Shown: positions 1 to 64,000 of the stretch, piece after piece | Position numbering within the stretch: position 1 is the first letter of the stretch | Layout: the number at the start of each line of letters is the position of its first letter | From: Arcobacteraceae bacterium | GTDB lineage: Bacteria; Campylobacterota; Campylobacteria; Campylobacterales; Arcobacteraceae | DNA length: 64,000 nt | Assembly: GCA_963662945.1 (NCBI GenBank) | Contig: OY759974.1 | Span: 480,001 to 544,000 of the forward strand | Direction of reading: 5' to 3' | The notes under the pieces: generated by a model | The model's database searches: none | The model's input: only the letters and a program-made list of their open reading frames with translations | Told to the model about the DNA's origin: nothing | Translations under genes and position numbers: made by a program

Positions 1-975
1 ATCCCAAACAGGCTTTGGAACATCCCCATTAATTGTTGGACTTCCTATAATAATACCTGTACTCTCTTCTAAAATTGTAAGCATATTTTGTTCATCAAGT
101 GCAGTTAAATCATAAATATTTGCTATTAAATTATCATTTGATTCAATACCATCATAAATACTTTCTGCCATATCTTTTGTATTTTTATAACTTGTTACAT
201 AAAAAATTGAAACAACTTTTTTACCATGTCGTAAATCTTCTTTATTACTCCATTTTGCATACTTATCTATGTATTTTTGAGGATCATTTCGCATAATTGG
301 ACCATGAAGATTACAAATCATATCAATTTTACATTTTTCATACAATCGTAAAGCATTTAAAACATCTGTTTTAAATGGTCGCATAATATGGTCATAATAG
401 TATTTAAATGCATAGTCAAAATCTCCCACTAAATCATCAAATAACCTATCATCAAAATAATGGCTTCCAAAAACATCACCACTAAATAATATCTCATCTT
501 CTACTAAATAACTACTCATAGTTTCAGGCCAATGAAGATTTGGTGTACTTAAAAACTTTAATGTTTTATTTCCAATTTTAAGTTCTTTATTTGTCCAAAC
601 ATTTTCAAGATTCATATCATCTGTTTTAGCAATTGATTTTAACATAGGACGAGCCATAGGAGAGATAAATACTTTAGCATTGTTTGTTCGTTTAACTAGT
701 TCAGGTAAAGCACCACTGTGATCTGGTTCTAAGTGGTGCATCACAATATATTTTATATCTTCATATTTACAAACAGATTCTATTTTTTTGAAAAACTCAT
801 CTTGAAACTCTAACTTAACAGTATCAAAGATTACAATACCATCTGTTGTTTTAAGCAAATAAGAATTATAAGTAGTACCATTTGCCGTTTTCATAATAAT
901 GTCAAATGTTCGAATATCTGGGTCACTGACCCCAATATAAAAAAGGTCTTTTTTTATTTGTATTGCTTGTTTCAT
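1..975 (-). CDS. fprA: Flavodiiron (A-type) flavoprotein, metallo-beta-lactamase + flavodoxin domains; C-terminus runs off the window
   Basis: Not in ORF track; manual translation from ATG at 975: MKQAIQIKKDLFYIGVSDPDIRTFD...GTTYNSYL...HLEPDHSG...HWPETM...LFSGDVFGSH...HGP...GSPTINGD, the diiron and flavodoxin motifs of FprA. Confidence 0.92.
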   Translation of the reverse strand, partial: MKQAIQIKKDLFYIGVSDPDIRTFDIIMKTANGTTYNSYLLKTTDGIVIFDTVKLEFQDEFFKKIESVCKYEDIKYIVMHHLEPDHSGALPELVKRTNNAKVFISPMARPMLKSIAKTDDMNLENVWTNKELKIGNKTLKFLSTPNLHWPETMSSYLVEDEILFSGDVFGSHYFDDRLFDDLVGDFDYAFKYYYDHIMRPFKTDVLNALRLYEKCKIDMICNLHGPIMRNDPQKYIDKYAKWSNKEDLRHGKKVVSIFYVTSYKNTKDMAESIYDGIESNDNLIANIYDLTALDEQNMLTILEESTGIIIGSPTINGDVPKPVWD

Positions 976-1000
976 AGTTATCTTTATGCAATAACTATTC

Positions 1001-1900
1001 CTATTTTAGCTCAAGAGCCTTTTTTACACAAGATTCTAAAGAAGTGTTATCAGAAATAACTGGTTTTATATACTCTGGAAAGAATTTTGCAGTGGTATGT
1101 CCTATACTTATAGCTGTAAAAGTTTCATCCCAAGTTACATTTTTAAGAAAACACTCTATTGTCGATGGAGAAGAAAAAATAATAGTAGAGTGTTTAGGGA
1201 GTTTTATCTTTTTCTTATACTCTTTACACACAGTTTCATATACAACTAAATTATCACATTGTATTTTATTTTGTTGTAAAATATCTACAAGATTAGAAAC
1301 TATTTTAGCACCACCAACATACAATGCTTTTTTCCCTTTTAGTTCTTTAATTATCTCTTTTGCAAATTCATCTCCATGATGTTCATGACCAACTAACTGT
1401 AACTTTCCGCCTAATGACTTCACTACTTTTGCAGTTTGAGGAGCTATTGCATAAGATGGTATTTTCTTCCAAGTATCATCCATATTGTTTAAAGCTTTTA
1501 TTGCATTTTTAGAAGTAAAAATAAGTGCATCATATCCTGCTAAGTTAATATTTTGTTTTTTATATTTAATATCAATTACTGGGATACTTTTTGTATGTTT
1601 TATATTTTTTTCACTTAAAATATATATTTTTTTATTACTATTTTTTATCCCTTTAAAAATATTTTTTATTCGTTGTTTAAGTCTTATTAAAAATCTATCT
1701 TCATAAGATATCACTATATCTTTATTTTCATCTATAAAAAAATCAATATCATTTTTTGATAAGGTATAGGTAATCTTAATAAGTTCTTCGTAGGCATTCT
1801 CTTTTGGTGCATTCGTATCCACAAAAAGGGTATTTGAAGGTAGGTCATATTCATAGTACAATAAATTTAAAGGTTCTAATAATTTTTTAATTTTGTCCAT
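1001..1900 (-). CDS. hemD: Uroporphyrinogen-III synthase with an ~90-aa N-terminal extension
   Basis: YDALIFTSKNAI, AIAPQTA, VVYET, IIFSSPSTIECF, SIGHTTA motifs. Start placed at MDKIKK (1900) because the ORF-track start (1987) overlaps sfsA. Confidence 0.82.
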   Translation of the reverse strand: MDKIKKLLEPLNLLYYEYDLPSNTLFVDTNAPKENAYEELIKITYTLSKNDIDFFIDENKDIVISYEDRFLIRLKQRIKNIFKGIKNSNKKIYILSEKNIKHTKSIPVIDIKYKKQNINLAGYDALIFTSKNAIKALNNMDDTWKKIPSYAIAPQTAKVVKSLGGKLQLVGHEHHGDEFAKEIIKELKGKKALYVGGAKIVSNLVDILQQNKIQCDNLVVYETVCKEYKKKIKLPKHSTIIFSSPSTIECFLKNVTWDETFTAISIGHTTAKFFPEYIKPVISDNTSLESCVKKALELK

Positions 1901-1963
1901 TTTAAAGTTCCAGATTATTTTATTTGGATATATTACTACAATAGTAATAAGGATAAAGTAAAA

Positions 1964-2650
1964 ATGAAATTTAATACACTTCATCATGGAAAACTTATAA
2001 AAAGATATAAAAGATTTTTAGCAGACATAGAGCTTGACAATCATGAAATTATAACAGCACACGTGCCAAATAGTGGAGCAATGACCTCTACAATAGAAAC
2101 TAACTGTGACGTTTGGGTAAGTTTTCATGATAATCCCAAAAGGAAACTAAAATACACCCTAGAACTTACAAAATTGTATAATCAATATATTTGTACAAAC
2201 ACTAATGTAGCAAATAAACTAGCCATAGAAGCTATACAAAATGGTACAATTAAAGAATTGCAAAATTATTCAACTTTGAAACCTGAACAAAAATATGGAC
2301 AAAATAGTCGTATCGATATCTTACTTGAGAATGAAAATAAAAAATGTTATGTAGAGGTAAAAAGTGTAACATTAAAAATTGATAACTATTTAGCATTTCC
2401 TGATTCTGTTACATCAAGAGGAGAAAAACATCTTAATGAATTACTTCAAATGGTAAAAGATGGGCATAGAGCAGTTATGCTTTATATTATCCAAAGAACA
2501 GATGATTTACCTTTTAGAATAGCAAATGAGATTGATAAAAAATATTATGAAAGTTTTTTAGAGGTTACAGAACAAGGAGTGGAAGTATTAGTTTATCAAT
2601 CAACTATATCTCAACAAGAAATTGTTATAAATCAAAAAATAGAATTTTAA
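1964..2650 (+). CDS. sfsA: DNA/RNA nuclease SfsA (sugar fermentation stimulation protein)
   Basis: KRYKRFLAD, AHVPNSGAM, SRIDILL, YVEVKSVTL, FPDSVTSRGEKHLNEL. Confidence 0.95.
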   Translation: MKFNTLHHGKLIKRYKRFLADIELDNHEIITAHVPNSGAMTSTIETNCDVWVSFHDNPKRKLKYTLELTKLYNQYICTNTNVANKLAIEAIQNGTIKELQNYSTLKPEQKYGQNSRIDILLENENKKCYVEVKSVTLKIDNYLAFPDSVTSRGEKHLNELLQMVKDGHRAVMLYIIQRTDDLPFRIANEIDKKYYESFLEVTEQGVEVLVYQSTISQQEIVINQKIEF

Positions 2651-3819
2651 CTTCTATTTTTTTCTCCATAAATTTTAATTGTATCTCTACCACTTCCTTT
2701 AGCTTCATATAGAGCTAAATCTGCTAATTTAAATGCAGTTAAAAAGTTTTTTGATTTAGCTGGTTCCGTATTAATTCCTATAGATACTGTAATATGAATA
2801 TAATCTTCACTGTTTATAAACATTTTATGCTCTTTTATATTTTGAAATATTCTTTTTATTACATTAAGTGCGATATCTGTTTTTTCAGATTTTGTCTTAA
2901 TCAAAATTACAAATTCTTCTCCACCATAGCGAATAACAAAATCCTCTTCAACCCTAATTGTATGAAGTAATACATTTCCTACTTCACGAAGTACAATATC
3001 TCCAATATCATGTCCATAAGTATCATTAACATTTTTAAAATAATCAATATCAAGTGCAGCAATAATAAATTCATCTAATTCAATTGTATCTTGAATTTCA
3101 TGAAGATAGTTTCTATTATATGTATTTGTTAACTTATCTACATATGATGATTTTTTCATCTTTCTATATTTGATAAACTGCATTGCAACAATACAAAAAA
3201 AGATAAATATTATAGTTAAAATAAAAAACAATCCACTTTTCATCATTGTAATAATTTGATTTATCTTTTCTAATTTATCAACAGAAAAATCTATGACTAA
3301 TACTAATGTTACTTCGTCTTGATAAAGAATTGGAACTAAATAACTTAATGATAACTTTCGTATTAACGTATGTTTAATTACAACTGGCTCTTTTGTTTTA
3401 TAAAGTTCAAACCATTGATTACTCGTAATATCAAATTTTTGATTTATCATCGCTTTTTCTTCACTAGGAGAACCATCTACTAAAAATCGAAAAGTATTTT
3501 TTTTATCTTTATACAGTAAATAAGTATATTTTATATTAGGTGTTAGAAGATTTTTTAGTTGTATCTCCAAATTTTGCTGTAATTGTGTATTCTTTTTTAT
3601 ATCTTCTATATAATTTGTACTATCTTTTAAAATCAATTTAATATGTTCTGCTTTATTTTGTGTTATATGCATTACATCTGTAGTCGCTATTTTAAACATC
3701 TCATCTTCAATATTTTTTTCATACTCTAAAATAATATATAACAAAAATATCAGGAAAGGAACTATAATAAACATTATACTCACAAAAAAATAAGTATTTT
3801 TAAAAATTGATTTAGTCAT
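2647..3819 (-). CDS. Membrane-bound sensor diguanylate cyclase (2 TM, periplasmic domain, GGEEF)
   Basis: Two hydrophobic segments; DKLTNTYNR, DIDYFKNVNDTYGHDIGD, RYGGEEF, ADLALYEAKGSGRD. Confidence 0.93.
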   Translation of the reverse strand: MTKSIFKNTYFFVSIMFIIVPFLIFLLYIILEYEKNIEDEMFKIATTDVMHITQNKAEHIKLILKDSTNYIEDIKKNTQLQQNLEIQLKNLLTPNIKYTYLLYKDKKNTFRFLVDGSPSEEKAMINQKFDITSNQWFELYKTKEPVVIKHTLIRKLSLSYLVPILYQDEVTLVLVIDFSVDKLEKINQIITMMKSGLFFILTIIFIFFCIVAMQFIKYRKMKKSSYVDKLTNTYNRNYLHEIQDTIELDEFIIAALDIDYFKNVNDTYGHDIGDIVLREVGNVLLHTIRVEEDFVIRYGGEEFVILIKTKSEKTDIALNVIKRIFQNIKEHKMFINSEDYIHITVSIGINTEPAKSKNFLTAFKLADLALYEAKGSGRDTIKIYGEKNRS

Positions 3820-4270
3820 TTATATCTTCTATATATTTTGAATATTCTTTAGATAATTGTACGTGGTTCTCTTCTAATCGTTGTTTAATAAATACTATAT
3901 TTGGTCTACTTTTGCTCCAAAAAAATGCTCCATAATATTGCTTATTTACCATAAGCCTTCTATAGTTATTTGTAAAAAAGAGTTTACCTAATTTTTTACA
4001 CTCATTACTTACTAAGCCTTTATTATCAAAAATAAAATTTGCTTCTTTACAATCATCTGTAAGAGTAAAAAATTGAGAATATATCTCTTTTTCTTGTACT
4101 GAAATTTCAGGAATATATAATATTACTTTTTCTTTAAGAGAAGATGTTGCGATTTTTGAAATTATCTTTGCTTCGAATTCTATCTCCTTATCATATGTAT
4201 TAACTAAAAAAACATGTTGTTCACTAAAAGAAAAAGAAATAACTGTTAGTAATAAAATTAGTATTTTCAT
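3812..4270 (-). CDS. Small exported protein of unknown function, positioned like YfiR between a TBDR and a DGC
   Basis: Signal peptide MKILILLLTVISFSFS; ATG overlaps the TBDR stop (TAATG) and the end overlaps the DGC start. Confidence 0.7.
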   Translation of the reverse strand: MKILILLLTVISFSFSEQHVFLVNTYDKEIEFEAKIISKIATSSLKEKVILYIPEISVQEKEIYSQFFTLTDDCKEANFIFDNKGLVSNECKKLGKLFFTNNYRRLMVNKQYYGAFFWSKSRPNIVFIKQRLEENHVQLSKEYSKYIEDIND

Positions 4271-6198
4271 TAAAACACCCACTTCATACTAAGAGTTACT
4301 TCTCTTTGATAATCTTCTAAAGCAAAAGGAGTTCCCGTAAATAATCCCTCTTTATAAAGTGATTTTGTAGATTTATCAAGAAGATTTTCCCCTTTAAGAC
4401 TTATTGATTGATGTTTTGAAAGATGATAGGTAAATCCTAGATTAAGGTTATAACTATCTTTTACATTAACTGTAGTAAATCTATATGCATTTTTATATAT
4501 TAATGAAGTGAAATAATCAAGTTTATCATATTCACCTGTAAACTTAATATAACCACCTTTATTTGAATTATTTAAAGTTTCACTGAGTTTTGTTGTAAAA
4601 TAATTTAACTCTAATTTATGATTTAATGAAAGCTCATAGGTATAATCAAAAATCCAATTTTTTGTTTTAATTGTATGATCATTAATATTTGTAAAGCCAA
4701 CTGGAGTATAATAAATAAAATTTTCAATCTTAACATCATTATACAAAATACTTAATCGAGATTTTTCATCTGCATATACACCTTCAATAGTGTAATATTT
4801 ATATTCTTGATTTTTAAGATTAAGTCTATTTGGATTTGTAATATCTGAATAATCAATATTATAAAATGATGGTGCTAAAGATGTCTTAGTAACAAAGCTT
4901 TTTAATCCAAAATGTTCTAAAGGGCTATAAATAGCTCCTATTCTATAATGTTCTGTATTAAAATCTTCTAACCCACCATTTCTCTTATATTTATCTACTT
5001 TGGCATTTCCTATTACTAACAAATCATCATGAAGTTTATAATCATCTTGGATAAATAAAGAACTAATAGTTTCTGTATCAAATCCATTAAAAGCTCCAAT
5101 TTCAGTAGTAGTATTAAGAAAATTGACTGTCGTATTTTGTTTTGTTTTATATTTTTTATTTTGAATAGAAGTTCCAATAAGAAAGTTATTACCTCTAATT
5201 GAAAAACTTTTTGATAATAATCCACTATATTTTTTAAATTGAGTATTTTGATAATATTCTTTTGGAATTGTCGTACCTAAACTAGCCATATTCAATGCAG
5301 GTATTATCTCTAACCCAGCACTATTTCGTTCTTCATATTGTAGTTCATTAAAATCATAAGATAAATTTAATTTTAATGATTTATCATCTAAAAAATAGCT
5401 TGTTATATCAAAAAAATAATTTTTTGATTTTATCTTACCATCATCAGGAACTACATCTAAAGCAAATCCTGTATAATTATCTTTTTCTAAATCAGTATAT
5501 CCAAAATTAACACTTGAACTTTCTTTTTGCCCATTAAAATAAAAATAATTCCTACTAGAATTATTATGTAATTGTTGTGTTTTATAATTTTGTTTTTCAT
5601 GTACCTTGCTATTATTAAAATAAGCAAGATATGACCAACCATTGCTTAAAACATCTGCATGACTTATACTTTTAGAATTTGTCCCATGAGAAGCAATAGT
5701 TCCAACTATTTGTGACCCATTCTCTTTTAAAGGGTTTTTTGTATACACTCGTATAAAAAATATCCCTGCATCACTTCCTAATGCAAAAGAACTATTTCCT
5801 CTATATACTTCTATATAATCTACAAAATCTAAAGGAAGATTTATCCATGAGAAAGAGGGAGATTGCATATAGATTGAACTAACTTCATGATCATTGATAA
5901 ACAATCGAAAAAATCCACTTACATCTGTTTTACTTCCAGAGAGAGAAAGATTTGAAACACCTAATTTATTAGTATTAAAATTATTTATTGGAAATTCTTT
6001 TAAAATATCAGAAAGTGTAGTATATTGCATACGTTTTAATTCTTCCTGAGAATAAATAGTCACATTTCCCAATTTTTCATCGACAGTTTTAAGGGATTTT
6101 TTAGTACTTGATTCATACTCTTGAAGTAAAGTATCTATATTTTGAGCATACATAAAATTTATACATATAAAAAAAATAAATAAGATATACTTATACAT
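4270..6198 (-). CDS. TonB-dependent outer-membrane receptor
   Basis: Signal peptide; plug motifs (TIYSQEELKRM..TLSDILK, VDYIEVYRGNSS); GENLLDK; C-terminal ...SMKWVF. Confidence 0.88.
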   Translation of the reverse strand: MYKYILFIFFICINFMYAQNIDTLLQEYESSTKKSLKTVDEKLGNVTIYSQEELKRMQYTTLSDILKEFPINNFNTNKLGVSNLSLSGSKTDVSGFFRLFINDHEVSSIYMQSPSFSWINLPLDFVDYIEVYRGNSSFALGSDAGIFFIRVYTKNPLKENGSQIVGTIASHGTNSKSISHADVLSNGWSYLAYFNNSKVHEKQNYKTQQLHNNSSRNYFYFNGQKESSSVNFGYTDLEKDNYTGFALDVVPDDGKIKSKNYFFDITSYFLDDKSLKLNLSYDFNELQYEERNSAGLEIIPALNMASLGTTIPKEYYQNTQFKKYSGLLSKSFSIRGNNFLIGTSIQNKKYKTKQNTTVNFLNTTTEIGAFNGFDTETISSLFIQDDYKLHDDLLVIGNAKVDKYKRNGGLEDFNTEHYRIGAIYSPLEHFGLKSFVTKTSLAPSFYNIDYSDITNPNRLNLKNQEYKYYTIEGVYADEKSRLSILYNDVKIENFIYYTPVGFTNINDHTIKTKNWIFDYTYELSLNHKLELNYFTTKLSETLNNSNKGGYIKFTGEYDKLDYFTSLIYKNAYRFTTVNVKDSYNLNLGFTYHLSKHQSISLKGENLLDKSTKSLYKEGLFTGTPFALEDYQREVTLSMKWVF

Positions 6199-6251
6199 AA
6201 ATTACTCCACTAAATTTTGCTTATTCTAGTGAAATAATCATTAAAAGATGG

Positions 6252-6626
6252 TTATTGATTTTGATTTTTTAAAAGTATTCTTTTGAGCCAAAGTGGTGCA
6301 TTTCCTTGCATCATTTTTTGTAATGATTGTATCACATCTTCTATTCTTTCAGCTTCATGAGATGACTTCATTGGATAGATACCACACTTTTGTACCATAT
6401 TGGCAGCTTTTGGTCCTATTTGAGATACATAAACGATGTCGCTATCTTCTAAACAATTGATTTTATATTCTAATTTATCCACCTCATCATCAAACTTTAG
6501 TGAAGAATCAACTTCATTAATAAGTTCATAATCATCTTCAGAAACTTCATAAATATAAAACATCTCACACCAACCAAAATGTTGGTTTACATGAACATTA
6601 TCTTTTGATGCAAATGCTATTTTCAT
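6252..6626 (-). CDS. nifX: FeMo-cofactor carrier NifX
   Basis: MKIAFAS..VNQHFGW..., DKLEYKI, IGPKAA, PLWLKR closely follow NifX. Confidence 0.85.
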   Translation of the reverse strand: MKIAFASKDNVHVNQHFGWCEMFYIYEVSEDDYELINEVDSSLKFDDEVDKLEYKINCLEDSDIVYVSQIGPKAANMVQKCGIYPMKSSHEAERIEDVIQSLQKMMQGNAPLWLKRILLKNQNQ

Positions 6627-6641
6627 AAATTTGTCCTAGTG

Positions 6642-7613
6642 TTAGATAATATATATCTGTATATTCTCATCAATGATTTGAGAAAGTGTATTTTTAATCA
6701 TATCATAAGTACTTGTAGCACCCAAGCTACACCCAGCACAGGCACCTTGATATGCAAGTCTTATTTGAATCTCTGGTTCATTAATATAATCTAAAATCAT
6801 CATATCTCCACCATCTTTTACTAAAATTGGTCGAATATAACGGTCAAGTGCATCTGCTATAAGTTCATATTGCTCTTCATATGATTTTGCTCTAAATACT
6901 TGATTAAGTTCACATGTTTTATTTGGTAATTTATCAACACCACCCATTTGAGCTACTGCCATTGGATGACCAGATAGTGCTGCATTTAACATGGCATTAA
7001 AACCTTCTCTTACTCTATCTTCATTTGTTCTATCTTTTAAAAGAAGAAGCCCTAATCTAAAATTTGCACCTTGATGATTTTTTTTCACTGCAATTCTAAA
7101 ATAATCTATTGCTTTTTCTTCATCCTCTTCTACACCAATTTTTGATTGATACATAAGTGCCAAATTATATGTTGCAGAGTCATTTTCATAAACTGCACCT
7201 TTTTCAAACCACTCTCGAGCTTTGTCAAAGTCTTTTTCTACACCCTCACCTTTTAAGTACATCAAACCAATATTTGCCATTGCTTGGTCATTTTTGAGTT
7301 CTGCTTCTTTTTCCCAAATACTTAATGCTGTTGCAAAATCTTTTGCTCTATATGCTTTTAATGCTTCTCTATGTTCCATAAATCTAATTCCTTCTTTTGG
7401 ATTTGGGATCTCTTTCCCTAACTCTAATTGTTTTTTTATATGCTTTTCTAAATACTCAGTAGCTATCTCTATCGCTTCGTAATAATCTTCACTAGAACCT
7501 TTTATATCAAAGTCAGTATAAACTGCCAAATAAGCATCACCAACCTCATGTTCCCCTGGATAAACTTCAACTGGATAATCCAAACTCATATAGTATTCTA
7601 AATTTTTTTCCAT
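6642..7613 (-). CDS. Fusion of HicB-like domain, Sel1 repeats and NifU C-terminal (Nfu) CxxC domain
   Basis: N-term YPVEV..G.AY...D..G..EAIEIA.E.L...LELGKEIPNP; Sel1 repeats AMANIGLMYLKGEGVEKDFDKAREWF, ATYNLALMY..GVEEDEEKAIDYF, ANFRLGLLL; C-term IRPILVKDGGD..YQGACAGCS. Confidence 0.8.
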   Translation of the reverse strand: MEKNLEYYMSLDYPVEVYPGEHEVGDAYLAVYTDFDIKGSSEDYYEAIEIATEYLEKHIKKQLELGKEIPNPKEGIRFMEHREALKAYRAKDFATALSIWEKEAELKNDQAMANIGLMYLKGEGVEKDFDKAREWFEKGAVYENDSATYNLALMYQSKIGVEEDEEKAIDYFRIAVKKNHQGANFRLGLLLLKDRTNEDRVREGFNAMLNAALSGHPMAVAQMGGVDKLPNKTCELNQVFRAKSYEEQYELIADALDRYIRPILVKDGGDMMILDYINEPEIQIRLAYQGACAGCSLGATSTYDMIKNTLSQIIDENIQIYII

Positions 7614-7913
7614 CTAGCAACACTCCAACTCAACTTGATCTAGAACTTCTGTACCTTTTTGGAAATCAAACTCTTCAAATAAATCATGGATATAAAACAC
7701 ATTTGCACATACTAAATACAAAGTATCTTTTTCTTCCCCTTTACTCCAAACTTCTCGATAATTTTCTGGTATTTTATCCATAAAATTAACCCATAAACCA
7801 TTTTTCGATTCTGGTTTTGATTCAAAAAGTTCATTCATAGCATCAAGAACCAATGCAGCATTTTCATAACAATCTATATTGTTAAATGTAACATATCTAT
7901 CTTTTACTTCCAT
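7614..7913 (-). CDS. cowN: CowN-like protein protecting nitrogenase from CO
   Basis: 99 aa; N-term DRYVTF.NIDC and C-term LDQVELECC typical of CowN; nif context. Confidence 0.75.
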   Translation of the reverse strand: MEVKDRYVTFNNIDCYENAALVLDAMNELFESKPESKNGLWVNFMDKIPENYREVWSKGEEKDTLYLVCANVFYIHDLFEEFDFQKGTEVLDQVELECC

Positions 7914-7916
7914 AAT

Positions 7917-8309
7917 TTACTTATTATCCTCACAACCACAACTACAAGTTTCACCCTCACCAGGATTGAGTAGGTTTTTATAATTGTCATTTGTAAGTTT
8001 TACTAGTTTGTTATTATTAAAATTATTACATATATCTTCTATTGAATAAGTATTATAATCAGCAGTGTAAACATCCATACCATTTTTATCAAATGATTTA
8101 TAAACACCTTCACCCATATAATAAAATATAGTAGAATCTACACCTTTTGTTTTTAAGAAATCACCACTTTTAGGTCCTTCCCCTTGAACATCATTTGTTA
8201 TGATTTCATACTTACCTGTATGGGTATCTAGTAGTGCAAAATATGGAACTCTTCCATAAAGTTTTGAAATAGTTGTTGATTCTTTTGTATCGATTGGAAT
8301 TGCTAACAT
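7917..8309 (-). CDS. NifB/NifX-family (dinitrogenase FeMo-co binding) protein
   Basis: MLAIP....ISKLYGRVPYFALLD, MGEGVY..F...GMDVY; C-terminal CSCGC. Confidence 0.75.
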   Translation of the reverse strand: MLAIPIDTKESTTISKLYGRVPYFALLDTHTGKYEIITNDVQGEGPKSGDFLKTKGVDSTIFYYMGEGVYKSFDKNGMDVYTADYNTYSIEDICNNFNNNKLVKLTNDNYKNLLNPGEGETCSCGCEDNK

Positions 8310-8345
8310 TATAAATCCTTTTCTACATTTATATGCTAGTATATT

Positions 8346-8360
8346 TGCATAATCTATTCC
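8346..8360 (-). promoter_or_regulatory. Putative sigma54 (-24/-12) promoter of the NifX-like/cowN/Nfu/nifX operon
   Basis: Minus strand GGAATAGATTATGCA = GG-N10-GC, 36 nt before the ATG at 8309; 13/15 identical to the element before nifE. Confidence 0.7.
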
Positions 8361-9226
8361 CTAAATATTGTTTTATCTCGTCCTGTCAATTTTGCTTTGT
8401 ATAATAACTTATCTGCCTCTTTTAATAAATCATCAATTGTTAGAAAAGTATCATTGTATTGTGCAATTCCACTACTAATAGTAAAATTTACTTTTTTTGA
8501 TTCTACATCTAAAGTATCTGCTTTTATATTATTTCTTATAACTTCAAGAAGTTCAAAAAGTATTGCTTTACTTTCAAAATTACAAACAATTGCAAACTCT
8601 TCACCACCAAGTCGTCCAAATATACTCTGTGATGGAAGCATACTTTGAATCATCTTAGCTATTCTTTTTATCACAATATCCCCAATATGATGTCCATAAG
8701 TATCATTAATACTTTTAAAATTATCAATATCAATCATCACAGCAAATAGATCTTTTTGTTGAAATTCAAATCTTTCTTGTGCTAATTCAAAAAACTTTCT
8801 ACGATTTAAAATACCTGTCATAGTATCATGAGAAGATATATATTCAAGATTTTTTATCATACTTTGTAACTCTAATTGAGTTTTTACTCTAGCCATTAAT
8901 TCTTTAGGTTTAAATGGTTTAGAAACATAATCACTCCCACCAACTTCATAAGCTTTTTCAATACTATCTTCATCTGTTTTTGCAGTAATAAATATTATAG
9001 GAATTGCTTGAGTTTGAGGATTTTGTTTTAATTGTCTACACACTTCATATCCATCTATATTGGGCATCATAATATCAAGAAGTATTAGATTTGGTACCTC
9101 TTCATTTGCTATTTCTATAGCATTTTTTCCATCTAAAGCAACTATAACATCATACTTGTCCCCAAGTAATTCTACTAATATTTTTATATTTATTTTTGTA
9201 TCATCAATAACCAATATGGTTTCCAC
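8354..9226 (-). CDS. Response-regulator diguanylate cyclase (REC-GGDEF)
   Basis: ILVIDD, ILLDIMMP, SKPF; DIDNFKSINDTYGHHIGD, RLGGEEF; GTG start with AAGGA RBS. Confidence 0.93.
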   Translation of the reverse strand: METILVIDDTKINIKILVELLGDKYDVIVALDGKNAIEIANEEVPNLILLDIMMPNIDGYEVCRQLKQNPQTQAIPIIFITAKTDEDSIEKAYEVGGSDYVSKPFKPKELMARVKTQLELQSMIKNLEYISSHDTMTGILNRRKFFELAQERFEFQQKDLFAVMIDIDNFKSINDTYGHHIGDIVIKRIAKMIQSMLPSQSIFGRLGGEEFAIVCNFESKAILFELLEVIRNNIKADTLDVESKKVNFTISSGIAQYNDTFLTIDDLLKEADKLLYKAKLTGRDKTIFRE

Positions 9227-9235
9227 AATTTTCCT

Positions 9236-12151
9236 TTATATGAGTGCAAGAAGTTCTAAAGCCTTTTGAAAATCAAATTTTTCTGTACATTGCTTTATGT
9301 GATTAAAATTTATTTGTTCCTTTTTTGAAAGCTTATATTGATTTAGTTCCTCTAGTACCTTTTCAATATTTTTAGGTCTTTTAGAATGTAAAGTCTCTTC
9401 AAGTTTTTTACACAACTCTTTTTTCTTTTCACTTGTTAAGATCTCTTTTGGGTTCATAGATGACTCGTTTTGAAAACTCAACTGTTCTAATTCCTCAATT
9501 ACTTTATTCGTTTCTTTATAAAGTTTATCAATTAAACTTGAATCATTTTTATTTTCAACTTCTTGTATAATTTTATTAAGATTAATAGCCCCTATATTAG
9601 CGCTTAATCCCTTCATAGTATGTAAAACTCTTTTTTTCTCTTCATCTTCTAAATTATCTATAGTAAAACTTTTATAATCTTGATAAAAAGTATTTAATAC
9701 TTTCAGATATAACTCTTTATTATTGGCTAAATGTTTTAATCCATTTATTGTATCTATATATTTAAAATTCGGTAATTTTATTAGCTCTTGATTTTCTACA
9801 ATTTTATCTAGAGAAAGATATTTTCTTAATGTTGTATATAGTTTTTTTACTTCAATTGGTTTATTTAAGTGTTCTTGCATCCCTGCAGCTTTTGTTGCTT
9901 CGATATCCTCTTTCATCGCATTAGCAGTTAATGCAATAATAGGTATATTTTTATTAATCTTTTTTATATGTTTAGTTGCTTCATATCCATCCATTATTGG
10001 CATCTGAATATCCATAAGGATCAATTGATATTTATTTTTATTTTTTTGAAATATCTCTAAAGCTTCTTTCCCATTTGATGCTATATCTATTGTTATTTCG
10101 CTTTGCTCTAACAGCCCTACAACTATCTCTTGATTCATTTTATTATCTTCAACTAATAATATATGCTTTCCACTAAAAGGAATAGTTTGCACTTCTCTTT
10201 TTATAACTGTTTTATTTAAATCTTCAATATTAAAATCTTTAATAAATATATCACTTAAAATATCATTTAATAAAGAGGGATTCACAGGCTTTTGCAAAAA
10301 TAATTTTATACCAACTTCTCTTGCTAATTGGACTATTGATTCTTGTCTAAAGCTACTAACCATTATTACAGTTGGAGGCTTTTTGCCCTTATACTGTTCA
10401 TTGATAATTCTTGTTGTTTCTATACCATCAAGTTCAGGCATATTCCAATCCATAAGTATAAGATCATAATCGATATTACCTTTTTTCAGATGTTCTATCG
10501 CTTCATTTCCACTTTTTACACCATATACTTTGATATTAAACATACCCAAAATATTTTCAAGAACTTCATGCCAAGTTTCATTGTCATCTACAACTAATAC
10601 TTTTTTATCAGGAAAAATATTATATTTTTTTGTTTCATTTTTTTCTTCTAATTCAATTTCAAATATGAAAGAACTTCCAACTCCATATTCACTCTCAATC
10701 CATATTTTACCATTCATCAACTCTACAAGCTGTTTTGATATGGTTAGACCTAAACCCGTACCTCCATATTTTCTTGTAGTACTTCCATCTGCTTGTGAAA
10801 AAGACTCAAATAGTTTTGATTGTTGCTCTTGGGTTAAACCAATTCCTGTATCTTTTACCTCAAATTTATATCTGTTTCGAGATGCTTTTGAAATATATAA
10901 ACCAACTTCACCCTCTTGTGTAAATTTTACTGCATTAGCTAAAAGATTTGTAAGAATTTGTGAAAGTCGTAAATTGTCCCCATAAAACTTTTTACCTATA
11001 CTTGTATCATAACTCACAATAAGTTCAAGATTTTTTTCGTGAAGTTTAAACTCTATGATATTAACTACATTTTCTATAGTTTTAAAAAGATCAAAATCAA
11101 CCTTATCAATAGAGAGTTTTCCAGCCTCAATTTTAGAAAAATCTAATATATCATTAATAATAGAGAGAAGTGTTTTTGCACTATGATCTATCTTTTGTAT
11201 ATAATTTTTTTGTCTCTCATTAAGGTCTGTTTGCAGTGCCAGATGAGACATACCAATAATACCATTCATAGGTGTTCGTATCTCATGAGACATATTTGCT
11301 AAAAATTCTGATTTTGATTTTGTAGACTCTTCTGCTTTAACTTTAGCGATTTCAAGCTCTTTGGTTCTATTTTCAACCTTCTTTTCTAAACTTTCATTAA
11401 GATCTTTTAATTGAGAATATGAATGATTGAGTTTTTTAGTCATATTTGAAAATGTTTTTGCTAAAATTCCAACTTCACCTTTTGTAGTTATATTATCCAA
11501 TTCCTCTTTAATATTATTTTTTCCCTCTGAGACCCTTTGTGCAATATCTGTTAAAAGTATAATTGGTCGAATAAGTCTTTGAGCAAATATATAACCTAAA
11601 AATGAGAAAAATAAAGCTATAGAAAGTGCTGTAATAAGTGATGTTTTAATATTAGTGTATATTTTCTTTTCAATATCTTGCTGCGCTTTATCTACTTCAA
11701 TATTCAATTTTGTTAAAGGATAAACAATACTCAATGTACCCCATTTTTGAAATAATTGAATAGGTGTAGAGATAACAATATCGTTATTCAGCTCTTTAAT
11801 AGTAACTTTATCGACGGACATTTTGTAAATACGCCCTTCAAATATTTGAACTGTATTATCAACATTATTTAACACTATACCATCTATCTCATCTCTACTT
11901 ATTAAGTTTTTAAATATTGTGTTTATATGAGATAAATTTAATGAAGCAATATCATTTTCAATCTCTTTTTTATAATACTCTATTGTCTGATTTGCATTAA
12001 ATTTTAAATTTGATTTCATTAAAGAGATTCTTTTATCAAGTTCATTATTCATTATCTCAATTTGCTCATTAATATTTTTAACAGTAAATATTACTGTGAT
12101 TGAAATTACTATTATTAATATATTTGAAATTAATTTACTCTTTAAACTCAC
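9236..12151 (-). CDS. Hybrid sensor histidine kinase (TM-HAMP-HisKA-HATPase-REC-REC-HPt)
   Basis: [37 protein letters not shown]; two REC domains (MDWNMP, MDIQMP); HPt [13 protein letters not shown]. Confidence 0.95.
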
Positions 12152-13020
12152 TCTAATACCTTATTAACAAGAGATAATCCATTTTTATTATACTTTAAAT
12201 TTAACTTGTCTGCTATTTTCTTATTAAAAATCACATTTGTACCCATTGGCATTTGAATAGGTGTAAATTCTTTCTTTTGCTCATATTGATTTATCATTGA
12301 AGCTATTTGTCGACCTATTGTAGGATTATCTGCTGATATTATTAATGTTGCATCATATTTTAAAAATAATTCATGATATGCAAAGAGAGGCTTTTTTGCC
12401 ATTGTAACTTTTTCAAAAAGTGATAAAACTTTTTTTTCATCTTTTAATAATAATGGATCAGCAATTAAAATTAAACCATCACTCTCTTGAATTTTATCAA
12501 TATCTATCTCATTATCTTCAGTCATCTCTTCACCTATTATTTTTATACCTATTAATAAGGCATTTTGTTTGAAGTTTTCATAGAGTTCTTTTGTATAAGA
12601 GCTATAAACAATAGTTAACTTTTTAGTATCTGGAAAAAGTGATTTAATAATAGTTAAATTCATACCCGCATGAAGTTCATTGGAAACACCAAATCTATTT
12701 TTTATCAAATCTAATCTTTTATAGTTTACAATCGAACTAAAAAATAATGTTTTTTCAGGGATATACATATCTACATATTTGTATGCTTTTGTTCCTATTG
12801 CATAAACAATATCAGGATACTCATCATATAAATACTCTTTAATTTGTTTATTTGTCATTTTAGAAATATCCAAAGATTTATAATCACCTATAAAATTTTC
12901 TTTAAATGATCTCTCTACACTTGAATATTTTTCGATATTATTATTTGAGTTCAATACTAAAATCTTCTCAGCAAATAAAAAGGAGATGGTAAAAAGGGAT
13001 ATTGTAATTAAAAACTTCAT
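12148..13020 (-). CDS. ABC-type substrate-binding-like periplasmic protein (COG2984-like)
   Basis: Signal peptide; [43 protein letters not shown]. Confidence 0.75.
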
Positions 13021-13784
13021 TTTACACCCCCTAGAATTTTATTATAGTCATTTTTTGTTAGTATAACGATATCATCAATACCTAACAAATTTAATATCTT
13101 TTTACCATATAAATCTGAATTCATAGACTTAAATAAATTAATACATTCCTTACTATATTGATTTTTTAATTTTGAAGCTATAAGCATTCTAAAATTAGGT
13201 TTTGATTCTTTATAAATAATCATTTGCTTTGCTAAAAAGCCATTTACATTTTTTAATAACTCAAAGCTATCTTTTGATACTAAAGCAAACTTGCTTAATC
13301 CAAATCCAACAGACATTAAAGCATCAATCTCTTTTGGTACATTTAAAATATTTAAATTATTATTTTCTATAAGTGTATCGATAAGTTTTCTTGAATAATC
13401 TTGAGAGTACGTTGTAGTGATGGTTCCATCAAATTGTAAACCCTTTTTACCTACAATTATTTTAGTATCTGTCATACTCTCTCTTTTTAAAGCAACGAGC
13501 TTTGCTTCTAAGTCATATTTTTTAGCAATTTGTTTATAGTGCCAGCTTGAGAGAATAACAATAATATCTTGATTTTTTAAAAACTGCTCAAAGATCTCTT
13601 TTTTGTTAAAAGGTTGAAAATCATAGTCTCCATATTGACTTAAATATTGCTCAAAAGTAACTTTTAATGACTTAAAATCATTTACATTTGCTTCTGTTGT
13701 ATAAAAATATATTTTTTTAGGCTCAGCAAAGAGAGTATTTGACAATAAGAAGATAAGGAATATTAAATATTTTATTTTAACCAT
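13017..13784 (-). CDS. Periplasmic binding protein (PhnD/phosphonate-binding-like)
   Basis: Signal peptide; overall pattern of PhnD-like proteins (FEQYLS.., KEIDALMSVGFG, GKKILNLLGID). Confidence 0.55.
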   Translation of the reverse strand: MVKIKYLIFLIFLLSNTLFAEPKKIYFYTTEANVNDFKSLKVTFEQYLSQYGDYDFQPFNKKEIFEQFLKNQDIIVILSSWHYKQIAKKYDLEAKLVALKRESMTDTKIIVGKKGLQFDGTITTTYSQDYSRKLIDTLIENNNLNILNVPKEIDALMSVGFGLSKFALVSKDSFELLKNVNGFLAKQMIIYKESKPNFRMLIASKLKNQYSKECINLFKSMNSDLYGKKILNLLGIDDIVILTKNDYNKILGGVK

Positions 13785-14998
13785 GGTTGGGTATATTTAT
13801 CCTCTCCACCTAGTGAACTATTCATTATTTCCCAATTTGCAATAAGTCCAGGGCAATTTTTAACATTTTTAGGTGCATCGATAGCTACTACATAGAGATT
13901 AATTGTTTCAACTTCAGGGTCATTAAATAATTCTTGTAATTGTGTAACATCACAAATTTTTATTTCAGGTTTTGAAGAAGCCTCTTTTTTATAAATCACT
14001 TCTGGCAAATAACAAATTGAATCAGGTCCCATTATGTATGGTTTTTCTATCTCATTACTTTGCGTATCTATAATAATATTAGCATAAATATTTTCATTTG
14101 CAGTATATGCTTTAAAAGAACTATTTTTGTAAAGATTTAATCCTTCTATTGTTAATATCCCGATATCTTCACCATGAATTGGTTTGGAATCTATTTTAGT
14201 TAATGTCCCATAAAAAATATCTTTTGTAAATCTTTTCTCTTTACTGTCATTATTCATATAACTAATGATTTTTGTTAAGCGAGTTTCAGTTGTCTTCTGT
14301 GTTTCTATAATAATTCCAATATTATAAGAATCTGTTAATGTATCTTTTACTACATACTCATTTTTAAGATTTTCTTTCTTCGTTGGATATAATGAAAAAC
14401 CACCACTATTTTTAAATGCACTTGAAGTAAACATCTCTCCAAAACACTCTTGAACATGATCTAAACTTTCAAGATTATAAGAGGAAAAATAAGGAACTTC
14501 ATTTCCACTTGCAATAAAATTTGGATAAAATTTACAGTTATAACCAGCAAAAAGTGTTAAAGGTAAAGTTGGTGTTGCTCTACCTGAGGGATCTGCATCT
14601 ATTACTTTTAAGGTTTTTCCTTTATTTTTTGCTAATTTACAAGCAATAATAGGTAAAACAGAGTTTACTGTTCCAACCTCCATAGGGAGAATATATTTAA
14701 ACTCATCAAAATCTTTCTCATTGCAGCTACACCAGTGTTCTATTATTTCAATTACATTTAATATTGACTTGTTAAGTTCTGCTGGATGAAATGAAGCACT
14801 AGGTAAACCCATTCCTGAAGTTGGTACTATCCAATCGGCATTTTCAATACTATCAAAAGATACAACTTCAACAAAGTCATCTACAGTGAAATTTGCATCG
14901 ATACAACTTTGCCCAAGTGCTAAAGGTCCCCCTCCTCCAGAGGCTAAAAAACAAGCTCCATTGAGTATATATTCAAGTTCTTTTTTACCTACTGTCAT
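13772..14998 (-). CDS. DUF917-family protein
   Basis: GACFLASGGGGP, GMGLPS, PMEVGTVNS, VIDADPSGRATPTL, ANENI, PDSIC are DUF917 hallmarks; no signal peptide. Confidence 0.82.
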   Translation of the reverse strand: MTVGKKELEYILNGACFLASGGGGPLALGQSCIDANFTVDDFVEVVSFDSIENADWIVPTSGMGLPSASFHPAELNKSILNVIEIIEHWCSCNEKDFDEFKYILPMEVGTVNSVLPIIACKLAKNKGKTLKVIDADPSGRATPTLPLTLFAGYNCKFYPNFIASGNEVPYFSSYNLESLDHVQECFGEMFTSSAFKNSGGFSLYPTKKENLKNEYVVKDTLTDSYNIGIIIETQKTTETRLTKIISYMNNDSKEKRFTKDIFYGTLTKIDSKPIHGEDIGILTIEGLNLYKNSSFKAYTANENIYANIIIDTQSNEIEKPYIMGPDSICYLPEVIYKKEASSKPEIKICDVTQLQELFNDPEVETINLYVVAIDAPKNVKNCPGLIANWEIMNSSLGGEDKYTQPWLK

Positions 14999-15014
14999 CT
15001 TTTCTCCTTATTTT

Positions 15015-16955
15015 TTAGAATGTATATTTAAGCTCAAACATAAAGTTTCTGCCATCTTTTTCATAATCATCAACAGTAAATCCAACTCGAGAGGGGTCAT
15101 ATGCTTCTTTATCAAAAAGATTATTTATGGTTGCTTTTAATTCAAGATTTTTATAGAAATTTTTTAATTGCATTGAAACATTTACCAAAGCATAACCTGC
15201 TACATCAGCTCTACTATCTCCTGATATTCTTTTCATTTTACCTCTTAGTTCAATATGATTATTAATATTTAAAAACTTATTAATTTTATAGTTGAAAAAT
15301 ATATTCCCTTTATGTTTTGCAATATCTGCCAAATCTGTATTGTTGATTTTATCTTTAGCTTTTTGATAGGTATAATTTGCCATAAGATATGATCCTCTAG
15401 TTAAATCATACTTAGTCTCAATTTCAATACCCTCAGAAGAAGTTTCACCTTGATTTATATAAATAGTTCCACTTTGAATAATTAAGTTATCAAAATCATT
15501 ATTAAAATAGGTTATTTTAGAGTTTAGATTAGCTATTGAACTATTTTCATAAGACAATTCATAAGTTTTAACCTTTTCAGGTGTCAGATTGGTGTTTCCT
15601 TGTATTACTGCTGAAGCATTATATGATTCTGCAAAAGTTGGCGTTCTAAACCCTTCTCCATAGATCGCTTTTAATATATTATTGTTATTAATTTGCCAAC
15701 TTAATCCACCTCTTGGTGCAGTATTGGAACCAAAATCACTATAATTATCATGTCTTATTCCAACTGTTAATCTTATATTATTACTTAAGTCATAAATATT
15801 ATTAGTATAGAGTGCCCACATATTTCTATTTACATTAGGAGCAAAAGTATTTGAAGTGTTAGATAAATTGACAGAGTTTACAATTGTTTCAACATCATAC
15901 TGTTTATGTTTTTCATATGTCGCACCTAAGATAGAAGTCAATTTTGTATTTACTTTATATGTTAAGAGTGATTCTATACCATTTTTTTCATTTGTAAGAG
16001 AGTTTCTCATTTTTAAATCAGCAGGCACAGTTAAAAGGTGCCAATAGTTATTAAACTTGTATTTATCAAAATATAATCTTGTAGATAGATTTAATTTTTC
16101 TGTTATTTGTTTATTATTGCCTGTTTCAATGAATAGGTAATCTAATTTTGGATCATTCTCTACTGCAATCTCTCCTAAAGGTCCAAAATGCTCCCCATCA
16201 TCTCTATTTAAATACATAGACTTCAAATAAAAATCTTTATAATCAATTTTTATATTAGCTGTTAATTGCTTTAAATATGGATTATTAGTAGCACTTTTAT
16301 TTGCTCTATCTTGTTTAATATAAACCTTATTTCCATCAGTATCTTTTACATTTATATTTGCAACTAAAGATAACTCATCAAATTGTTTACCATATAATAA
16401 ATTTATCTCTTTTGTATTATATGAACCTATTTTACTATTTACAATTACTCCATTGATATCTGCGGCATCTTTTGTAATTATATTTATCAACGCTGTAAAT
16501 GCATTTGCTCCATATAAAGCAGATGCTGGTCCTTTGACTATTTCTACTCTTTTTATATTATCTAATGAGATTTTGTCTAAGATTGGAGCAGCACCTCCAT
16601 TTAATAATAAAGCATCTATAGAATGACCATCAATCATAAATAATACTTGTTTTGAAGTAAAGTCTTTAATTCCCCTTACTTCGATTTCATTGAAAAATAT
16701 ATTCCCTTGTGTCACACTAATACCTGGAACTGTATTTAATAATTCTGATATATTTTTTACACCTGACACCTCTATCATCTCTTCATCAATAACATTCACA
16801 GAAGCAGATGTTTTTTTAATATTTTCTTTTACCCTTGAAGCAGAAACAACAAATGTTTCCTCTTCTAACCATTGCATCTCATCTTGCAAAGTTGTTTCAA
16901 AAGGATTAGCAAATAGTAGAGTAGGTAAAAATATATATAACAGTTTTTTTATCAT
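15015..16955 (-). CDS. TonB-dependent outer-membrane receptor
   Basis: Signal peptide; VVSASR, ELLNTVPGI, IKRVEIVKGPASALYGANAF..INIITK, GFRTPTF, LTPEK, NNLFDK, C-term ELKYTF. Confidence 0.93.
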   Translation of the reverse strand: MIKKLLYIFLPTLLFANPFETTLQDEMQWLEEETFVVSASRVKENIKKTSASVNVIDEEMIEVSGVKNISELLNTVPGISVTQGNIFFNEIEVRGIKDFTSKQVLFMIDGHSIDALLLNGGAAPILDKISLDNIKRVEIVKGPASALYGANAFTALINIITKDAADINGVIVNSKIGSYNTKEINLLYGKQFDELSLVANINVKDTDGNKVYIKQDRANKSATNNPYLKQLTANIKIDYKDFYLKSMYLNRDDGEHFGPLGEIAVENDPKLDYLFIETGNNKQITEKLNLSTRLYFDKYKFNNYWHLLTVPADLKMRNSLTNEKNGIESLLTYKVNTKLTSILGATYEKHKQYDVETIVNSVNLSNTSNTFAPNVNRNMWALYTNNIYDLSNNIRLTVGIRHDNYSDFGSNTAPRGGLSWQINNNNILKAIYGEGFRTPTFAESYNASAVIQGNTNLTPEKVKTYELSYENSSIANLNSKITYFNNDFDNLIIQSGTIYINQGETSSEGIEIETKYDLTRGSYLMANYTYQKAKDKINNTDLADIAKHKGNIFFNYKINKFLNINNHIELRGKMKRISGDSRADVAGYALVNVSMQLKNFYKNLELKATINNLFDKEAYDPSRVGFTVDDYEKDGRNFMFELKYTF

Positions 16956-17150
16956 AAAATTTCCAATAATAATCTTTTTCGATTTAGTATGGTATCACAA
17001 ACAAGTTTTAAAATACTAATCAAACTTTAATCCAATAACTTTAAACACTCTCTAGTTTCATTAAAATTACATTTTAAACTATACTTTTTTAGCAAATTAA
17101 ACCATAACAAATTAGCCTTATAAAGCTCATATATCCTTTAAATATACAAC

Positions 17151-17165
17151 GGAATATCTTATGCA
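17151..17165 (+). promoter_or_regulatory. Putative sigma54 (-24/-12) promoter of nifE
   Basis: GGAATATCTTATGCA = GG-N10-GC, 34 nt upstream of the nifE start. Confidence 0.72.
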
Positions 17166-17199
17166 TACTTATTATTAATACTACTAGCGGAGTACAAAG

Positions 17200-18552
17200 A
17201 TGATGGTAAACAAAAAACAAATCAGAGAACTTCTGAACGAATCAGCCTGTTCCCACAATGAGAAAAAAAAATCAAGCTGTGACAAACCAAAGCCAGGTGC
17301 TACAAGTGGTGGTTGTGCTTTTGAAGGTGCACAAATAGCCCTATTTCCTTATGCGGATGCAGCTCATTTAGTACATGCCCCAGCAACCTGTCAAGGAGCA
17401 AGTTGGGAAACAAGAGCCACGCCAACTAGTTGGGAAGGTGAAAATAATACTCCACTTGGATACTGTACCGATGTAACAACAAATGATGTTATCTTTGGTG
17501 GAGATCAAAAACTTGAAGATAGTATCAGTTATATTTGTGAAGTAAAAAAACCAAAAGCAGTATTTGTCTATGAAACTTGTGTAACAGCTATGATTGGCGA
17601 TGATATGGATAATGTTGCCAAAAGAATGGAAGAGAAATATAATATTCCAATTGTAGTAGTTCATGCACCAGGATTTGTAGGGAGTAAAAACTTAGGAAGC
17701 CGTTTAGGTGGAGAAGCTGTTTTACATCAACTAATAGGAACAAGAGAGCCAGAAGAGATACATCCATTTGGAATTAACTTAATCGGTGAATACAATGTAA
17801 CAGGCGATATGTGGCAATACACCCCTATCTTAGAAAAAATAGGGATAAAAGTTGTTTCAACTCTAGCTGGTGATGGAAGAATTGAAAATATCCAAATGGC
17901 ACATAGAGCAAAACTTAATGTAATCGTATGTGCAAAATCACTTGTAACATTAGTACGAAAAATGGAAGAGAAATACGGTATTCCACATATCTCTGTTTCT
18001 TTTTATGGTAAACGTGATACTACAAATGCCATCATGTCTATAGTCAATGCTTTTGGAGATGAAACATTGACAAAAAAAGCACTTGAAATTATAAAAGAGG
18101 AAGAGGAAGCTTTAGAACAAAGACTTCTTCCTTATAGAAAAATATTAGCTGGAAAAAAAGCTATTCTTAATACTGGTGGAAATAAATCTTGGTCAATAGC
18201 ATCAGCACTACAAGATATAGGAATCGAAGTGGTTGCTACAAGTATTAGAAAATCGACTTTAGAAGATATAGAGATTGCAAAAAAATATGTTCCAATCTTA
18301 ATGAAAGTTCCAGCAAATGAACAAGCTGCACTTATAGATGAACACAAAGTTGATATACTTCTAGCAGGTGGAAGAAGTTTATATACAGCTATCAAGAAAA
18401 AAGTGGCTTTCGTGGATGTAAATCAAGAGAAAAAAGTAAGCTATGGTGCGTATGGTGGCCTAGAAAACTTAGCTATAGATGTGTGTGCTGCCGTATTAAA
18501 TCCAGTATTTAAAACAGTAGGAGAACCAGCTCCATGGGATGAGAGCTGTTAA
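17200..18552 (+). CDS. nifE: Nitrogenase FeMo-cofactor scaffold subunit NifE
   Basis: KPGATSGGCAFEGAQIAL, AAHLVHAP..C, VYETCVTAMIGDD, PGFVGSKNLGSRLGGEA, NTGGNKSWS, FVDVNQE, PAPW. Confidence 0.95.
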   Translation: MMVNKKQIRELLNESACSHNEKKKSSCDKPKPGATSGGCAFEGAQIALFPYADAAHLVHAPATCQGASWETRATPTSWEGENNTPLGYCTDVTTNDVIFGGDQKLEDSISYICEVKKPKAVFVYETCVTAMIGDDMDNVAKRMEEKYNIPIVVVHAPGFVGSKNLGSRLGGEAVLHQLIGTREPEEIHPFGINLIGEYNVTGDMWQYTPILEKIGIKVVSTLAGDGRIENIQMAHRAKLNVIVCAKSLVTLVRKMEEKYGIPHISVSFYGKRDTTNAIMSIVNAFGDETLTKKALEIIKEEEEALEQRLLPYRKILAGKKAILNTGGNKSWSIASALQDIGIEVVATSIRKSTLEDIEIAKKYVPILMKVPANEQAALIDEHKVDILLAGGRSLYTAIKKKVAFVDVNQEKKVSYGAYGGLENLAIDVCAAVLNPVFKTVGEPAPWDESC

Positions 18553-18553
18553 G

Positions 18554-18578
18554 AAAAAGACAATAGTTTGTCTTTTTT
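18554..18578 (+). terminator. Intrinsic terminator after nifE
   Basis: AAAAAGACAA-tagt-TTGTCTTTTTT. Confidence 0.6.
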
Positions 18579-18584
18579 CTCAAA

Positions 18585-18655
18585 GAGAGTGCAAGCACAA
18601 GAAGCTCGGAACTGGAACGGTCATAACGAAGTGAAGCCGTGGAAGATAGCGAATA
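18585..18655. repeat. GC-richer REP-like intergenic element with mini-hairpins
   Basis: GTGC-AA-GCAC and ACGGT...GCCGT stems around ACGAAGT; visibly GC-richer than the flanks; single copy in this window. Confidence 0.35.
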
Positions 18656-18684
18656 ATTTATTCTTCCTATGATATACTCATTGC

Positions 18685-20100
18685 ATGAAAATATTATTAA
18701 CAGGTGCAAACGGATATATTGGAAGAAGAGTTAAAAATATACTCAAAACCAATCCAAATATCAAACTAAAACTTTTTGTTAGAAATAAACAATCACTATC
18801 GCAAGAGATACTACAAACTTGTGAAGTAATAGAGGGTGATACCTTTAATCTTGATGCTTTAAAAGAAGCACTTAAAGATGTAGATGTAGCATACTATTTC
18901 ATACATTCATTAAATAATGAAAACTATAAAGAACTAGATAAAATATCCGCACAAAACTTTATCCAAACAGCAGAACAATGTGGTGTAAAAAGAGTTATTT
19001 ATCTAGGTGGGCTTGGTGTAAAAGATGAAAATACAAGTGAACATCTTTTAAGTAGACTTGAAACTGGAGAGGTTTTAAGTTCCTCATCAAAAGTGCAAAC
19101 TATTTGGATAAGAGCTGGAGTGATTATAGGTTCTGGAAGTGCTAGTTTTGAGATTATTAGAAATTTAGTTGAGAAACTTCCTGTGATGATAACCCCAAAA
19201 TGGGTAGATACTTATGCACAGCCAATAGCTGTAGATGATGTTATAAACTATCTCATCGCAGCTATAACACTTGAATATGACAAAAATGTAATAGTAGATA
19301 TAGGTACTACAAAAATGAAATACAAAGACCTTATGCTACAAACAGCGGTTGCCTTAGGTTTAAAGAGGTATTTGATTCCTGTCCCTTTTATGAGTATCAA
19401 TATCTCTTCTTATTGGTTAAATCTTTTCACACCTGTCCCATTTACTGTTGCTAAAGCATTAATTGAGGGATTGAAATCAGAAGTTACAATGCAAAATGAC
19501 AATGCAAAAAAATACTTTCCACAAATAACACCTCTTAATTATATTCAAGCTGTTAAAAAAGCTGTTGCAGAGATAGAACAAAATCAAGTGGTAAGTAGAT
19601 GGAGTGATGCCGATGGAAGTAGTTGGGATAAGACACATAGAAAACAGATACATGATGCTATTTTTGTAGATAGAGTTGAGGCTGATATTAGTTCTTATGA
19701 TAAAGCAAAAGTATTTCATGCTGTTAAATCAATAGGTGGAAAAAATGGCTGGTTTGATTATAGCTATTTATGGAGAATACGGGGTTTTATTGATAAACTT
19801 ATTGGTGGAGTTGGATTGAGTCGTGGACGAAGAGATACTTGCGATATCAGACTTGGTGAATGTTTAGATTTTTGGAGAGTAGAAGATATAAAAGAGAATG
19901 AAAGGCTCCTACTCTTTGCACAGATGAAACTACCAGGGGAAGCGTGGCTTGAATTTAAAATTCAAGATAATAAACTTATCCAATCTGCATACTTCTATCC
20001 TCGAGGTATTTGGGGAAGAGTATATTGGTATAGTATGATTCCTATGCACTATTTTATTTTTAAAAATATGATAAAAGGTATTTTAAAAAATAGTGAATAA
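18685..20100 (+). CDS. Atypical SDR oxidoreductase with C-terminal DUF2867 (YbjT-like)
   Basis: TGANGYIG, YYFIHSL, IYLGGLG, RAGVIIGSGSASFE; C-term IGGKNGWF, LDFWRVE, MKLPGEAWLEF. Confidence 0.88.
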   Translation: MKILLTGANGYIGRRVKNILKTNPNIKLKLFVRNKQSLSQEILQTCEVIEGDTFNLDALKEALKDVDVAYYFIHSLNNENYKELDKISAQNFIQTAEQCGVKRVIYLGGLGVKDENTSEHLLSRLETGEVLSSSSKVQTIWIRAGVIIGSGSASFEIIRNLVEKLPVMITPKWVDTYAQPIAVDDVINYLIAAITLEYDKNVIVDIGTTKMKYKDLMLQTAVALGLKRYLIPVPFMSINISSYWLNLFTPVPFTVAKALIEGLKSEVTMQNDNAKKYFPQITPLNYIQAVKKAVAEIEQNQVVSRWSDADGSSWDKTHRKQIHDAIFVDRVEADISSYDKAKVFHAVKSIGGKNGWFDYSYLWRIRGFIDKLIGGVGLSRGRRDTCDIRLGECLDFWRVEDIKENERLLLFAQMKLPGEAWLEFKIQDNKLIQSAYFYPRGIWGRVYWYSMIPMHYFIFKNMIKGILKNSE

Positions 20101-20151
20101 GCTTATTATGATAAAATGTTTTACTAATAAATCTTCCATAAATGAGGTCAA

Positions 20152-22365
20152 ATGATTCGCTACAAGTACAAAATAAAAGGTGTTGTTCAAGGTGTTGGAT
20201 TTCGCCCTTTTATTTATAAACTAGCAAACCAATTTAACCTTACAGGAAATGTCTCTAATGATAGTGATGGTGTAAATTTAGAACTGCAAGGGTATGCAAA
20301 AGATATAGAACTTTTTGATGAAGAGTTTTTAAATTCCCTTCCACCACTAGCCCACATTGATAGTTTTGAAAAACACCCAATTTGTATAGAAAATGAAAGC
20401 ACTTTTGAAATCATTCAAACAAATAATTCAAATCTGAAAACAACACTTATTTCCCCTGATATAAAAGTATGTAATGATTGTCTTAAAGATATAAAAAACA
20501 AAGAGAAATATCACAACTATTTCAATACAAACTGTACAAACTGTGGCCCTAGATATAGTATCATCAAAACATTACCTTATGATAGAATTAATACTTCAAT
20601 GTCTGACTTTACCCTTTGTACAAGTTGTAAAAAAGAGTATGAAAACCCACAAAATAGACGCTATCATGCACAACCAATTTCATGCAAAGAGTGTGGTCCA
20701 CAATTAACACTAACTATCAAAAATAAAGTTGTAAATAATAAAGAAAATGAGATATTTTCAAAAACAGCTAACTTAATTCAAGAGGGAAAAATAGGTGCTA
20801 TAAAAGGAATGGGTGGATTTCATATAGTTTCTGATGCTACAAATGATGATGTAGTACAACGCTTAAGAACTTACAAAAATCGTCCTGCAAAACCTTTTGC
20901 TATCATGTGTAAAGATTTGGAGCAAATTCAAGCTATTGGAAAAGTAAATGCTATAGAAAAACAACTTCTTCTCTCAAAAGAGGCTCCAATAGTTGTACTT
21001 GATAAACTTCAAAACTCCAATATAAGTGATTTAATTGCACCACAGATTAAGAAAATTGGGTGTTTTTTACCCTATACACCTATACATTATCTTCTTTTTG
21101 AACATCTTAATACTCCTATAGTTGCTACAAGTGCAAATATGGGTGGGGAACCTATCATCATATCAAAAAAGGAGATTGAACTAAAGTTACCTTTTATTGA
21201 TTTTATTGTTGATTTTAATCGTGATATCATCAATGCAATTGATGATAGTGTGGTACAAGTTATAGAAAACAAAGTACAAACATTGCGATTAGCAAGAGGA
21301 TATGTGCCAAAAGTTACGAAACTGCCTTTTAAAATTGAGAAAAAGATACTATGTGTTGGAGCAAATAACAAAAGCACTATCACTATAGCCTTTGAAGATA
21401 CAATTATCACTTCACCTCATATTGGAGATTTGGATAATATTAAAGCTTTTGAATATTTTGAAAGAACTATTGAAACTTTTAAAAGGTTTTATGACTTTAA
21501 CCCTGATATTATAGTACACGATTTACACCCAAGTTATGAGACAACAAAATGGGCAAAACAACAAAATATAGAACTAGTTGAAGTACAACATCACTTAGCC
21601 CATATCTATAGTGTAAAAGCTGAACACAACTTACAAAAAAAAGAGTATATAGGCTTCAGTTTTGATGGAACAGGTTATGGTCTTGATGAGACACTTTGGG
21701 GTGGGGAAGTTTTTATAAATGATAAAAGAATGTATCACTTCAAACCTATGAAACTTTTAGGTGGTGAAAAAGCGATAAAAGAGCCTAGAAGAGTTGCCCT
21801 TGCTTTATTGTTTGAGAAATACACTTTAGAAGAGATTATGAAGTTTGATTTAGCACTTACAAAATCATTTTCACAAATAGAACTTTCACTTTTATATCAA
21901 AGCTACCAAAAAAACATCAATAGTTTTGATACAACTTCTGTTGGAAGATTATTTGATGCTGTTGCATCATTTTGTGACCTTTCCCAAGTTTTATCTTATG
22001 AGGGAGAGAGTGGACTTTTACTTGAATCTTATTATGATGAAACTATCACGACAACTTTTAAGTGGAATATCACAGATGATATTATAGATATAAAAATAGT
22101 TGATTTTATTCTCAATAATGATTTTGATGAAAAACTTTTATCATCTATGCTAATTAATACTTTATCAACTATTATTATAGAACTCTCAATCAAACATAGT
22201 TTTGATGTGATACTCTCTGGTGGAGTATTTCAAAATAAAACACTTCTCCAAAAAGTTCTAATAGATTTAAAGATAAATGATAAAAAATACTATATAAATG
22301 AAAAAATTCCACCAAATGATGGTGGTGTTAGTTTAGGTCAAATTTATTATATTTTTAATTCTTAA
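20152..22365 (+). CDS. hypF: Carbamoyltransferase HypF
   Basis: GVVQGVGFRPF, zinc fingers CTNCGPRY and RRYHAQPISC..CGP, KGMGGFH, QHHLAH, DGTGYG, PPNDGGVSLGQ. Confidence 0.97.
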   Translation: MIRYKYKIKGVVQGVGFRPFIYKLANQFNLTGNVSNDSDGVNLELQGYAKDIELFDEEFLNSLPPLAHIDSFEKHPICIENESTFEIIQTNNSNLKTTLISPDIKVCNDCLKDIKNKEKYHNYFNTNCTNCGPRYSIIKTLPYDRINTSMSDFTLCTSCKKEYENPQNRRYHAQPISCKECGPQLTLTIKNKVVNNKENEIFSKTANLIQEGKIGAIKGMGGFHIVSDATNDDVVQRLRTYKNRPAKPFAIMCKDLEQIQAIGKVNAIEKQLLLSKEAPIVVLDKLQNSNISDLIAPQIKKIGCFLPYTPIHYLLFEHLNTPIVATSANMGGEPIIISKKEIELKLPFIDFIVDFNRDIINAIDDSVVQVIENKVQTLRLARGYVPKVTKLPFKIEKKILCVGANNKSTITIAFEDTIITSPHIGDLDNIKAFEYFERTIETFKRFYDFNPDIIVHDLHPSYETTKWAKQQNIELVEVQHHLAHIYSVKAEHNLQKKEYIGFSFDGTGYGLDETLWGGEVFINDKRMYHFKPMKLLGGEKAIKEPRRVALALLFEKYTLEEIMKFDLALTKSFSQIELSLLYQSYQKNINSFDTTSVGRLFDAVASFCDLSQVLSYEGESGLLLESYYDETITTTFKWNITDDIIDIKIVDFILNNDFDEKLLSSMLINTLSTIIIELSIKHSFDVILSGGVFQNKTLLQKVLIDLKINDKKYYINEKIPPNDGGVSLGQIYYIFNS

Positions 22366-22492
22366 AAAGATTTTTATCATCAAAGAATTAAAAATATAGT
22401 ATAAAAATTACTTTTTTTATAATAAATTTTTATATTATTTTAAGTTTATATTAATTGGAAATATATATAATCTTATCAAATCTTAAAAAGGG

Positions 22493-24094
22493 ATGCAAAT
22501 GTTTAATTTTGGGAAGACAGAAGAAGAAAAAGGACGATTAAGTGCAATGGAAGAAAACTTTGCAATCATATCGTTTGAACCAAATGGAACTATATTACAT
22601 GCAAATGAAAATTTTTTAAATGCATTAGGATATAAACTAAATGAAGTAGTTGGAAATCACCATAGAATGTTTTGTGATAAAACATATACAAATTCTAAAG
22701 CATATATTGATTTTTGGAATGATTTAGCCAGTGGAAAATCTCAAATTGATGAGTTTGAAAGAATTAGAAAAGATGGAACTTCTATTTGGATTCAAGCTTC
22801 TTATACTCCTGTTAAAAATGGTCATGGAAAAGTAACGCGTGTAGTCAAATTTGCCCAAGACATTACCGAATCAAAAAAAGTAATAGATGCTGTTAAAAAA
22901 GCTATAGATTTAGCAAAAACAGGGATTATGAAACAAACTATCAAAGAAACAACAACAAATGAGGGGATAGAAGAGCTTAAAAATGGTGTTAATGAGTTAT
23001 TCGAGGTTGTAGCTACTAAAGTAAATGGTGACCTTAATAAAGTTACAAATATTATAACTGCATCACAAAATCTTAACTTCACAACAAGAATAGATGGAGA
23101 GTTGGGTGATGTAGCAAAAGGATTAAATGAACTTTCTGATATTATTAATCAAATGCTTATAGAAAATAAAGCAAACGGACTAACACTAGATAATAGTAGT
23201 GATATATTACTTAAAAATGTAGATATCCTAAACCAAAACTCAAATGAAGCAGCAGCAGCTTTAGAAGAAACAGCAGCAGCCCTAGAAGAGATAACAGGAA
23301 ATATCTCAAACAATACCAATAACATTATCCAAATGGCACAATTAGCTTCAAACGTTACAGAGTCTGCTTCAAGAGGTGAAGCTCTAGCAAATGAAACAAC
23401 TCAAGCTATGAATGAGATAGATAAAGAAGTAAATGCAATCAATGAAGCAATTACAGTTATTGATCAAATTGCATTCCAAACAAATATTTTAAGTTTAAAT
23501 GCAGCAGTAGAAGCTGCAACTGCTGGTGAAGCTGGAAAAGGATTTGCAGTTGTTGCTCAAGAGGTAAGAAACTTAGCATCTCGTTCAGCAGATGCAGCAA
23601 ATGAGATTAAAGCACTAGTACAAAATGCAACTACTAAAGCTAATAATGGAAAAAAAATCTCTGATGAAATGATAAGTGGATATACAGCACTTAATGAAAA
23701 CATCACTAAAACAATAGATTTAATAAAAGATGTTGAGATGGCAAGTAAAGAACAATTAACTGGAATTGAGCAAATTAATGATGCAGTTAATCACTTAGAC
23801 CAACAAACACAACAAAATGCAATGATAGCTTCTCAAACACATGATGTGGCAGTAGATACTGATATGATAGCAAAACTAGTAGTAAGTGATGCAAATGCAA
23901 AAGAGTTTATAGGAAAAAATGATGTAAAAGCTAAAACTATGGATAAACATCAAACAGCTACTCCAAGTAGCTCACCAAAACCTCAAACTTCAAAACAAGA
24001 TATACCCAAACCTGTATCTCAATCTAAACCATCAAAACAAATAGAACCTATTAAAGCTTCTAAAAGTGACGATGATGAATGGGCAAGCTTTTAG
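22493..24094 (+). CDS. Soluble PAS-domain methyl-accepting chemotaxis protein
   Basis: PAS ([24 protein letters not shown]); signalling domain [41 protein letters not shown]-term EWASF; no TM. Confidence 0.93.
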
Positions 24095-24170
24095 GCTTGC
24101 CTATACCATTAGAAATAAGGCCCTGAAGGGGCAAAAATCCTTAAAATAATACAACGTTGTAAAGATATAA

Positions 24171-25391
24171 CTAAATCCCTATAGGCTCATTTGCTTCCAT
24201 TTTACATTCATTGTTTTTATTACATTCAATATTTGCATCTAGATAAAAAACTCTATCTGTATCTACTTTTAATTGCTCAAAGTAACCTCTTCCTTCAATA
24301 GCTCTAGTTCCTGTTCCACAAAACAATATCACTTCACCCTCTTTTGGGATAGCTTCTACAAATTGTGGTGCTTTTTTATCTCCAACATAAATATTGATTG
24401 CACCTGGTATTGTACCTGATTTAAAATCTGCACTTGAACGAACATCTACAAGAGTAACTGATTTTGGAAGTTGTTTATAATTTTTTATAAACCATTCACC
24501 GTCAACTGTACCTGTATCACTCCCAAGCATTAGGTTACCACTTTTGCTCATTTTAGGTTTTTTATCTACTTTTTTTGTTTGAGAAGTTTTAGAAGAACTT
24601 CCAGTAACTGGATTGCCAACATCTTTCCATTCAGGAAAACCAGCTGCATAAACTTTCACTTTTGTATACCCAAGTGCCACAAGTTTTTTTGCTACATTGT
24701 GTGATTTGTTACAAGCATAACCACCACAATATGTTACGATTGTTGCATGTTTATCAACAGGCATAAGATGTGCATATTTTTCAAATTGTGTATCTGGTAC
24801 ATTAATACTTCCAATAATAGTACTACCAAAAAATTTAGGCCAAGGTCTTGCATCTATAAATAACGCATCTTTCTTTTCAAATATTGCTTTGGCTACATTG
24901 GTATCTACTTCAACATAATTTTTTGCATTCCATTGTGGCATACCTGCAATATAAACTTTTACATTTTTGTGACCTTTTTTCAAAAGTTCAACAGCAACTA
25001 TTGGAGATTTTACACATTTATATCCACCACAATAAACTATTATCTCTTTTGATTTGTCAACTTTTCCCAATACACCCTCATACATTTTATCAAAACTTGT
25101 ATCGGGTAACGCAAGTGCACTTGGAATATGTGATGCTTGATATTTTTTCAATGGTCTTGAATCAATTATTATTGCTTTAGCACCATTTCGTGTACCTTCC
25201 CCAACTGCATTTAAAACATAATTATAATCTACAATTTCTAGCTTATTATCTTGTATTATCTTTTTAACAGAAACTGCTGCTTGTATATCAAATCGCTTTT
25301 GCTCAACACTTGATAAAGCAAATCCATTAGAACTTAATCCTAAAAACACAAATATAACTAGTGAGACTAATTTATTATTTATTTTTTTCAT
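24171..25391 (-). CDS. Exported triple-rhodanese-domain sulfurtransferase
   Basis: Signal peptide; three domains with D(S/A/V)R motif and loops CGGYKC, CGGYAC, CGTGTR. Confidence 0.85.
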   Translation of the reverse strand: MKKINNKLVSLVIFVFLGLSSNGFALSSVEQKRFDIQAAVSVKKIIQDNKLEIVDYNYVLNAVGEGTRNGAKAIIIDSRPLKKYQASHIPSALALPDTSFDKMYEGVLGKVDKSKEIIVYCGGYKCVKSPIVAVELLKKGHKNVKVYIAGMPQWNAKNYVEVDTNVAKAIFEKKDALFIDARPWPKFFGSTIIGSINVPDTQFEKYAHLMPVDKHATIVTYCGGYACNKSHNVAKKLVALGYTKVKVYAAGFPEWKDVGNPVTGSSSKTSQTKKVDKKPKMSKSGNLMLGSDTGTVDGEWFIKNYKQLPKSVTLVDVRSSADFKSGTIPGAINIYVGDKKAPQFVEAIPKEGEVILFCGTGTRAIEGRGYFEQLKVDTDRVFYLDANIECNKNNECKMEANEPIGI

Positions 25392-25522
25392 GACTTCTCC
25401 TTAAAATAAAATTATCACTAAAAAAAGTAACCTATAAGTTACAACCATTTTATCTTCCTCTTATATGAATTGTATCATACTTTTATTAAAGATGAATTAT
25501 CATTCATAACAAAGGAGAAAAA

Positions 25523-26923
25523 ATGGAACAGTTAGTCAAAGAACAAATACAACAGCTACAAAGTTTGAATCGTAGAGATGCCTTGAAACAATTAAGTGTT
25601 TTAGGAGTAACTCCTTATTTGCTTTCTCAAGAAGTACAAGCTTCTGATACTCCACAAAAAACAAATGCTAGAATTGTAATAGTTGGTGGTGGAGCTGCCG
25701 GTATTACTGTTGCAGCAAGATTAACTCGTGCCTTAGATAATCCTAAAATAACTATTATTGAACCAAGTTCTAGACATGTATACCAAGCAGGTCATACTTT
25801 AGTAGGTGGTGGAATTATCAATGCTTCTAAAATCACAAGAACAACAGCAGAGTTTATTCCTGATGGGGTCAAATGGATTCAAGCAAAAGCTACAAATATA
25901 GACCCCGAATCCAATAAAGTTGAAGTTGAAAATGGGCAAGTGTTAGAATATGACTATCTTGTTGTATGTCCAGGTTTACAATATGATTGGAGTAGAATAG
26001 AAGGTTTAAACCCAGAACAAATAGGTGAAAATGGTATCAATACAATCTATACTCTTGAAGGTGCAGAAAAAACATGGAAAAACCTTCAATCATTTGCAAA
26101 AAATGGTGGAGAAGCAATCTTCACACATCCTGATACCCCTATAAAATGTGGTGGTGCTCCTAAAAAGATTTTATATCTTATGGATGACTATATGAGAAAA
26201 GAAGGGACAAGGAAAAAAGCAAAACTAACATACAATTCAAATAGTGGGAAACTTTTTACTATTCCTATTTTTGCAGATGCAATTAAAAAACATTGGGAAG
26301 AAAGAGATATTCATTATAATCTTAAACATAATCTAGTCAAAGTTGATATGGATAAAAAAATTGCCACTTTTAAAACTCAAGTGAAAACAAAAGGAGCTTG
26401 GGATCCTGATCTTGAAGAATTTGGAGAAATTATTGAAGATAAATATACTACAAGAGAGTATGATTTTTTACATGTTCCACCTCCAATGAGTGCTCCTGAT
26501 TTTATAAAAAGCACCCCTCTTCCTTGGGACAAAGGAGACGCAGGAAAACTAGGATTAATCAATGTTGATAAGTATACATTACAACACGTAAAATATAAAA
26601 ATGTATTCTCTTTAGGAGATGTTATAGGTACTCCTTATGGAAGAACTGGTGGAACTGTTAGAAAACAAGCGCCTGTTGTAGTAAAAAATATGTTAGATGT
26701 TATGGCTGGACGTGAGCCAAGTGCAAAATTCAGTGGATACACTGTTTGTCCTATTGTAACCAGATATGGAAAAGTTATGTTAGCTGAATTTGACTATACA
26801 GGAAATCCAGCACCAACTATTCCAGGAATTGATGTAGCAGAAGAACGATGGATGTGGTGGATTATGAAAGTTTACATCCTCGAGCCTATGTATTTTTATG
26901 GAATGCTAAGAGGAAGAGCATAA
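25523..26923 (+). CDS. sqr: Sulfide:quinone oxidoreductase-like flavoprotein with twin-arginine leader
   Basis: NRRDALK; IVIVGGGAAG; KCGGAPKK; NVFSLGD; GYTVCPIVTRYGKVMLAEFDY. Confidence 0.8.
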   Translation: MEQLVKEQIQQLQSLNRRDALKQLSVLGVTPYLLSQEVQASDTPQKTNARIVIVGGGAAGITVAARLTRALDNPKITIIEPSSRHVYQAGHTLVGGGIINASKITRTTAEFIPDGVKWIQAKATNIDPESNKVEVENGQVLEYDYLVVCPGLQYDWSRIEGLNPEQIGENGINTIYTLEGAEKTWKNLQSFAKNGGEAIFTHPDTPIKCGGAPKKILYLMDDYMRKEGTRKKAKLTYNSNSGKLFTIPIFADAIKKHWEERDIHYNLKHNLVKVDMDKKIATFKTQVKTKGAWDPDLEEFGEIIEDKYTTREYDFLHVPPPMSAPDFIKSTPLPWDKGDAGKLGLINVDKYTLQHVKYKNVFSLGDVIGTPYGRTGGTVRKQAPVVVKNMLDVMAGREPSAKFSGYTVCPIVTRYGKVMLAEFDYTGNPAPTIPGIDVAEERWMWWIMKVYILEPMYFYGMLRGRA

Positions 26924-26930
26924 CTTATAC

Positions 26931-26963
26931 AAAGCATATTTTGTATAGTACAAAATATGCTTT
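26931..26963. terminator. Bidirectional terminator between convergent sqr and metY
   Basis: Perfect 15-bp inverted repeat AAAGCATATTTTGTA-tag-TACAAAATATGCTTT. Confidence 0.7.
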
Positions 26964-26973
26964 ACTTTTTATG

Positions 26974-28239
26974 TTATGCTTCCAAAGCTATTCTTAAATC
27001 TTCTATTAAATCATCAGCATTTTCAAGCCCTATACTTAATCTAATAAGTCCTTGTGAAATACCAATTTTGGCTTGTTCTTCTAAAGGTATTTGTTGGTGT
27101 GTTGTTGATGATGGATGAGTAATAATAGATTTTGAGTCACCAATATTTACCACTATTGAAAACAGTTTTGTATTATCAAGTATCTTCCAAGCTGTTTCTT
27201 TATTGGCAACTTCAAAACTTAATAATCCACTACATAATCCATCTTTAAAATAGTGTTTTGACAAACTATTATATTTATTCGTTTCTAATCCTGGATAATT
27301 TAGATTTGAAACTTTTGGATGTGATTCTAAAAATTTTGCTACTTTTAGAGTATTGTGACTATGTTTTTCAATTCGTAAACTCAATGTTTCTAAACTTTGT
27401 ATCAAAGACCACGAATTAAATGGCGATGGAGTTGCTCCAATATCTCGTAAAAGAGAAAGTCTAATTCGTAAATTAAATGGTGGAAATGGCAAATCTGTAT
27501 ACACTAAACCATGATAACTCTCATCAGGTGTAAAAAAGTGTGAGTATCTTGGATTGTCTTTAAAAAACTCCAATAAACCATCTCTATCTATAATCGCACC
27601 ACCCAGTGCTAAACCTTGACCAGAGATATACTTACTACAACTATGGACTACAATGTCTGTTCCATGTGCAATTGGATTTACTAAATATGGAGTTGCAACT
27701 GTATTATCACAAATAGAGATAATCCCATGTTTTTTTGCAACTGCACTAATAGCTTCTATATCTGCTACAGCAATTTGTGGGTTTGAGAGTGACTCAAAAA
27801 ATATCGCTTTTGTTTTATCATCTACAAGTGGTTCTATAGTTGATGGATCATCGAGATTAAAAACTCTCGCTTCTAAACCAAACCTTTTTAAAGTATGTTT
27901 AAAAAGTGTTACACTTCCCCCATAAATTTTATCTGAGATAATAATATTATCCCCTGCTTCTATTAAATTTGAAACAGCATAAAATATAGCTGCTTGACCA
28001 CTAGATGTTGCTAATGCACTAGCACCACCTTCAAGTTCAGCTAATCTAGCTTCTAAAATAGCTGTTGTAGGATTTGTCAATCTTGTATAGATGTTTCCTA
28101 AATCTTGCAGAGTAAATCTGTCTGATGCTTGTTTTGCACTATCAAATGCAAATGCCGTTGTTTGATAAATTGGTACAGCAGTTGTACCTTGTGTATCTTT
28201 TTCATATCCATGATGGATTGCTATTGTTTCTTTATTCAT
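26974..28239 (-). CDS. metY: O-acetylhomoserine sulfhydrylase
   Basis: VPIYQTTAF, GNIYTRLTNPT, DIVVHSCSKYISG, NIGDSKSIITHPSSTTHQQ, LIRLSIGLE. Confidence 0.93.
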   Translation of the reverse strand: MNKETIAIHHGYEKDTQGTTAVPIYQTTAFAFDSAKQASDRFTLQDLGNIYTRLTNPTTAILEARLAELEGGASALATSSGQAAIFYAVSNLIEAGDNIIISDKIYGGSVTLFKHTLKRFGLEARVFNLDDPSTIEPLVDDKTKAIFFESLSNPQIAVADIEAISAVAKKHGIISICDNTVATPYLVNPIAHGTDIVVHSCSKYISGQGLALGGAIIDRDGLLEFFKDNPRYSHFFTPDESYHGLVYTDLPFPPFNLRIRLSLLRDIGATPSPFNSWSLIQSLETLSLRIEKHSHNTLKVAKFLESHPKVSNLNYPGLETNKYNSLSKHYFKDGLCSGLLSFEVANKETAWKILDNTKLFSIVVNIGDSKSIITHPSSTTHQQIPLEEQAKIGISQGLIRLSIGLENADDLIEDLRIALEA

Positions 28240-28356
28240 TATTTGTCCTTTTATTATATTCTTTTTTGTATTTTTGATTTTTTAAACTTTTGTCAAATCT
28301 TTTGGGATATACAACCAAAGCTTATAATAAAATTCAAATAACTTTCAAACTTTATT

Positions 28357-28419
28357 TTAAGTTGCATACCCCTTACGCATGGCGATGCTTCGCATTAGTA
28401 ATAAATTATTGTATTGCAT
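28357..28419 (-). CDS. Possible 20-aa small ORF or leader peptide (MQYNNLLLMRSIAMRKGYAT)
   Basis: AAGGA RBS 6 nt before ATG; lies between cysK and metY; 3' half overlaps a GC-rich hairpin element. Confidence 0.25.
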   Translation of the reverse strand: MQYNNLLLMRSIAMRKGYAT

Positions 28420-28439
28420 TTTTTTCCTTTTAATTACTC

Positions 28440-29360
28440 TTAATTATACAAAGAGGCACTTAAGTATCTCTCACCTGTATCACAAAGGATGGTTACTATA
28501 ATTTTCCCTTTATTTTCAGCTCTCTTTGCTACTTGTGTTGCTGCCCATACATTTGCACCAGCAGAAATACCCACTAGTAACCCCTCATTTTTCGCTAATT
28601 GCCGTGATGTTTCATAGGCATCTTCATCATCAACTTTTATTACCTCATCAAATATTTTCGTATTTAATACCTCAGGAATAAATCCAGCTCCTATACCTTG
28701 TATTTTATGTGGTCCTGCTTGTTCTCCTGATATAACAGCTGAACTTAAAGGTTCTACTGCAATAATCTTAGCATTTCGATTATGTTCTTTTACAACTTCT
28801 GAAATTCCAGTCAAAGTCCCACCAGTTCCAACAGCAGCTACAATAATATCTACTTTTCCATCTGTATCTTTTAATATTTCTAATGCTGTGGTCTCTCTAT
28901 GCATTTGAGGATTTGCAGGATTATTAAACTGTTGTGGCATAAAACTATTTTTTATCTCTTTTACTAACTCTTCTGCTCTTAAAATAGCACCACTCATACC
29001 TTTAGATGCCTCTGTTAAATCTATATTAGCACCCAATGCTTTTAAAAGTTGTCGTCTTTCCAAGCTCATAGACTCAGGCATTGTAAGAGTAAGTTGTAAT
29101 CCTTTGGCAGCACATACCATAGCTAAACCAATACCTGTATTTCCACTTGTTGGTTCTATAATTACCGTATCTTTATTAATTTTACCCTCAGCTATTGCTG
29201 TTTCAATCATTGCTAGGGCTATTCTATCTTTTACAGAACTACTTGGATTCATAAATTCACATTTACCTAAAATTTCGGCACCTGTTTCATTTGAAAATTT
29301 ATTTATTTTTACAAGAGGTGTATTTCCTACTAACTCAGTTACATTTTGTGCTATATTCAT
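28440..29360 (-). CDS. cysK: Cysteine synthase A
   Basis: VGNTPLVKI, NPSSSVKDRIA, EPTSGNTGIGLA, VGTGGT, GPHKIQGIGAGFIP, DTGERYLS. Confidence 0.97.
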   Translation of the reverse strand: MNIAQNVTELVGNTPLVKINKFSNETGAEILGKCEFMNPSSSVKDRIALAMIETAIAEGKINKDTVIIEPTSGNTGIGLAMVCAAKGLQLTLTMPESMSLERRQLLKALGANIDLTEASKGMSGAILRAEELVKEIKNSFMPQQFNNPANPQMHRETTALEILKDTDGKVDIIVAAVGTGGTLTGISEVVKEHNRNAKIIAVEPLSSAVISGEQAGPHKIQGIGAGFIPEVLNTKIFDEVIKVDDEDAYETSRQLAKNEGLLVGISAGANVWAATQVAKRAENKGKIIVTILCDTGERYLSASLYN

Positions 29361-29370
29361 TTACTTATCC

Positions 29371-29784
29371 TTATATGTAATATACTAAATTAGAAGTGTC
29401 TTTTTCTAAAAATTCTTCTAATTCTGTTATTGTAATTTTAAAAATTTTTTCCACTTTTTTTTGAGTATCTTCCCAAAATGGTTGTAAAATATTTTTTTCT
29501 GTGTTATCATCTGTTTGTGCAAAACAACACTCCAAAGATTGTAATACATCAAATACTGTTATTATATTTGGATCTTGTGCTAGTTTGTAACCACCGTTTG
29601 CACCTCTTATACTAGTAACAAGCCCCGCTTTTTTTAATACCACTAAAATTTGTTCAAGATAATTTTGAGGAATTCCTCCTCTTAAAGCAATCTCTTTAGT
29701 TTGTAATAATTCACCATCTTTTTGTTTTGATAAGACAAGAACTGCTGTTAAACCATATTCACCTTTAGTAGATATAATCGCCAT
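29371..29784 (-). CDS. Rrf2-family regulator, CymR-like
   Basis: ISTKGEYGL, IPQNYLEQIL..LKKAGLV.SIRGANGGY.LA; lacks the three-Cys IscR motif; directly upstream of cysK; start at MAII with GGGAG RBS. Confidence 0.88.
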   Translation of the reverse strand: MAIISTKGEYGLTAVLVLSKQKDGELLQTKEIALRGGIPQNYLEQILVVLKKAGLVTSIRGANGGYKLAQDPNIITVFDVLQSLECCFAQTDDNTEKNILQPFWEDTQKKVEKIFKITITELEEFLEKDTSNLVYYI

Positions 29785-29814
29785 TATGAACTCCCTTTTC
29801 AAACTAATTACGAA

Positions 29815-29890
29815 ATAATATCAAATTTTTTATTTAATGTCAAGTAAATCTATCAAGTTACTTGACATTAAAAAATTTATTTGTTACTAT
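29815..29890. promoter_or_regulatory. Mirror-image divergent sigma70 promoters within a 15-bp inverted repeat
   Basis: Plus: TTGACA(29862)-17-TACTAT with TG extension. Minus: TTGACA(29843)-17-TATTAT with TG extension. Arms TTTAATGTCAAGTAA / TTACTTGACATTAAA. Confidence 0.75.
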
Positions 29891-29921
29891 TCCGTTATAT
29901 TATAAAGAAAAAAGGATAAAT

Positions 29922-31001
29922 ATGTTTAATTTAGCAAATTATGAAATTTATGAAATAATCAATATTTTAGGCTTATTACTAGGAATTACCTTTGGTATGG
30001 TGGCTCAGAAAAATCAATTTTGTTTTAGTGGTTCAATCAAAGATTATATTTTAACAAATAGTACAAGAAGAGCTTCGTCTATTATTATGGCGATGATTGT
30101 TGCAATAAGCTCAACCTATCTAATTTCATTATATTTTGAAATAGATTTAACACAAACAAATTATTTTAGAGAAAATATTAACTATTTTTCAATTATATTA
30201 GGTGGCATATTATTTGGAATAGGAATGATGATTGCTGATGGATGTAGTAGTAGACATTTAATCAAGTTTTCACAAGGTGATTCCAACTCACTTGTAACAG
30301 TTATATTTATAGGAATATTTGCTTATGCAACCACAAAAGGTGTATTTCATAGTTTCATTTCTCAAATTACTAATAATCAAACTTTAATAAATATGTCATC
30401 ATATATTGAAAACATACAACTAAATATCTATATTGTAATTATACCTTTACTCATAGTATTATGGATTTTAACAAAAAGCTTTAAAAGAATTGTATCTCTA
30501 AAAGATGGTTTTATAATTGGATTACTTATCCCAGTTGGTTGGTATGTAACAGGGGTTATTGGTATTAATGAACTTGATAGACAAATCAGCTTAACTAGTA
30601 TGACTTTTGTATATCCTACAGCTAAAACTCTAGAATTTTTTACATATTATGAAGTGAATGAACTTTCATTTACTATAAGTATTATTATAGGAGTTATTTT
30701 GGGAGGATTTTTTATGTCAAAAATTAATAAAAAATTCTCATTTGGTTGTACTTCCAATATTAAGACGAGTAAATTAAAAAATAGTATGATAGGTGGTGCT
30801 TTAATGGGTATTGGTGGAGTTATGGCGATAGGTTGTACGGTGGGACAAGGTCTTACAGGATTATCAACATTAGCATTTGCATCAATATTGGCTATATCTT
30901 CAATAATGCTTTCAGGATATATTACAGCTATTTATCTTAATAAAAAAGAGCAACTTCCTATGTGTTTTGTTTTTGATTGGGAAGATAAAGACTTAAAATA
31001 A
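29922..31001 (+). CDS. yeeE: YeeE/YedE (TsuA) thiosulfate or sulfur-compound transporter
   Basis: Multi-TM; FCF, GGILFGIGMMIADGC, GGALMGIGGVMAIGCTVGQG; ATG 29922 has an AAGGA RBS. Confidence 0.9.
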   Translation: MFNLANYEIYEIINILGLLLGITFGMVAQKNQFCFSGSIKDYILTNSTRRASSIIMAMIVAISSTYLISLYFEIDLTQTNYFRENINYFSIILGGILFGIGMMIADGCSSRHLIKFSQGDSNSLVTVIFIGIFAYATTKGVFHSFISQITNNQTLINMSSYIENIQLNIYIVIIPLLIVLWILTKSFKRIVSLKDGFIIGLLIPVGWYVTGVIGINELDRQISLTSMTFVYPTAKTLEFFTYYEVNELSFTISIIIGVILGGFFMSKINKKFSFGCTSNIKTSKLKNSMIGGALMGIGGVMAIGCTVGQGLTGLSTLAFASILAISSIMLSGYITAIYLNKKEQLPMCFVFDWEDKDLK

Positions 31002-31021
31002 CAAGAAAGATATTATCTAAA

Positions 31022-31675
31022 CTAAAATTCAGATAATATCTTTAGTTGTTCCTCTTTTGTATAATTAAATTTAAACTCACACTCTTTTAAGTAGTGAAAA
31101 AAATTCGCATCATTTATTCCCTTATATTTTAAAATATAGTTTTCAAAAAAATTCCAAAATTTAATAATTGTATTATCAAGTTGTTTTGTTTTTGCAATCT
31201 TATTAAACATCATAAAACGTGAAAACTCTTTAAAATAAACCTCTTCTAAATTATCACTTTGAAACTGTTGCTTATATCTATTAAGATTTGGCATAAGAAG
31301 ATTATAAACTTTATTTTCATCATAACAAAAAGTTAAAAAATTTTGTGCCTCAAAAATATTTTCTTTTATTTTCTTTTTAGTTTTTGGTAAATACACATAC
31401 TCATCATATTCTTTTGTTTCAAATTTTTCATACTGTTCTTCTAAATAAGAGATCAGATATTCTCTATAAGAAACAAATTTTTTTTGCACTGTTTTATAGT
31501 TCATTTGTAAACTTTTTGCTGTTTCATTAATATTTTTATTATTACAAAAATATTCACAAATTTTTTGCTCTTGTAAAATTTTATTTGTACTAAATTTTCT
31601 TTTACATTTTGAACATTTTTCCTGACCAGTTTTTAACTTATAGGTAACGCTATGATTACAATATGGACATCTCAT
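31022..31675 (-). CDS. IS1595-family transposase-like protein with degenerate catalytic core
   Basis: Zn ribbon CPYC..CSKCKRKF; HTH (INETAKSLQMNYKTV); YDE; C-term FWNF...KYKGI...F.HYLKECEFKFN; no terminal repeats seen. Confidence 0.7.
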   Translation of the reverse strand: MRCPYCNHSVTYKLKTGQEKCSKCKRKFSTNKILQEQKICEYFCNNKNINETAKSLQMNYKTVQKKFVSYREYLISYLEEQYEKFETKEYDEYVYLPKTKKKIKENIFEAQNFLTFCYDENKVYNLLMPNLNRYKQQFQSDNLEEVYFKEFSRFMMFNKIAKTKQLDNTIIKFWNFFENYILKYKGINDANFFHYLKECEFKFNYTKEEQLKILSEF

Positions 31676-31797
31676 ACGCTATTGTATCATAATTAGTACC
31701 AAAAATACATAAGAAATGATTTTTTTTATATTGCTTTTAAATATTTTAGTCAAAATATGAATGTTAATTCACAAAGTAAAAATTATGAGGAGTGAGT

Positions 31798-32310
31798 ATG
31801 AAAATTTTGGCGTTAATGTTAGTGTTGTCTAGCTTAGTTTTTGGGCATACAAATATGCTTGAACATGGTGGTTTTATGAGTGGCTTTATGCATCCTATTA
31901 GTGGGCTTGATCATATTCTTGCTATGCTTGGTGTTGGTATGGTTGCATTTTATGCTACACAAAAAGGGTTTTTAACTCTTGTTGCTTTTATAGGTGCTAT
32001 GGTTTTAGCTGCTATAGCTGGATATAATGGTTTACAACTAGTAGGTATGGAAGAGGGAATTTTAATCTCAATTGCTGTAGTATTTGGTCTTATTGGATTT
32101 GCTTCTAAGCTTCCAATTGGTACTATTGTAGCTGTAGTTGCATTTTTTGGTATGTTTCATGGATTTGCACATGGAGCAGAGTTTACAACAGGAAACTTTA
32201 TAGCTTATATGTTTGGATTTTCAAGTTCAACGTTAATACTTCATTTAAGTGGTATGGCGATGGCTTACTTATATACAAAACAAGCACAATTAGTATTCAG
32301 TAATAACTAA
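31798..32310 (+). CDS. hupE: HupE/UreJ nickel transporter
   Basis: GFMHPISGLDHILAMLGVG, FHGFAHGAE, LHLSG. Confidence 0.92.
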   Translation: MKILALMLVLSSLVFGHTNMLEHGGFMSGFMHPISGLDHILAMLGVGMVAFYATQKGFLTLVAFIGAMVLAAIAGYNGLQLVGMEEGILISIAVVFGLIGFASKLPIGTIVAVVAFFGMFHGFAHGAEFTTGNFIAYMFGFSSSTLILHLSGMAMAYLYTKQAQLVFSNN

Positions 32311-32327
32311 AACTCTAAAGAGGTAAG

Positions 32328-32966
32328 ATGGAATTAGGTCTATTATTAATTTTTTGGTATGGTATCTTACACGCTTTTGGACCTGACCATCTTACTGCTA
32401 TTGCAGACTTTTCTATAGGGAAATCTAAAAAGAAAACTTTATTGATAACAATTGCATTCGCCATAGGACATGGTGTGATGCTTTTTTTATTTGCAAAACT
32501 TTTAGAATTTTATAATCTACCAGAGTATATTACAAATTATGGGGATACAATTAGTTCAATTGTAATTTTATCTATGGGACTTTATATACTATTTATGGTT
32601 TTTTCAGATAGAATTCAACTCAAGATTCATAATCATGCAGGGAAAGAACATATTCACATTTGGTTTGGAAAAAATCACGAACATGACAATACTGCTACAA
32701 CTTCAGCCTTTACTATTGGGGCTTTAATGGGTATTGGTGGAGTTAGAGGTATGCTAGTTACATTAGGACTAATTGAAGGTCAAAGTGTTGATTTAAGTTT
32801 AATACTCATGTTTATTTTAGGGGTTAGTGTAGTCTTTGTTTCACTAGGTGTTATCATACTCTATATAAATCAAAATCTCTTAAATAATATACAAAATATA
32901 CGAAGAGTATTTACAACAGTTGGAACTATTTCTGTACTTGTTGGTATAAATATGCTTGTAGGCTAA
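32328..32966 (+). CDS. Nickel/cobalt permease (NiCoT/UreH-like)
   Basis: GILHAFGPDHL, GH, His-rich loop HNHAGKEHIH; multi-TM; hyp context. Confidence 0.78.
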   Translation: MELGLLLIFWYGILHAFGPDHLTAIADFSIGKSKKKTLLITIAFAIGHGVMLFLFAKLLEFYNLPEYITNYGDTISSIVILSMGLYILFMVFSDRIQLKIHNHAGKEHIHIWFGKNHEHDNTATTSAFTIGALMGIGGVRGMLVTLGLIEGQSVDLSLILMFILGVSVVFVSLGVIILYINQNLLNNIQNIRRVFTTVGTISVLVGINMLVG

Positions 32967-32998
32967 ATAAAATAATTTTAATAAAAAAAGGAAGAAAT

Positions 32999-33784
32999 AT
33001 GTGTAAAGATTGCGGTTGTAGTATAACAGAACATGAACATAGTCATCATCATACTCATGAGGAGGAAGGACATCACCACCATCATCACCATGATGATAAA
33101 ATGGAAAATGTTCATGCAAACCCACAGTTAAATGATAAGAAAACAGTTGATGTTATCAAAAAAATATTAGATAAAAATGATCATGAAGCTATGCATAATA
33201 GAAAACATTTTGACTCTCATAATGTATTAGCAATCAACCTTATGTCAAGCCCAGGAAGTGGGAAAACAACACTTTTAGAAAAACTAGCAGACATCGCTCC
33301 TTTTAAATTTGGTGTTATTGAAGGTGATTTAGAAACTTCAAGAGATGCAGATAGACTCAAAGCAAAAGGGATTCCAGCATATCAAATACAAACAGGTTCA
33401 GCTTGTCATCTTGATGCATTTATGGTACATAAAGGGCTTCATGATATGCCTTTAAATGATATAGATATTTGTTTTGTAGAAAATGTTGGGAATCTTGTTT
33501 GTCCTGCTTCTTATGATGTAGGAACTCACCTAAATATTGTCCTTGTATCAGTTCCTGAAGGAAATGATAAAATAGAAAAATACCCAGTTATGTTTAGAAG
33601 TGCAGACTTAGTGCTTATTACTAAAACCGATTTATTAGCACATTTTGATTATGATATAGAACATGAAAAACAAGAAGCTAGAAGATTAAAACCAAATGTG
33701 GATATTTTAGAAGTAAGTACAAAAGATGAAGCTTCTATACAAAAAGTAGTAAATTGGATAAAATTTAAAATGGAGATGCGATAA
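32999..33784 (+). CDS. hypB: Hydrogenase nickel-insertion GTPase HypB
   Basis: MCKDCGC, poly-His tract, SSPGSGKTTLLE, CHLDA, ENVGNLVCPA, TKTD. Confidence 0.97.
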   Translation: MCKDCGCSITEHEHSHHHTHEEEGHHHHHHHDDKMENVHANPQLNDKKTVDVIKKILDKNDHEAMHNRKHFDSHNVLAINLMSSPGSGKTTLLEKLADIAPFKFGVIEGDLETSRDADRLKAKGIPAYQIQTGSACHLDAFMVHKGLHDMPLNDIDICFVENVGNLVCPASYDVGTHLNIVLVSVPEGNDKIEKYPVMFRSADLVLITKTDLLAHFDYDIEHEKQEARRLKPNVDILEVSTKDEASIQKVVNWIKFKMEMR

Positions 33785-33785
33785 T

Positions 33786-34070
33786 ATGTGTTTATCAATA
33801 CCTAGTCGTGTAACAAAGATAGATAAAAAAAACAATATGGCTACAGTGGATACTATGGGTATTTCACGAGAAGCCAGTCTTGATTTAATGGAAGATGGTG
33901 ATGTAAATATTGGAGATTATGTTTTACTTCACATTGGCTTTATTATGAATAAGATTGATGAAGAAGATGCTCTAGCCTCCCTAGAAACCTATCAAGAAAT
34001 TTTACAAGCAATGGATGAAGAGGAGAGGCAAAAAGCTATAGAAGAAAGCGACAACTGTCCAAATGGATAA
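33786..34070 (+). CDS. hypC: Hydrogenase chaperone HypC
   Basis: MCLSIP, GDYVLLHIGF. Confidence 0.96.
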   Translation: MCLSIPSRVTKIDKKNNMATVDTMGISREASLDLMEDGDVNIGDYVLLHIGFIMNKIDEEDALASLETYQEILQAMDEEERQKAIEESDNCPNG

Positions 34071-35187
34071 ACTACAATTAAAAGATTTATACGATGGTTT
34101 TCGGCAACCTGAAGTTATAAAATCTTATGCAAGACTCATTTCAAAAGAGGCTCTACAATTACAAAAGCCTATAAATATTATGGAAGTATGTGGCGGACAT
34201 ACGCATAGTATTATGAAATATGGTTTAAATCAACTACTTCCAGAAAATGTAAACTTTATACACGGACCAGGATGTCCTGTCTGTGTAATGCCAAAAGAGA
34301 GAATTGATCATGCTTACACTTTAGCTCTACTTCCTAATGTAATTTTAGTAACATTAGGAGATATGATAAAAGTACCTGGAAGTAATGGTAACTTGCAAGA
34401 TGCAAGAGCAAAAGGTGCCGATGTACGATTTGTTTATTCTCCTCTTGATTGTCTTAAAATTGCTAGTGAAAATTCTGATAAAACAATCATCTTTTTTGCT
34501 ATAGGGTTTGAAACTACAACTCCTATGACTACAGCACTTATAAATCAAGTGATACAAAAAGACATCAAAAATATACTTTTTCATATCAATCACATCACAG
34601 TACCTGAACCTATGAAGATTTTATTAGATGATCCTACAAATACGATAGATGCTTTTATAGGACCTTCTCATGTTAGTGTTATAAGTGGTAGTAAAATCTA
34701 TGATGAGTTTGCACAAAACTATAAAAAACCTGTCGTTGTAAGTGGTTTTGAACCACTTGATGTGATGCAATCTGTTCTAATGATTTTAAAACAAATCAAT
34801 GAAGGAAGATGTGAAGTTGAAGTTGAATATAGTAGAAGCGTTTCAAAAGAAGGTAACCTCGTAGCTCAAAAACTCAATGATAAGTATTTTGAAAGAAGAG
34901 AGCATTTTAGATGGAGAGGGATTGGGGATATTCCAAAGAGTGCCTTAAAACTTAAAAGTGAATACTCTTATCTTGATGCCGAAGTAAAATATGCTGATAT
35001 TCTCCCTACACAACTTATAGATGACCACAAACTTTGTATTTGTGGAGAGATACTCAAAGGGAAAGCAAATCCAGTTGACTGTAAAGTATTTGGAAAAGCC
35101 TGTACACCATCAACTCCACTTGGAAGTTGTATGGTAAGCAGTGAGGGTGCTTGTGCTGCTTATTATAAATATGGTGGTATTTTATAA
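34063..35187 (+). CDS. hypD: Hydrogenase maturation protein HypD
   Basis: MEVCGGHTH, GPGCPVC, GFETT, PSHVS, GSCMVSSEGACAAYYKY. Confidence 0.97.
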   Translation: MDKLQLKDLYDGFRQPEVIKSYARLISKEALQLQKPINIMEVCGGHTHSIMKYGLNQLLPENVNFIHGPGCPVCVMPKERIDHAYTLALLPNVILVTLGDMIKVPGSNGNLQDARAKGADVRFVYSPLDCLKIASENSDKTIIFFAIGFETTTPMTTALINQVIQKDIKNILFHINHITVPEPMKILLDDPTNTIDAFIGPSHVSVISGSKIYDEFAQNYKKPVVVSGFEPLDVMQSVLMILKQINEGRCEVEVEYSRSVSKEGNLVAQKLNDKYFERREHFRWRGIGDIPKSALKLKSEYSYLDAEVKYADILPTQLIDDHKLCICGEILKGKANPVDCKVFGKACTPSTPLGSCMVSSEGACAAYYKYGGIL

Positions 35188-35540
35188 TGGATTTAGACAA
35201 AATAAAACAAAGAATACAAAAATTTAGTGATGATAGAAATTGGAACTCTCACCACAATCCTAAAAATCTAGTTATGGCGCTCAGTGGGGAAGTTGGAGAG
35301 CTCAATGAAATATTTCAATGGCTTGATTTTGATGACTCTTTGAAGCTTCCCCCAGAAGTTTTAGAACATACAAAAGAGGAAGTGGCAGACATAGCTATTT
35401 ACTTACTTCGTCTTTGTATGAAACTTGATATAGACCTAGAAGATGCAATTCATAATAAAATGGGTAAAAATGAGATAAAATATCCTATTCACAATTCAAA
35501 AGGTGACCAGAAAAAATATAGTAAAAGTCTAAATAGATAA
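35187..35540 (+). CDS. MazG-like nucleotide pyrophosphohydrolase (dCTP diphosphatase type)
   Basis: RNW..HNPKNLVMALSGEVGELNEIFQW, EEVADI..YL, KNEIKYP. Confidence 0.9.
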   Translation: MDLDKIKQRIQKFSDDRNWNSHHNPKNLVMALSGEVGELNEIFQWLDFDDSLKLPPEVLEHTKEEVADIAIYLLRLCMKLDIDLEDAIHNKMGKNEIKYPIHNSKGDQKKYSKSLNR

Positions 35541-35554
35541 GAAAGCACAAATAT

Positions 35555-36529
35555 ATGAATTTAAAACAATATAAACAAAAACTCATTGATTTATTAATTA
35601 CTCTAAAACAATTTGATATCAATAAAGCAGATGATGATTATCAAGAACTAGAAAAGCTTTTTGATGTGGTATATAAAAGTGGTGTTTTAAATATCACTCA
35701 CCTTGAAAAAAACATACAAGATGAATTTAAATTAGAACTTTTTACATTTCTATCAAGTATATCAGGTAGCTTAGCATTTTTAACTATACAAATATTAGCA
35801 GCTTATAATATTATGACAAAAAACAATTTTCACAAACGAGAATTTTATTGTCATAAAAAATGTGGAATAGCTATTAATCATCTTCGGGCTCCTGTAACAG
35901 TCATTAGTGGTAAAAAAGTTGCAGGTGGTTTTATACTTAACGGAACTTTAACATGGGCAAGTGGTTACAAAATATTTGATACGCTTCTTATTGGTTTTCA
36001 TAATGATGATTTTGAATATGAAGCAATGACACAATTTACACAACAAAAGGGATTTCATATAGGTGAAATAGAAAAAACATTTGTTGGATATGCACTTAAT
36101 ACTGTAAATATTGAACTCGAAGATTTTTTTGTTAAAGATGAAGATATTATTTCATCGCACGATATAGGAAATTATACACAAGTAAAATCCGCATCAAAAA
36201 CTGTACATTTTTGTCTTTATGGATTGGCATTATCTGCAATTTTACAATCACATAACAAACAATTTATCTCAAAAGCAACTTATGACCTTGAAACAATAAA
36301 AAATAAAATAATTAACTCTACAGACACTTATGAACTTGACCTTTTACGTGTTGAACTATTTGATTTAGCACAAGATATAGTTACTACTGCTATGACTTTA
36401 TTAGGTGGTATTTCTGTGTTATCATCACAAAATCTACAAAGAGCATATAGAGAGCTTATAATGTTTAATTCAAATGGTTTAAATGATACTTTAAAAGATA
36501 TCTTTAAAACAAAATTTATCAATAGATAA
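35555..36529 (+). CDS. Acyl-CoA dehydrogenase-like protein
   Basis: SGSLAF, GFILNGTLTWASG, C-term LGG......LQRAYRE. Confidence 0.65.
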   Translation: MNLKQYKQKLIDLLITLKQFDINKADDDYQELEKLFDVVYKSGVLNITHLEKNIQDEFKLELFTFLSSISGSLAFLTIQILAAYNIMTKNNFHKREFYCHKKCGIAINHLRAPVTVISGKKVAGGFILNGTLTWASGYKIFDTLLIGFHNDDFEYEAMTQFTQQKGFHIGEIEKTFVGYALNTVNIELEDFFVKDEDIISSHDIGNYTQVKSASKTVHFCLYGLALSAILQSHNKQFISKATYDLETIKNKIINSTDTYELDLLRVELFDLAQDIVTTAMTLLGGISVLSSQNLQRAYRELIMFNSNGLNDTLKDIFKTKFINR

Positions 36530-36532
36530 CTT

Positions 36533-37222
36533 ATGTATCAAATATCATTTATAGACCTTATTTGGATAGTATTACCACTTTTATTTGTTTATTATATCTA
36601 TCAAAAATGGAGCAATGACAAAATAACTATCCCCTATGCCATATCGCGAATGTTTTTACAACTTATCGTTATAGGATATGTCCTCACCTATATTTTTGAA
36701 ACAAAAAACTTTTATATTATCATGGCTATACTTTCTATTATGCTTATTGTTGCTAGCATTATAAGTTTACGCCCTGTTGCAAAAAAAAATCTACAACTTT
36801 ATTGGTTTAGTTTTCTATCTATTTTTATTGGTGGTGGTATCACTTTGGTATTTGTTATTGGAGGTGTTTTAAATCTTACACTTTGGTATGAACCTCGTTT
36901 TTTAATACCACTTGCAGGTATGATTTTTGCTAATTCTATGAATAGTGTTTCTATCTCTGCTGAACGATTTAATGTAGAATATGAAAGAAGTTTTCAATAT
37001 GAAAGTTCACGAAATACAGCCTATAAAGCGGCACTTATTCCAACTATAAATACCCTCTTTGCTGTTGGACTTGTATCTATTCCTGGTATGATGACAGGGC
37101 AAATACTTTCAGGTGTTTCTCCACTTATTGCGGTAAAATATCAAATTATGGTTATGTGTATGATACTAGTAAGTAGTGGTATATCAACAGCCATGTATCT
37201 CAAACTACTACAACAAAGGTAA
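36533..37222 (+). CDS. UPF0014/YbbM (FetB-like) ABC permease
   Basis: RMFLQL..IGYVL, IPLAGMIFANSMN, GLVSIPGMMTGQILSG..PL.AVKYQI. Confidence 0.9.
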   Translation: MYQISFIDLIWIVLPLLFVYYIYQKWSNDKITIPYAISRMFLQLIVIGYVLTYIFETKNFYIIMAILSIMLIVASIISLRPVAKKNLQLYWFSFLSIFIGGGITLVFVIGGVLNLTLWYEPRFLIPLAGMIFANSMNSVSISAERFNVEYERSFQYESSRNTAYKAALIPTINTLFAVGLVSIPGMMTGQILSGVSPLIAVKYQIMVMCMILVSSGISTAMYLKLLQQR

Positions 37223-37225
37223 TAA

Positions 37226-37894
37226 ATGTCAGAATTAGAAAATGAATTTTTAGATAATAAAAATAAAGAAAAAGATATATGGAGAATGTTCAAAATATTA
37301 AGTGATTTTACAGATGCTTATGAAGATTTAAATACTCTTCCTCCTGCTATATCTATTTTTGGAAGTGCTAGAACTACTAAAGATGACCCTAACTACACAA
37401 AAGCTTATAAACTTTCTAAACGATTATCAAAAGAAGGCTTCGCTATCATCACAGGAGGTGGCGGTGGTATAATGGAAGCTGGAAACAAAGGTGCAAAAAT
37501 CTCTGTAGGACTTAATATCCAGCTACCAAATGAACAAAAAATGAATAAATTTGTAAAAAAAGCTTTACATTTTAGATATTTTTTTACAAGAAAAGTAACT
37601 TTTATCAAATACTCTGTTGCTTTTGTGGTTATGCCTGGAGGATTTGGAACTTTAGATGAACTTTCTGAAGCTTTATGTTTAGTTCAAACTAAAAGAATGG
37701 GTGCATTCCCAATAGTTTTATTTGGAAAAGAATTTTTTGCTCCACTTGAGGATTTTTTTAAAATGATGCTTAAACACAAATATATAGATAAAAAAGATAT
37801 GTCAACGTACCTTATCACTGATGATATAGATGAAGCGGTATCTTATATAGAAAAATACACTATTAAAAATGGATATAACTCATGGGCACAATAA
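37226..37894 (+). CDS. LOG-family (TIGR00730) nucleotide 5'-monophosphate nucleosidase
   Basis: IFGSAR, TGGGGGIMEAGNKGA, FRYFFTRK, PGGFGTLDE. Confidence 0.92.
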   Translation: MSELENEFLDNKNKEKDIWRMFKILSDFTDAYEDLNTLPPAISIFGSARTTKDDPNYTKAYKLSKRLSKEGFAIITGGGGGIMEAGNKGAKISVGLNIQLPNEQKMNKFVKKALHFRYFFTRKVTFIKYSVAFVVMPGGFGTLDELSEALCLVQTKRMGAFPIVLFGKEFFAPLEDFFKMMLKHKYIDKKDMSTYLITDDIDEAVSYIEKYTIKNGYNSWAQ

Positions 37895-38871
37895 AACTAG
37901 CACACGGAAACGGTGGAGAAGAAAATAATAAACTTATAAGTGAAGTTTTTTACAAAGCTTTTCAAAATGAAATTTTAGCCAAAAGCGAAGATGCTGCAGT
38001 TATAGAAAATGGTAAACTTGCTTTTTCAACAGATAGCTTTACTGTAAGCCCCCTATTCTTCAGTGGAGCAAATATAGGAAAACTTGCTATTTGTGGTACT
38101 TGTAATGATTTAGCAATGATGGGTGCACGTCCTAAATATCTCACTTGTAGTGTGATTATTGAAGAAGGTTTTAGTATTGATGATTTAAATACCATTGTAG
38201 CTTCTATGAAAGAAGAATTAGAAAAGAATGGAGCAATAGTCGTAAGTGGTGACACAAAGGTTATGCCCAAAGGAACCATTGATAAAATTATTATAAATAC
38301 AACTGGAATTGGAGAAATACTCAAACACAATATTAGTTCAAACAATATTTCATCTGAAGATATAATACTTGTAAATAGAGATATAGGAGCTCATGGAGCT
38401 ACAATCTTTACAGCTCGTGAAGGAATTGATATGAGCAGTAGTTTACAAAGTGATTGTACCTCTTTATATCCAATTGTAAAAGCTTTAATTGATGCAAATA
38501 TCAAGATAACAGCAATGAGAGATGCAACAAGAGGTGGAGTGAGTGCAGTACTAAATGAATGGTCAAAACAATCAAACATATGTATTGAAGTTAATGAAGA
38601 GACAATACCTGTTAGTGATGAAGTAAATGGTGTGTGTGAAATGCTAGGTTTTGAACCAACATCTTTGGCAAATGAAGGAACTTTTGTACTTGCAATCAAT
38701 AAAGAGGATCAATACAAAGCTCTCGAAATATTAAAAGATTTTAATCAAAATGCTTCAATCATAGGAAAAGTAACTGATAAATATCTGCAAAAAGTTGTTT
38801 TAAATAGTGCCTATGGTACTTCAAGATTTTTAGATACACCAACAGGTGAATTACTTCCAAGAATTTGTTAA
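37882..38871 (+). CDS. hypE: Hydrogenase maturation protein HypE
   Basis: LAHGNGG, STDSFTV, GTCNDLAM, SGDTKV, RDATRGG, C-term LLPRIC. Confidence 0.97.
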   Translation: MGTIKLAHGNGGEENNKLISEVFYKAFQNEILAKSEDAAVIENGKLAFSTDSFTVSPLFFSGANIGKLAICGTCNDLAMMGARPKYLTCSVIIEEGFSIDDLNTIVASMKEELEKNGAIVVSGDTKVMPKGTIDKIIINTTGIGEILKHNISSNNISSEDIILVNRDIGAHGATIFTAREGIDMSSSLQSDCTSLYPIVKALIDANIKITAMRDATRGGVSAVLNEWSKQSNICIEVNEETIPVSDEVNGVCEMLGFEPTSLANEGTFVLAINKEDQYKALEILKDFNQNASIIGKVTDKYLQKVVLNSAYGTSRFLDTPTGELLPRIC

Positions 38872-38879
38872 TATTTTCT

Positions 38880-38909
38880 AACCTTATAGTTTATAACAAC
38901 AATAAGGTT
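38880..38909. terminator. Possible terminator between convergent hypE and the Na/Pi cotransporter
   Basis: AACCTTAT...ATAAGGTT inverted repeat with a long loop. Confidence 0.4.
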
Positions 38910-40514
38910 TTATTTAGCAGAAGTTAAAATAGCATTATATAGATAATAATTAATACGATAAATATGTATACTTACTCGATATAGCCATCGTATAGCTTCT
39001 AATTTGTCTGAACCACCTGGTACATCTAAATCTCCACTTGCTATTTGATTTGCTATCTCTTCCCTAAAATTTTGTTTAATTTGTTCTATATTATGAGTTA
39101 ATTCTTCACTACTCTTTACAACATCACTCCATTTGTTTGTTTCTTGAACTGATAAAGTTTCTAAAATAATAGTATCCAACTGTTTCACTATACTTTGTAA
39201 TTGTTCTATGTTTTTTGCACAAACAGCTCTATCTTCTTCCTCTTCACAACGTTCATGTAATCTTTGAAGATGGTCAATTATATGTATAATTGCTACCAAA
39301 TAATCCCAATTTGGGCCATCTTTATAATGTATATGAATTTTATCAGCAAATTTATGTGTTTCATCAAGTACTGTTTGTATCTCTTGAATATCCATACGCA
39401 TATATTTAGAATTATCATCAAATACAGCACTGATATGCCCTAAAATTACCTGATACTCTTTCATAACACTTTGTAACAACATATTTAATGCCATTCTTGG
39501 ATCTTGCAGTAACTCATCATCTAGATTTTTAATAAAAATACTTTCTTTCTCTTTGATGATTTTTTTAATAAATTCTGCAAAAATATTTGTAAATGGTAAA
39601 ATCAATAAAACACTAATAATATTAAATGCACTGTGAAATGCTACCAAAGCAATCTCTTCATTTTCTCTAATAGAATCAGGCTGTATATATTCCCAAATTC
39701 CTATATATGGACTGATAAACATAAAAGCAAATAGTGCACTCATAAAATTATATATCACATGAGAAAAGCCTGTTCTTCTAGCATTTATATTTCCACCAAT
39801 AGTGGCCATAGCAGCTGTCACAGTTGTCCCTACATCCATACCAATAACCAAAGCTGCTGCTTGTTCAAAGTTCACAGCACCACCATAAAGAAGTGTTAAA
39901 GTCACAGCAATACCTGCACTTGAAGCTTGAGTAATCATTGTAACAATAATTCCAATTGCTATTAATATCAATCGTCCAGTGATAGAATCCTGTGGTAAAA
40001 TTTCAGGTGTTATAATGTTTTCAAAACCTTTCACAGCTTCTTGCATCGTGTCAATACCAACAAAAATAAGTCCAAAACCTGCAATTGCAAAACCAATCGA
40101 AGCTAAATTATTTTTTGTAAAAAGTTTTAAAATTGCTCCAAAAAAAATCAAAGGTAATACAGCAGTCCCAAGACTAAATTTAAATCCAAACAAAGCAACA
40201 ATCCAACCAGTGAAAGTACTTCCAATATTTGCACCAAATATAATACCAAGAGATTGAGAAAAAGTGATAATACCAGCACCCACAAACCCTACAGCTGTAA
40301 CAGTTGTAGCACTAGAAGATTGTAACATTGTAGTCATAAAAGCACCACTCATGGCACCACTATATGGACTTTTGGTAAATCGTAGCATTATATTGCGTAA
40401 AGTATCTCCAGCTACAGACTGCAAACCTTTCGTCATAATAATTAGCCCAATCAAAAATATCCCAAGTCCACCAATTAAAGTAACAACTACCGCTATCTTT
40501 GAAAAGTCTATCAT
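38910..40514 (-). CDS. Na+/phosphate cotransporter family protein
   Basis: QSSSATT, GANIGST, QASSA, GMDVGTT repeats; PhoU-like helical C-terminus. Confidence 0.9.
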   Translation of the reverse strand: MIDFSKIAVVVTLIGGLGIFLIGLIIMTKGLQSVAGDTLRNIMLRFTKSPYSGAMSGAFMTTMLQSSSATTVTAVGFVGAGIITFSQSLGIIFGANIGSTFTGWIVALFGFKFSLGTAVLPLIFFGAILKLFTKNNLASIGFAIAGFGLIFVGIDTMQEAVKGFENIITPEILPQDSITGRLILIAIGIIVTMITQASSAGIAVTLTLLYGGAVNFEQAAALVIGMDVGTTVTAAMATIGGNINARRTGFSHVIYNFMSALFAFMFISPYIGIWEYIQPDSIRENEEIALVAFHSAFNIISVLLILPFTNIFAEFIKKIIKEKESIFIKNLDDELLQDPRMALNMLLQSVMKEYQVILGHISAVFDDNSKYMRMDIQEIQTVLDETHKFADKIHIHYKDGPNWDYLVAIIHIIDHLQRLHERCEEEEDRAVCAKNIEQLQSIVKQLDTIILETLSVQETNKWSDVVKSSEELTHNIEQIKQNFREEIANQIASGDLDVPGGSDKLEAIRWLYRVSIHIYRINYYLYNAILTSAK

Positions 40515-40600
40515 TTGTACACCAATATTTTTCTTCTAGTTTACATATTTTTTTATTAATTGTTGCTATAATAGATAAAAATATTACAAAGGATAACTAT

Positions 40601-40942
40601 ATGCATGAGTATAGTATTGTACAATCACTTTTAGATAGTTGCGAAGAAAATGCAAAAGCCAATGATGCTACAAAAGTTACAAAAGTTGTAGTCAAAATTG
40701 GTGTTATGAGTGGTGTAGAACCTGATCTTTTACAAACAGCATTTGATACTTTCAAAGAAGAGACAATTTGTCATGATGCTCAGTTTATCATTAATATTCA
40801 AAAAGTAAAAATACTTTGTAATGAATGTCAAACAACAAGTGAATTAGAAAAAAATGAATACTGCTGTCCAAAATGTAAAAGTACCCAACTAAATATTCTT
40901 GATGGAGAAGAAATGTATCTTATGCAATTAGAGTTAGAATAA
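40601..40942 (+). CDS. hypA: Hydrogenase nickel chaperone HypA
   Basis: MHEYSI start (ATG 40601, AAGGA RBS), CNEC...CPKC, GEEM. Confidence 0.96.
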   Translation: MHEYSIVQSLLDSCEENAKANDATKVTKVVVKIGVMSGVEPDLLQTAFDTFKEETICHDAQFIINIQKVKILCNECQTTSELEKNEYCCPKCKSTQLNILDGEEMYLMQLELE

Positions 40943-40951
40943 TCTTCCTAT

Positions 40952-42817
40952 TTACTTTAATGGAAGTATTATTGTAAATTCTGCTCCGTAATAATATTCT
41001 CCCTCATAATTATAATTTACATTTTCTGCTGTAATAGAACCTTTCATACCTTCTGTTACTAAAGTATATGTCATACTTAATCCAAGACCTGTACCTTGTG
41101 ATTTGTGTTTTGTAGTAAAATATGGTTCAAATATTCTTGGTAATACCTCTTTGGGTATCCCTCCTGCATTATCTCTAAATTTAATAACCACATTATCATT
41201 TTGTGTAAATGTATCAATAAATATAAATTTATTATGATGTGAAGACTCTTTTAGTACATCTTTTGCATTATTAAAGATATTCATAAAACATTGCACGAGT
41301 TCATTTGGATAACTTTTTAATTCGATTGATTCATCAATATTCAATATAAGTTGTATATTATGTCTTTTAAATGAAGGGGTTACTAAACTTAAAAAGTTAT
41401 TGATAGTTTCTTTTAAGTTAAAGTAAACAAACTCTCTCTCACCTTTAATAAAGTTTCTAAAATCATCGATTGTTTTTGAAAGATATTGGGCATTATCATT
41501 AATCATAGTACATGTTTTTTGAAATTGTTCATCACTTAAGTGTCCCATTTGTTTTTGCAATAACATCCCAGTTGCACCTGTAGAAATAATAGAAAGAGGT
41601 TGTCTCCATTGATGTGCAATATTTCCTATCATTTCTCCCATTGATGCTAATTTAGATTGTTCTAAAAGTAAAATATTTTTTGTACGGATCTCTTCTTGTG
41701 CGAGTTTTTGTGCTGTAATATCATTATAAACTCCAAGTATCCCTTGTACATTTTTTTTATCATCCAATAAAGGGACTTTTGATGTTAATAAATAACCCCT
41801 TGAACCATCTGCTAATGTAATTGGTTCTTCAAATAATAACGTAGGTATTCCTGTCTTCATCACTCTATTATCATCGTCAATAAAAGCTTGTGCTTCTTCT
41901 TTCCAGACAAGTTCTCTGTCAGTTTTACCTATAATTTGTTTTTCATCAGTCAATCCTGCATCTTCTAAAAAGAGTTTATTTGCCCCAAGATAAAAGTTAT
42001 TTTTATCTTTCCAAAATATTCTCACAGGAACTGTATCTAGAATTTCCCTCATAAATCTTTTTGCACTTTCAAGTTCATTGATACTTTTTTTATATTGAGA
42101 AAGTAATTTGCCAACTTGAGTAATCATTGAATTTATACCTGCTTGTAAATTTCCAATCTCATCAAATTGAGAAATTGTAATTTTTGCTTCAAGGTTACCC
42201 TCTTCTGCATTTTTTAAAACTACTAAAGTATCATTAATTCTTCTAGCCAAAAATCTTTGAGCTACCAGAATAATTGCTCCTGAACTCAATAAAATAAAAA
42301 CAATAGAACTAAAAATAGAAAATATTAAAATCTGCTTTTTTACCATCATGAGTTTCTCTGTACTAATAGTAATAACAGTATGATAAAGAGGTACTGTGCT
42401 ACTATCACTATTCAAATATGCAATTGATGTTAATTTATTTTCTTGAATAATAAATTTTTCTCCAGGTTTATCTATAAGCCATTGAGATTTAAATCCCTCT
42501 ATAATATCAGGTTTTCTTCCCAAATATTCTGCTTTATTGGAAACAATAATAATGCCATTGCTTCCAATTACTACACCTGATAGATAATGTTCTCCAATCA
42601 TACTACTCATAAAAGAATTACGAGAAATTGAACTTATAGGTATCTCTTCATTTGCAACCATTTGATTAATTTGATGTACTCTATTTCGAATATTATTTTC
42701 TATATCTGAAGCATATTTTTCAGCATATAGATAACTCAATAAACTAAATGCAATTAATTCAATAATGCTAACTAAAATAGCAATTTTACTTATAAGTCCT
42801 AATTTGATTTTTTTCAT
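40952..42817 (-). CDS. Membrane sensor histidine kinase (HAMP-PAS-HisKA-HATPase)
   Basis: 2 TM; HAMP DEIG.L..GIN.M; PAS IFWKD..YLGAN; GEMIGNIAHQWRQPL, DNAGGI, FTTK..GTGLGL. Confidence 0.92.
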   Translation of the reverse strand: MKKIKLGLISKIAILVSIIELIAFSLLSYLYAEKYASDIENNIRNRVHQINQMVANEEIPISSISRNSFMSSMIGEHYLSGVVIGSNGIIIVSNKAEYLGRKPDIIEGFKSQWLIDKPGEKFIIQENKLTSIAYLNSDSSTVPLYHTVITISTEKLMMVKKQILIFSIFSSIVFILLSSGAIILVAQRFLARRINDTLVVLKNAEEGNLEAKITISQFDEIGNLQAGINSMITQVGKLLSQYKKSINELESAKRFMREILDTVPVRIFWKDKNNFYLGANKLFLEDAGLTDEKQIIGKTDRELVWKEEAQAFIDDDNRVMKTGIPTLLFEEPITLADGSRGYLLTSKVPLLDDKKNVQGILGVYNDITAQKLAQEEIRTKNILLLEQSKLASMGEMIGNIAHQWRQPLSIISTGATGMLLQKQMGHLSDEQFQKTCTMINDNAQYLSKTIDDFRNFIKGEREFVYFNLKETINNFLSLVTPSFKRHNIQLILNIDESIELKSYPNELVQCFMNIFNNAKDVLKESSHHNKFIFIDTFTQNDNVVIKFRDNAGGIPKEVLPRIFEPYFTTKHKSQGTGLGLSMTYTLVTEGMKGSITAENVNYNYEGEYYYGAEFTIILPLK

Positions 42818-44094
42818 GGTTTATAATGCGGTGTTTCTTCAAATGATTCAAGAGTTGTTGTATCCTCTTTTGTATATCTTGAATCTTCTGGCGAAATATG
42901 TCCTAAAATTTTTATACTATTTTGCGGATGTGTGGCATCTGGACGCCAAGTAGCTGCATAGGTACTTTGTTGTAAGTGATGACTTTTTGGATCCATATAT
43001 GCTTCTGAATTTTGCATTCTTTCATCTGCACTAGCTCTATACTGTTCCAGCTCTTTAATCACAGCATGATTATCAGTAGTACCTACTTTAATGATAGCAT
43101 TAAGAAGTGCTTTCGTAGCTAAATATGCAGAATATGTAACATGTCCAGGATAATCTAACTTAGTGTTCCCATATCTTTTACGATATTTTTCTACAAATTC
43201 TTTTGTTCCATGAGTATCAAGATTCCAAGACCAATTTACTCCAAATAAAGGTCGAACATTCCCTGGTGCTAAATACAAATCTTCCCAATCAACTTCCCCT
43301 ATAACCCAAGACTGTTTATCAAATACTTTTGGGTCTATTTGTGCAAATAATTTAACTTGATTGTTTCCACTAATATTTACTGCAACAACATCTGCATCAA
43401 TATTCTGAATCTCATGAATAAGTTTAACAGGGTTACTAAGTGATTGAGGTACAAAAATCTCTTTTACTATTTTCCCACCATAAATATTAATATAAGGTTT
43501 TGAAGCTTCTGCATTACTTCTACCCCAGTCATTATCTTCAGTTAAGAGAATCACATGCTTCTTTTTAGATTTATCCAAAGCATATTTTAGTAATGTTTTA
43601 TTATAATTTGCTCCATTTGCATCAAAAACAAATTTTGTTCTGTGCGCATCTTCAACTGCTTGTGATGGTGCAGATGAATTTGTATTGATAAAAATTACAC
43701 CATATTTTTGACATACTGCTGACATACTTGAAGCAACTCCTGAATTTACAGCACCAAGCATAAATCCTATTTTATTGATAGTAATTAAATCTTTAGCAAC
43801 ACTAGCTGCTTTTCTAGTATCTAACGTAGGATTTTGTGATATAAGGACTACTTGTCTACCAAGAACTCCTCCATTTGTATTATATTCGCTAATTGCCAGT
43901 TCGGCACCTCGTCTATCAGCTTCTGAATGTATTGCAAAACGTCCAGTCGTAGGGGAAACATGCGCTATAATAATTGGTTCTGTTTCTAAAGCAAATGAAG
44001 TATTTGGTACAAAAGATACAAAAAGTAGAGTCAATACATTATATACTAAATGGTGTAGTGATTGTAAATATGAAGCTAACAACTTAATTTTCAT
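42814..44094 (-). CDS. Branched-chain-amino-acid-type periplasmic binding protein
   Basis: PTTGRFA..., RGAELAISEYN..GGVLGRQV, GAVNSGVA, DNDWG, FVEKYRKRYG. Confidence 0.85.
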   Translation of the reverse strand: MKIKLLASYLQSLHHLVYNVLTLLFVSFVPNTSFALETEPIIIAHVSPTTGRFAIHSEADRRGAELAISEYNTNGGVLGRQVVLISQNPTLDTRKAASVAKDLITINKIGFMLGAVNSGVASSMSAVCQKYGVIFINTNSSAPSQAVEDAHRTKFVFDANGANYNKTLLKYALDKSKKKHVILLTEDNDWGRSNAEASKPYINIYGGKIVKEIFVPQSLSNPVKLIHEIQNIDADVVAVNISGNNQVKLFAQIDPKVFDKQSWVIGEVDWEDLYLAPGNVRPLFGVNWSWNLDTHGTKEFVEKYRKRYGNTKLDYPGHVTYSAYLATKALLNAIIKVGTTDNHAVIKELEQYRASADERMQNSEAYMDPKSHHLQQSTYAATWRPDATHPQNSIKILGHISPEDSRYTKEDTTTLESFEETPHYKP

Positions 44095-44247
44095 ATATCT
44101 TGCCTTTTATTTAATAAAGAGGTTGGTTTAAAAGATTATAACCATAAAATTATTTATTTTTAATTAAAAATAGCACTACAGAACTATAGCGTTATTATAG
44201 TAATTTCAAGCTGGTTATATTTGATTTTTATATAGATTTTTAGAGAT

Positions 44248-44272
44248 AAAAAAGGTTCGTGAGCTAACCTTT
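44248..44272 (-). terminator. Intrinsic terminator after the 45-aa small ORF
   Basis: Minus strand AAAGGTT-agctcacg-AACCTTTTTT. Confidence 0.6.
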
Positions 44273-44286
44273 ATTAAATTGTGGAA

Positions 44287-44424
44287 TTATTTTGCTAAAA
44301 GATTTTTAGCAATATTTGGACTTAGTCCTGATTTTGAACAAGCATTTTCAAATTTTTCATTTGATTTTAAAAGTCTTATTAAAACTTCTAATTTTTGTTC
44401 ATTTGTAATATTTCTTATTGACAT
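44287..44424 (-). CDS. Small 45-aa basic protein with HTH-like pattern
   Basis: Not in ORF track; TAAGGAG RBS then MSIRNITNEQKLEVLIRLLKSNEKFENACSKSGLSPNIAKNLLAK*, followed by a terminator. Confidence 0.6.
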   Translation of the reverse strand: MSIRNITNEQKLEVLIRLLKSNEKFENACSKSGLSPNIAKNLLAK

Positions 44425-44522
44425 TTTTTCTCCTTATGTTTTGATTTACTAACGAGGCAAATTTTCAAACAATTTGAAAACAAGTGGATAAAAAAATAAC
44501 TTTGATTTTGTAAAAGAAATTT

Positions 44523-44599
<77 letters not shown>

Positions 44600-44623
44600 A
44601 TATGATAATTTGGATTTAAAAAG

Positions 44624-44698
44624 TGGATGGGGTAGAGGGATTCGAACCCCCGAATAGCGGCACCAAAAGCCGCGGCCTTACCGCTTGGCGATACCCCA
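44624..44698 (-). tRNA. tRNA-Gln (TTG)
   Basis: TGGGGTATCGCCAAGCGGTAAGGCCGCGGCTT-TTG-GTGCCGCTATTCGGGGGTTCGAATCCCTCTACCCCATCCA. Confidence 0.97.
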
Positions 44699-44726
44699 AT
44701 AAGCGTATCTCTTTTTAAGTGCTGGA

Positions 44727-44755
44727 ATTATAGTAAAAAAAATTCTATTTGTCAA
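44727..44755 (-). promoter_or_regulatory. Consensus sigma70 promoter of the tRNA-Gln/tRNA-fMet pair
   Basis: Minus strand TTGACA-N17-TATAAT. Confidence 0.85.
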
Positions 44756-44783
44756 GAGCTTTTAGGAGAAATTTTAAAATTTG

Positions 44784-44792
44784 TGTTATAAT
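44784..44792 (+). promoter_or_regulatory. Extended -10 promoter of ribBA
   Basis: TGtTATAAT 35 nt upstream of the ATG. Confidence 0.6.
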
Positions 44793-44827
44793 CATAAAAA
44801 CAATATAGAATAAAGGCAAGATATAAT

Positions 44828-45856
44828 ATGTCAGCAATACAAAGAGTAAAAGAAGCAATAGAAGAGATCAAAAAAGGCAATATGGTAATTATGCTTGATG
44901 ATGAAGATAGAGAAAATGAAGGCGACTTAGTATATGCGGCTGCTTTAAGTGATGATAAAAAAGTAAATTTTATGGCTACTCATGCAAAAGGTTTAATCTG
45001 TGTAGCAGTAACAAAAGAAACAGCTATTAGATTAGATTTAAATCCAATGGTTGCTAGTAATACTTCCTCTTATGAAACTGCCTTTACAGTTTCTGTAGAT
45101 GCAGCAAGTGCAAGTACAGGGATTAGTGCTCATGAAAGAGATGATACAATACAGATATTAGCAAATCCAATTAGCAAATCAACAGAGCTTGTAAGACCTG
45201 GTCATATTTTCCCTCTTATTGCAAAAGATGGAGGGGTATTAGTAAGAACAGGACATACTGAAGGGAGTATTGATTTATGTAAGCTTGCTGGACTTGCTGG
45301 TGAAGCAGTTATATGTGAAATCATGAAAGATGATGGAACAATGGCTAGACGTGATGACTTAGATATATTTGCCAAAAAGCATAATATGAAACAAGTATAT
45401 ATCTCTGACTTAGTTGAATATAGAATGGCTCATGAGTGCTTAGTTCAAGAAATTTCAAAAGAAAATATTACCTTTTTTGGTCATAATGCTATTAAAAAGA
45501 CTTACCAAGACCATTTAAATAATACACATACAATCATAGAATTTGGAACTTTACAGGAAACAAGTTTAGTCAAATTTCATAATGTAGAAGCTGATATTCA
45601 CTTATTTTTAAATGATGAAAAACTAAATTCGATGTTAAAATCAATTAACTTCTTACAAAGTAAAGGTGGAGTTTTAATCTTTTTAAATAATACTCACGAA
45701 AATAAAGAAACAATGAAAGACTTTGGTATTGGGGCACAAATACTCAATCTTTTAGGGATTAAAAATATTAAATTACTCTCAAGTGGTGGGAAACATTCAT
45801 TTGTAGGAATTAATGGTTTTGGTCTTGAGATAGTTGAAGAGATACAAATCTCTTAA
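44828..45856 (+). CDS. ribBA: DHBP synthase fused to a degenerate GTP cyclohydrolase II domain
   Basis: DDEDRENEGD, TAFTVSVDA, RPGHIFPL, RTGHTEG; C-term DFGIGAQILNLLGI without zinc cysteines. Confidence 0.92.
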   Translation: MSAIQRVKEAIEEIKKGNMVIMLDDEDRENEGDLVYAAALSDDKKVNFMATHAKGLICVAVTKETAIRLDLNPMVASNTSSYETAFTVSVDAASASTGISAHERDDTIQILANPISKSTELVRPGHIFPLIAKDGGVLVRTGHTEGSIDLCKLAGLAGEAVICEIMKDDGTMARRDDLDIFAKKHNMKQVYISDLVEYRMAHECLVQEISKENITFFGHNAIKKTYQDHLNNTHTIIEFGTLQETSLVKFHNVEADIHLFLNDEKLNSMLKSINFLQSKGGVLIFLNNTHENKETMKDFGIGAQILNLLGIKNIKLLSSGGKHSFVGINGFGLEIVEEIQIS

Positions 45857-45862
45857 ACTTTC

Positions 45863-48340
45863 TCATTTGGCCTTCAAAACCATTAATAGTACTGGTAATA
45901 ATAAGAGATCTGCAACTATTGCCATAAACATAGCAATCATAGTCAAAAGTCCAAAATAAATAGTTGGTACAAAATTTGATAAAACTAATATAGAAAAACC
46001 AATCATAATAATAGTAGAAGTGTAAAACATCGCTCTTCCTATACTTCTATGTCCATTAATAATTGCAGTATCCACATTCTTTGTTTGCTGCAACTCTAAT
46101 CTATATCTGTGAATATAATGGATTGTATCATCTACTGCTATCCCTATACTAATAGCAGCAATTGTAATTGTCATCATATCTAAAGGAATATTCATCCAAC
46201 CCATAAATCCAAATATCACTCCAACTGGAACTATATTTGCTATGATTGCTATAATTGCTATTTTAAAGTTTTTAAATAAAATTAAAAACATAATAAAAAG
46301 TATGATTACGGTTAAACCTATAGTTTTAATTTGTGAATTAAACAGTGACTGTAACATATTGTTGTACATTACTAAAAGATTTGCCACCCTAAATTCTTCA
46401 CTTTTTGGATTTATTATTTTTGTTATATCTTTTTTAATCTTTTGTATCAGTTGTTCTCTTTGTAATCCTTCTTGACTATCAATAACTCTTGTGCTTATTC
46501 TTGCCATATTATTTTGTATACTAACATAAGGTGAAAGTATTACTTGCTTATATTTTTCTGGAAGTTCTTTATTCATTAAAGCTAAAGTTACACCATCTAA
46601 CTCTTTACCATCATTCAATGATTTTCCAACTTCAACAAGAGTTGCCAATGATAAAACTTTACCAATAGGTTCTAAAGATTCCAAATAAGTATGTATTTTT
46701 TTTATTGTATCTATTTTTGAAGCTGTAAACCAATACTTTTCTTTATCTTCTTTTGTAAGTTCAAACTCATCTTCAAAACTATCAAGTTCCTTGTTTGTTG
46801 TAACGTCTATAGACTTTATCTTATCACTATTATCTTTAAATGTTAAAACAACATCAAGAGGTGTTGTACCACCAAGTTTTTGATCAATAAGTTTCATACC
46901 TTGATAAATCTGTGTATCTTTTTTAAAATAATCAATAAAACTGTTTTCAACTCTTAAATTCATAGCACCTGTAATAGAAAATAGTACAACTATAATAGTT
47001 ATAAAAAGGATTGTTTTTTTATAACCAAATGCTATATTTGCAACTTTTGAAGTAAATGGTACATCAGACTTAGCAAATCTATCTTCTTTACTTTTATACA
47101 TAAAGGATAATAGAACAGGAAATAAAATAAAAGTTATTAAAAGAGAAATAACAATACCAACACTCATCATCCATCCAAAATGAATAATTGGCAAAATATT
47201 ACTAAATACCAACGAACTAAATCCTGCAATTGTAGTAATTACAACAAAAAAAGATGGTTTTGCCATAGCTAAAGCAGTATTAGTCACTAATAATTCTTGA
47301 GTATGTGTAGGATGTAAGGTAAGTAGTTCTTTATATTTTATGATTAAATGCACTACCAAAGACATATTCATAATAAGCTGTAATGATATAAAATTTGAAG
47401 AAACAACGGTTATTTCCCAACCAATTGCCCCAAAAATACCACTTGTAATAATTATTGATACTGTTGAGATAAACAAAGGTAAAAACACCCATCTAATTTC
47501 TCTAAATAAAATATACAATATAATAATTAATAAAATAACTATTACTATTCCAAAAACTTCTAAATCACTTCGTACAAATTCTACCATATCATCTGCAACC
47601 ATATTAGCCCCACCTAGATGGAGTTTCGCATTTGTAGTTTGTTCATATTTTTTAAGGAGTTCTCTAACTGTGACTATAAGGTTATGATTTTCAAGTCTTA
47701 TTATATCTCTGTACTCTTTTAATTTTTGTTTAGCTATTTTATAATCTTGAAGTTCTTGTGTATCAAGTTTTTTTGTTTGTTTAAGTTTTATGAATTTATT
47801 TTCATTCTCAACAAGTGTTGCATATTTTTCATCTCTTTTTATATTAATCATAATTGCAGTTGTCTTAAAATCATCACTGACAAGATTTTGTTTATATATT
47901 GCACTATGTAACAATTCATTCTTTACTAGTTGTTTATTCACACCTTTAGTTTGTAAAGTCTGTACATCTTTTACAAGTTCATCAATAGGCCTTGGAGGAG
48001 ATTCTAAAAGAGGAACATTCAAAATAGAAGTTACTGATTGAATATTTGGAAGTTTTGCTATCTCTTGAGAAATTTGATTTATATTTTCTAAATTTGCATC
48101 ACTTAATAAATCATCTTTAATAGTATAAGTTACTAATAAAAAATCATTTGCTGCAAAATTTTTACCTATTTTTCTCATAAATGCCAAATCTTTATCACCC
48201 TCAAGTAACAATGTTTGAGCACTAGCATCTATCTCTAATTTTGTAGTATTTATGGCCATAAAGCTCATAAATACAATGATCAAAGATAAAAATAGTTTTG
48301 GAAACTTTAAAAGATAATTAGTATAAAATTTCTCTAGCAT
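45863..48340 (-). CDS. MMPL/RND-family lipid transporter
   Basis: Two TM bundles; TTIAGFSSL, LGGTTPLDV, IGIAVDDTIHY, FVPTIYFGLL. Confidence 0.88.
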   Translation of the reverse strand: MLEKFYTNYLLKFPKLFLSLIIVFMSFMAINTTKLEIDASAQTLLLEGDKDLAFMRKIGKNFAANDFLLVTYTIKDDLLSDANLENINQISQEIAKLPNIQSVTSILNVPLLESPPRPIDELVKDVQTLQTKGVNKQLVKNELLHSAIYKQNLVSDDFKTTAIMINIKRDEKYATLVENENKFIKLKQTKKLDTQELQDYKIAKQKLKEYRDIIRLENHNLIVTVRELLKKYEQTTNAKLHLGGANMVADDMVEFVRSDLEVFGIVIVILLIIILYILFREIRWVFLPLFISTVSIIITSGIFGAIGWEITVVSSNFISLQLIMNMSLVVHLIIKYKELLTLHPTHTQELLVTNTALAMAKPSFFVVITTIAGFSSLVFSNILPIIHFGWMMSVGIVISLLITFILFPVLLSFMYKSKEDRFAKSDVPFTSKVANIAFGYKKTILFITIIVVLFSITGAMNLRVENSFIDYFKKDTQIYQGMKLIDQKLGGTTPLDVVLTFKDNSDKIKSIDVTTNKELDSFEDEFELTKEDKEKYWFTASKIDTIKKIHTYLESLEPIGKVLSLATLVEVGKSLNDGKELDGVTLALMNKELPEKYKQVILSPYVSIQNNMARISTRVIDSQEGLQREQLIQKIKKDITKIINPKSEEFRVANLLVMYNNMLQSLFNSQIKTIGLTVIILFIMFLILFKNFKIAIIAIIANIVPVGVIFGFMGWMNIPLDMMTITIAAISIGIAVDDTIHYIHRYRLELQQTKNVDTAIINGHRSIGRAMFYTSTIIMIGFSILVLSNFVPTIYFGLLTMIAMFMAIVADLLLLPVLLMVLKAK

Positions 48341-48343
48341 ATT

Positions 48344-48943
48344 TTATGAATTTGAAAGCTTTGTAATAAGATCGTCTATAGTTTTTGTTTGTAAAAACTC
48401 ACTAAATTGAGCTCTATCTGTTTTTAAAATACTAATACCTAAAATAGTTACATCATATATAAGCCACTTATCTTTCCCCTCTTCTTGTTGAGAAGGTTTA
48501 TAGTATTTATAGCTTATCTCTAATTTATTTTCAGGATTAGCAATATTTGTAACTAACTCTATTCTATTAGATTTTGGTTGTAATATATTAGTTACTTCTA
48601 TCGCTTGTCCATTATATGCATCTAATTTAGAAGAATATGATTGTTTCATTCGTTCAACATAAAGTTCAACAAATTTTGTTTTTTGCTCTTGATTCAATTT
48701 TGCCCATTCACGACTTCCTAAACTCAATTTTGCCATAATCTCAAAATCTATTGTAGGTTTTAATACAGCAACAATTTTACTGTTTCTTTCATCTTTTGTT
48801 ATTGTTTGATCTTGAACAATTGTAGTAATTGTTTGTATTTTTTGTAAAAAAAGTTCTTTTACCTCTTGCTGTGCATCAGCAAACATAGATTGTCCAAAAA
48901 ATAATATTCCTAGTACAATCATAACCTTACTTATAATTTTCAT
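48344..48943 (-). CDS. mlaC: Phospholipid-binding periplasmic protein MlaC/Ttg2D
   Basis: DFEIMAKLSLG..W..L..EQK..F, WLIYDV.ILGIS...DRAQF. Confidence 0.88.
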   Translation of the reverse strand: MKIISKVMIVLGILFFGQSMFADAQQEVKELFLQKIQTITTIVQDQTITKDERNSKIVAVLKPTIDFEIMAKLSLGSREWAKLNQEQKTKFVELYVERMKQSYSSKLDAYNGQAIEVTNILQPKSNRIELVTNIANPENKLEISYKYYKPSQQEEGKDKWLIYDVTILGISILKTDRAQFSEFLQTKTIDDLITKLSNS

Positions 48944-48944
48944 T

Positions 48945-49676
48945 TTATTCCTCTATTTGTTTTTTTCTATACTGTTCATATGAGTCTCGTAAAAATGGAT
49001 ACAAATCTATTGCATCTTTTTTCATAATTTCATAGTTTTTATAGGTAAATGATATGTTATTAACTTGTTCAAACACTTTTAATCCCATTGAATCTTCATA
49101 ATTATTCACCAAGTTATGTGCTCTATCTTCATAATATGAGGTAGGATTTAAATAAGAATCAACACCAAAAGAACCAATACTATCTCTTAAGTTTGATGGT
49201 CCAAAAAATGGCCAAACTATATGAAAGCCACTTCCAACGCCCCAATACCCCAAAGTTTGTCCAAAATCTTCATTATGTGGATATATCTTAAAATTATCCT
49301 GCCCTACATCAACAAAACCTAAAATCCCAATTGTACTATTTAATACAAATCGTTCAGTCTCTTCTAATGCATTTTGAAATTTTAATTGTAAAACATTATT
49401 CACAAATCGTACTGGAAACAGTAAATTATGAAAAACATTTTTAATACCCTTTCGAATATCTTCATGAACAATATCTCCATATGTCCTAGCAACAGGAGAT
49501 AACACATACTCATATGTTACATCATTAAAGCTTGTCATTACCCTATTAAATCCACTTAAAGGGTCAATACGTTTTTCTACTTTTATCTCTTCTTCAAAAT
49601 CATCAAAAGAGTCACTACTATATAAAGATGAAGTAAAAGATACAATTAAAAATATAAAACTAAATATAAATCGCAT
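48945..49676 (-). CDS. mlaA: VacJ/MlaA family protein
   Basis: DPLSGFNRVMTSFND, NSTIGILG, EDFGQTLGYWGVGSG..PFFGPSNLRD. Confidence 0.93.
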   Translation of the reverse strand: MRFIFSFIFLIVSFTSSLYSSDSFDDFEEEIKVEKRIDPLSGFNRVMTSFNDVTYEYVLSPVARTYGDIVHEDIRKGIKNVFHNLLFPVRFVNNVLQLKFQNALEETERFVLNSTIGILGFVDVGQDNFKIYPHNEDFGQTLGYWGVGSGFHIVWPFFGPSNLRDSIGSFGVDSYLNPTSYYEDRAHNLVNNYEDSMGLKVFEQVNNISFTYKNYEIMKKDAIDLYPFLRDSYEQYRKKQIEE

Positions 49677-49678
49677 CT

Positions 49679-50326
49679 TTATCCTACTTTAAAAGTTTTT
49701 GTTGTTTTACAAACATCTGTTAAAAAACATTTGTCACACTCTGGTTTTACCGCTTTACAAATATATCTTCCAAACAATACCATAGCTTGGTGAAATATAT
49801 GCAAATCTTCTTTGAGCTTTTTTACAAGTTGAGCTTCTGTCTGCTCTACTGTTTTAGCGTCACTAAGCCCTAACCTATGGGAAACTCTAAATACATGAGT
49901 ATCAACAGCCATTAAATTAGCACCATCAGCTTCAATCATAAATACATTTGCTGTTTTATTTCCAACACCTGCAAGTTTTATAAGCTGTTTTGTATCATGA
50001 GGTATCTCTCCATTGTGCAATTCTTGTACCGACTGAGCCATTGCTATAATATTTTTTGCTTTATTATTAAAAAAACTACAGCTTTTCAATAACTCTTTAA
50101 CATCTTCTAAAGAAGCTTCTGCTAATTCTTTAGGAGATGGATATTTTTCAAAAAGTGCAGGAGTAATTATATTAACCCTCTTATCAGTGCATTGTGCTGA
50201 TAGAATTATAGCAATCAGTAATTCAAAGTCATTTGTATAACTAAGTTCCGTCACAGCTTCACTATAATGTTCTAAAAATTTATCTCTAATAAATTCTATA
50301 TCTTTTTTTGTCGCTTTTTTACTCAT
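49679..50326 (-). CDS. nth: Endonuclease III
   Basis: LSAQCTD, LAGVGNKTA, VDTHV, C-x6-C-x2-C-x5-C Fe-S motif. Confidence 0.96.
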   Translation of the reverse strand: MSKKATKKDIEFIRDKFLEHYSEAVTELSYTNDFELLIAIILSAQCTDKRVNIITPALFEKYPSPKELAEASLEDVKELLKSCSFFNNKAKNIIAMAQSVQELHNGEIPHDTKQLIKLAGVGNKTANVFMIEADGANLMAVDTHVFRVSHRLGLSDAKTVEQTEAQLVKKLKEDLHIFHQAMVLFGRYICKAVKPECDKCFLTDVCKTTKTFKVG

Positions 50327-50354
50327 AATCGGGATTATATCTAAAGTTAGCTTT

Positions 50355-50957
50355 TTATTTTAAAATTATATTAATAATTTTCATAGCTAAATACAATGCT
50401 TGTACTCTGTGTCCTATTTTTTTCTTAATATTTTCATCCAAAACACCTAATGTTGTATCATACCCATTTGGAATAAATAATGGGTCATATCCAAAACCAC
50501 ACTCACCTATAGATTTATCAATAACATCTCCATACAGCCAACCGTGTGTAGTATAAATATTATTTTGATAAGCGATTGCTAAACAAGCAGTATAAAATGC
50601 TTCTGTTCTCTTTATATCTTTTTCCTGTAATTTCATAATAAGTTTTTGATTATTTTCTTCATCAGTTGCATTCATTCCTGCATATCTTGCACTATATATA
50701 TTTGGTTCATTATCTAAAATGGGTACTGTTAACCCACTATCATCAGCTATTACTATAGAATCATTTTCCCCGATCTCTTGAAGTTTTTTAATTACAGCTT
50801 TTGCTTTTATAATCGCATTCTCTTTAAAACTCTTTCCATCTTCAACAATTTCAAAACTTCCTAATAAATCACTATATGCAACTACCTCAACATCTGGTAA
50901 TAATTTTTGAATCTCTTTTATTTTCCCTTTATTTGATGAGGCTAATACTATCTTCAT
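50355..50957 (-). CDS. rdgB: Non-canonical purine NTP pyrophosphatase
   Basis: [43 protein letters not shown]. Confidence 0.95.
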
Positions 50958-51066
50958 ACACTATCCTAAATAATTTTTTAAAATATTAACATAATAACTT
51001 TTACATTTAAACCAATTAACTTACATTTAGATATAATCGCAAAAATTTATTATAAGGCTTATTCAA

Positions 51067-52395
51067 ATGTTTAAAACTATTATGCCATTAAGTTTAATTA
51101 TCTCATTTAGATTTTTAGGACTTTTTATAGTGCTTCCATTGATTTCTGTATATGCACTAAGTTTACCAGGTGCTACAACAACATTAGTTGGTATAGTAAT
51201 AGGTGGTTATGCGATAACTCAAATGATTTTTCAAGTTCCATTTGGAATCATTAGTGACAAATTAGGAAGAAAAGAAACAATTATTATGGGACTATTGCTT
51301 TTTGCAATTGGTTCTATTCTTTGTGCTATTGCTACAGATATGCTTACTCTTTTATTAGGTAGATTTTTGCAAGGTGCTGGTGCTATTGGTGCAGTTGTTA
51401 CTGCTATGATTAGTGACTTAGTTAAAGAGGAACAACGACCAAAAGCTATGGCTTTAATGGGTGGAAGTATTGCAGCAAGTTTTGCATTAGCAATGTTATT
51501 AGGTCCAATTATTGGAGCATATGCAGGAATTGGAAGTTTATTTTGGCTTACAGCACTATTAGCTATTGGTTCAATTTTTATTTTAGTAAAACTTGTACCA
51601 AATGCACCTCATGTAACTCATACTTATCATAACCATAGTAAAACAGCATTTTTAGTAAAGCCTGAGCTTATCAAAATGAACATCACAAATTTTTTACAAA
51701 AAGGGATGATGACTTTTGCTTTTATGATAATACCAATTATCCTTACTAAATCATTTGATTGGGAATTAACTGATCTTTGGAAAATATATCTTCCAGCTAT
51801 GATTGCTGGAGTTTTAGCTATGGGACCAGCAGCAGTAATGGCTGAGAAAAAAGGAAAATTTAAAGAAGTATTATTACTTGGAATTGTATTTTTTGCATTA
51901 TCATTTTCTTTTATTGGATATGCAAATACACAAGTATTCTTTTTAGTAGGTATCATAATATTTTTTATCGGATTTAATATGCATGAACCAATTATGCAAA
52001 GTTTAACTACAAGATATATCAAAGTTCATGAAAAAGGGAAAGTTTTAGGTGTATTTAACTCTTTTGGTTATCTTGGTACATTCGTTGGTGGTTTTGTTGG
52101 TGGTATTTATTTAAAAGAGATTGATGGAAGTTTTATACAAAGTTTACATGATATTTCAATTGTTGTTGTAATAATTTCAATATTATGGTTATTGTTAATT
52201 TTAACTTTACCAAATCCTTTAAAGAAAAGAAATCTCTATCTTCATATAGAAAATTGTGATGAAAATAAATATACACAATTAGATACATTAAATGGAATTG
52301 ATGAATGGTATTTAAATAATACAGAAAAACTTTTAGTTATCAAATATGATCAAGAATTAATCAGTGAAGAAACAATTAAAAAAACAATAGAATAA
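51067..52395 (+). CDS. MFS transporter (YajR-like)
   Basis: About 12 TM; SDKLGRK, GRFLQGAGAIG; soluble C-terminal tail. Confidence 0.9.
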   Translation: MFKTIMPLSLIISFRFLGLFIVLPLISVYALSLPGATTTLVGIVIGGYAITQMIFQVPFGIISDKLGRKETIIMGLLLFAIGSILCAIATDMLTLLLGRFLQGAGAIGAVVTAMISDLVKEEQRPKAMALMGGSIAASFALAMLLGPIIGAYAGIGSLFWLTALLAIGSIFILVKLVPNAPHVTHTYHNHSKTAFLVKPELIKMNITNFLQKGMMTFAFMIIPIILTKSFDWELTDLWKIYLPAMIAGVLAMGPAAVMAEKKGKFKEVLLLGIVFFALSFSFIGYANTQVFFLVGIIIFFIGFNMHEPIMQSLTTRYIKVHEKGKVLGVFNSFGYLGTFVGGFVGGIYLKEIDGSFIQSLHDISIVVVIISILWLLLILTLPNPLKKRNLYLHIENCDENKYTQLDTLNGIDEWYLNNTEKLLVIKYDQELISEETIKKTIE

Positions 52396-52456
52396 TTATT
52401 AATATTTTATTAATAGATTTTATATACAATATCACATATTGTCACTAGGAAAATAG

Positions 52457-55400
52457 ATGTTTGAAAAATTTTTACGATTTTTTGTTGATAACTCAAGAAT
52501 GAATTATGTTCTTTTTATTTTAATTTTTGCTTTAGGTATTTGGTCTTATATAAAAATGCCAAAAGAGATCTTTCCAACATTTGATATGGACATGATTTCA
52601 ATCAGTGGTTCTTATACTGGTGCAAGTGTTGATATTCTTGATAAAATGGCAGTAAGTGAAATTGAAGATAATGTTAAATCTTTAGAAGGAGTTATAGAAA
52701 CGACAACTGTAATTAGTCCTGGTAAATTTACTATTATCTTGGAACTTCAAAAGGGAAAAGATCGATATAATATGGCAGATAAAGTTAAAGATGCTGTTGC
52801 TTTAACTAAAGGAGATCTTCCTAGTGATATGGATGAACCAACAGTAAGTGTTGTAGAAAGAAGTAGAGATTTAATCAATATTTCTCTTACATCTGACAAA
52901 TTTACTGTAGATCAAATGAAAAAATTTGCTGATGATTTCAAAAGTCAAATATTAACTATTAGTGGTATAAGTGAAGTAACAGTTTTTGGAGATAGCGATA
53001 AATATTATGAAATCCTTTTAGATGATAAAAAACTTGAAGCTTATGATATAGATAAAAATGAACTTTTTAATACTATTGGAACCTTATCGTATATATTTCC
53101 TATTGGAAAAATTGAAGGGACAACTAAACATTATTATATTTCTACATACAATGGAGCAAAAACTGCTAATGAGCTAGCAAATACACTTATAAAACTATCC
53201 AATGCAACACTCTATTTACGAGATATTGCAACGATTAAAAAAAGGTATGAAGACTCAGACACTCTTTACTCTTTCAATGGAAAAGATTCTATTTCCCTTG
53301 CTGTAAAGCAACTAGATACTGCAAATGCCATGAAGATATCTGAAGATATCAAACAACTTATTCAAAAAGTACAACCAAAACAGCCAAATATAGAGATTAG
53401 TATTAGTGATGATAATAGTGATAGGATAAAAGAAAGACTTGATATTGTAGGTTCTAATATTTTAATTGGAATCATTGCAATAGTTGTTCTAATTTGGTTA
53501 CTTATTAATGCCCGAATGTCATTTATAATCTTTATAGGTATCCCTACATCTTTTGTTATAGCTGCAGTTTACATGTATCTTTTTGGTTATAGTATTAATC
53601 TAATTTCACTAGTAGGAGTACTTATAGCCATAGGTATTGTTGTTGATGATGCTATAGTTGTAAGTGAGAATATTCAACAACATATTGAAGATGGTTGGGA
53701 ACCCAAGGAAGCTGCCATTGCAGGAGCCAAAGAGATGGTAGAACCTGTTACGATTGCTAGTCTTACGACACTTTTTTCATTTTTACCAGCTTTAATGATA
53801 AGTGGTACTATGGGAGAAGTTATGAAACTTATACCTATTGCACTCTCAGCACTTGTAGTTGCATCTCTAATAGAAACATTTTTATTCCTTCCAATTCACG
53901 CAGCACACACTCTAAAAAATGGCGCTAAAGTTACTGATTGGTCAAAAATAAATCTTACATATAATTATGCAATCCATTTTTTTATGCGATGGAAAAAATC
54001 ATTTTTAGTTATATTTATAATTTTAGTACCTTTATTAACAGCTATAATGGTTAAAAACTCAAAATTTCAAATGTTTCCAACTTTTGATGCTGATGACATT
54101 AAAATATCAATTAAAGCAAATCAAAATACAACATTAGAAGAATCTTTTGAAATAGTGAAGAAAATTGAAGCTGATCTTATTGCAAAAAAAGAACAATATC
54201 ATATTAAAAGTATTGATTCAAGAGCTGGTTATAGAAAAGACAGTGGAAACAATACAGAAAAATTTTCTTATGTAATGTATATGACTGTCGAATTAGAAAA
54301 ACTTAAAGCTAATAATATTTTAGATAAATATATAACACCTTACTTAAGTATTTATTATAATCCAGATGAAAGAAAAAGAACTTTAACCTCCCAAGAACTC
54401 TCTCGTGAATTAACAAAGTTTTTAAATGAAAAAGATTATAAAAAACAATTTAATCTTACTGATATATCTGTATTAGAAAGAAAAGTAGGACCTATTAAAG
54501 CAGACATTAAAATAGGACTTGTTTCAAGTGATGACACAAAAATTATTAAATCATTAGAGTTACTCACTAAAGAATTAAAAGCCATAGATGGAACGAAATC
54601 TGTTGCAAATTCTGCAAAGCTTGGAATTGATGAAATAAAACTAAAAGTTAATGCATATGGAGAACAACTAGGGATAACCGAATCAAGTATCGGAACTTAT
54701 CTTTCAAATCTCTATCTTACAAAGAAAAAATCAGTTTCATTTGATATTAAAGATATGCTTGATATTAAAATAGAATCCTTGAATAAAGATGATTTTGAAA
54801 CATTTAAAAAAACACCTATTCCAATCAATAATGGAACAGTTAGATTAAATGAAATATGTGATTTTATTGTTAAAAAATCTTTTGAACAACTCACAAAGGA
54901 TAACGGTGAAAAAAACTTTTATATTTATGCAAATGTGGACACAAAAATCATTACTTCTTCAGAAGTTATGGAAAAAATCCAACCACTTTTAGATGAAATT
55001 CAAAAAAATGGTATCAAAATAGTTCTCAAAGGAGAAGCTAAAAAGAAAAAAGAATTAGCCCAAGATATGTTAGCTGCAGTAGCATTAGCTTTAACACTTA
55101 TTATGCTTTCTATGTTATATTTATTTAACTCATTTAGAGAAACAGCAATTTTAATGTCAGTTATACCTTTTTCATTTTTAGGAGTACTTATTGGTCATCA
55201 ACTCTTAGGTTTAAATCTTTCAATGCCATCAATAATTGGAGCTTTAGGATTAGCAGGTGTTGTTATAAATGATGGTATTATTATGATGACTTATTTAAAA
55301 AAAGCTAAAACAATCGAAGATGTATTTATACGAGCAACAAAAAGGTTCAGACCAATTGTTCTTACAACTGTAACAACACTCATAGGAATGAGTTCATTAA

Positions 55401-55534
55401 TCTTTTTTGCTACAGGACAAGCAGTCATCTTCCAACCAATTGCCATAGCTCTTGGATTTGGACTTGCATGGGGAACAATATTAAATCTTATATATCTTCC
55501 TGTATTATATACTTTTGCACACAGATTAAAATAG
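52457..55534 (+). CDS. AcrB/RND-family efflux permease
   Basis: EIFP, GIVVDDAIVVSENI, GVVINDGI, RFRPIVLTTVTT. Confidence 0.93.
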   Translation: MFEKFLRFFVDNSRMNYVLFILIFALGIWSYIKMPKEIFPTFDMDMISISGSYTGASVDILDKMAVSEIEDNVKSLEGVIETTTVISPGKFTIILELQKGKDRYNMADKVKDAVALTKGDLPSDMDEPTVSVVERSRDLINISLTSDKFTVDQMKKFADDFKSQILTISGISEVTVFGDSDKYYEILLDDKKLEAYDIDKNELFNTIGTLSYIFPIGKIEGTTKHYYISTYNGAKTANELANTLIKLSNATLYLRDIATIKKRYEDSDTLYSFNGKDSISLAVKQLDTANAMKISEDIKQLIQKVQPKQPNIEISISDDNSDRIKERLDIVGSNILIGIIAIVVLIWLLINARMSFIIFIGIPTSFVIAAVYMYLFGYSINLISLVGVLIAIGIVVDDAIVVSENIQQHIEDGWEPKEAAIAGAKEMVEPVTIASLTTLFSFLPALMISGTMGEVMKLIPIALSALVVASLIETFLFLPIHAAHTLKNGAKVTDWSKINLTYNYAIHFFMRWKKSFLVIFIILVPLLTAIMVKNSKFQMFPTFDADDIKISIKANQNTTLEESFEIVKKIEADLIAKKEQYHIKSIDSRAGYRKDSGNNTEKFSYVMYMTVELEKLKANNILDKYITPYLSIYYNPDERKRTLTSQELSRELTKFLNEKDYKKQFNLTDISVLERKVGPIKADIKIGLVSSDDTKIIKSLELLTKELKAIDGTKSVANSAKLGIDEIKLKVNAYGEQLGITESSIGTYLSNLYLTKKKSVSFDIKDMLDIKIESLNKDDFETFKKTPIPINNGTVRLNEICDFIVKKSFEQLTKDNGEKNFYIYANVDTKIITSSEVMEKIQPLLDEIQKNGIKIVLKGEAKKKKELAQDMLAAVALALTLIMLSMLYLFNSFRETAILMSVIPFSFLGVLIGHQLLGLNLSMPSIIGALGLAGVVINDGIIMMTYLKKAKTIEDVFIRATKRFRPIVLTTVTTLIGMSSLIFFATGQAVIFQPIAIALGFGLAWGTILNLIYLPVLYTFAHRLK

Positions 55535-55597
55535 ATTAAATGAACTATAATCATCTTTTAGCTAAACTTATTGTCTATTTTTTATTAAGGAAAAACA

Positions 55598-57826
55598 TTG
55601 TTTAAAAAAATTATTTTACTCTCAACCCTTTATAGCACCTTACTTTTTAGTGATGGTACATTTGAAAACATTCAATTTGAAGGATTAACACAGATATCAA
55701 AAGAAGTTGCCTTAGAAACTATTAAATTAAAACAAGAAAATCATTATACAAATGACGAAATAAATGAGGCAATAAATAAATTTTATACTTTCAATTATTT
55801 TCAAGATATATCTGTAACAACACAAGGAAATGATTTAGTTTTTAACTTTAAAGAATATCCATTTATATCACAACTTGAGATGACTGGTTATAAAAATAGA
55901 GAAGATGATTTAGAAGTATTGTATACAGCAATGAATATAAAAAAAGGTGCAATGTATACGAAGAAAAGAATAGAATCTGCAAAAAATGCACTTCTAGCAG
56001 CACTAGATAGAGAAGGATATATAAACTCAGTAGTTGAAGTTGAAGTTGAAGATATTAGTGATACTAGTGTTGCTATAAAATTTAATGTTAATAAAGGTGA
56101 AGAAATCATTATTAAGAAAGTTTTATACAAAGGGGCAACAATATTTACAGATAGTGATTTTGAAACAATGATTGCAAATAAAGAGGAAGATTGTTGTTTC
56201 ACATGGTTTTTTGGACAAAATGATGGTGAAATAAATTTTGAAGAATTACGAATGGATAGCCCACGAATTAGAGAACTTTATTTACAAAATGGTTACTTAG
56301 ATGCGAAAGTTTCTGCTGCTTTTACAAAAATAGATTTTAATGCTAATACTGCTCAAATTGAATATATCATTACAGAAGGTAAACAATATAAAGTTAACGA
56401 TACAATTATTTATATAGATGAAAGTATCGTAAAAAGTGAGACAATCTATCCAAAACTAAAACTTGAAAAAAATGATATATTTGATATTAGCCAATTAAGA
56501 AAAGATCAAGAATATATCAAAACACAAGTTGCAAATCAAGGATATGCTTTTGCCGAAGTAAATTTTGATATTAAACCAAATAAAGAAAATAACACTGTAG
56601 ATATTGTTTATAATGTAATTCCAGGTGATAAAGTATATATCAATGATGTAATCATTGCAGGAAATAGTAGAACATTAGATAGAGTTATTAGAAGAGATAT
56701 TTATTTAGTTCCTGGTGATCTTTTTAATTTAACAGATTTTAAAGATTCTAAAAATAAATTACAAAGAACAGGTTATTTTGAAACAACAGATATTCAACAA
56801 AAAAGAATTAGTTCAGATAAAATGGATTTAATTGTAAATGTTACAGAAGCACCAACTGGAAACCTTATTTTTGGGGGAGGATATGGAAGTTATGAAGGTT
56901 GGATGTTAAATGCCAGCGTTAATGACTCAAATATCTTTGGAAGTGGTATGAATCTTGGGGTATCAATAGATTACTCAAAAATCAATACTGATTTATCTAT
57001 TGCACTTACTAATCCAGCAATTAGAGATAGTGAATACAGTGGTACTATCAAAGTTTATAATGAAGATTCAGAAATAGAAAATTACACTTCAACCTATGGA
57101 GATAGAGATACAAGTAGTACAGGTTTTCTTATAGGAGTTTCAAAAGCAATTGGACGACATACAAGAGCAGGTGTAAATTATGAAATTTCTGATACATCAA
57201 TCCACTATCAATTATTACCTTCAGCAAATGAAGATTTTATTACAAGTGCAATTACACCATATATAAACTTTAATAATACAGATGACTATTTTTTACCAAG
57301 AGAAGGGTTTATTGCGGGAACTAGTTACAAGTTTGCTGGTATTGGAGGAGATGCAAAATATGGCTTAAGTAATACATATTTTAAATATTTTTATGGTTTA
57401 GAAGAGCTCATAGATTATGATGTAATTTTTAGATATAAGAACAATATTAAAATCCTAACAGACAATGGTTTTATGCCAAACAATATGTCATTTGCACTTG
57501 GAGGTCCTAAAAGTTTAAGAGGATATGAATCATATGCATTTCAATCAAGTGATGAAGCAAATCATCCTTATAAACACTTTTTTTCAAATGCAATTGAATT
57601 AAGTTTACCATTAATCCCAAGTGCAAAGATGAGATGGGGTGTATTCTATGACTACGGTATGATAGGTGAAAATAATTTTACAGATATTAAAAGATCTGGA
57701 ACTGGTGCATTTTTATCATGGAATTCACCTGTAGGTCCTATCCAGTTTATCTTCTCACAACCACTTGATGATAAACCAAATGATAAAACATCAAGTTTTG
57801 AATTTAGTTTAGGTGGAAGTTTCTAA
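55598..57826 (+). CDS. bamA: Outer-membrane protein assembly factor BamA
   Basis: POTRA repeats, GNSRTLDRVIRR, GGGYGS, LRGY, WNSPVGP, FEFSLGGSF; TTG start. Confidence 0.95.
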   Translation: MFKKIILLSTLYSTLLFSDGTFENIQFEGLTQISKEVALETIKLKQENHYTNDEINEAINKFYTFNYFQDISVTTQGNDLVFNFKEYPFISQLEMTGYKNREDDLEVLYTAMNIKKGAMYTKKRIESAKNALLAALDREGYINSVVEVEVEDISDTSVAIKFNVNKGEEIIIKKVLYKGATIFTDSDFETMIANKEEDCCFTWFFGQNDGEINFEELRMDSPRIRELYLQNGYLDAKVSAAFTKIDFNANTAQIEYIITEGKQYKVNDTIIYIDESIVKSETIYPKLKLEKNDIFDISQLRKDQEYIKTQVANQGYAFAEVNFDIKPNKENNTVDIVYNVIPGDKVYINDVIIAGNSRTLDRVIRRDIYLVPGDLFNLTDFKDSKNKLQRTGYFETTDIQQKRISSDKMDLIVNVTEAPTGNLIFGGGYGSYEGWMLNASVNDSNIFGSGMNLGVSIDYSKINTDLSIALTNPAIRDSEYSGTIKVYNEDSEIENYTSTYGDRDTSSTGFLIGVSKAIGRHTRAGVNYEISDTSIHYQLLPSANEDFITSAITPYINFNNTDDYFLPREGFIAGTSYKFAGIGGDAKYGLSNTYFKYFYGLEELIDYDVIFRYKNNIKILTDNGFMPNNMSFALGGPKSLRGYESYAFQSSDEANHPYKHFFSNAIELSLPLIPSAKMRWGVFYDYGMIGENNFTDIKRSGTGAFLSWNSPVGPIQFIFSQPLDDKPNDKTSSFEFSLGGSF

Positions 57827-58872
57827 TGTCAAGATTGACAAATAAAGAAGCTTTAGATTTAATTCAAAATGCTTCTCTTATAGATTTAGGAATTATGGCT
57901 AGTGCTAAAAAGTCAGAATTACATCCTAAAAAAGTGACTACTTTTGTTGTTGATAGAAATATAAATTATACAAATATCTGTTGGGTAGATTGTAAATTTT
58001 GTGCTTTTTATCGACATGCAAAAGATGAAGATGCTTATATCTTAACCTATGAAGAGATAGATAAAAAAATAGATGAATTACTTGAAATTGGTGGTACACA
58101 AATTCTTTTTCAAGGTGGAGTTCATCCAAAATTAAAAATAGATTTTTATGAAGATTTAGTTGAACATATTCATAATAAATACCCAACTATTACAATCCAT
58201 GGATTTAGTGCTATTGAAATAGATTATATATCAAAAATCTCAAAAATTAGTTATAACGAAGTATTAGCAAGACTGAAGGCAAAAGGTCTAGCTTCTATTC
58301 CTGGTGCTGGTGCTGAAATTTTAAATGATGATGTAAGAGATATTATAGCACCTAAAAAACTTGATACAAAAGATTGGTTAGAAGTACATAGACAAGCTCA
58401 TTTATTAGATATTAAATCAACTGCAACAATGATGTTTGGAACAGTTGAAACAGATGAACAAATTATCGACCATTGGGATAAAATACGACAACTACAAGAT
58501 GAAACAGGCGGTTTTAGAGCATATATTATGTGGAGTTTTCAATCAGCACATACAAAACTAGCTCAAGAATTACCAAATATACCACATCAAAGTTCAAATA
58601 GATATCTAAGACTTTTAGCAGTTGCAAGACTCTATTTAGATAACTTTCCAAATATACAAAGTTCTTGGGTAACTCAAGGAAGTTATATAGGACAACTTGC
58701 TCTTAAATTTGGTGCAAATGATTTAGGTAGTACTATGATGGAAGAAAATGTGGTAAGTGCTGCAGGAGCAACAAATAGTATGAATCAACAAGAGATGATT
58801 AACTTAATTAGAGATGTGGGGGAAAACCCAGCAAAGAGGGATACTGCTTATAATATTTTAGAAAGATTTTAA
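57826..58872 (+). CDS. mqnC: Cyclic dehypoxanthine futalosine synthase (radical SAM)
   Basis: DRNINYTNICWVDCKFCAF, PGAGAEIL, TATMMFG, QSSWVTQG, GANDLGSTMMEENVV. Confidence 0.94.
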   Translation: MSRLTNKEALDLIQNASLIDLGIMASAKKSELHPKKVTTFVVDRNINYTNICWVDCKFCAFYRHAKDEDAYILTYEEIDKKIDELLEIGGTQILFQGGVHPKLKIDFYEDLVEHIHNKYPTITIHGFSAIEIDYISKISKISYNEVLARLKAKGLASIPGAGAEILNDDVRDIIAPKKLDTKDWLEVHRQAHLLDIKSTATMMFGTVETDEQIIDHWDKIRQLQDETGGFRAYIMWSFQSAHTKLAQELPNIPHQSSNRYLRLLAVARLYLDNFPNIQSSWVTQGSYIGQLALKFGANDLGSTMMEENVVSAAGATNSMNQQEMINLIRDVGENPAKRDTAYNILERF

Positions 58873-58873
58873 T

Positions 58874-60211
58874 ATGGCATATTCGAAGAATTTGATTTAT
58901 AAAAAACTTTTTACTTTTTACTTTTTACTTTTTATTTTACAAGGAATGTTAATGTCAGCGACGCTAAAACAGATAGATTATAATAATACAGAAATTGCAA
59001 CTATTTACGAAAAAAACAAAAATTTACCAATATTTAATTTACAACTAGTATTTACAAATAGTGGTTACATTAATGATAACACAAAACCTGGAATAACTAA
59101 TATAATTTCACAACTTCTTAATGAAGGAACAAAAACAGATGGAGCTGTAAATTTTGCAAGAAAATTAGAAAATGAGGCTATTTCAATCAGTACCTCAACA
59201 GGCTTTGAAACATTTGTTATAGAAGTTAGCTGTTTAAAAAGTGAGTATAAAGCTGCTTTAAACTTTTTAGCACAACTTCTAAATGATCCAAATATCACAC
59301 AAAAATCATTAGATAAAATTAAGACATTGCAAATAAGTAAACTAAAACAAAAAGAAAATGATTTTGATTATGTTGCATCTTCTCATTTAAAACAAATTAC
59401 TTATAAAAACACCCCTTTAGAATATACTAGTTCAGGAACAATCGAAACAATAACTGCAATAGAACTTAAAGATGTAAAAAAACAATTAAAAACTATTTTA
59501 AACCTTGATAATCTTATTATTGCTGTAGGGGGAGATATTAGTTTTAAGGAGTTTTCATCAGATATATCTCCTATTTTGAAAAACTTACAATCTCTAGGAA
59601 AAACAAATTTTGAAAAAATTGAATATGCTAAAAAATCTCAAGAAAAAATAATTCTCAAAGAAACAGAACAATCATATATCTATTTTTCAAGCCCATTTTT
59701 TATTGATGCAGATTCAAAAGAAAATTATAAAGCAAAAGTTGCTTCTTTTATCCTTGGTGGAAGTGGTTTTGGAAGTCGTCTTATGGAAGAGATACGTGTT
59801 AAAAATGGTCTTGCTTACAGTGCCTATGGACAGATAAAAAACAATAAATCACATAGTAATTTTACTGGATATCTTCAAACAAAACTTGATAACACACAAA
59901 AAGCAAAAGAGATGGTTACTTCAATTGTAAAAGAATTTGTAAAAAATGGTGCTACACAAGAAGAGTTAGATGCAGCAAAAAACTTCTTAAGTGGTAGTGA
60001 ACCTTTACGTACTGAGACATTTTCACAAAGACTTAACAGAGCTTTTCATCTTTATTATAATGGGTTGGCATTTGAGTATCCACAACAAGAATTAGAACTT
60101 ATTGATAAATTATCATTAGAAGATTTAAATACATTTATTAAAGAACACAAAGAGATAGAAGATTTATCATTTTCTATCGTAACAAAAGAAGTTAAAGAGG
60201 AAAAAAATTAA
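58874..60211 (+). CDS. M16-family peptidase-like protein (non-catalytic type; start uncertain)
   Basis: [30 protein letters not shown]; no HxxEH; alternative start 58952 has an AAGGA RBS. Confidence 0.87.
58907..58934 (+). repeat. Tandem heptamer repeat (CTTTTTA)x4
   Basis: Four perfect copies at the 5' end of the M16 gene. Confidence 0.8.
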
Positions 60212-61491
60212 TGTTAAGATTTGCATCAAGTCCAACAGGAGATATGCATATAAGCAACTTAAGAATTGCCTTATTAAATTACATAGCATCAAAACAACTC
60301 AATGTTGAGCTGTTAATCAGAATTGATGATATTAATAAAGAGCAAAATATTGAAGGAAAAGATAAAGAGATTTTAGAAATACTTGCACTTTTTAATATTG
60401 ATTATACAAGAGTTGTTTATCAAAGTGAAAATATAAAATATCATACACAAATGGCTATGAAACTCTTACTTGATAAAAAAGCATTTAATTGTTTTTGTAG
60501 TGATGAATCATTGGAAAAAGATAGACAAAAAGCAGAACAAGAGGGAAAACCTTATGAATATAGTGGATTTTGTGAAACTATCAGTGATGAAACAAAATTC
60601 AATTGTAATGCACCATTTGTAGTAAGACTTAAAAAACCAGAGCATGCAATTAAATTTCACGATTTTTTAAAAAGTGATTGTTCTTACGAACCTTTTGAAG
60701 TGGATAGTTTTGTAATTTTAAAACATGACAAATCTCCAACTTATAATTTTGCATCATCAATTGATGATATGCTCTATGATGTTTCAATGGTTATACAAGA
60801 AGAGGAACAGCTTTGTAATACACCTAAACAGATACATGTAAGAGATTCTTTAGGATATGACAAAGAGGTTCAATATGCGCATATACCAACTATTACAAAT
60901 CTTGTAACAGAAAACTTCTCATCAGTAAAACACCTTGTTGATGACGGATATTTGCCAATTGCAATTGCAAACTATCTAATACTTCTAGGATATGAAACTC
61001 CAAAAGAAATATTTACAATTGAAGAAGCCCTTGAATGGTTTGATATAAATAATATTTCTAAAGAACCAGTAGAATTTGATATAAATAAACTTAACTTTAT
61101 CAATAATGAACATCTAAAAACTATGGATGAATTACGTTTATCTAAAATTTTAGGTTATGCAGATCAAGATATAGGAAAATTAGGAAAAATCTATCTTGAA
61201 GAATGTAATACAATTAAAGAAATAAAATCTAAGATTGATGCAATCTTTAGTAAAAAAGAGAATTTAGAAGATTCTAAAGAAGAATATAAAACAATAAAAG
61301 AGTGTTTAATCAATGCACCTTTTATAGAAGATTTTAATGAACTTACAAAATATATTACAAAAAAAACGATGCTAACTGAGGAACAACTTATGGTACCTTT
61401 ATATTATACTCTTACAGGAGTAAAAAATGGTCCAAATCTTAGTAAGATATATCCATTGATTAAAAACTATTTAGGGGAGATTATAAAATGA
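60211..61491 (+). CDS. gltX2: Glutamyl-tRNA synthetase 2 homolog with degenerate catalytic motifs
   Basis: Collinear with epsilon GluRS2 (MLRFA.SPTGDMH..NLR, QSEN.K.H.QMA, PTYNFA..DDM, NTPKQ, TG...GP), but has HISN, lacks RGEDH and lacks KMSKR. Confidence 0.85.
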
Positions 61492-61769
61492 TAGATTCAT
61501 TACTAGTTGCATTTTCAACAATACTAATAACAATTATATCACTTTACAAATGGGTTATAATTATTTCAGCACTATTATCATGGGTACAACCAGACCCATA
61601 TAATCCAATCGTTCAGATGTTATATAGACTAACAGAACCTGCATATGCTATAGTAAGACGATATATACCAACAGTATTTGGCGGAATGGATATGGCACCA
61701 CTTATTCTAATTTTTGCTTTACAATTTTTAGAGATTTTTTTGCAAAGTTTATTTGCGAAAATGTTCTAA
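61488..61769 (+). CDS. yggT: YggT-family membrane protein
   Basis: [22 protein letters not shown]...RRYIP...GMDMAP. Confidence 0.93.
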
Positions 61770-61805
61770 TTTATAATAATTTTTAAAATCAAAGAGGTTT
61801 AATAG

Positions 61806-64000
61806 ATGAGTGAAAAAAAAGATTTTTTACGTACCATTGTTGAAGTGGACTTAAAATCAAACAAATACAAAGAGGTCGTTACAAGATTTCCTCCTGAGCC
61901 TAACGGATTCCCACACATCGGACATGCTAAATCTATCAATATAAATTTTGGTATAGCTAGAGATTATAATGGTCATTGTAATCTTAGAATGGATGATACA
62001 AATCCTACTACAGAAGATACAAAGTATGTGGAAGCCCTTAAAGATGCTGTTGAATGGTTGGGATATGATTGGGGAAATACTGTATATTATACATCTGATT
62101 ATTTTCCAAAAATTTATGACTATGCTGTACAACTTATTAAAATGGGCAAAGCATATGTTGATAGTATCAATGAAGAAGAGATGAGAGAATATAGAGGAAC
62201 TGTGACAGAAGCTGGAAAACGTAGTATTTATGCAGAGCGTTCTATAGAAGAAAATCTAGACCTTTTTGAAAGAATGAAAAATGGTGAATTCAAAGATGGA
62301 GAACATGTATTAAGAGCCAAAATAGATATGAGTGCAGCAAATATGAAAATGAGAGACCCTCTTTTATACAGAATCAGACATGCACATCATTTTAGAACTG
62401 GTGATAAGTGGTGTATTTATCCTATGTATGACTTTGCACATTGTTTATCTGATTATATTGAAGGAATTTCTCACTCTATATGTACATTAGAGTTTGAAAA
62501 TAATAGAGATATTTATGATTGGGTACTTGATGAATTACATCTAACTCCTCCTAGACCTTATCAACATGAGTTTGCAAGACTTGGTATCAATTATACAGTT
62601 ATGAGTAAAAGGAAGCTTTTAGAACTTGTGAATGGGAACTATGTAAATGGTTGGGATGATCCAAGAATGCCTACAATTGCAGGATATAAAAGAAGAGGAT
62701 ACACTCCTGAATCTATTAATAACTTTTGTGCTCAAATAGGTATTGCAAAAGCAAACTCAATGGTTGATGTGTCTCAACTTGAATTTTGTATTAGAGATGA
62801 TTTAAATACTAAAGTACCACGTGTAATGTGTGTTTTAGACCCACTTAAAGTTACAATCGAAAATTATGAGGGAAGTGAAAATATTGATGCGTCATATTAT
62901 CCACACGATGTGCCAAAAGAGGGAAATAGACAAATACCATTTTCTAGTGAAGTTTACATAGAACGTGAAGACTTTAGTGAAAATCCTATTAAAGGATATA
63001 ATAGACTTACACCAGACCAATCAGTAAGACTTAGACATGCTTATATTATTACTTGTAAAGAAATTATCAAAGATAAAAATGGCAATATTATTGAGATAAA
63101 AGCAGAATATAACCCAAATTCAAAAAGTGGAAGTGATACAAGTGGAATAAAAGTAAAAAGTGCTATTCAATGGGTTGATGTAAAAACAGCAAAGACAATA
63201 GAAGTAAGACTCTACGATAGATTATATAAAAATGAAATGCCTGAAGGGCTTGAAGATTTAAATCCAGATTCATTAAAAATAATAAAAAATGCCTTAATTG
63301 AACCAGCTGTAATTACAGACAAACCAGACGAGAGATTTCAGTTTGAAAGACAAGGATATTTTTATGCTGATCCTGTAGATTATACTCCTCAAAATCCAGT
63401 ATTTAATAAAATTGTTGGACTTAAAGACTCATGGGCTAAAAAAACAAAAACAGATGATAAACCAAAAGAGTTCAGAAAATCTGTAGAGAAAAAAGTTCAA
63501 GTAGAAGGTGTTGTCTCACCTATGAATGAAAGTGAACAAAAATTATTTGATAAATATACAAATGAATTAAAACTTAATAGTGAAGTTGCAAATACTTTAG
63601 CTCGTGACGAAAAACTATCTTCATTTTATCAAGAGGCTTTAAGTAAAGTAAATAGTCCTGTATCATTGGCTAATCTTGTAGCAAATGAAGTAGCAAGAGA
63701 ATTAAAAGAAAAACAAATAACAGAGTTAAAATTTAGTGCATCTCAAATAGCCGCACTTATTAAAATGATAGACGATGAAACAATATCAACTAAAATAGCT
63801 AAACAAGTGTTTGAAGAGATGGTTCAAAATGGTGAAAATCCTATGCAAATAGTTGAATCTAAGGGACTCGTTCAAATAAGTAACCCAAGTGTAATTTTAC
63901 CTATTATTGATGAAGTTATTGAAAAAAATCCTGACAATGTTGCTAAATATAAAGCTGGAAATAATAAACTTTTTGGTTTCTTTGTAGGGCAAGTATTAAA
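61806..64000 (+). CDS. glnS: Glutaminyl-tRNA synthetase with C-terminal GatB/YqeY domain; runs off the window
   Basis: Not in ORF track; MSEKKDFLR...TRFPPEPNGFPHIGHAKS, DDTNP, YPMYDFAH, VMSKRKL, WDDPRMPT, FQFERQGYF, then ...KYKAGNNKLFGFFVGQVL. Confidence 0.96.
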   Translation, partial: MSEKKDFLRTIVEVDLKSNKYKEVVTRFPPEPNGFPHIGHAKSININFGIARDYNGHCNLRMDDTNPTTEDTKYVEALKDAVEWLGYDWGNTVYYTSDYFPKIYDYAVQLIKMGKAYVDSINEEEMREYRGTVTEAGKRSIYAERSIEENLDLFERMKNGEFKDGEHVLRAKIDMSAANMKMRDPLLYRIRHAHHFRTGDKWCIYPMYDFAHCLSDYIEGISHSICTLEFENNRDIYDWVLDELHLTPPRPYQHEFARLGINYTVMSKRKLLELVNGNYVNGWDDPRMPTIAGYKRRGYTPESINNFCAQIGIAKANSMVDVSQLEFCIRDDLNTKVPRVMCVLDPLKVTIENYEGSENIDASYYPHDVPKEGNRQIPFSSEVYIEREDFSENPIKGYNRLTPDQSVRLRHAYIITCKEIIKDKNGNIIEIKAEYNPNSKSGSDTSGIKVKSAIQWVDVKTAKTIEVRLYDRLYKNEMPEGLEDLNPDSLKIIKNALIEPAVITDKPDERFQFERQGYFYADPVDYTPQNPVFNKIVGLKDSWAKKTKTDDKPKEFRKSVEKKVQVEGVVSPMNESEQKLFDKYTNELKLNSEVANTLARDEKLSSFYQEALSKVNSPVSLANLVANEVARELKEKQITELKFSASQIAALIKMIDDETISTKIAKQVFEEMVQNGENPMQIVESKGLVQISNPSVILPIIDEVIEKNPDNVAKYKAGNNKLFGFFVGQVL

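Follow-up and report, generated by a model that had tools for sequence, protein, structure and literature searches.

A protein joining HicB-type, Sel1 and Nfu domains, encoded beside FeMo-cofactor assembly genes in Campylobacterota, is a putative nif-dedicated Fe-S carrier

The window, by which we mean the whole 64-kb stretch of DNA that was analyzed, contains a short string of genes on the minus strand. The third of these encodes a 323-aa protein with a HicB-antitoxin-type N-terminal domain, Sel1-like repeats and, beyond a variable linker, a C-terminal Nfu domain (Table 1). The interval given for this gene in the earlier note stands, and the strand is corrected to minus; ORF inspection found stops throughout the plus-strand frame. 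The string opens with a 130-aa Nitro_FeMo-Co protein, which has a Cys-rich C-terminal tail. The cowN and NifX neighbors described previously are both present: the TAG stop of cowN abuts the ATG of the HicB-N/Sel1/Nfu gene, and a NifX-like gene closes the string. The divergent nifE is separated from the string by ~8.9 kb, versus ~0.5–1 kb in most relatives. None of nifH, D, K, N, B, V and Q was found in the 64-kb window. Its nif content thus comes to an accessory cluster of four genes plus nifE on its own, short of a full nif operon, and the earlier description of the gene as lying inside a nif operon was overstated. A sigma-54 promoter pattern matched 32 times in the window (~21 expected), with no match upstream of the cluster, and a promoter and terminator scan of positions 6000–9400 gave no excess and no terminator.

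Table 1. Positions of the gene string, the protein modules and nifE in the window
Feature	Position	Strand	Basis
HicB-N/Sel1/Nfu protein gene	6642..7613	minus	323 codons and TAA stop; ORF list
HicB-antitoxin-type N-domain, residues 1–75	7389..7613	minus	hhalign, Foldseek
Sel1-like repeat region, residues 81–222	6948..7373	minus	Pfam, model, Foldseek
Variable linker, residues 223–244	6882..6947	minus	Lowest conservation, mostly coil in model
Nfu / NifU C-terminal domain, residues 245–323	6645..6881	minus	Pfam, PDB sequence matches
CxxC, presumed cluster ligands, codons 292–295	6729..6740	minus	Invariant in alignments A1, A4, A6
cowN, directly upstream	7614..7913	minus	Pfam E 2.7e-26; NCBIfam 73.1 bits vs 48
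NifX-like gene, 15 nt downstream	6252..6626	minus	TIGR02663 E 5e-31, 107.6 bits vs cutoff 112
130-aa Nitro_FeMo-Co protein, first of string	7917..8309	minus	Pfam PF02579 E 3.6e-10
nifE, divergent	17200..18552	plus	TIGR01283 495.5 bits vs cutoff 505.1

The full-length AlphaFold model of the 323-aa protein has a pLDDT of 87.6 and a pTM of 0.69. Database searches returned 378 relatives at E ≤ 0.001, the best 120 of which are 62–95% identical, and among the relatives found the family is restricted to Campylobacterota (Arcobacteraceae and Sulfurimonadaceae). Members are labeled "NifU family protein" in the databases and, in some cases, "beta-lactamase". When the whole protein was searched against 50%-identity representatives, the 116,975 matches at E ≤ 0.001 were dominated by giant Sel1 proteins, and five proteins of comparable length were present among the best 150. 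Forms of 241–248 aa (P0148, P0159, P0347–P0351), with start codons taken as annotated, have no N-domain. If these starts are correct, the HicB-type domain is dispensable in some lineages. One of 38 related loci (L028) has an in-frame stop within the gene. A distant form is 299 aa long, and its named carriers are Thiomicrolovo strains HSL1-2 and HSL1-6, which are described as having nifHDK and growing on N2 (PMC12403661). Full-text literature searches found no paper on the three-domain architecture.

The N-domain consists of a short helix, three strands and a long helix, which is a β3-α (partial RNase H) layout, and it is acidic (18 D+E vs 7 K+R). Pfam alone did not assign it: HicB_lk_antitox matched the 323-aa protein non-significantly (E = 0.12, 12.9 bits vs cutoff 27), and the best HicB score among relatives was 19.4 bits against the gathering cutoff of 27 (P0178). 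When the family N-domain was aligned with eight HicB antitoxins, hhalign gave a probability of 97.6% (E = 3.9e-12, 73 columns); with the eight residues of the search pattern removed the probability was still 95.3% (E = 2.3e-8), and a control with an unrelated alignment gave 0.2%. The N-domain modeled alone has a pLDDT of 86.3. In a Foldseek search with this model, matches 1–7 were all HicB or UPF0150 structures (TM 0.54–0.61), led by 6g1c, 6g1n, 2dsy and 6g26, with an rmsd of 1.4 Å over 57 columns for 6g1c; no match reached E ≤ 0.001. The nearest Atlas clusters found by a language model were all HicB families (scores 0.80–0.83), which we treat as a lead only. At the sequence level, the N-domain is 33–41% identical over ~74 residues to HicBs of Cohnella, Paenibacillus, Peptococcaceae and Anaerolineae. 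These relatives lie downstream of HicA genes, as the upstream ORFs match HicA_toxin in seven of seven cases, five of them above cutoff. The predicted HicB-type identity of residues 1–75, proposed in the earlier note, is thus confirmed by the combination of profile homology, AlphaFold models, Foldseek and the weak Pfam and language-model matches.

The domain is as well conserved as the Nfu domain (mean pairwise identity 0.695 vs 0.705; 28 of 75 vs 27 of 79 columns invariant), which indicates that it is under selection and is no decaying remnant. HicB N-domains are described as binding a protein partner and as also able to link dimers into tetramers (PMC11594946). The rest of a toxin–antitoxin system was not found. 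A C-terminal RHH or HTH DNA-binding domain is absent; where the HicB relatives carry PF05534, residues 81–323 are Sel1 repeats and Nfu domain. An HMM built from seven HicAs detected nothing at E ≤ 10 among six-frame ORFs of the window and the 38 related loci, so that the reported absence of a nearby HicA gene can be extended to the relatives, and the gene junctions abut, leaving no space for a HicA gene between the neighbors. A search of a word index for short proteins related to residues 1–80 yielded one candidate, which is fragment-like.

The Sel1 repeats noted earlier in the middle of the protein are supported by Pfam (PF08238, E = 9.2e-17, 61.3 bits vs cutoff 30.7). The AlphaFold model has nine helices in residues 81–222, which we read as one degenerate repeat, three canonical Sel1 repeats and a capping helix. 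The best fold matches in the PDB were Sel1 proteins (Foldseek E = 1.5e-7), and sequence matches to Sel1 proteins in the PDB reached E = 1.3e-35. This region is the best-conserved part of the protein (mean pairwise identity 0.760), and the linker that follows is the least conserved of any segment (0.554). Hcp proteins have paired cysteines in each repeat. The 323-aa protein has cysteines only at positions 234, 292 and 295, and the Sel1 region, having none, cannot form Hcp-style pairs. An identity as a "beta-lactamase" was rejected because the repeat region contains no Cys; the name was presumably carried over from Hcp proteins.

The C-terminal Nfu domain with its intact motif, claimed in the earlier note, was likewise recovered. 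Pfam NifU (PF01106) matched residues 252–319 (E = 2.2e-13, 50.6 bits vs cutoff 27), and PDB sequence matches included 1veh, 2m5o and 1xhj (E = 8e-4 to 5e-3). The modeled domain runs helix, two strands, loop, helix, strand. G-A-C-A-G-C occupies residues 290–295; its two cysteines, C292 and C295, are unchanged in 26 of 26 (A1) and 30 of 30 (A4) relatives and in 12 of 12 members of the wider family (A6). In the model, which contains no ligand, the CxxC loop is predicted with low pLDDT. The profiles of other Nfu-containing proteins did not fit. NifU proper (TIGR02000) scored 31.1 bits against a cutoff of 273.3, with the C-terminal part alone matching, so that a full-length match is absent. NfuA (TIGR03341) scored 21.8 bits against 269.35, again over the Nfu part alone and with no degenerate A-type domain. 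The Nfu domain is ~48% identical over 66 residues to a stretch of a related locus (L002, 20365–20562) that falls inside the NifU-proper gene of related genomes (L002:19594–20571). In L002, housekeeping NifS (epsilon type; NCBIfam nifS_epsilon) and NifU proper are encoded elsewhere.

Synteny was examined in 38 related Arcobacteraceae/Campylobacterota loci, and loci were counted as having room when enough flank was visible. The gene order is constant: a Nitro_FeMo-Co protein, CowN or a ferredoxin in some loci, the HicB-N/Sel1/Nfu gene, and a NifX-like gene. All 36 loci with room have the Nitro_FeMo-Co gene upstream in the same orientation. The NifX-like gene lies downstream in all 33 with room, within 100 nt in 28 of them, and in 21 of the 33 it starts at the last base of the final codon of the HicB-N/Sel1/Nfu gene (gap 0), thus overlapping the stop codon of that gene. 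In 31 of the 38 loci there is a NifE at least 70% identical, in every case encoded on the other strand. The divergent side in annotated relatives carries nifN, nifX, a NifX-associated protein, NifW, NifZ and hemerythrin, and the same-strand side often continues with a flavodiiron protein and NifQ, then with nifB-nifV (L019, from Arcobacter iocasae) or nifHDK (L032). The link to nif genes drawn earlier holds at this level, as the architecture was found in Campylobacterota alone and beside nif accessory genes wherever flanks are visible. The slot before the gene is more variable. It is filled by a 4Fe-4S dicluster ferredoxin in L011 (Pfam) and L014 (ORF sequence), and seven further loci have a similar ~400-nt gap, seen as gap length alone. 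CowN is adjacent in 7 of the 38 loci, all within the window's clade, and on the tree its adjacency occupies 6 of 30 rows and requires one change. Since it is limited to one clade, CowN adjacency is no family trait, and CowN was downgraded as a specific partner.

On balance, we think that the HicB-N/Sel1/Nfu protein is probably a cytoplasmic Nfu-type Fe-S carrier dedicated to nif. The CxxC of its Nfu domain would hold a [4Fe-4S] cluster between two subunits. The cluster would come from the NifS/NifU pair, the general Fe-S assembly system in Campylobacterota, and would be handed to clients in nitrogenase or FeMo-cofactor assembly; candidates are NifB, NifEN, NifQ, NifH and the small flanking Nitro_FeMo-Co and NifX-like proteins. 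The Sel1 repeats and the HicB-type domain would bind no cluster and may form a docking and/or oligomerization module that confers client specificity, comparable to the A-type domain of NfuA. The HicB-type domain may have been recruited from a toxin–antitoxin system, with loss of the toxin partner and the DNA-binding tail. The domain composition, the conservation of the three modules and the constant gene order are direct observations; that the protein binds a cluster, which way the cluster moves, which clients receive it and what the N-domain does are what we infer. The earlier proposal of an adaptor for targeted Fe-S delivery, repair or protection is in the same sense putative, and fits the conserved FeMo-co-assembly neighborhood. 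A separate nif-linked carrier is plausible given that housekeeping NifS and NifU are encoded elsewhere in L002. A more specific version is tentative: the HicB-type and Sel1 domains might recognize one particular FeMo-cofactor client, in a feeding or repair step that model diazotrophs lack. Candidates for this role are NifB and NifEN, the Nitro_FeMo-Co protein with its Cys-rich tail, and the NifX-like carrier, which is translationally coupled to the HicB-N/Sel1/Nfu gene.

Several observations count against the carrier reading. The HicB Pfam scores are below cutoff and Foldseek gave no E ≤ 0.001; the shorter forms have no N-domain and L028 has its in-frame stop; and for the window's organism, the nitrogenase structural genes are absent from the window. 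CowN and the flavodiiron protein in the operon also suggest protection over assembly. In its fullest form, the protective alternative would make the protein a redox- or oxygen-sensing adaptor, whose labile Nfu-bound cluster signals the status of oxygen, CO or iron and whose Sel1 and HicB-type domains bind and shield, or release, nitrogenase or a cofactor carrier, much as CowN or the Shethna FeSII protein does, with no cluster donated. In its favor are the presence of CowN in the string in the window's clade, the flavodiiron O2/NO reductase that follows the string in relatives, the hemerythrin and NifW on the divergent side, and the Sel1 repeats, whose place as the best-conserved part of the protein is expected of a binding scaffold. 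We nevertheless consider this role unlikely. The CowN association is confined to one clade, the rest of the neighborhood (NifX-like, NifQ, nifB, nifV, nifEN) is cofactor assembly, and we know of no Nfu domain with a sensor function. The role described for Nfu domains is that of a carrier (PMC8593673).

Proximity to nif could instead be fortuitous, the protein being a general-purpose Nfu carrier of Campylobacterota with many Fe-S clients. Such a role would suit the housekeeping nature of NifS/NifU in this phylum (the nifS_epsilon match in L002) and the detachment of the window's cluster from nitrogenase structural genes, and it has a precedent in the stand-alone Nfu of Helicobacter pylori, which is described as maturing several Fe-S proteins (PMC8593673). 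Chance is, however, an improbable explanation for a place between the Nitro_FeMo-Co and NifX-like genes that is kept in every locus with room, often with start/stop overlap, and down to 62% identity; the named genomes with the distant form are moreover those of diazotrophs. It is far less probable again that the N-domain still neutralizes a remote HicA-like RNase, or binds RNA, and so ties Fe-S status to mRNA turnover. Its homology to HicA-neutralizing HicB domains is in keeping with that idea, as are dsRNA-binding domains among the lower Foldseek matches (probability 0.4–0.7) and the reported frequency of HicB proteins that have no DNA-binding domain (PMC11594946). Yet no HicA-like ORF was detected in the window or the 38 loci, the abutting genes leave no space for one, and vertical conservation within a metabolic gene string is unlike that of mobile toxin–antitoxin pairs.

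Most of what is known about the supply of [4Fe-4S] clusters to NifB, NifEN and NifH comes from Azotobacter, whose NifU is nif-specific. Because NifS and NifU are housekeeping proteins in Campylobacterota, a separate nif-linked carrier would show how general Fe-S assembly is directed toward nitrogenase. It would, in addition, clearly exemplify the reuse of an antitoxin domain outside toxin–antitoxin biology, and could serve as an accessory part for nitrogenase assembly in new hosts. If the protein is merely a general Nfu carrier, the outcome is a refined annotation, from "NifU family protein" or "beta-lactamase" to HicB-N/Sel1/Nfu carrier.

Each module resembles a known system and departs from it. 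The protein shares the N-terminal β3-α (partial RNase H) domain of HicB antitoxins (type II HicAB), but has neither their RHH/HTH tail nor a HicA partner and is fused to Sel1 and Nfu. With bacterial Sel1-repeat proteins (HcpC, LpnE, LceB and the Oxalobacter SLR proteins) it has the repeat fold and sequence motif in common; unlike Hcp-type members, it lacks repeat cysteines, and its N-terminus is acidic, with no hydrophobic leader by eye. With NifU it shares the PF01106 domain, but it has neither the IscU-like domain nor the central ferredoxin-like one. Nfu domains both bind [4Fe-4S] clusters and pass them on, and holo-Nfu is described as a cluster-bridged dimer (PMC8593673). In NfuA of E. coli and Azotobacter vinelandii, which is associated with stress-resistant cluster delivery, the domain that does not bind a cluster targets the carrier to apo-proteins (PMC8593673). 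The likeness to NfuA lies in a C-terminal CxxC Nfu domain joined to an N-terminal module without cluster binding (PMC8593673). In NfuA that module is a degenerate A-type domain, whereas here it is a HicB-type domain with Sel1 repeats, in a protein whose gene has a constant place in a nif accessory string and, among the relatives found, occurs in Campylobacterota alone.

The minus-strand frame at 6642–7613 is an open reading frame of 323 codons; the plus-strand frame across the same interval is riddled with stops. Pfam detected Sel1 repeats (61.3 bits, cutoff 30.7) and, at residues 252–319, a NifU C-terminal (Nfu) domain (50.6 bits, cutoff 27). The earlier note had described both, the latter with an intact GACAGC motif, and this holds: the motif occupies residues 290–295, and its two cysteines are invariant in all alignments made (26, 30, and 12 rows). 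The sole further cysteine is at position 234. NifU proper and NfuA were rejected as identities of the protein, as it scores far under the NCBIfam cutoffs (31.1 bits versus 273 and 21.8 bits versus 269, respectively). An AlphaFold model made from 26 family sequences was confident for the whole protein (pLDDT 87.6, pTM 0.69). Its nine central helices can be interpreted as three canonical Sel1 repeats and a degenerate one before them, closed off by a capping helix. Foldseek matches of the whole model in the PDB are Sel1 proteins (E = 1.5e-7), as are the PDB sequence matches (E = 1.3e-35), with weaker sequence matches to the Nfu structures 1veh, 2m5o, and 1xhj.

Features of the window, the encoded protein, and related loci (L handles) from other genomes
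Feature	Position	Strand	Remark
Truncated ORF	1-975	minus	flavodiiron gene of L002, 93.5% identity
TonB-dependent receptor		minus	after NifX-like gene
NifX-like gene	6252-6626	minus	
HicB-N/Sel1/Nfu gene	6642-7613	minus	323 aa
CowN	7614-7913	minus	
Nitro_FeMo-Co protein	7917-8309	minus	130 aa
Response-regulator GGDEF gene	8354-9226	minus	
Six signalling and transport genes	8354-16955		
nifE	17200-18552	plus	TIGR01283 495.5 bits, just below cutoff 505
Hydrogenase maturation set and sulfur-assimilation block	20152-22365 and 31792-38871	plus	
Class-I Glu/Gln-type tRNA synthetase	60211-61491	plus	
Second such synthetase	61806-63998	plus	C-terminal GatB/YqeY domain; extends past window end
Short helix, three strands, long helix	residues 5-64		AlphaFold model
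Nine helices	residues 81-222		AlphaFold model
Linker	between 222 and 245		AlphaFold model
Helix, two strands, CxxC loop, helix, strand	residues 245-322		AlphaFold model
Nitro_FeMo-Co protein, relatives	L011:9228-9599; L014:9221-9604		
Ferredoxin-like ORF	L011:9612-9989; L014:9619-9999		126 aa
Flavodiiron then short NifQ	L032:11630-13170; L002:16660-18215		
Junction cargo	L003:11134-15904; L007:11050-17011; L006:11575-14471; L008:7268-8671		
Gene copy with in-frame stop	L028:10001-10972		stop at codon 94

The assignment of residues ~1–75 to HicB is not established from Pfam alone. HicB_lk_antitox remained under its 27-bit cutoff on the window protein (E = 0.12) and on the relatives P0069 (E = 0.035) and P0178 (E = 0.0012). 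A genome scan found eight loci matching residues 1–74 alone (33–41% identity) in Cohnella, Paenibacillus, Peptococcaceae, and Anaerolineae, with ORFs of 115–146 aa. In Pfam scans of five of these ORFs, the HicB RHH domain (PF05534) and HicB_lk_antitox appeared in every one and UPF0150 in four; HicA_toxin matched each of the seven upstream ORFs tested, five above the gathering score. These loci are genuine HicAB pairs. Aligned profile to profile with these HicBs, the family scored 97.6% probability (E = 3.9e-12, 73 columns). Because the HicB loci had been retrieved using the first eight residues of the family under study, those residues were cut from both alignments; the match then stood at 95.3% (E = 2.3e-8, 62 columns), and a control NifX-like alignment gave 0.2%. 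When residues 1–85 were modeled separately (pLDDT 86.3), the top seven Foldseek matches were all HicB or UPF0150 structures, including B. pseudomallei HicB (6g1c, 6g1n, 6g26) and TTHA0281 (2dsy), with TM-scores of 0.54–0.61 and an rmsd of 1.4 Å over 57 columns for 6g1c. No Foldseek match of this model reached E ≤ 0.001, which is usual for such a small domain. In a language-model atlas, the clusters nearest to residues 1–80 were HicB families only (scores 0.80–0.83, graded by the tool as a lead only). PF15970, a precomputed tag on part of the family members, is "HicB-like_2" in the atlas output, and one JGI member record is labeled "NfuA / predicted RNase H-like HicB family nuclease". Both the sequence pattern and the HicB fold proposed previously are therefore upheld. 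The N-domain equals the Nfu domain in conservation (mean pairwise identity 0.695 versus 0.705) and is therefore functional.

A word-index search returned 378 relatives. The best 120 are 62–95% identical and nearly all 322–323 aa, and the named ones among them are Campylobacterota (Arcobacter, Aliarcobacter, Halarcobacter, Marinarcus, and Sulfurimonas). An exhaustive representative search with the whole protein was flooded by giant Sel1 proteins; it yielded distant full-length members (P0178 and P0267, 39–41% identity) and 248-aa forms without the N-domain (P0148 and P0159). P0178 as query found 90 proteins, among them forms of ~299 aa in Thiomicrolovo and Sulfurimonas isolates and 241–242-aa forms without the N-domain. 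In an alignment of 12 representatives of the wider family, the CxGC motif is kept in all 12, and the 299-aa forms retain the core of the N-domain without its first helix. The atlas holds four Sel1+NifU clusters, all Campylobacterota, and these searches, bounded by length windows and the word index, found the architecture nowhere outside that phylum. Thiomicrolovo HSL1-2 and HSL1-6, which carry the distant form, are described in passages of PMC12403661 as possessing nifHDK and using atmospheric nitrogen. In L028, one of the 38 related loci, an in-frame stop interrupts the gene, so this copy is a pseudogene unless the MAG was misassembled there.

The gene lies after cowN and before a NifX-like gene, as the earlier note had placed it, in the minus-strand order GGDEF, Nitro_FeMo-Co, CowN, HicB-N/Sel1/Nfu, NifX-like, TonB-dependent receptor. 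Its description as lying inside a nif operon stands only in part. With its Nitro_FeMo-Co, CowN, and NifX-like neighbors the gene forms a four-gene nif accessory cluster. The window nifE is on the opposite strand at a distance of 8.9 kb, beyond six signaling and transport genes, and is followed by an NAD-binding/DUF2867 gene and hypF, not nifN; nifH, D, K, N, B, V, Q, W, and Z were not detectable in the 64-kb window. Elsewhere, the window contains two closely spaced tRNA synthetase genes, a hydrogenase maturation set (hypF, HupE/UreJ, hypB-like, hypC, hypD, and a hypE-like AIR-synthase-family gene), and a sulfur-assimilation block (rhodanese, cysteine synthase, and Rrf2 regulator); the latter two look like ordinary chemolithotrophic Campylobacterota content.

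Across the 38 related loci, a Nitro_FeMo-Co gene is upstream in all 36 with at least 450 nt of room, and a NifX-like gene is downstream in all 33 with room (≤100 nt away in 28, its start overlapping the stop codon in 21). A divergent NifE, at least 70% identical, is present in 31 of 38 loci, mostly 0.5–1 kb away; in most relatives nifE–nifN lies 0.5–1 kb from the cluster. Four loci were annotated with NCBIfam and Pfam. Their divergent side carries nifE, nifN, hemerythrin, canonical nifX, the NifX-associated protein, flavodoxin, a P-II-like protein, NifW, NifZ, and rpoN. Past the NifX-like gene, the side of the gene itself carries a flavodiiron protein, NifQ, and then nifB–nifV in Arcobacter iocasae (L019) or nifH–nifD–nifK in L032. 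L032 has the flavodiiron (O2/NO reductase type) and short NifQ genes directly behind the NifX-like gene; L019 likewise has the flavodiiron gene after the NifX-like gene, but the small ORF next to it is without a Pfam match. In the window's clade, five unrelated genes (TonB receptor, 156-aa protein, GGDEF, SfsA, and HemD) are inserted between the NifX-like and flavodiiron genes, and L002 has flavodiiron, NifQ, NifS (epsilon type), and NifU proper further on.

The Nitro_FeMo-Co protein preceding the gene (124–133 aa) matches no NCBIfam equivalog. Its C-terminal end is short and rich in cysteine (CxCxC or CxC) and may offer an additional site for a metal or cluster. In relatives whose gene no longer overlaps the NifX-like gene, 1.6–6.5 kb of cargo has entered the junction, including DUF4160/DUF2442 and NTase_sub_bind proteins, large AAA and STAND NTPases, RhuM, a HipA fragment, an MCP, and a sulfate symporter. 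A good part of this cargo looks mobile or defense-like.

Nfu domains bind a [4Fe-4S] cluster and pass it to apo-proteins, and in NfuA a second, non-cluster-binding domain steers the carrier to clients (passages of PMC8593673). The N-domain of HicB is the part that binds HicA, and that of Y. pestis HicB3 also links dimers into tetramers (passages of PMC11594946). From this background, the anatomy, and the fixed place among FeMo-cofactor assembly genes, we infer that the protein is a nif-dedicated [4Fe-4S] carrier. The Sel1 and HicB-type modules would supply client docking and/or oligomerization. Likely clients would be the cluster-hungry cofactor assembly steps (NifB, NifEN, NifQ) or NifH; strict adjacency and translational coupling make the flanking Nitro_FeMo-Co and NifX-like proteins candidate direct partners.

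The leading alternative, to which the CowN and flavodiiron neighbors point, is a protective adaptor that depends on its cluster. CowN adjoins the gene in just seven of 38 loci, and among the 30 family members placed on a tree, one branch (support 97/92) sets the six with adjacent CowN apart from the rest, so that the CowN label needs one change. A gap of ~400 nt precedes the gene in nine loci; in the two inspected (L011 and L014), it is filled by a ferredoxin-like ORF, confirmed by Pfam in L011 as a 4Fe-4S dicluster ferredoxin, which takes the slot held by CowN in the window's clade. The slot is empty in other lineages. Beside the fixed place among cofactor assembly genes, a general housekeeping Nfu is less likely. 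So is a residual antitoxin or RNA role, which the HicB fold might suggest: the protein has no RHH or HTH tail, the neighboring genes abut it, and an HMM from seven HicAs found no HicA in six-frame ORFs of the window or the 38 loci, in keeping with the absence noted previously.

The architecture was not found in the full text of papers on NifU, Sel1, HicB, CowN, or nif in Arcobacteraceae and Campylobacterota, subscription-only literature lying outside the search, and the relevant passages of an epsilonproteobacterial nif inventory give generic nifU only (PMC4674564). Hundreds of family members are already in databases under generic names, including "NifU family protein", "TPR repeat protein", and "beta-lactamase". 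What appears to be undescribed is this combination of domains and how strictly it is tied to nif. The protein is a member of the Nfu and Sel1 domain families only. It shares one domain with HicB antitoxins but fails two of their three defining features (RHH/HTH tail and HicA). In function it is nearest to NfuA, in which a modular Nfu carrier has a targeting domain; the idea of adding a targeting module to such a carrier is already known. The significance would be greater if the antitoxin-derived domain were what recognizes the client in a cofactor-assembly step of its own.

Follow-up and report, generated by a model that had tools for sequence, protein, structure and literature searches.

A conserved envelope-spanning sensory cassette of Campylobacterota that combines a TonB-dependent receptor, a DUF917 protein, two orphan binding proteins and a two-transmembrane sensor

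Six adjacent genes in the window (the whole 64,000-nt stretch of Arcobacteraceae DNA analyzed here) are the local version of an envelope-spanning sensory cassette that is conserved in Campylobacterota. The cassette consists, in order, of a TonB-dependent outer-membrane receptor (TBDR), a cytoplasmic DUF917 protein, a binding protein with a PhnD/AioX fold (SBP1), a PF04392 binding protein (SBP2) and a sensor with two transmembrane (TM) helices. The approximately 140-aa periplasmic domain of the sensor and its HAMP domain are conserved, and the output is interchangeable. Taken as a whole, the genes are best explained as a binding-protein-switched c-di-GMP sensory cassette with a TBDR and a DUF917 chemical step, an explanation to which we give slightly better than even chances. 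The features of the window are as follows.

15015..16955, minus strand: TBDR, 646 aa (ORF list, Pfam)
13772..14998, minus strand: DUF917/S-Me-THD-like protein, type A, 408 aa (Pfam, AF2 model, tree)
13017..13784, minus strand: SBP1, orphan periplasmic binding protein with a PhnD/AioX/ArrX/XAC2383 fold, 255 aa (fold, orthologues)
12148..13020, minus strand: SBP2, orphan PF04392 (COG2984-type) periplasmic binding protein, 290 aa (Pfam)
9236..12151, minus strand: hybrid histidine kinase, 971 aa (Pfam)
11552..12151, minus strand: input module of the kinase, residues 1-200, an un-named periplasmic sensor domain with two TM helices (conservation)
8354..9226, minus strand: REC-GGEEF response-regulator diguanylate cyclase, 290 aa (Pfam)
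16956..17199, no strand assigned: divergent intergenic region between the TBDR gene and a nifE-like gene, 244 nt (position only)

The ORF list reproduces exactly the coordinates at which the earlier note had placed six co-oriented, packed genes, all on the minus strand. The spacings from the TBDR to the REC-GGEEF gene are 16, -13, -4, -4 and 9 nt; the overlaps are those of the SBP1/DUF917 (13 nt), SBP2/SBP1 (4 nt) and kinase/SBP2 (4 nt) genes. That note had also seen no ABC permease or ATPase, and Pfam and NCBIfam searches found none between 2647 and 22365. No exporter or inner-membrane importer is encoded with the cassette, which leaves no apparent path by which a cue could reach or leave the cytoplasmic DUF917 protein. 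Judging from its position, 16956..17199 probably contains the cassette promoter. A consensus scan counted 97 promoter-like sites versus 111.5 in shuffled sequences, which is no excess, and no minus-strand terminator was found by consensus scan from 17600 down to 2000.

Starting from DUF917, a genome scan recovered 36 loci, 13 of which carry DUF917, SBP1 and SBP2 in the order of the window. These belong to Sulfuricurvum, Sulfurimonas, Sulfurovum, Arcobacteraceae and unclassified Campylobacterales, and represent at least four genera. Such a neighborhood survey had been proposed in the earlier note; it shows that DUF917 separates the TBDR from SBP1 in 11 complete and two partial cassettes besides that of the window, the TBDR being included in 11 of the 13 loci. 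No ABC permease or ATPase lies beside the cassette in any of the eight cassette loci scanned, as in the window. The share of cassettes that do without DUF917 lies outside what a DUF917-seeded survey can show. A search with SBP1 gave 114 clusters at 42% identity or more, compared with 35 for DUF917 (types A and B together), a difference between searches of unequal sensitivity that weakly hints at the existence of DUF917-less cassettes.

The TBDR matched the Plug (E = 3e-24) and TonB_dep_Rec barrel (E = 3e-45) families of Pfam, the barrel being of the 22-strand type, and only sub-threshold matches to heme, siderophore and B12 subfamilies were obtained from NCBIfam. Inspection by eye identified a signal peptide and the TonB-box-like segment ETFVVSAS; an N-terminal signaling extension is absent. 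Orthologues in the matching position in 11 loci are 38-45% identical, with 86% identity in L004, the closest relative of the window.

SBP1 itself (255 aa) has no Pfam or NCBIfam match. Its PhnD-like nature, as first suggested from the sequence, is nevertheless borne out by three sources: its orthologues match PF12974 weakly (E about 1e-7), its ESM Atlas neighbors are PF12974 clusters (score 0.97), and its AF2 model (pLDDT 82.7) retrieved ArrX as the top Foldseek match (E = 1.5e-11), together with PhnD, PA3383, PtxB, AioX and XAC2383 (TM 0.60-0.67). Among the names listed for its homologues (118 clusters), all are "hypothetical protein" except for one "ABC-type amin...". The COG2984-like assignment of SBP2 likewise holds, with a match to PF04392 (E = 5e-13, Pfam). 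Its sequence matches in the PDB, 3lkv (E = 2e-5) and 3lft (E = 0.014), were both deposited as uncharacterized. SBP2 orthologues in the matching position in 12 loci are 42-61% identical, with 94% identity in L004.

The architecture of the kinase proposed earlier was recovered by Pfam as HAMP-HisKA-HATPase_c-REC-REC-Hpt. The complete order is TM, periplasmic domain of about 140 aa, TM, HAMP, HisKA, HATPase, REC, REC and Hpt, and the H-box SHEIRTP, the REC Asp residues and the Hpt HxxKG motif are visible by eye. Its nearest NCBIfam similarities, BarA, TorS and LuxQ, are all below the cut-off. Sensors that differ in output share 33-48% identity (E = 1e-44 to 1e-84) in the input domain. In the cassettes, the outputs are hybrid HK, HK, PAS-HK and HAMP-GGDEF; HAMP is the sole cytoplasmic element common to all cassette sensors. 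A profile search located the input domain after SBP2 in the window and 11 loci, with paralogues upstream of the TBDR in four loci, and did not find it in the remaining 23 loci. A sensor with this domain thus adjoins the cassette in 14 of 14 cases (13 loci and the window), and its constant presence beside the orphan binding proteins fits their presenting a ligand to the sensor. The domain has 263 representatives in a library of 1.84 billion proteins, and the 57 that were scanned carry HK (45), MCP (5), SpoIIE (3), GGDEF (2) or no (2) outputs. ESM Atlas neighbors (0.90-0.93) offer, as a lead only, a likeness to sCache/CHASE8 domains.

The REC-GGEEF protein matched REC (E = 1e-29) and GGDEF (E = 3e-38) in Pfam, and its PleD-/DgcR-like similarity is below the cut-off. 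PSQS does replace the RxxD I-site before GGEEF, as had been read from the sequence, and the I-site is missing in all three REC-GGDEF orthologues; c-di-GMP synthesis would therefore escape product inhibition. The pairing of kinase and REC-GGDEF recurs in L006 (58% identity) and L010 (55%), and L004 has no REC-GGDEF after its kinase. The window and eight of the 13 loci (L002, L003, L005, L006, L007, L008, L009 and L010) encode a GGDEF protein within the cassette or immediately next to it, which fits a c-di-GMP output.

The DUF917 protein scored 85.6 bits against PF06032 and 53.4 bits against PF20906 (cut-offs 27), has no signal peptide and is cytoplasmic. The sole Foldseek match of its AF2 model (pLDDT 86.5) is 2o3i (TM 0.74-0.82, E = 1e-18 to 6e-19). 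Across all contexts, each of the 35 relatives retains G14, A15, G21-G24, E107, D136, R140, N301, E302 and D326, and E107, D136, R140, N301, E302 and D326 are the polar residues among them. We infer a putative active enzyme or small-molecule binder of a hydantoinase-associated, S-Me-THD-like family, which is the least secure part of this report; DUF917 is described in one preprint as experimentally uncharacterized (bioRxiv 10.1101/2023.09.25.559410).

DUF917 proteins fall into two types, A and B, each forming a clade with 100% support, and the window protein belongs to type A (100% SH-aLRT). The types are interleaved on the tree of SBP1, SBP2 and TBDR, which follows taxonomy. Holding type A together on this flank tree was rejected (AU p = 7e-9), as was holding Arcobacteraceae together on the DUF917 tree (AU p = 3e-49). 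The conflict between the two trees suggests that the slot was kept while its occupant was exchanged. Between families, type A DUF917 is conserved better than any other cassette gene, with 61-64% identity versus 38-54% for its neighbors; in L006, DUF917 is split into two ORFs. Retention of a DUF917 at this position therefore appears to be strong, and either type, at about 30% identity to the other, seems to suffice. Neither the binding proteins nor the output type of the sensor nor the sensor input tree tracks the DUF917 type. The absence of co-variation with the binding proteins does not favor a dialect-like synthase-receptor pair.

We propose a sensory pathway for the cassette by analogy with AioX-AioS, TorT-TorS, NspS-MbaA and XAC2383-XAC2382, since the PhnD/AioX/ArrX/XAC2383 fold of SBP1 suggests that the core works like known binding-protein-dependent sensors. 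The TonB receptor would pump a scarce external molecule into the periplasm, where it would be bound by one or both orphan binding proteins. In its loaded or unloaded state, the binding protein would dock on the periplasmic domain of the sensor and switch the sensor. In the window, this switch would control autophosphorylation of the hybrid kinase, whose His-Asp-His relay would phosphorylate the adjacent REC-GGEEF protein and turn on c-di-GMP synthesis. In the least secure step, the cytoplasmic target of DUF917 may be the cue itself or a precursor or breakdown product of it, and this would tie the periplasmic signal to a cytoplasmic chemical step.

Alternatively, although we consider it unlikely, the genes could form a nutrient-scavenging operon, in which the TBDR and binding proteins collect a substrate, possibly a phosphate ester or an N-heterocycle, and pass it to a permease encoded elsewhere, DUF917 catabolizes it in the cytoplasm, and the sensor only reports its availability. 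The canonical context of DUF917 is catabolic: an Enterococcus raffinosus plasmid encodes a cytosine-type permease, DUF917 and a hydantoinase/oxoprolinase with a PucR regulator, and DUF917 is located beside a hydantoin-type racemase in L028 and a CN-hydrolase in L014. In nine Methylobacter loci, the SBP1-SBP2-TBDR trio is convergent to DUF917, with no such input-domain sensor within 10 kb; in L015, the sole one of these scanned with Pfam, the trio follows GDPD and GlpD genes and looks metabolic. The fold neighbors of SBP1 also include a glycerol-1-phosphate-binding protein (9lf9). However, neither the window nor any of the eight Campylobacterota loci scanned has a permease, hydantoinase or other catabolic gene within the cassette or next to it, and every cassette has the dedicated-input sensor, which the 4-nt overlap couples translationally to SBP2 in the window.

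In six Oceanospirillales-type loci, the next gene after DUF917 encodes a cytoplasmic PAS-HisKA-HATPase-REC protein; two of these loci, L018 and L026, were scanned with Pfam, and in both the called ORFs overlap. In Marinobacter, DUF917 precedes a PAS-PAS-GGDEF-EAL gene by 5 nt. These independent links between DUF917 and sensors count toward the favored reading as well. This direct coupling to a PAS-kinase or PAS-GGDEF-EAL protein in seven gammaproteobacterial loci without TBDR or binding proteins would make the sensor protein the common denominator of DUF917 contexts, and DUF917 lies inside the operon in every cassette. DUF917 might then bind a ligand in the cytoplasm and serve as a co-sensor, docking on the sensor protein as H-NOX/NosP do on kinases and providing a second, intracellular input, instead of being a metabolic enzyme. 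We regard this role as quite doubtful: the cassette sensors share only HAMP in the cytoplasm, the DUF917 type is uncorrelated with their output type or input tree, and relatives in catabolic contexts have the same invariant acidic, Arg and Asn residues, suggesting the same chemistry.

The cassette is located among nif genes, a setting not described in the earlier note. A nifE-like gene is divergent upstream. Downstream, the cassette strand continues with a nifX-like gene, cowN, a Sel1/NifU-C gene, nifX and a second TBDR gene, spaced 0 to 53 nt apart, and no terminator-like site was found on this strand. A function in nitrogen fixation, such as sensing or importing a nitrogenase metal complex or cofactor precursor and tuning c-di-GMP, is nonetheless improbable, as nif neighbors are confined to the window and L004. 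The latter (86-96% identical) shares the nifE neighbor, but the genes after its kinase are not nif; the other 12 cassette loci gave no tblastn match to any of the five nif proteins of the window, and no nif family was found in the seven of them scanned with Pfam.

An accidental juxtaposition, raised only since DUF917 is usually catabolic and with nothing found in its favor, has a negligible chance of being correct: a one-off insertion of DUF917 into an unrelated signaling operon is refuted by the recurrence of the gene order in 13 further loci of at least four genera, which places the arrangement far from chance, and the overlapping start and stop codons and the high interfamily identity of type A DUF917 relative to its neighbors also argue against it.

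The c-di-GMP sensory cassette that we favor resembles several known systems. A 2018 study in J Biol Chem reportedly described XAC2383-XAC2382 as a PhnD-fold orphan binding protein beside a sensor with a periplasmic Cache-type domain, and homologous pairs are said to carry different cytoplasmic outputs. The SBP1 model is similar to the XAC2383 structures (5ub3 and 5ub7; TM 0.66), and the input domain in the window also carries swappable outputs. Kinship between SBP1 and XAC2383 was undetected at the sequence level, where the A2 profile finds only ArrX (E = 1.7). Unlike this pair, the window cassette adds a TonB receptor, a PF04392 binding protein and DUF917, and its output passes from a hybrid kinase to a separate REC-GGEEF protein instead of a one-protein diguanylate cyclase.

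PfeA-PfeS/PfeR and PirA-PirS/PirR of Pseudomonas aeruginosa combine a TonB-dependent receptor that admits the ligand with an adjacent two-component kinase that senses it directly in the periplasm and induces the receptor gene; to our knowledge, these systems have no binding proteins, DUF917 or c-di-GMP output. In the ScrABC operon of Vibrio parahaemolyticus, ScrA is an aminotransferase-like maker of the S-signal and is unrelated to DUF917. Like the window cassette, this operon joins an enzyme, a periplasmic binding protein and a c-di-GMP-metabolizing membrane sensor, and it is the closest precedent for a "sensor with its own enzyme". Unlike the window, it has an SBP_bac_3 protein (ScrB), no TonB receptor and no kinase relay. 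The ScrB-ScrC pair is counted among the binding-protein-sensor systems, and binding-protein-stimulated kinases and diguanylate cyclases/phosphodiesterases are presented as an established class, in a review (PMC8050422). A PhnD-family binding protein without a transporter starts a two-component pathway in AioX-AioS-AioR and ArrX/ArxX (PMC8050422; PMC5908839). ArrX is the top fold match of SBP1, but the AioX/ArrX systems respond to arsenic oxyanions and regulate a transcription factor, and they lack the TonB receptor, second binding protein, DUF917 and c-di-GMP output of the window.

Canonical DUF917 clusters share with the window the two Pfam domains, the 2o3i fold and the invariant residues, whereas their partners (cytosine/NCS1-type permease, hydantoinase/oxoprolinase and PucR regulator) are absent from the cassette. 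So are those of the hydantoin racemase and cyclodipeptide-oxidase clusters mentioned in the above preprint (bioRxiv 10.1101/2023.09.25.559410). The earlier interpretation is partly supported: the conserved DUF917, shared sensor input and GGDEF output fit it, whereas its suggestion that DUF917 makes or destroys the signal gains no support, and binding-protein-plus-sensor logic was already known. Compared with these systems, the new parts are the dedicated TonB receptor, the second (PF04392) binding protein and a cytoplasmic DUF917 protein that is obligatory among the cassettes of our DUF917-seeded survey.

The six-gene cassette of the window is both real and conserved, and it is probably a binding-protein-dependent sensor, in this case supplied by a TonB receptor and equipped with a DUF917 gene. 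The six minus-strand ORFs described in the earlier note appear in the ORF listing at exactly the coordinates given there, and HMM annotation with Pfam and NCBIfam confirmed the gene identities it assigned, the 255-aa ORF having no family match of its own.

Features of the cassette and its downstream flank in the window
15015-16955, minus strand: TBDR, TonB-dependent outer-membrane receptor; Plug and beta-barrel (Pfam); signal peptide by eye
13772-14998, minus strand: DUF917 protein, 408 aa; PF06032 at 85.6 bits and PF20906 at 53.4 bits (both cut-offs 27)
13017-13784, minus strand: SBP1, PhnD-like binding protein, 255 aa; no Pfam or NCBIfam match; signal peptide by eye
12148-13020, minus strand: SBP2, PF04392 binding protein (Pfam); signal peptide by eye
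9236-12151, minus strand: hybrid kinase, 971 aa; HAMP-HisKA-HATPase-REC-REC-Hpt; two TM helices flank a periplasmic stretch of ~140 aa (the input domain)
8354-9226, minus strand: REC-GGDEF protein; intact GGEEF, PSQS at the RxxD position
6252-8309, minus strand: nif accessory genes downstream of the cassette

The genes are separated, in the order from TBDR to REC-GGDEF, by 16, -13, -4, -4, and 9 nt (the second overlap of 4 nt being that of the SBP2 and kinase genes), in a window with a G+C content of ~27%. A consensus-based promoter scan returned 97 promoter-like sites versus 111.5 in shuffles, and a terminator scan found one terminator-like site, on the plus strand. The TBDR has no N-terminal signalling extension of the FecA type; its Plug domain begins at residue 46, with only the signal peptide and TonB box before it. 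Read from the translation, the kinase has an H-box (SHEIRTP), REC Asp sites of the DxxMP type, and an Hpt motif (HxxKG). Two further statements of the earlier note hold: the diguanylate cyclase has no I-site, PSQS replacing RxxD five residues before GGEEF, and no ABC permease or ATPase is encoded between 2647 and 22365 (Pfam, NCBIfam). The absence of any inner-membrane transporter is a point against our own reading.

The DUF917 protein has 53 detectable relatives, of which 18 share at least 51% identity, 17 share 28-33%, and 18 are more distant. A genome scan seeded with an alignment of 26 DUF917 relatives yielded 99 pattern matches, 38 of them confirmed, in 36 loci, which were sorted by tblastn with the window proteins (36 loci) and, for 16 of them, by Pfam annotation of neighbouring ORFs in sets of 85 and 80. 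The gene order of the window is found in 13 other loci, all from Campylobacterota. The cassette is complete in L001-L010 and L012 and partial in L011, whose contig begins inside it, and in L035, a 3.7-kb fragment. The presence of DUF917 in these 13 same-order cassettes contradicts a one-off insertion, which the earlier note had named as fatal to its proposal. The DUF917-seeded survey is biased toward DUF917-bearing cassettes, which counts against our reading.

The gene following SBP2 begins, in every case, at the stop codon of SBP2, and its product varies in output: a hybrid kinase in the window, L004 (the closest relative), and L010, a kinase without REC in L001, L002, L006, and L009, a PAS-kinase in L007, and a HAMP-GGDEF protein in L008. 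The first 260 residues of these sensors are 33-48% identical across outputs (E 1e-44 to 1e-84). A profile of the first 200 sensor residues (A4), run against all ORFs of at least 100 aa in the 36 loci and the window, matched the gene after SBP2 in the window and 11 loci and, in L002, L003, L005, and L009 (truncated), a paralogue within the HAMP-GGDEF gene that immediately precedes the TBDR; the other 23 of the 36 loci gave no match. In L005, the upstream GGDEF protein is the only sensor. These matches place at least one sensor bearing the input domain in 14 of 14 cassettes. The gene order and the translational coupling are shown, as is the conservation of the input domain under changing outputs. 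The upstream HAMP-GGDEF genes (6612-7979 in L002, 6636-7982 in L005, 61-870 in L009, and also one in L003) belong to Sulfuricurvum-type cassettes, and their input domain is a paralogue with ~25% identity, suggesting that one set of binding proteins may feed two sensors.

The window and 8 of the 13 loci have a GGDEF protein within the cassette or adjoining it. In L001, a REC-GGDEF-EAL gene lies at a distance of 3 kb on the opposite strand, L004 has no such protein, and the remaining three, L011, L012, and L035, gave no clear assignment. The adjacency of kinase and REC-GGDEF is kept in 3 of 14 cassettes (window, L006, and L010), and the missing REC-GGDEF in L004 is a point against our reading. 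RxxD is absent from all three REC-GGDEF orthologues, the I-site position reading PSQS in the window, KKDA in L006, and SEDD in L010, and is present in all three upstream HAMP-GGDEF proteins of L002, L005, and L009.

In a library of 1.84 billion proteins, A4 matched 263 representatives, 157 of them at E 1e-10 or better; a homologue search with the first 200 sensor residues gave four matches, and the profile search was used for counting instead. Among the first 64 of these 263 representatives, the 57 proteins of at least 350 aa were scanned for outputs, giving 45 kinases, five chemoreceptors, three SpoIIE phosphatases, two GGDEF proteins, and two with no output domain. The input domain has no Pfam model, and the ESM Atlas places it near sCache/CHASE8-like domains, which we take as a lead only. 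With at least 263 protein clusters and kinase, chemoreceptor, phosphatase, and cyclase outputs, it deserves its own family definition.

SBP1 is an orphan binding protein. Its orthologues match PF12974 (E ~1e-7), and in the ESM Atlas it has PF12974 cluster neighbours (score 0.97), with 26 of 30 matches falling within the family set of the best match. An AlphaFold model built from 24 sequences (pLDDT 82.7) retrieved ArrX (E 1.5e-11), PA3383, PtxB, GpxB, AioX, BstB, and XAC2383 in Foldseek, with TM scores of 0.60-0.67; the E values are 1e-9 to 1e-11 for ArrX, PA3383, PtxB, AioX, and XAC2383. As modelled, SBP1 has the class-II PhnD/AioX fold. The SBP1 sequence had no match among PDB sequences, and the profile of its family (A2) found ArrX alone, at a non-significant E of 1.7. 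SBP2 had no match in the plasmid collection. The SBP1 family comprises 118 clusters in the protein collection, and the source names shown are all "hypothetical protein" save one, "ABC-type amin...". Its 114 clusters at 42% identity or more compare with 35 clusters of the two cassette DUF917 clades (types A and B), at unequal search sensitivity, and this is a further point against our reading. Transporter families are absent beside all eight cassette loci scanned with Pfam. Elsewhere in the window (40952-44094, minus strand), the gene of a Peripla_BP_6 protein overlaps that of a PAS-HisKA-HATPase kinase, indicating that orphan binding proteins beside sensors recur in this genome.

Methylobacter accounts for 10 of the 36 loci. 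In nine of them, an SBP1-SBP2-TBDR trio (29-35% identity) is convergent to DUF917, and the tenth is a 6-kb contig. No sensor with the input domain of the cassette occurs within 10 kb in the nine trio loci, and this sensor-less trio is a point against our reading. In L015, the sole Methylobacter locus scanned with Pfam, GDPD and GlpD genes precede the trio, the five genes lying on one strand (11389-17691) convergent to DUF917; from this context, the ligand of the binding proteins may be of the glycerophosphodiester type. A rival explanation, that the cassette is a nutrient-scavenging operon, is favoured by this trio, and the sensor found in 14 of 14 cassettes speaks against it.

The DUF917 family has other contexts. 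Neither the window nor any of the eight cassette loci scanned has its usual partners (hydantoinase/oxoprolinase, NCS1 permease, or hydantoin racemase), which do occur in two comparison loci, L037 from an Enterococcus plasmid and L028; an annotated example of the usual context consists of permease, DUF917, and hydantoinase/oxoprolinase. A search of the plasmid collection with DUF917 gave four distant records, from Enterococcus and Listeria. In six Oceanospirillales-type loci, a gene for a cytoplasmic PAS-HisKA-HATPase-REC protein directly follows DUF917, as judged by Pfam in L018 and L026 (where the called ORFs overlap) and by tblastn collinearity in the other four. The remaining seven loci are those of Marinobacter, where DUF917 is followed after 5 nt by a PAS-PAS-GGDEF-EAL gene, L014, where a CN-hydrolase gene adjoins it, L028, where a hydantoin-type racemase gene does so, L025, L031, L032, and the short contig L033. 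In L028, a gammaproteobacterial MAG, three P47-family (PF06597) genes lie upstream of the DUF917 and racemase pair (4405-9368). In L025 (3330-11242) and L031 (5458-11110), a context seen in Odoribacter and an Acidobacteriaceae MAG, DUF917 directly follows an AAA_16 ATPase, and contractile-injection-system genes are nearby: a tape measure and eCIS core in L025, and a sheath in L031. L032 is placed beside L025 by tree grouping, the Pfam annotation covering L025 and L031. This AAA_16/contractile-injection neighbourhood is an unexpected third context of the family.

The DUF917 model (pLDDT 86.5, pTM 0.90) matched a single structure in Foldseek, 2o3i, the only solved DUF917/S-Me-THD-like member (TM 0.74-0.82, E 1e-18 to 6e-19), the next match having an E of 0.03; the fold therefore gave no functional relative. 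In an alignment of 35 relatives from all contexts, 23 positions are invariant in 35 of 35, including E107, D136, R140, N301, E302, and D326, which argues for a retained active or binding site. No signal peptide was found on the window copy or on the 12 N-termini printed; the extended N-termini of some called ORFs reflect alternative starts further upstream. A rival explanation, in which DUF917 is a protein co-sensor, is favoured by the pairing of DUF917 with kinases, and these invariant residues, shared with relatives in catabolic contexts, speak against it.

In the tree of 35 proteins, which omits L006 (split) and L035 (partial), the cassette DUF917 copies form two deep clades, each with 100% support and ~30% identical to one another: type A (window, L004, L001, L002, L003, and L005) and type B (L007, L012, L008, L010, L009, and L011). 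The tree of concatenated SBP1, SBP2, and TBDR (19 rows) follows taxonomy, uniting the A and B rows of Arcobacteraceae (98%) and those of Sulfuricurvum (100%). Forcing type A together on this flank tree was rejected (dlnL 284, p 7e-9), as was forcing the four Arcobacteraceae together on the DUF917 tree (dlnL 296, p 3e-49). Pairwise identities to the window agree: L007, of the same family, has 45% for TBDR, 30% for DUF917, 67% for SBP1, and 57% for SBP2, and L001, of another family, has 42%, 64%, 52%, and 48%, respectively. The trees and identities indicate that the DUF917 slot is conserved and that its occupant has a separate history, either through replacement or because copies of an old duplication were sorted. 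In L006, a Sulfurimonas MAG, the type A DUF917 gene (10001-11106) is split into two ORFs by a frameshift or an assembly error, which is a point against our reading. The same locus has a CDPS gene (PF16715, 17706-18425) 2.3 kb past the cassette; a link to cyclodipeptides was dropped, as neither the window nor any other locus has this gene.

"Thiohydantoin desulfurase" is a label taken from the Pfam name. In a preprint, DUF917 is described as experimentally uncharacterised and possibly hydantoinase-like, with ring opening suggested (bioRxiv 10.1101/2023.09.25.559410). No activity or function of DUF917, no signalling operon with a DUF917 gene, and no cassette of this kind was found described in the literature searched. 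DUF917 may be an enzyme acting on the cue or a related metabolite, which is the role that we favour for it. It is conceivable, and in our estimation rather unlikely, that DUF917 of this clade represents a new class of signal-processing enzymes wired to sensors, which would make or unmake a small heterocyclic cue. Such a cue would be read either in the periplasm, via the TonB receptor, both binding proteins, and a Cache-like sensor, or in the cytoplasm, via PAS kinases and PAS-GGDEF-EAL proteins, the two types being alternative chemistries or "dialects" under selection. If true, a physiological role would be known for the DUF917 family for the first time, along with a TonB-gated route to c-di-GMP.

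The observation of the cassette in the earlier note is confirmed; the note left the nif surroundings unmentioned. A nifE-like gene (17200-18552, plus strand; TIGR01283 at 495.5 bits, cut-off 505.1) is oriented divergently to the TBDR and stands alone, with no nifN after it and no nifHDK in the window. After REC-GGDEF, the same strand carries a nifX-like gene, cowN, a Sel1-repeat/NifU-C fusion, nifX, a second TBDR, a 156-aa ORF, and a membrane GGDEF gene, with gaps in this order of 44, 3, 0, 15, 53, -13, and -8 nt. The last three (2647-6198, minus strand) comprise a divergent TBDR in which Plug alone is recognised, the family-less 156-aa ORF, and the membrane GGDEF protein, overlapping by 13 and 8 nt; we rejected this second TBDR/GGDEF pair as a paralogous cassette, its GGDEF protein having no similarity to the input domain. 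On the plus strand (20152-22365 and 31792-38871), the hydrogenase maturation genes hypF, hupE/ureJ, hypB, hypD, and hypE are spread over ~18 kb and interrupted by sulfur-metabolism genes (rhodanese, SQR-like, cysK, O-acetylhomoserine sulfhydrylase, and a TsuA-like transporter). A nif-linked function, the third rival explanation, would fit these flanks. In L004, whose proteins share 86-96% identity with those of the window, the REC-GGDEF and nif genes are missing after the kinase, which speaks against it. This relative has there (15785-21222) a family-less 460-aa ORF and a STAND-type protein (AAA_16/TPR/GAF) at least 1338 aa long, indicating that the 3' end of the cassette was recently rearranged.

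We propose a pathway for the cassette as a sensor. The cue, imported by the TonB receptor, would be bound by SBP1, SBP2, or both, and docking of the binding protein on the sensor would follow. Phosphate would be relayed from the hybrid kinase to the REC-GGEEF protein, an adjacency common to L006 and L010, and c-di-GMP would rise without I-site feedback. Binding-protein-dependent sensors are already known; here, one cassette encodes the entire predicted path from the outer membrane to the second messenger and offers a compact model for sensing cues too scarce or too large for porins. It also makes DUF917 open to experiment, a widespread family for which a structure has been solved and the literature searched demonstrates no function. 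Three unrelated gene arrangements repeatedly wire DUF917 to kinases and to c-di-GMP enzymes, and two deeply divergent versions interchange in a conserved operon, a pattern usual for specificity-determining parts.

Binding proteins that stimulate kinases or c-di-GMP enzymes include AioX (PF12974)-AioS, TorT-TorS, LuxP-LuxQ, NspS-MbaA, and ScrB-ScrC, according to a review (PMC8050422). Unlike FecA-type TonB-dependent transducers, the TBDR of the cassette lacks the N-terminal signalling extension. Compared with relays of the PleD/WspR/DgcR type, the REC-GGEEF protein is set apart by the lack of the RxxD inhibitory site, whereas the HisKA with its H-box, the HATPase, the REC Asp residues, the Hpt His, and a REC-GGDEF with intact GG(D/E)EF are all present. 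With the class of AioX-AioS, NspS-MbaA, and XAC2383-XAC2382, the cassette shares an orphan binding protein with no ABC permease or ATPase nearby, a binding-protein gene adjoining that of a two-TM sensor with a periplasmic domain, and, in the SBP1 model, the PhnD/AioX fold. The closest precedent is the XAC2383-XAC2382 pair, reportedly a PhnD-fold binding protein and a membrane cyclase with a periplasmic domain that is also found joined to other outputs.
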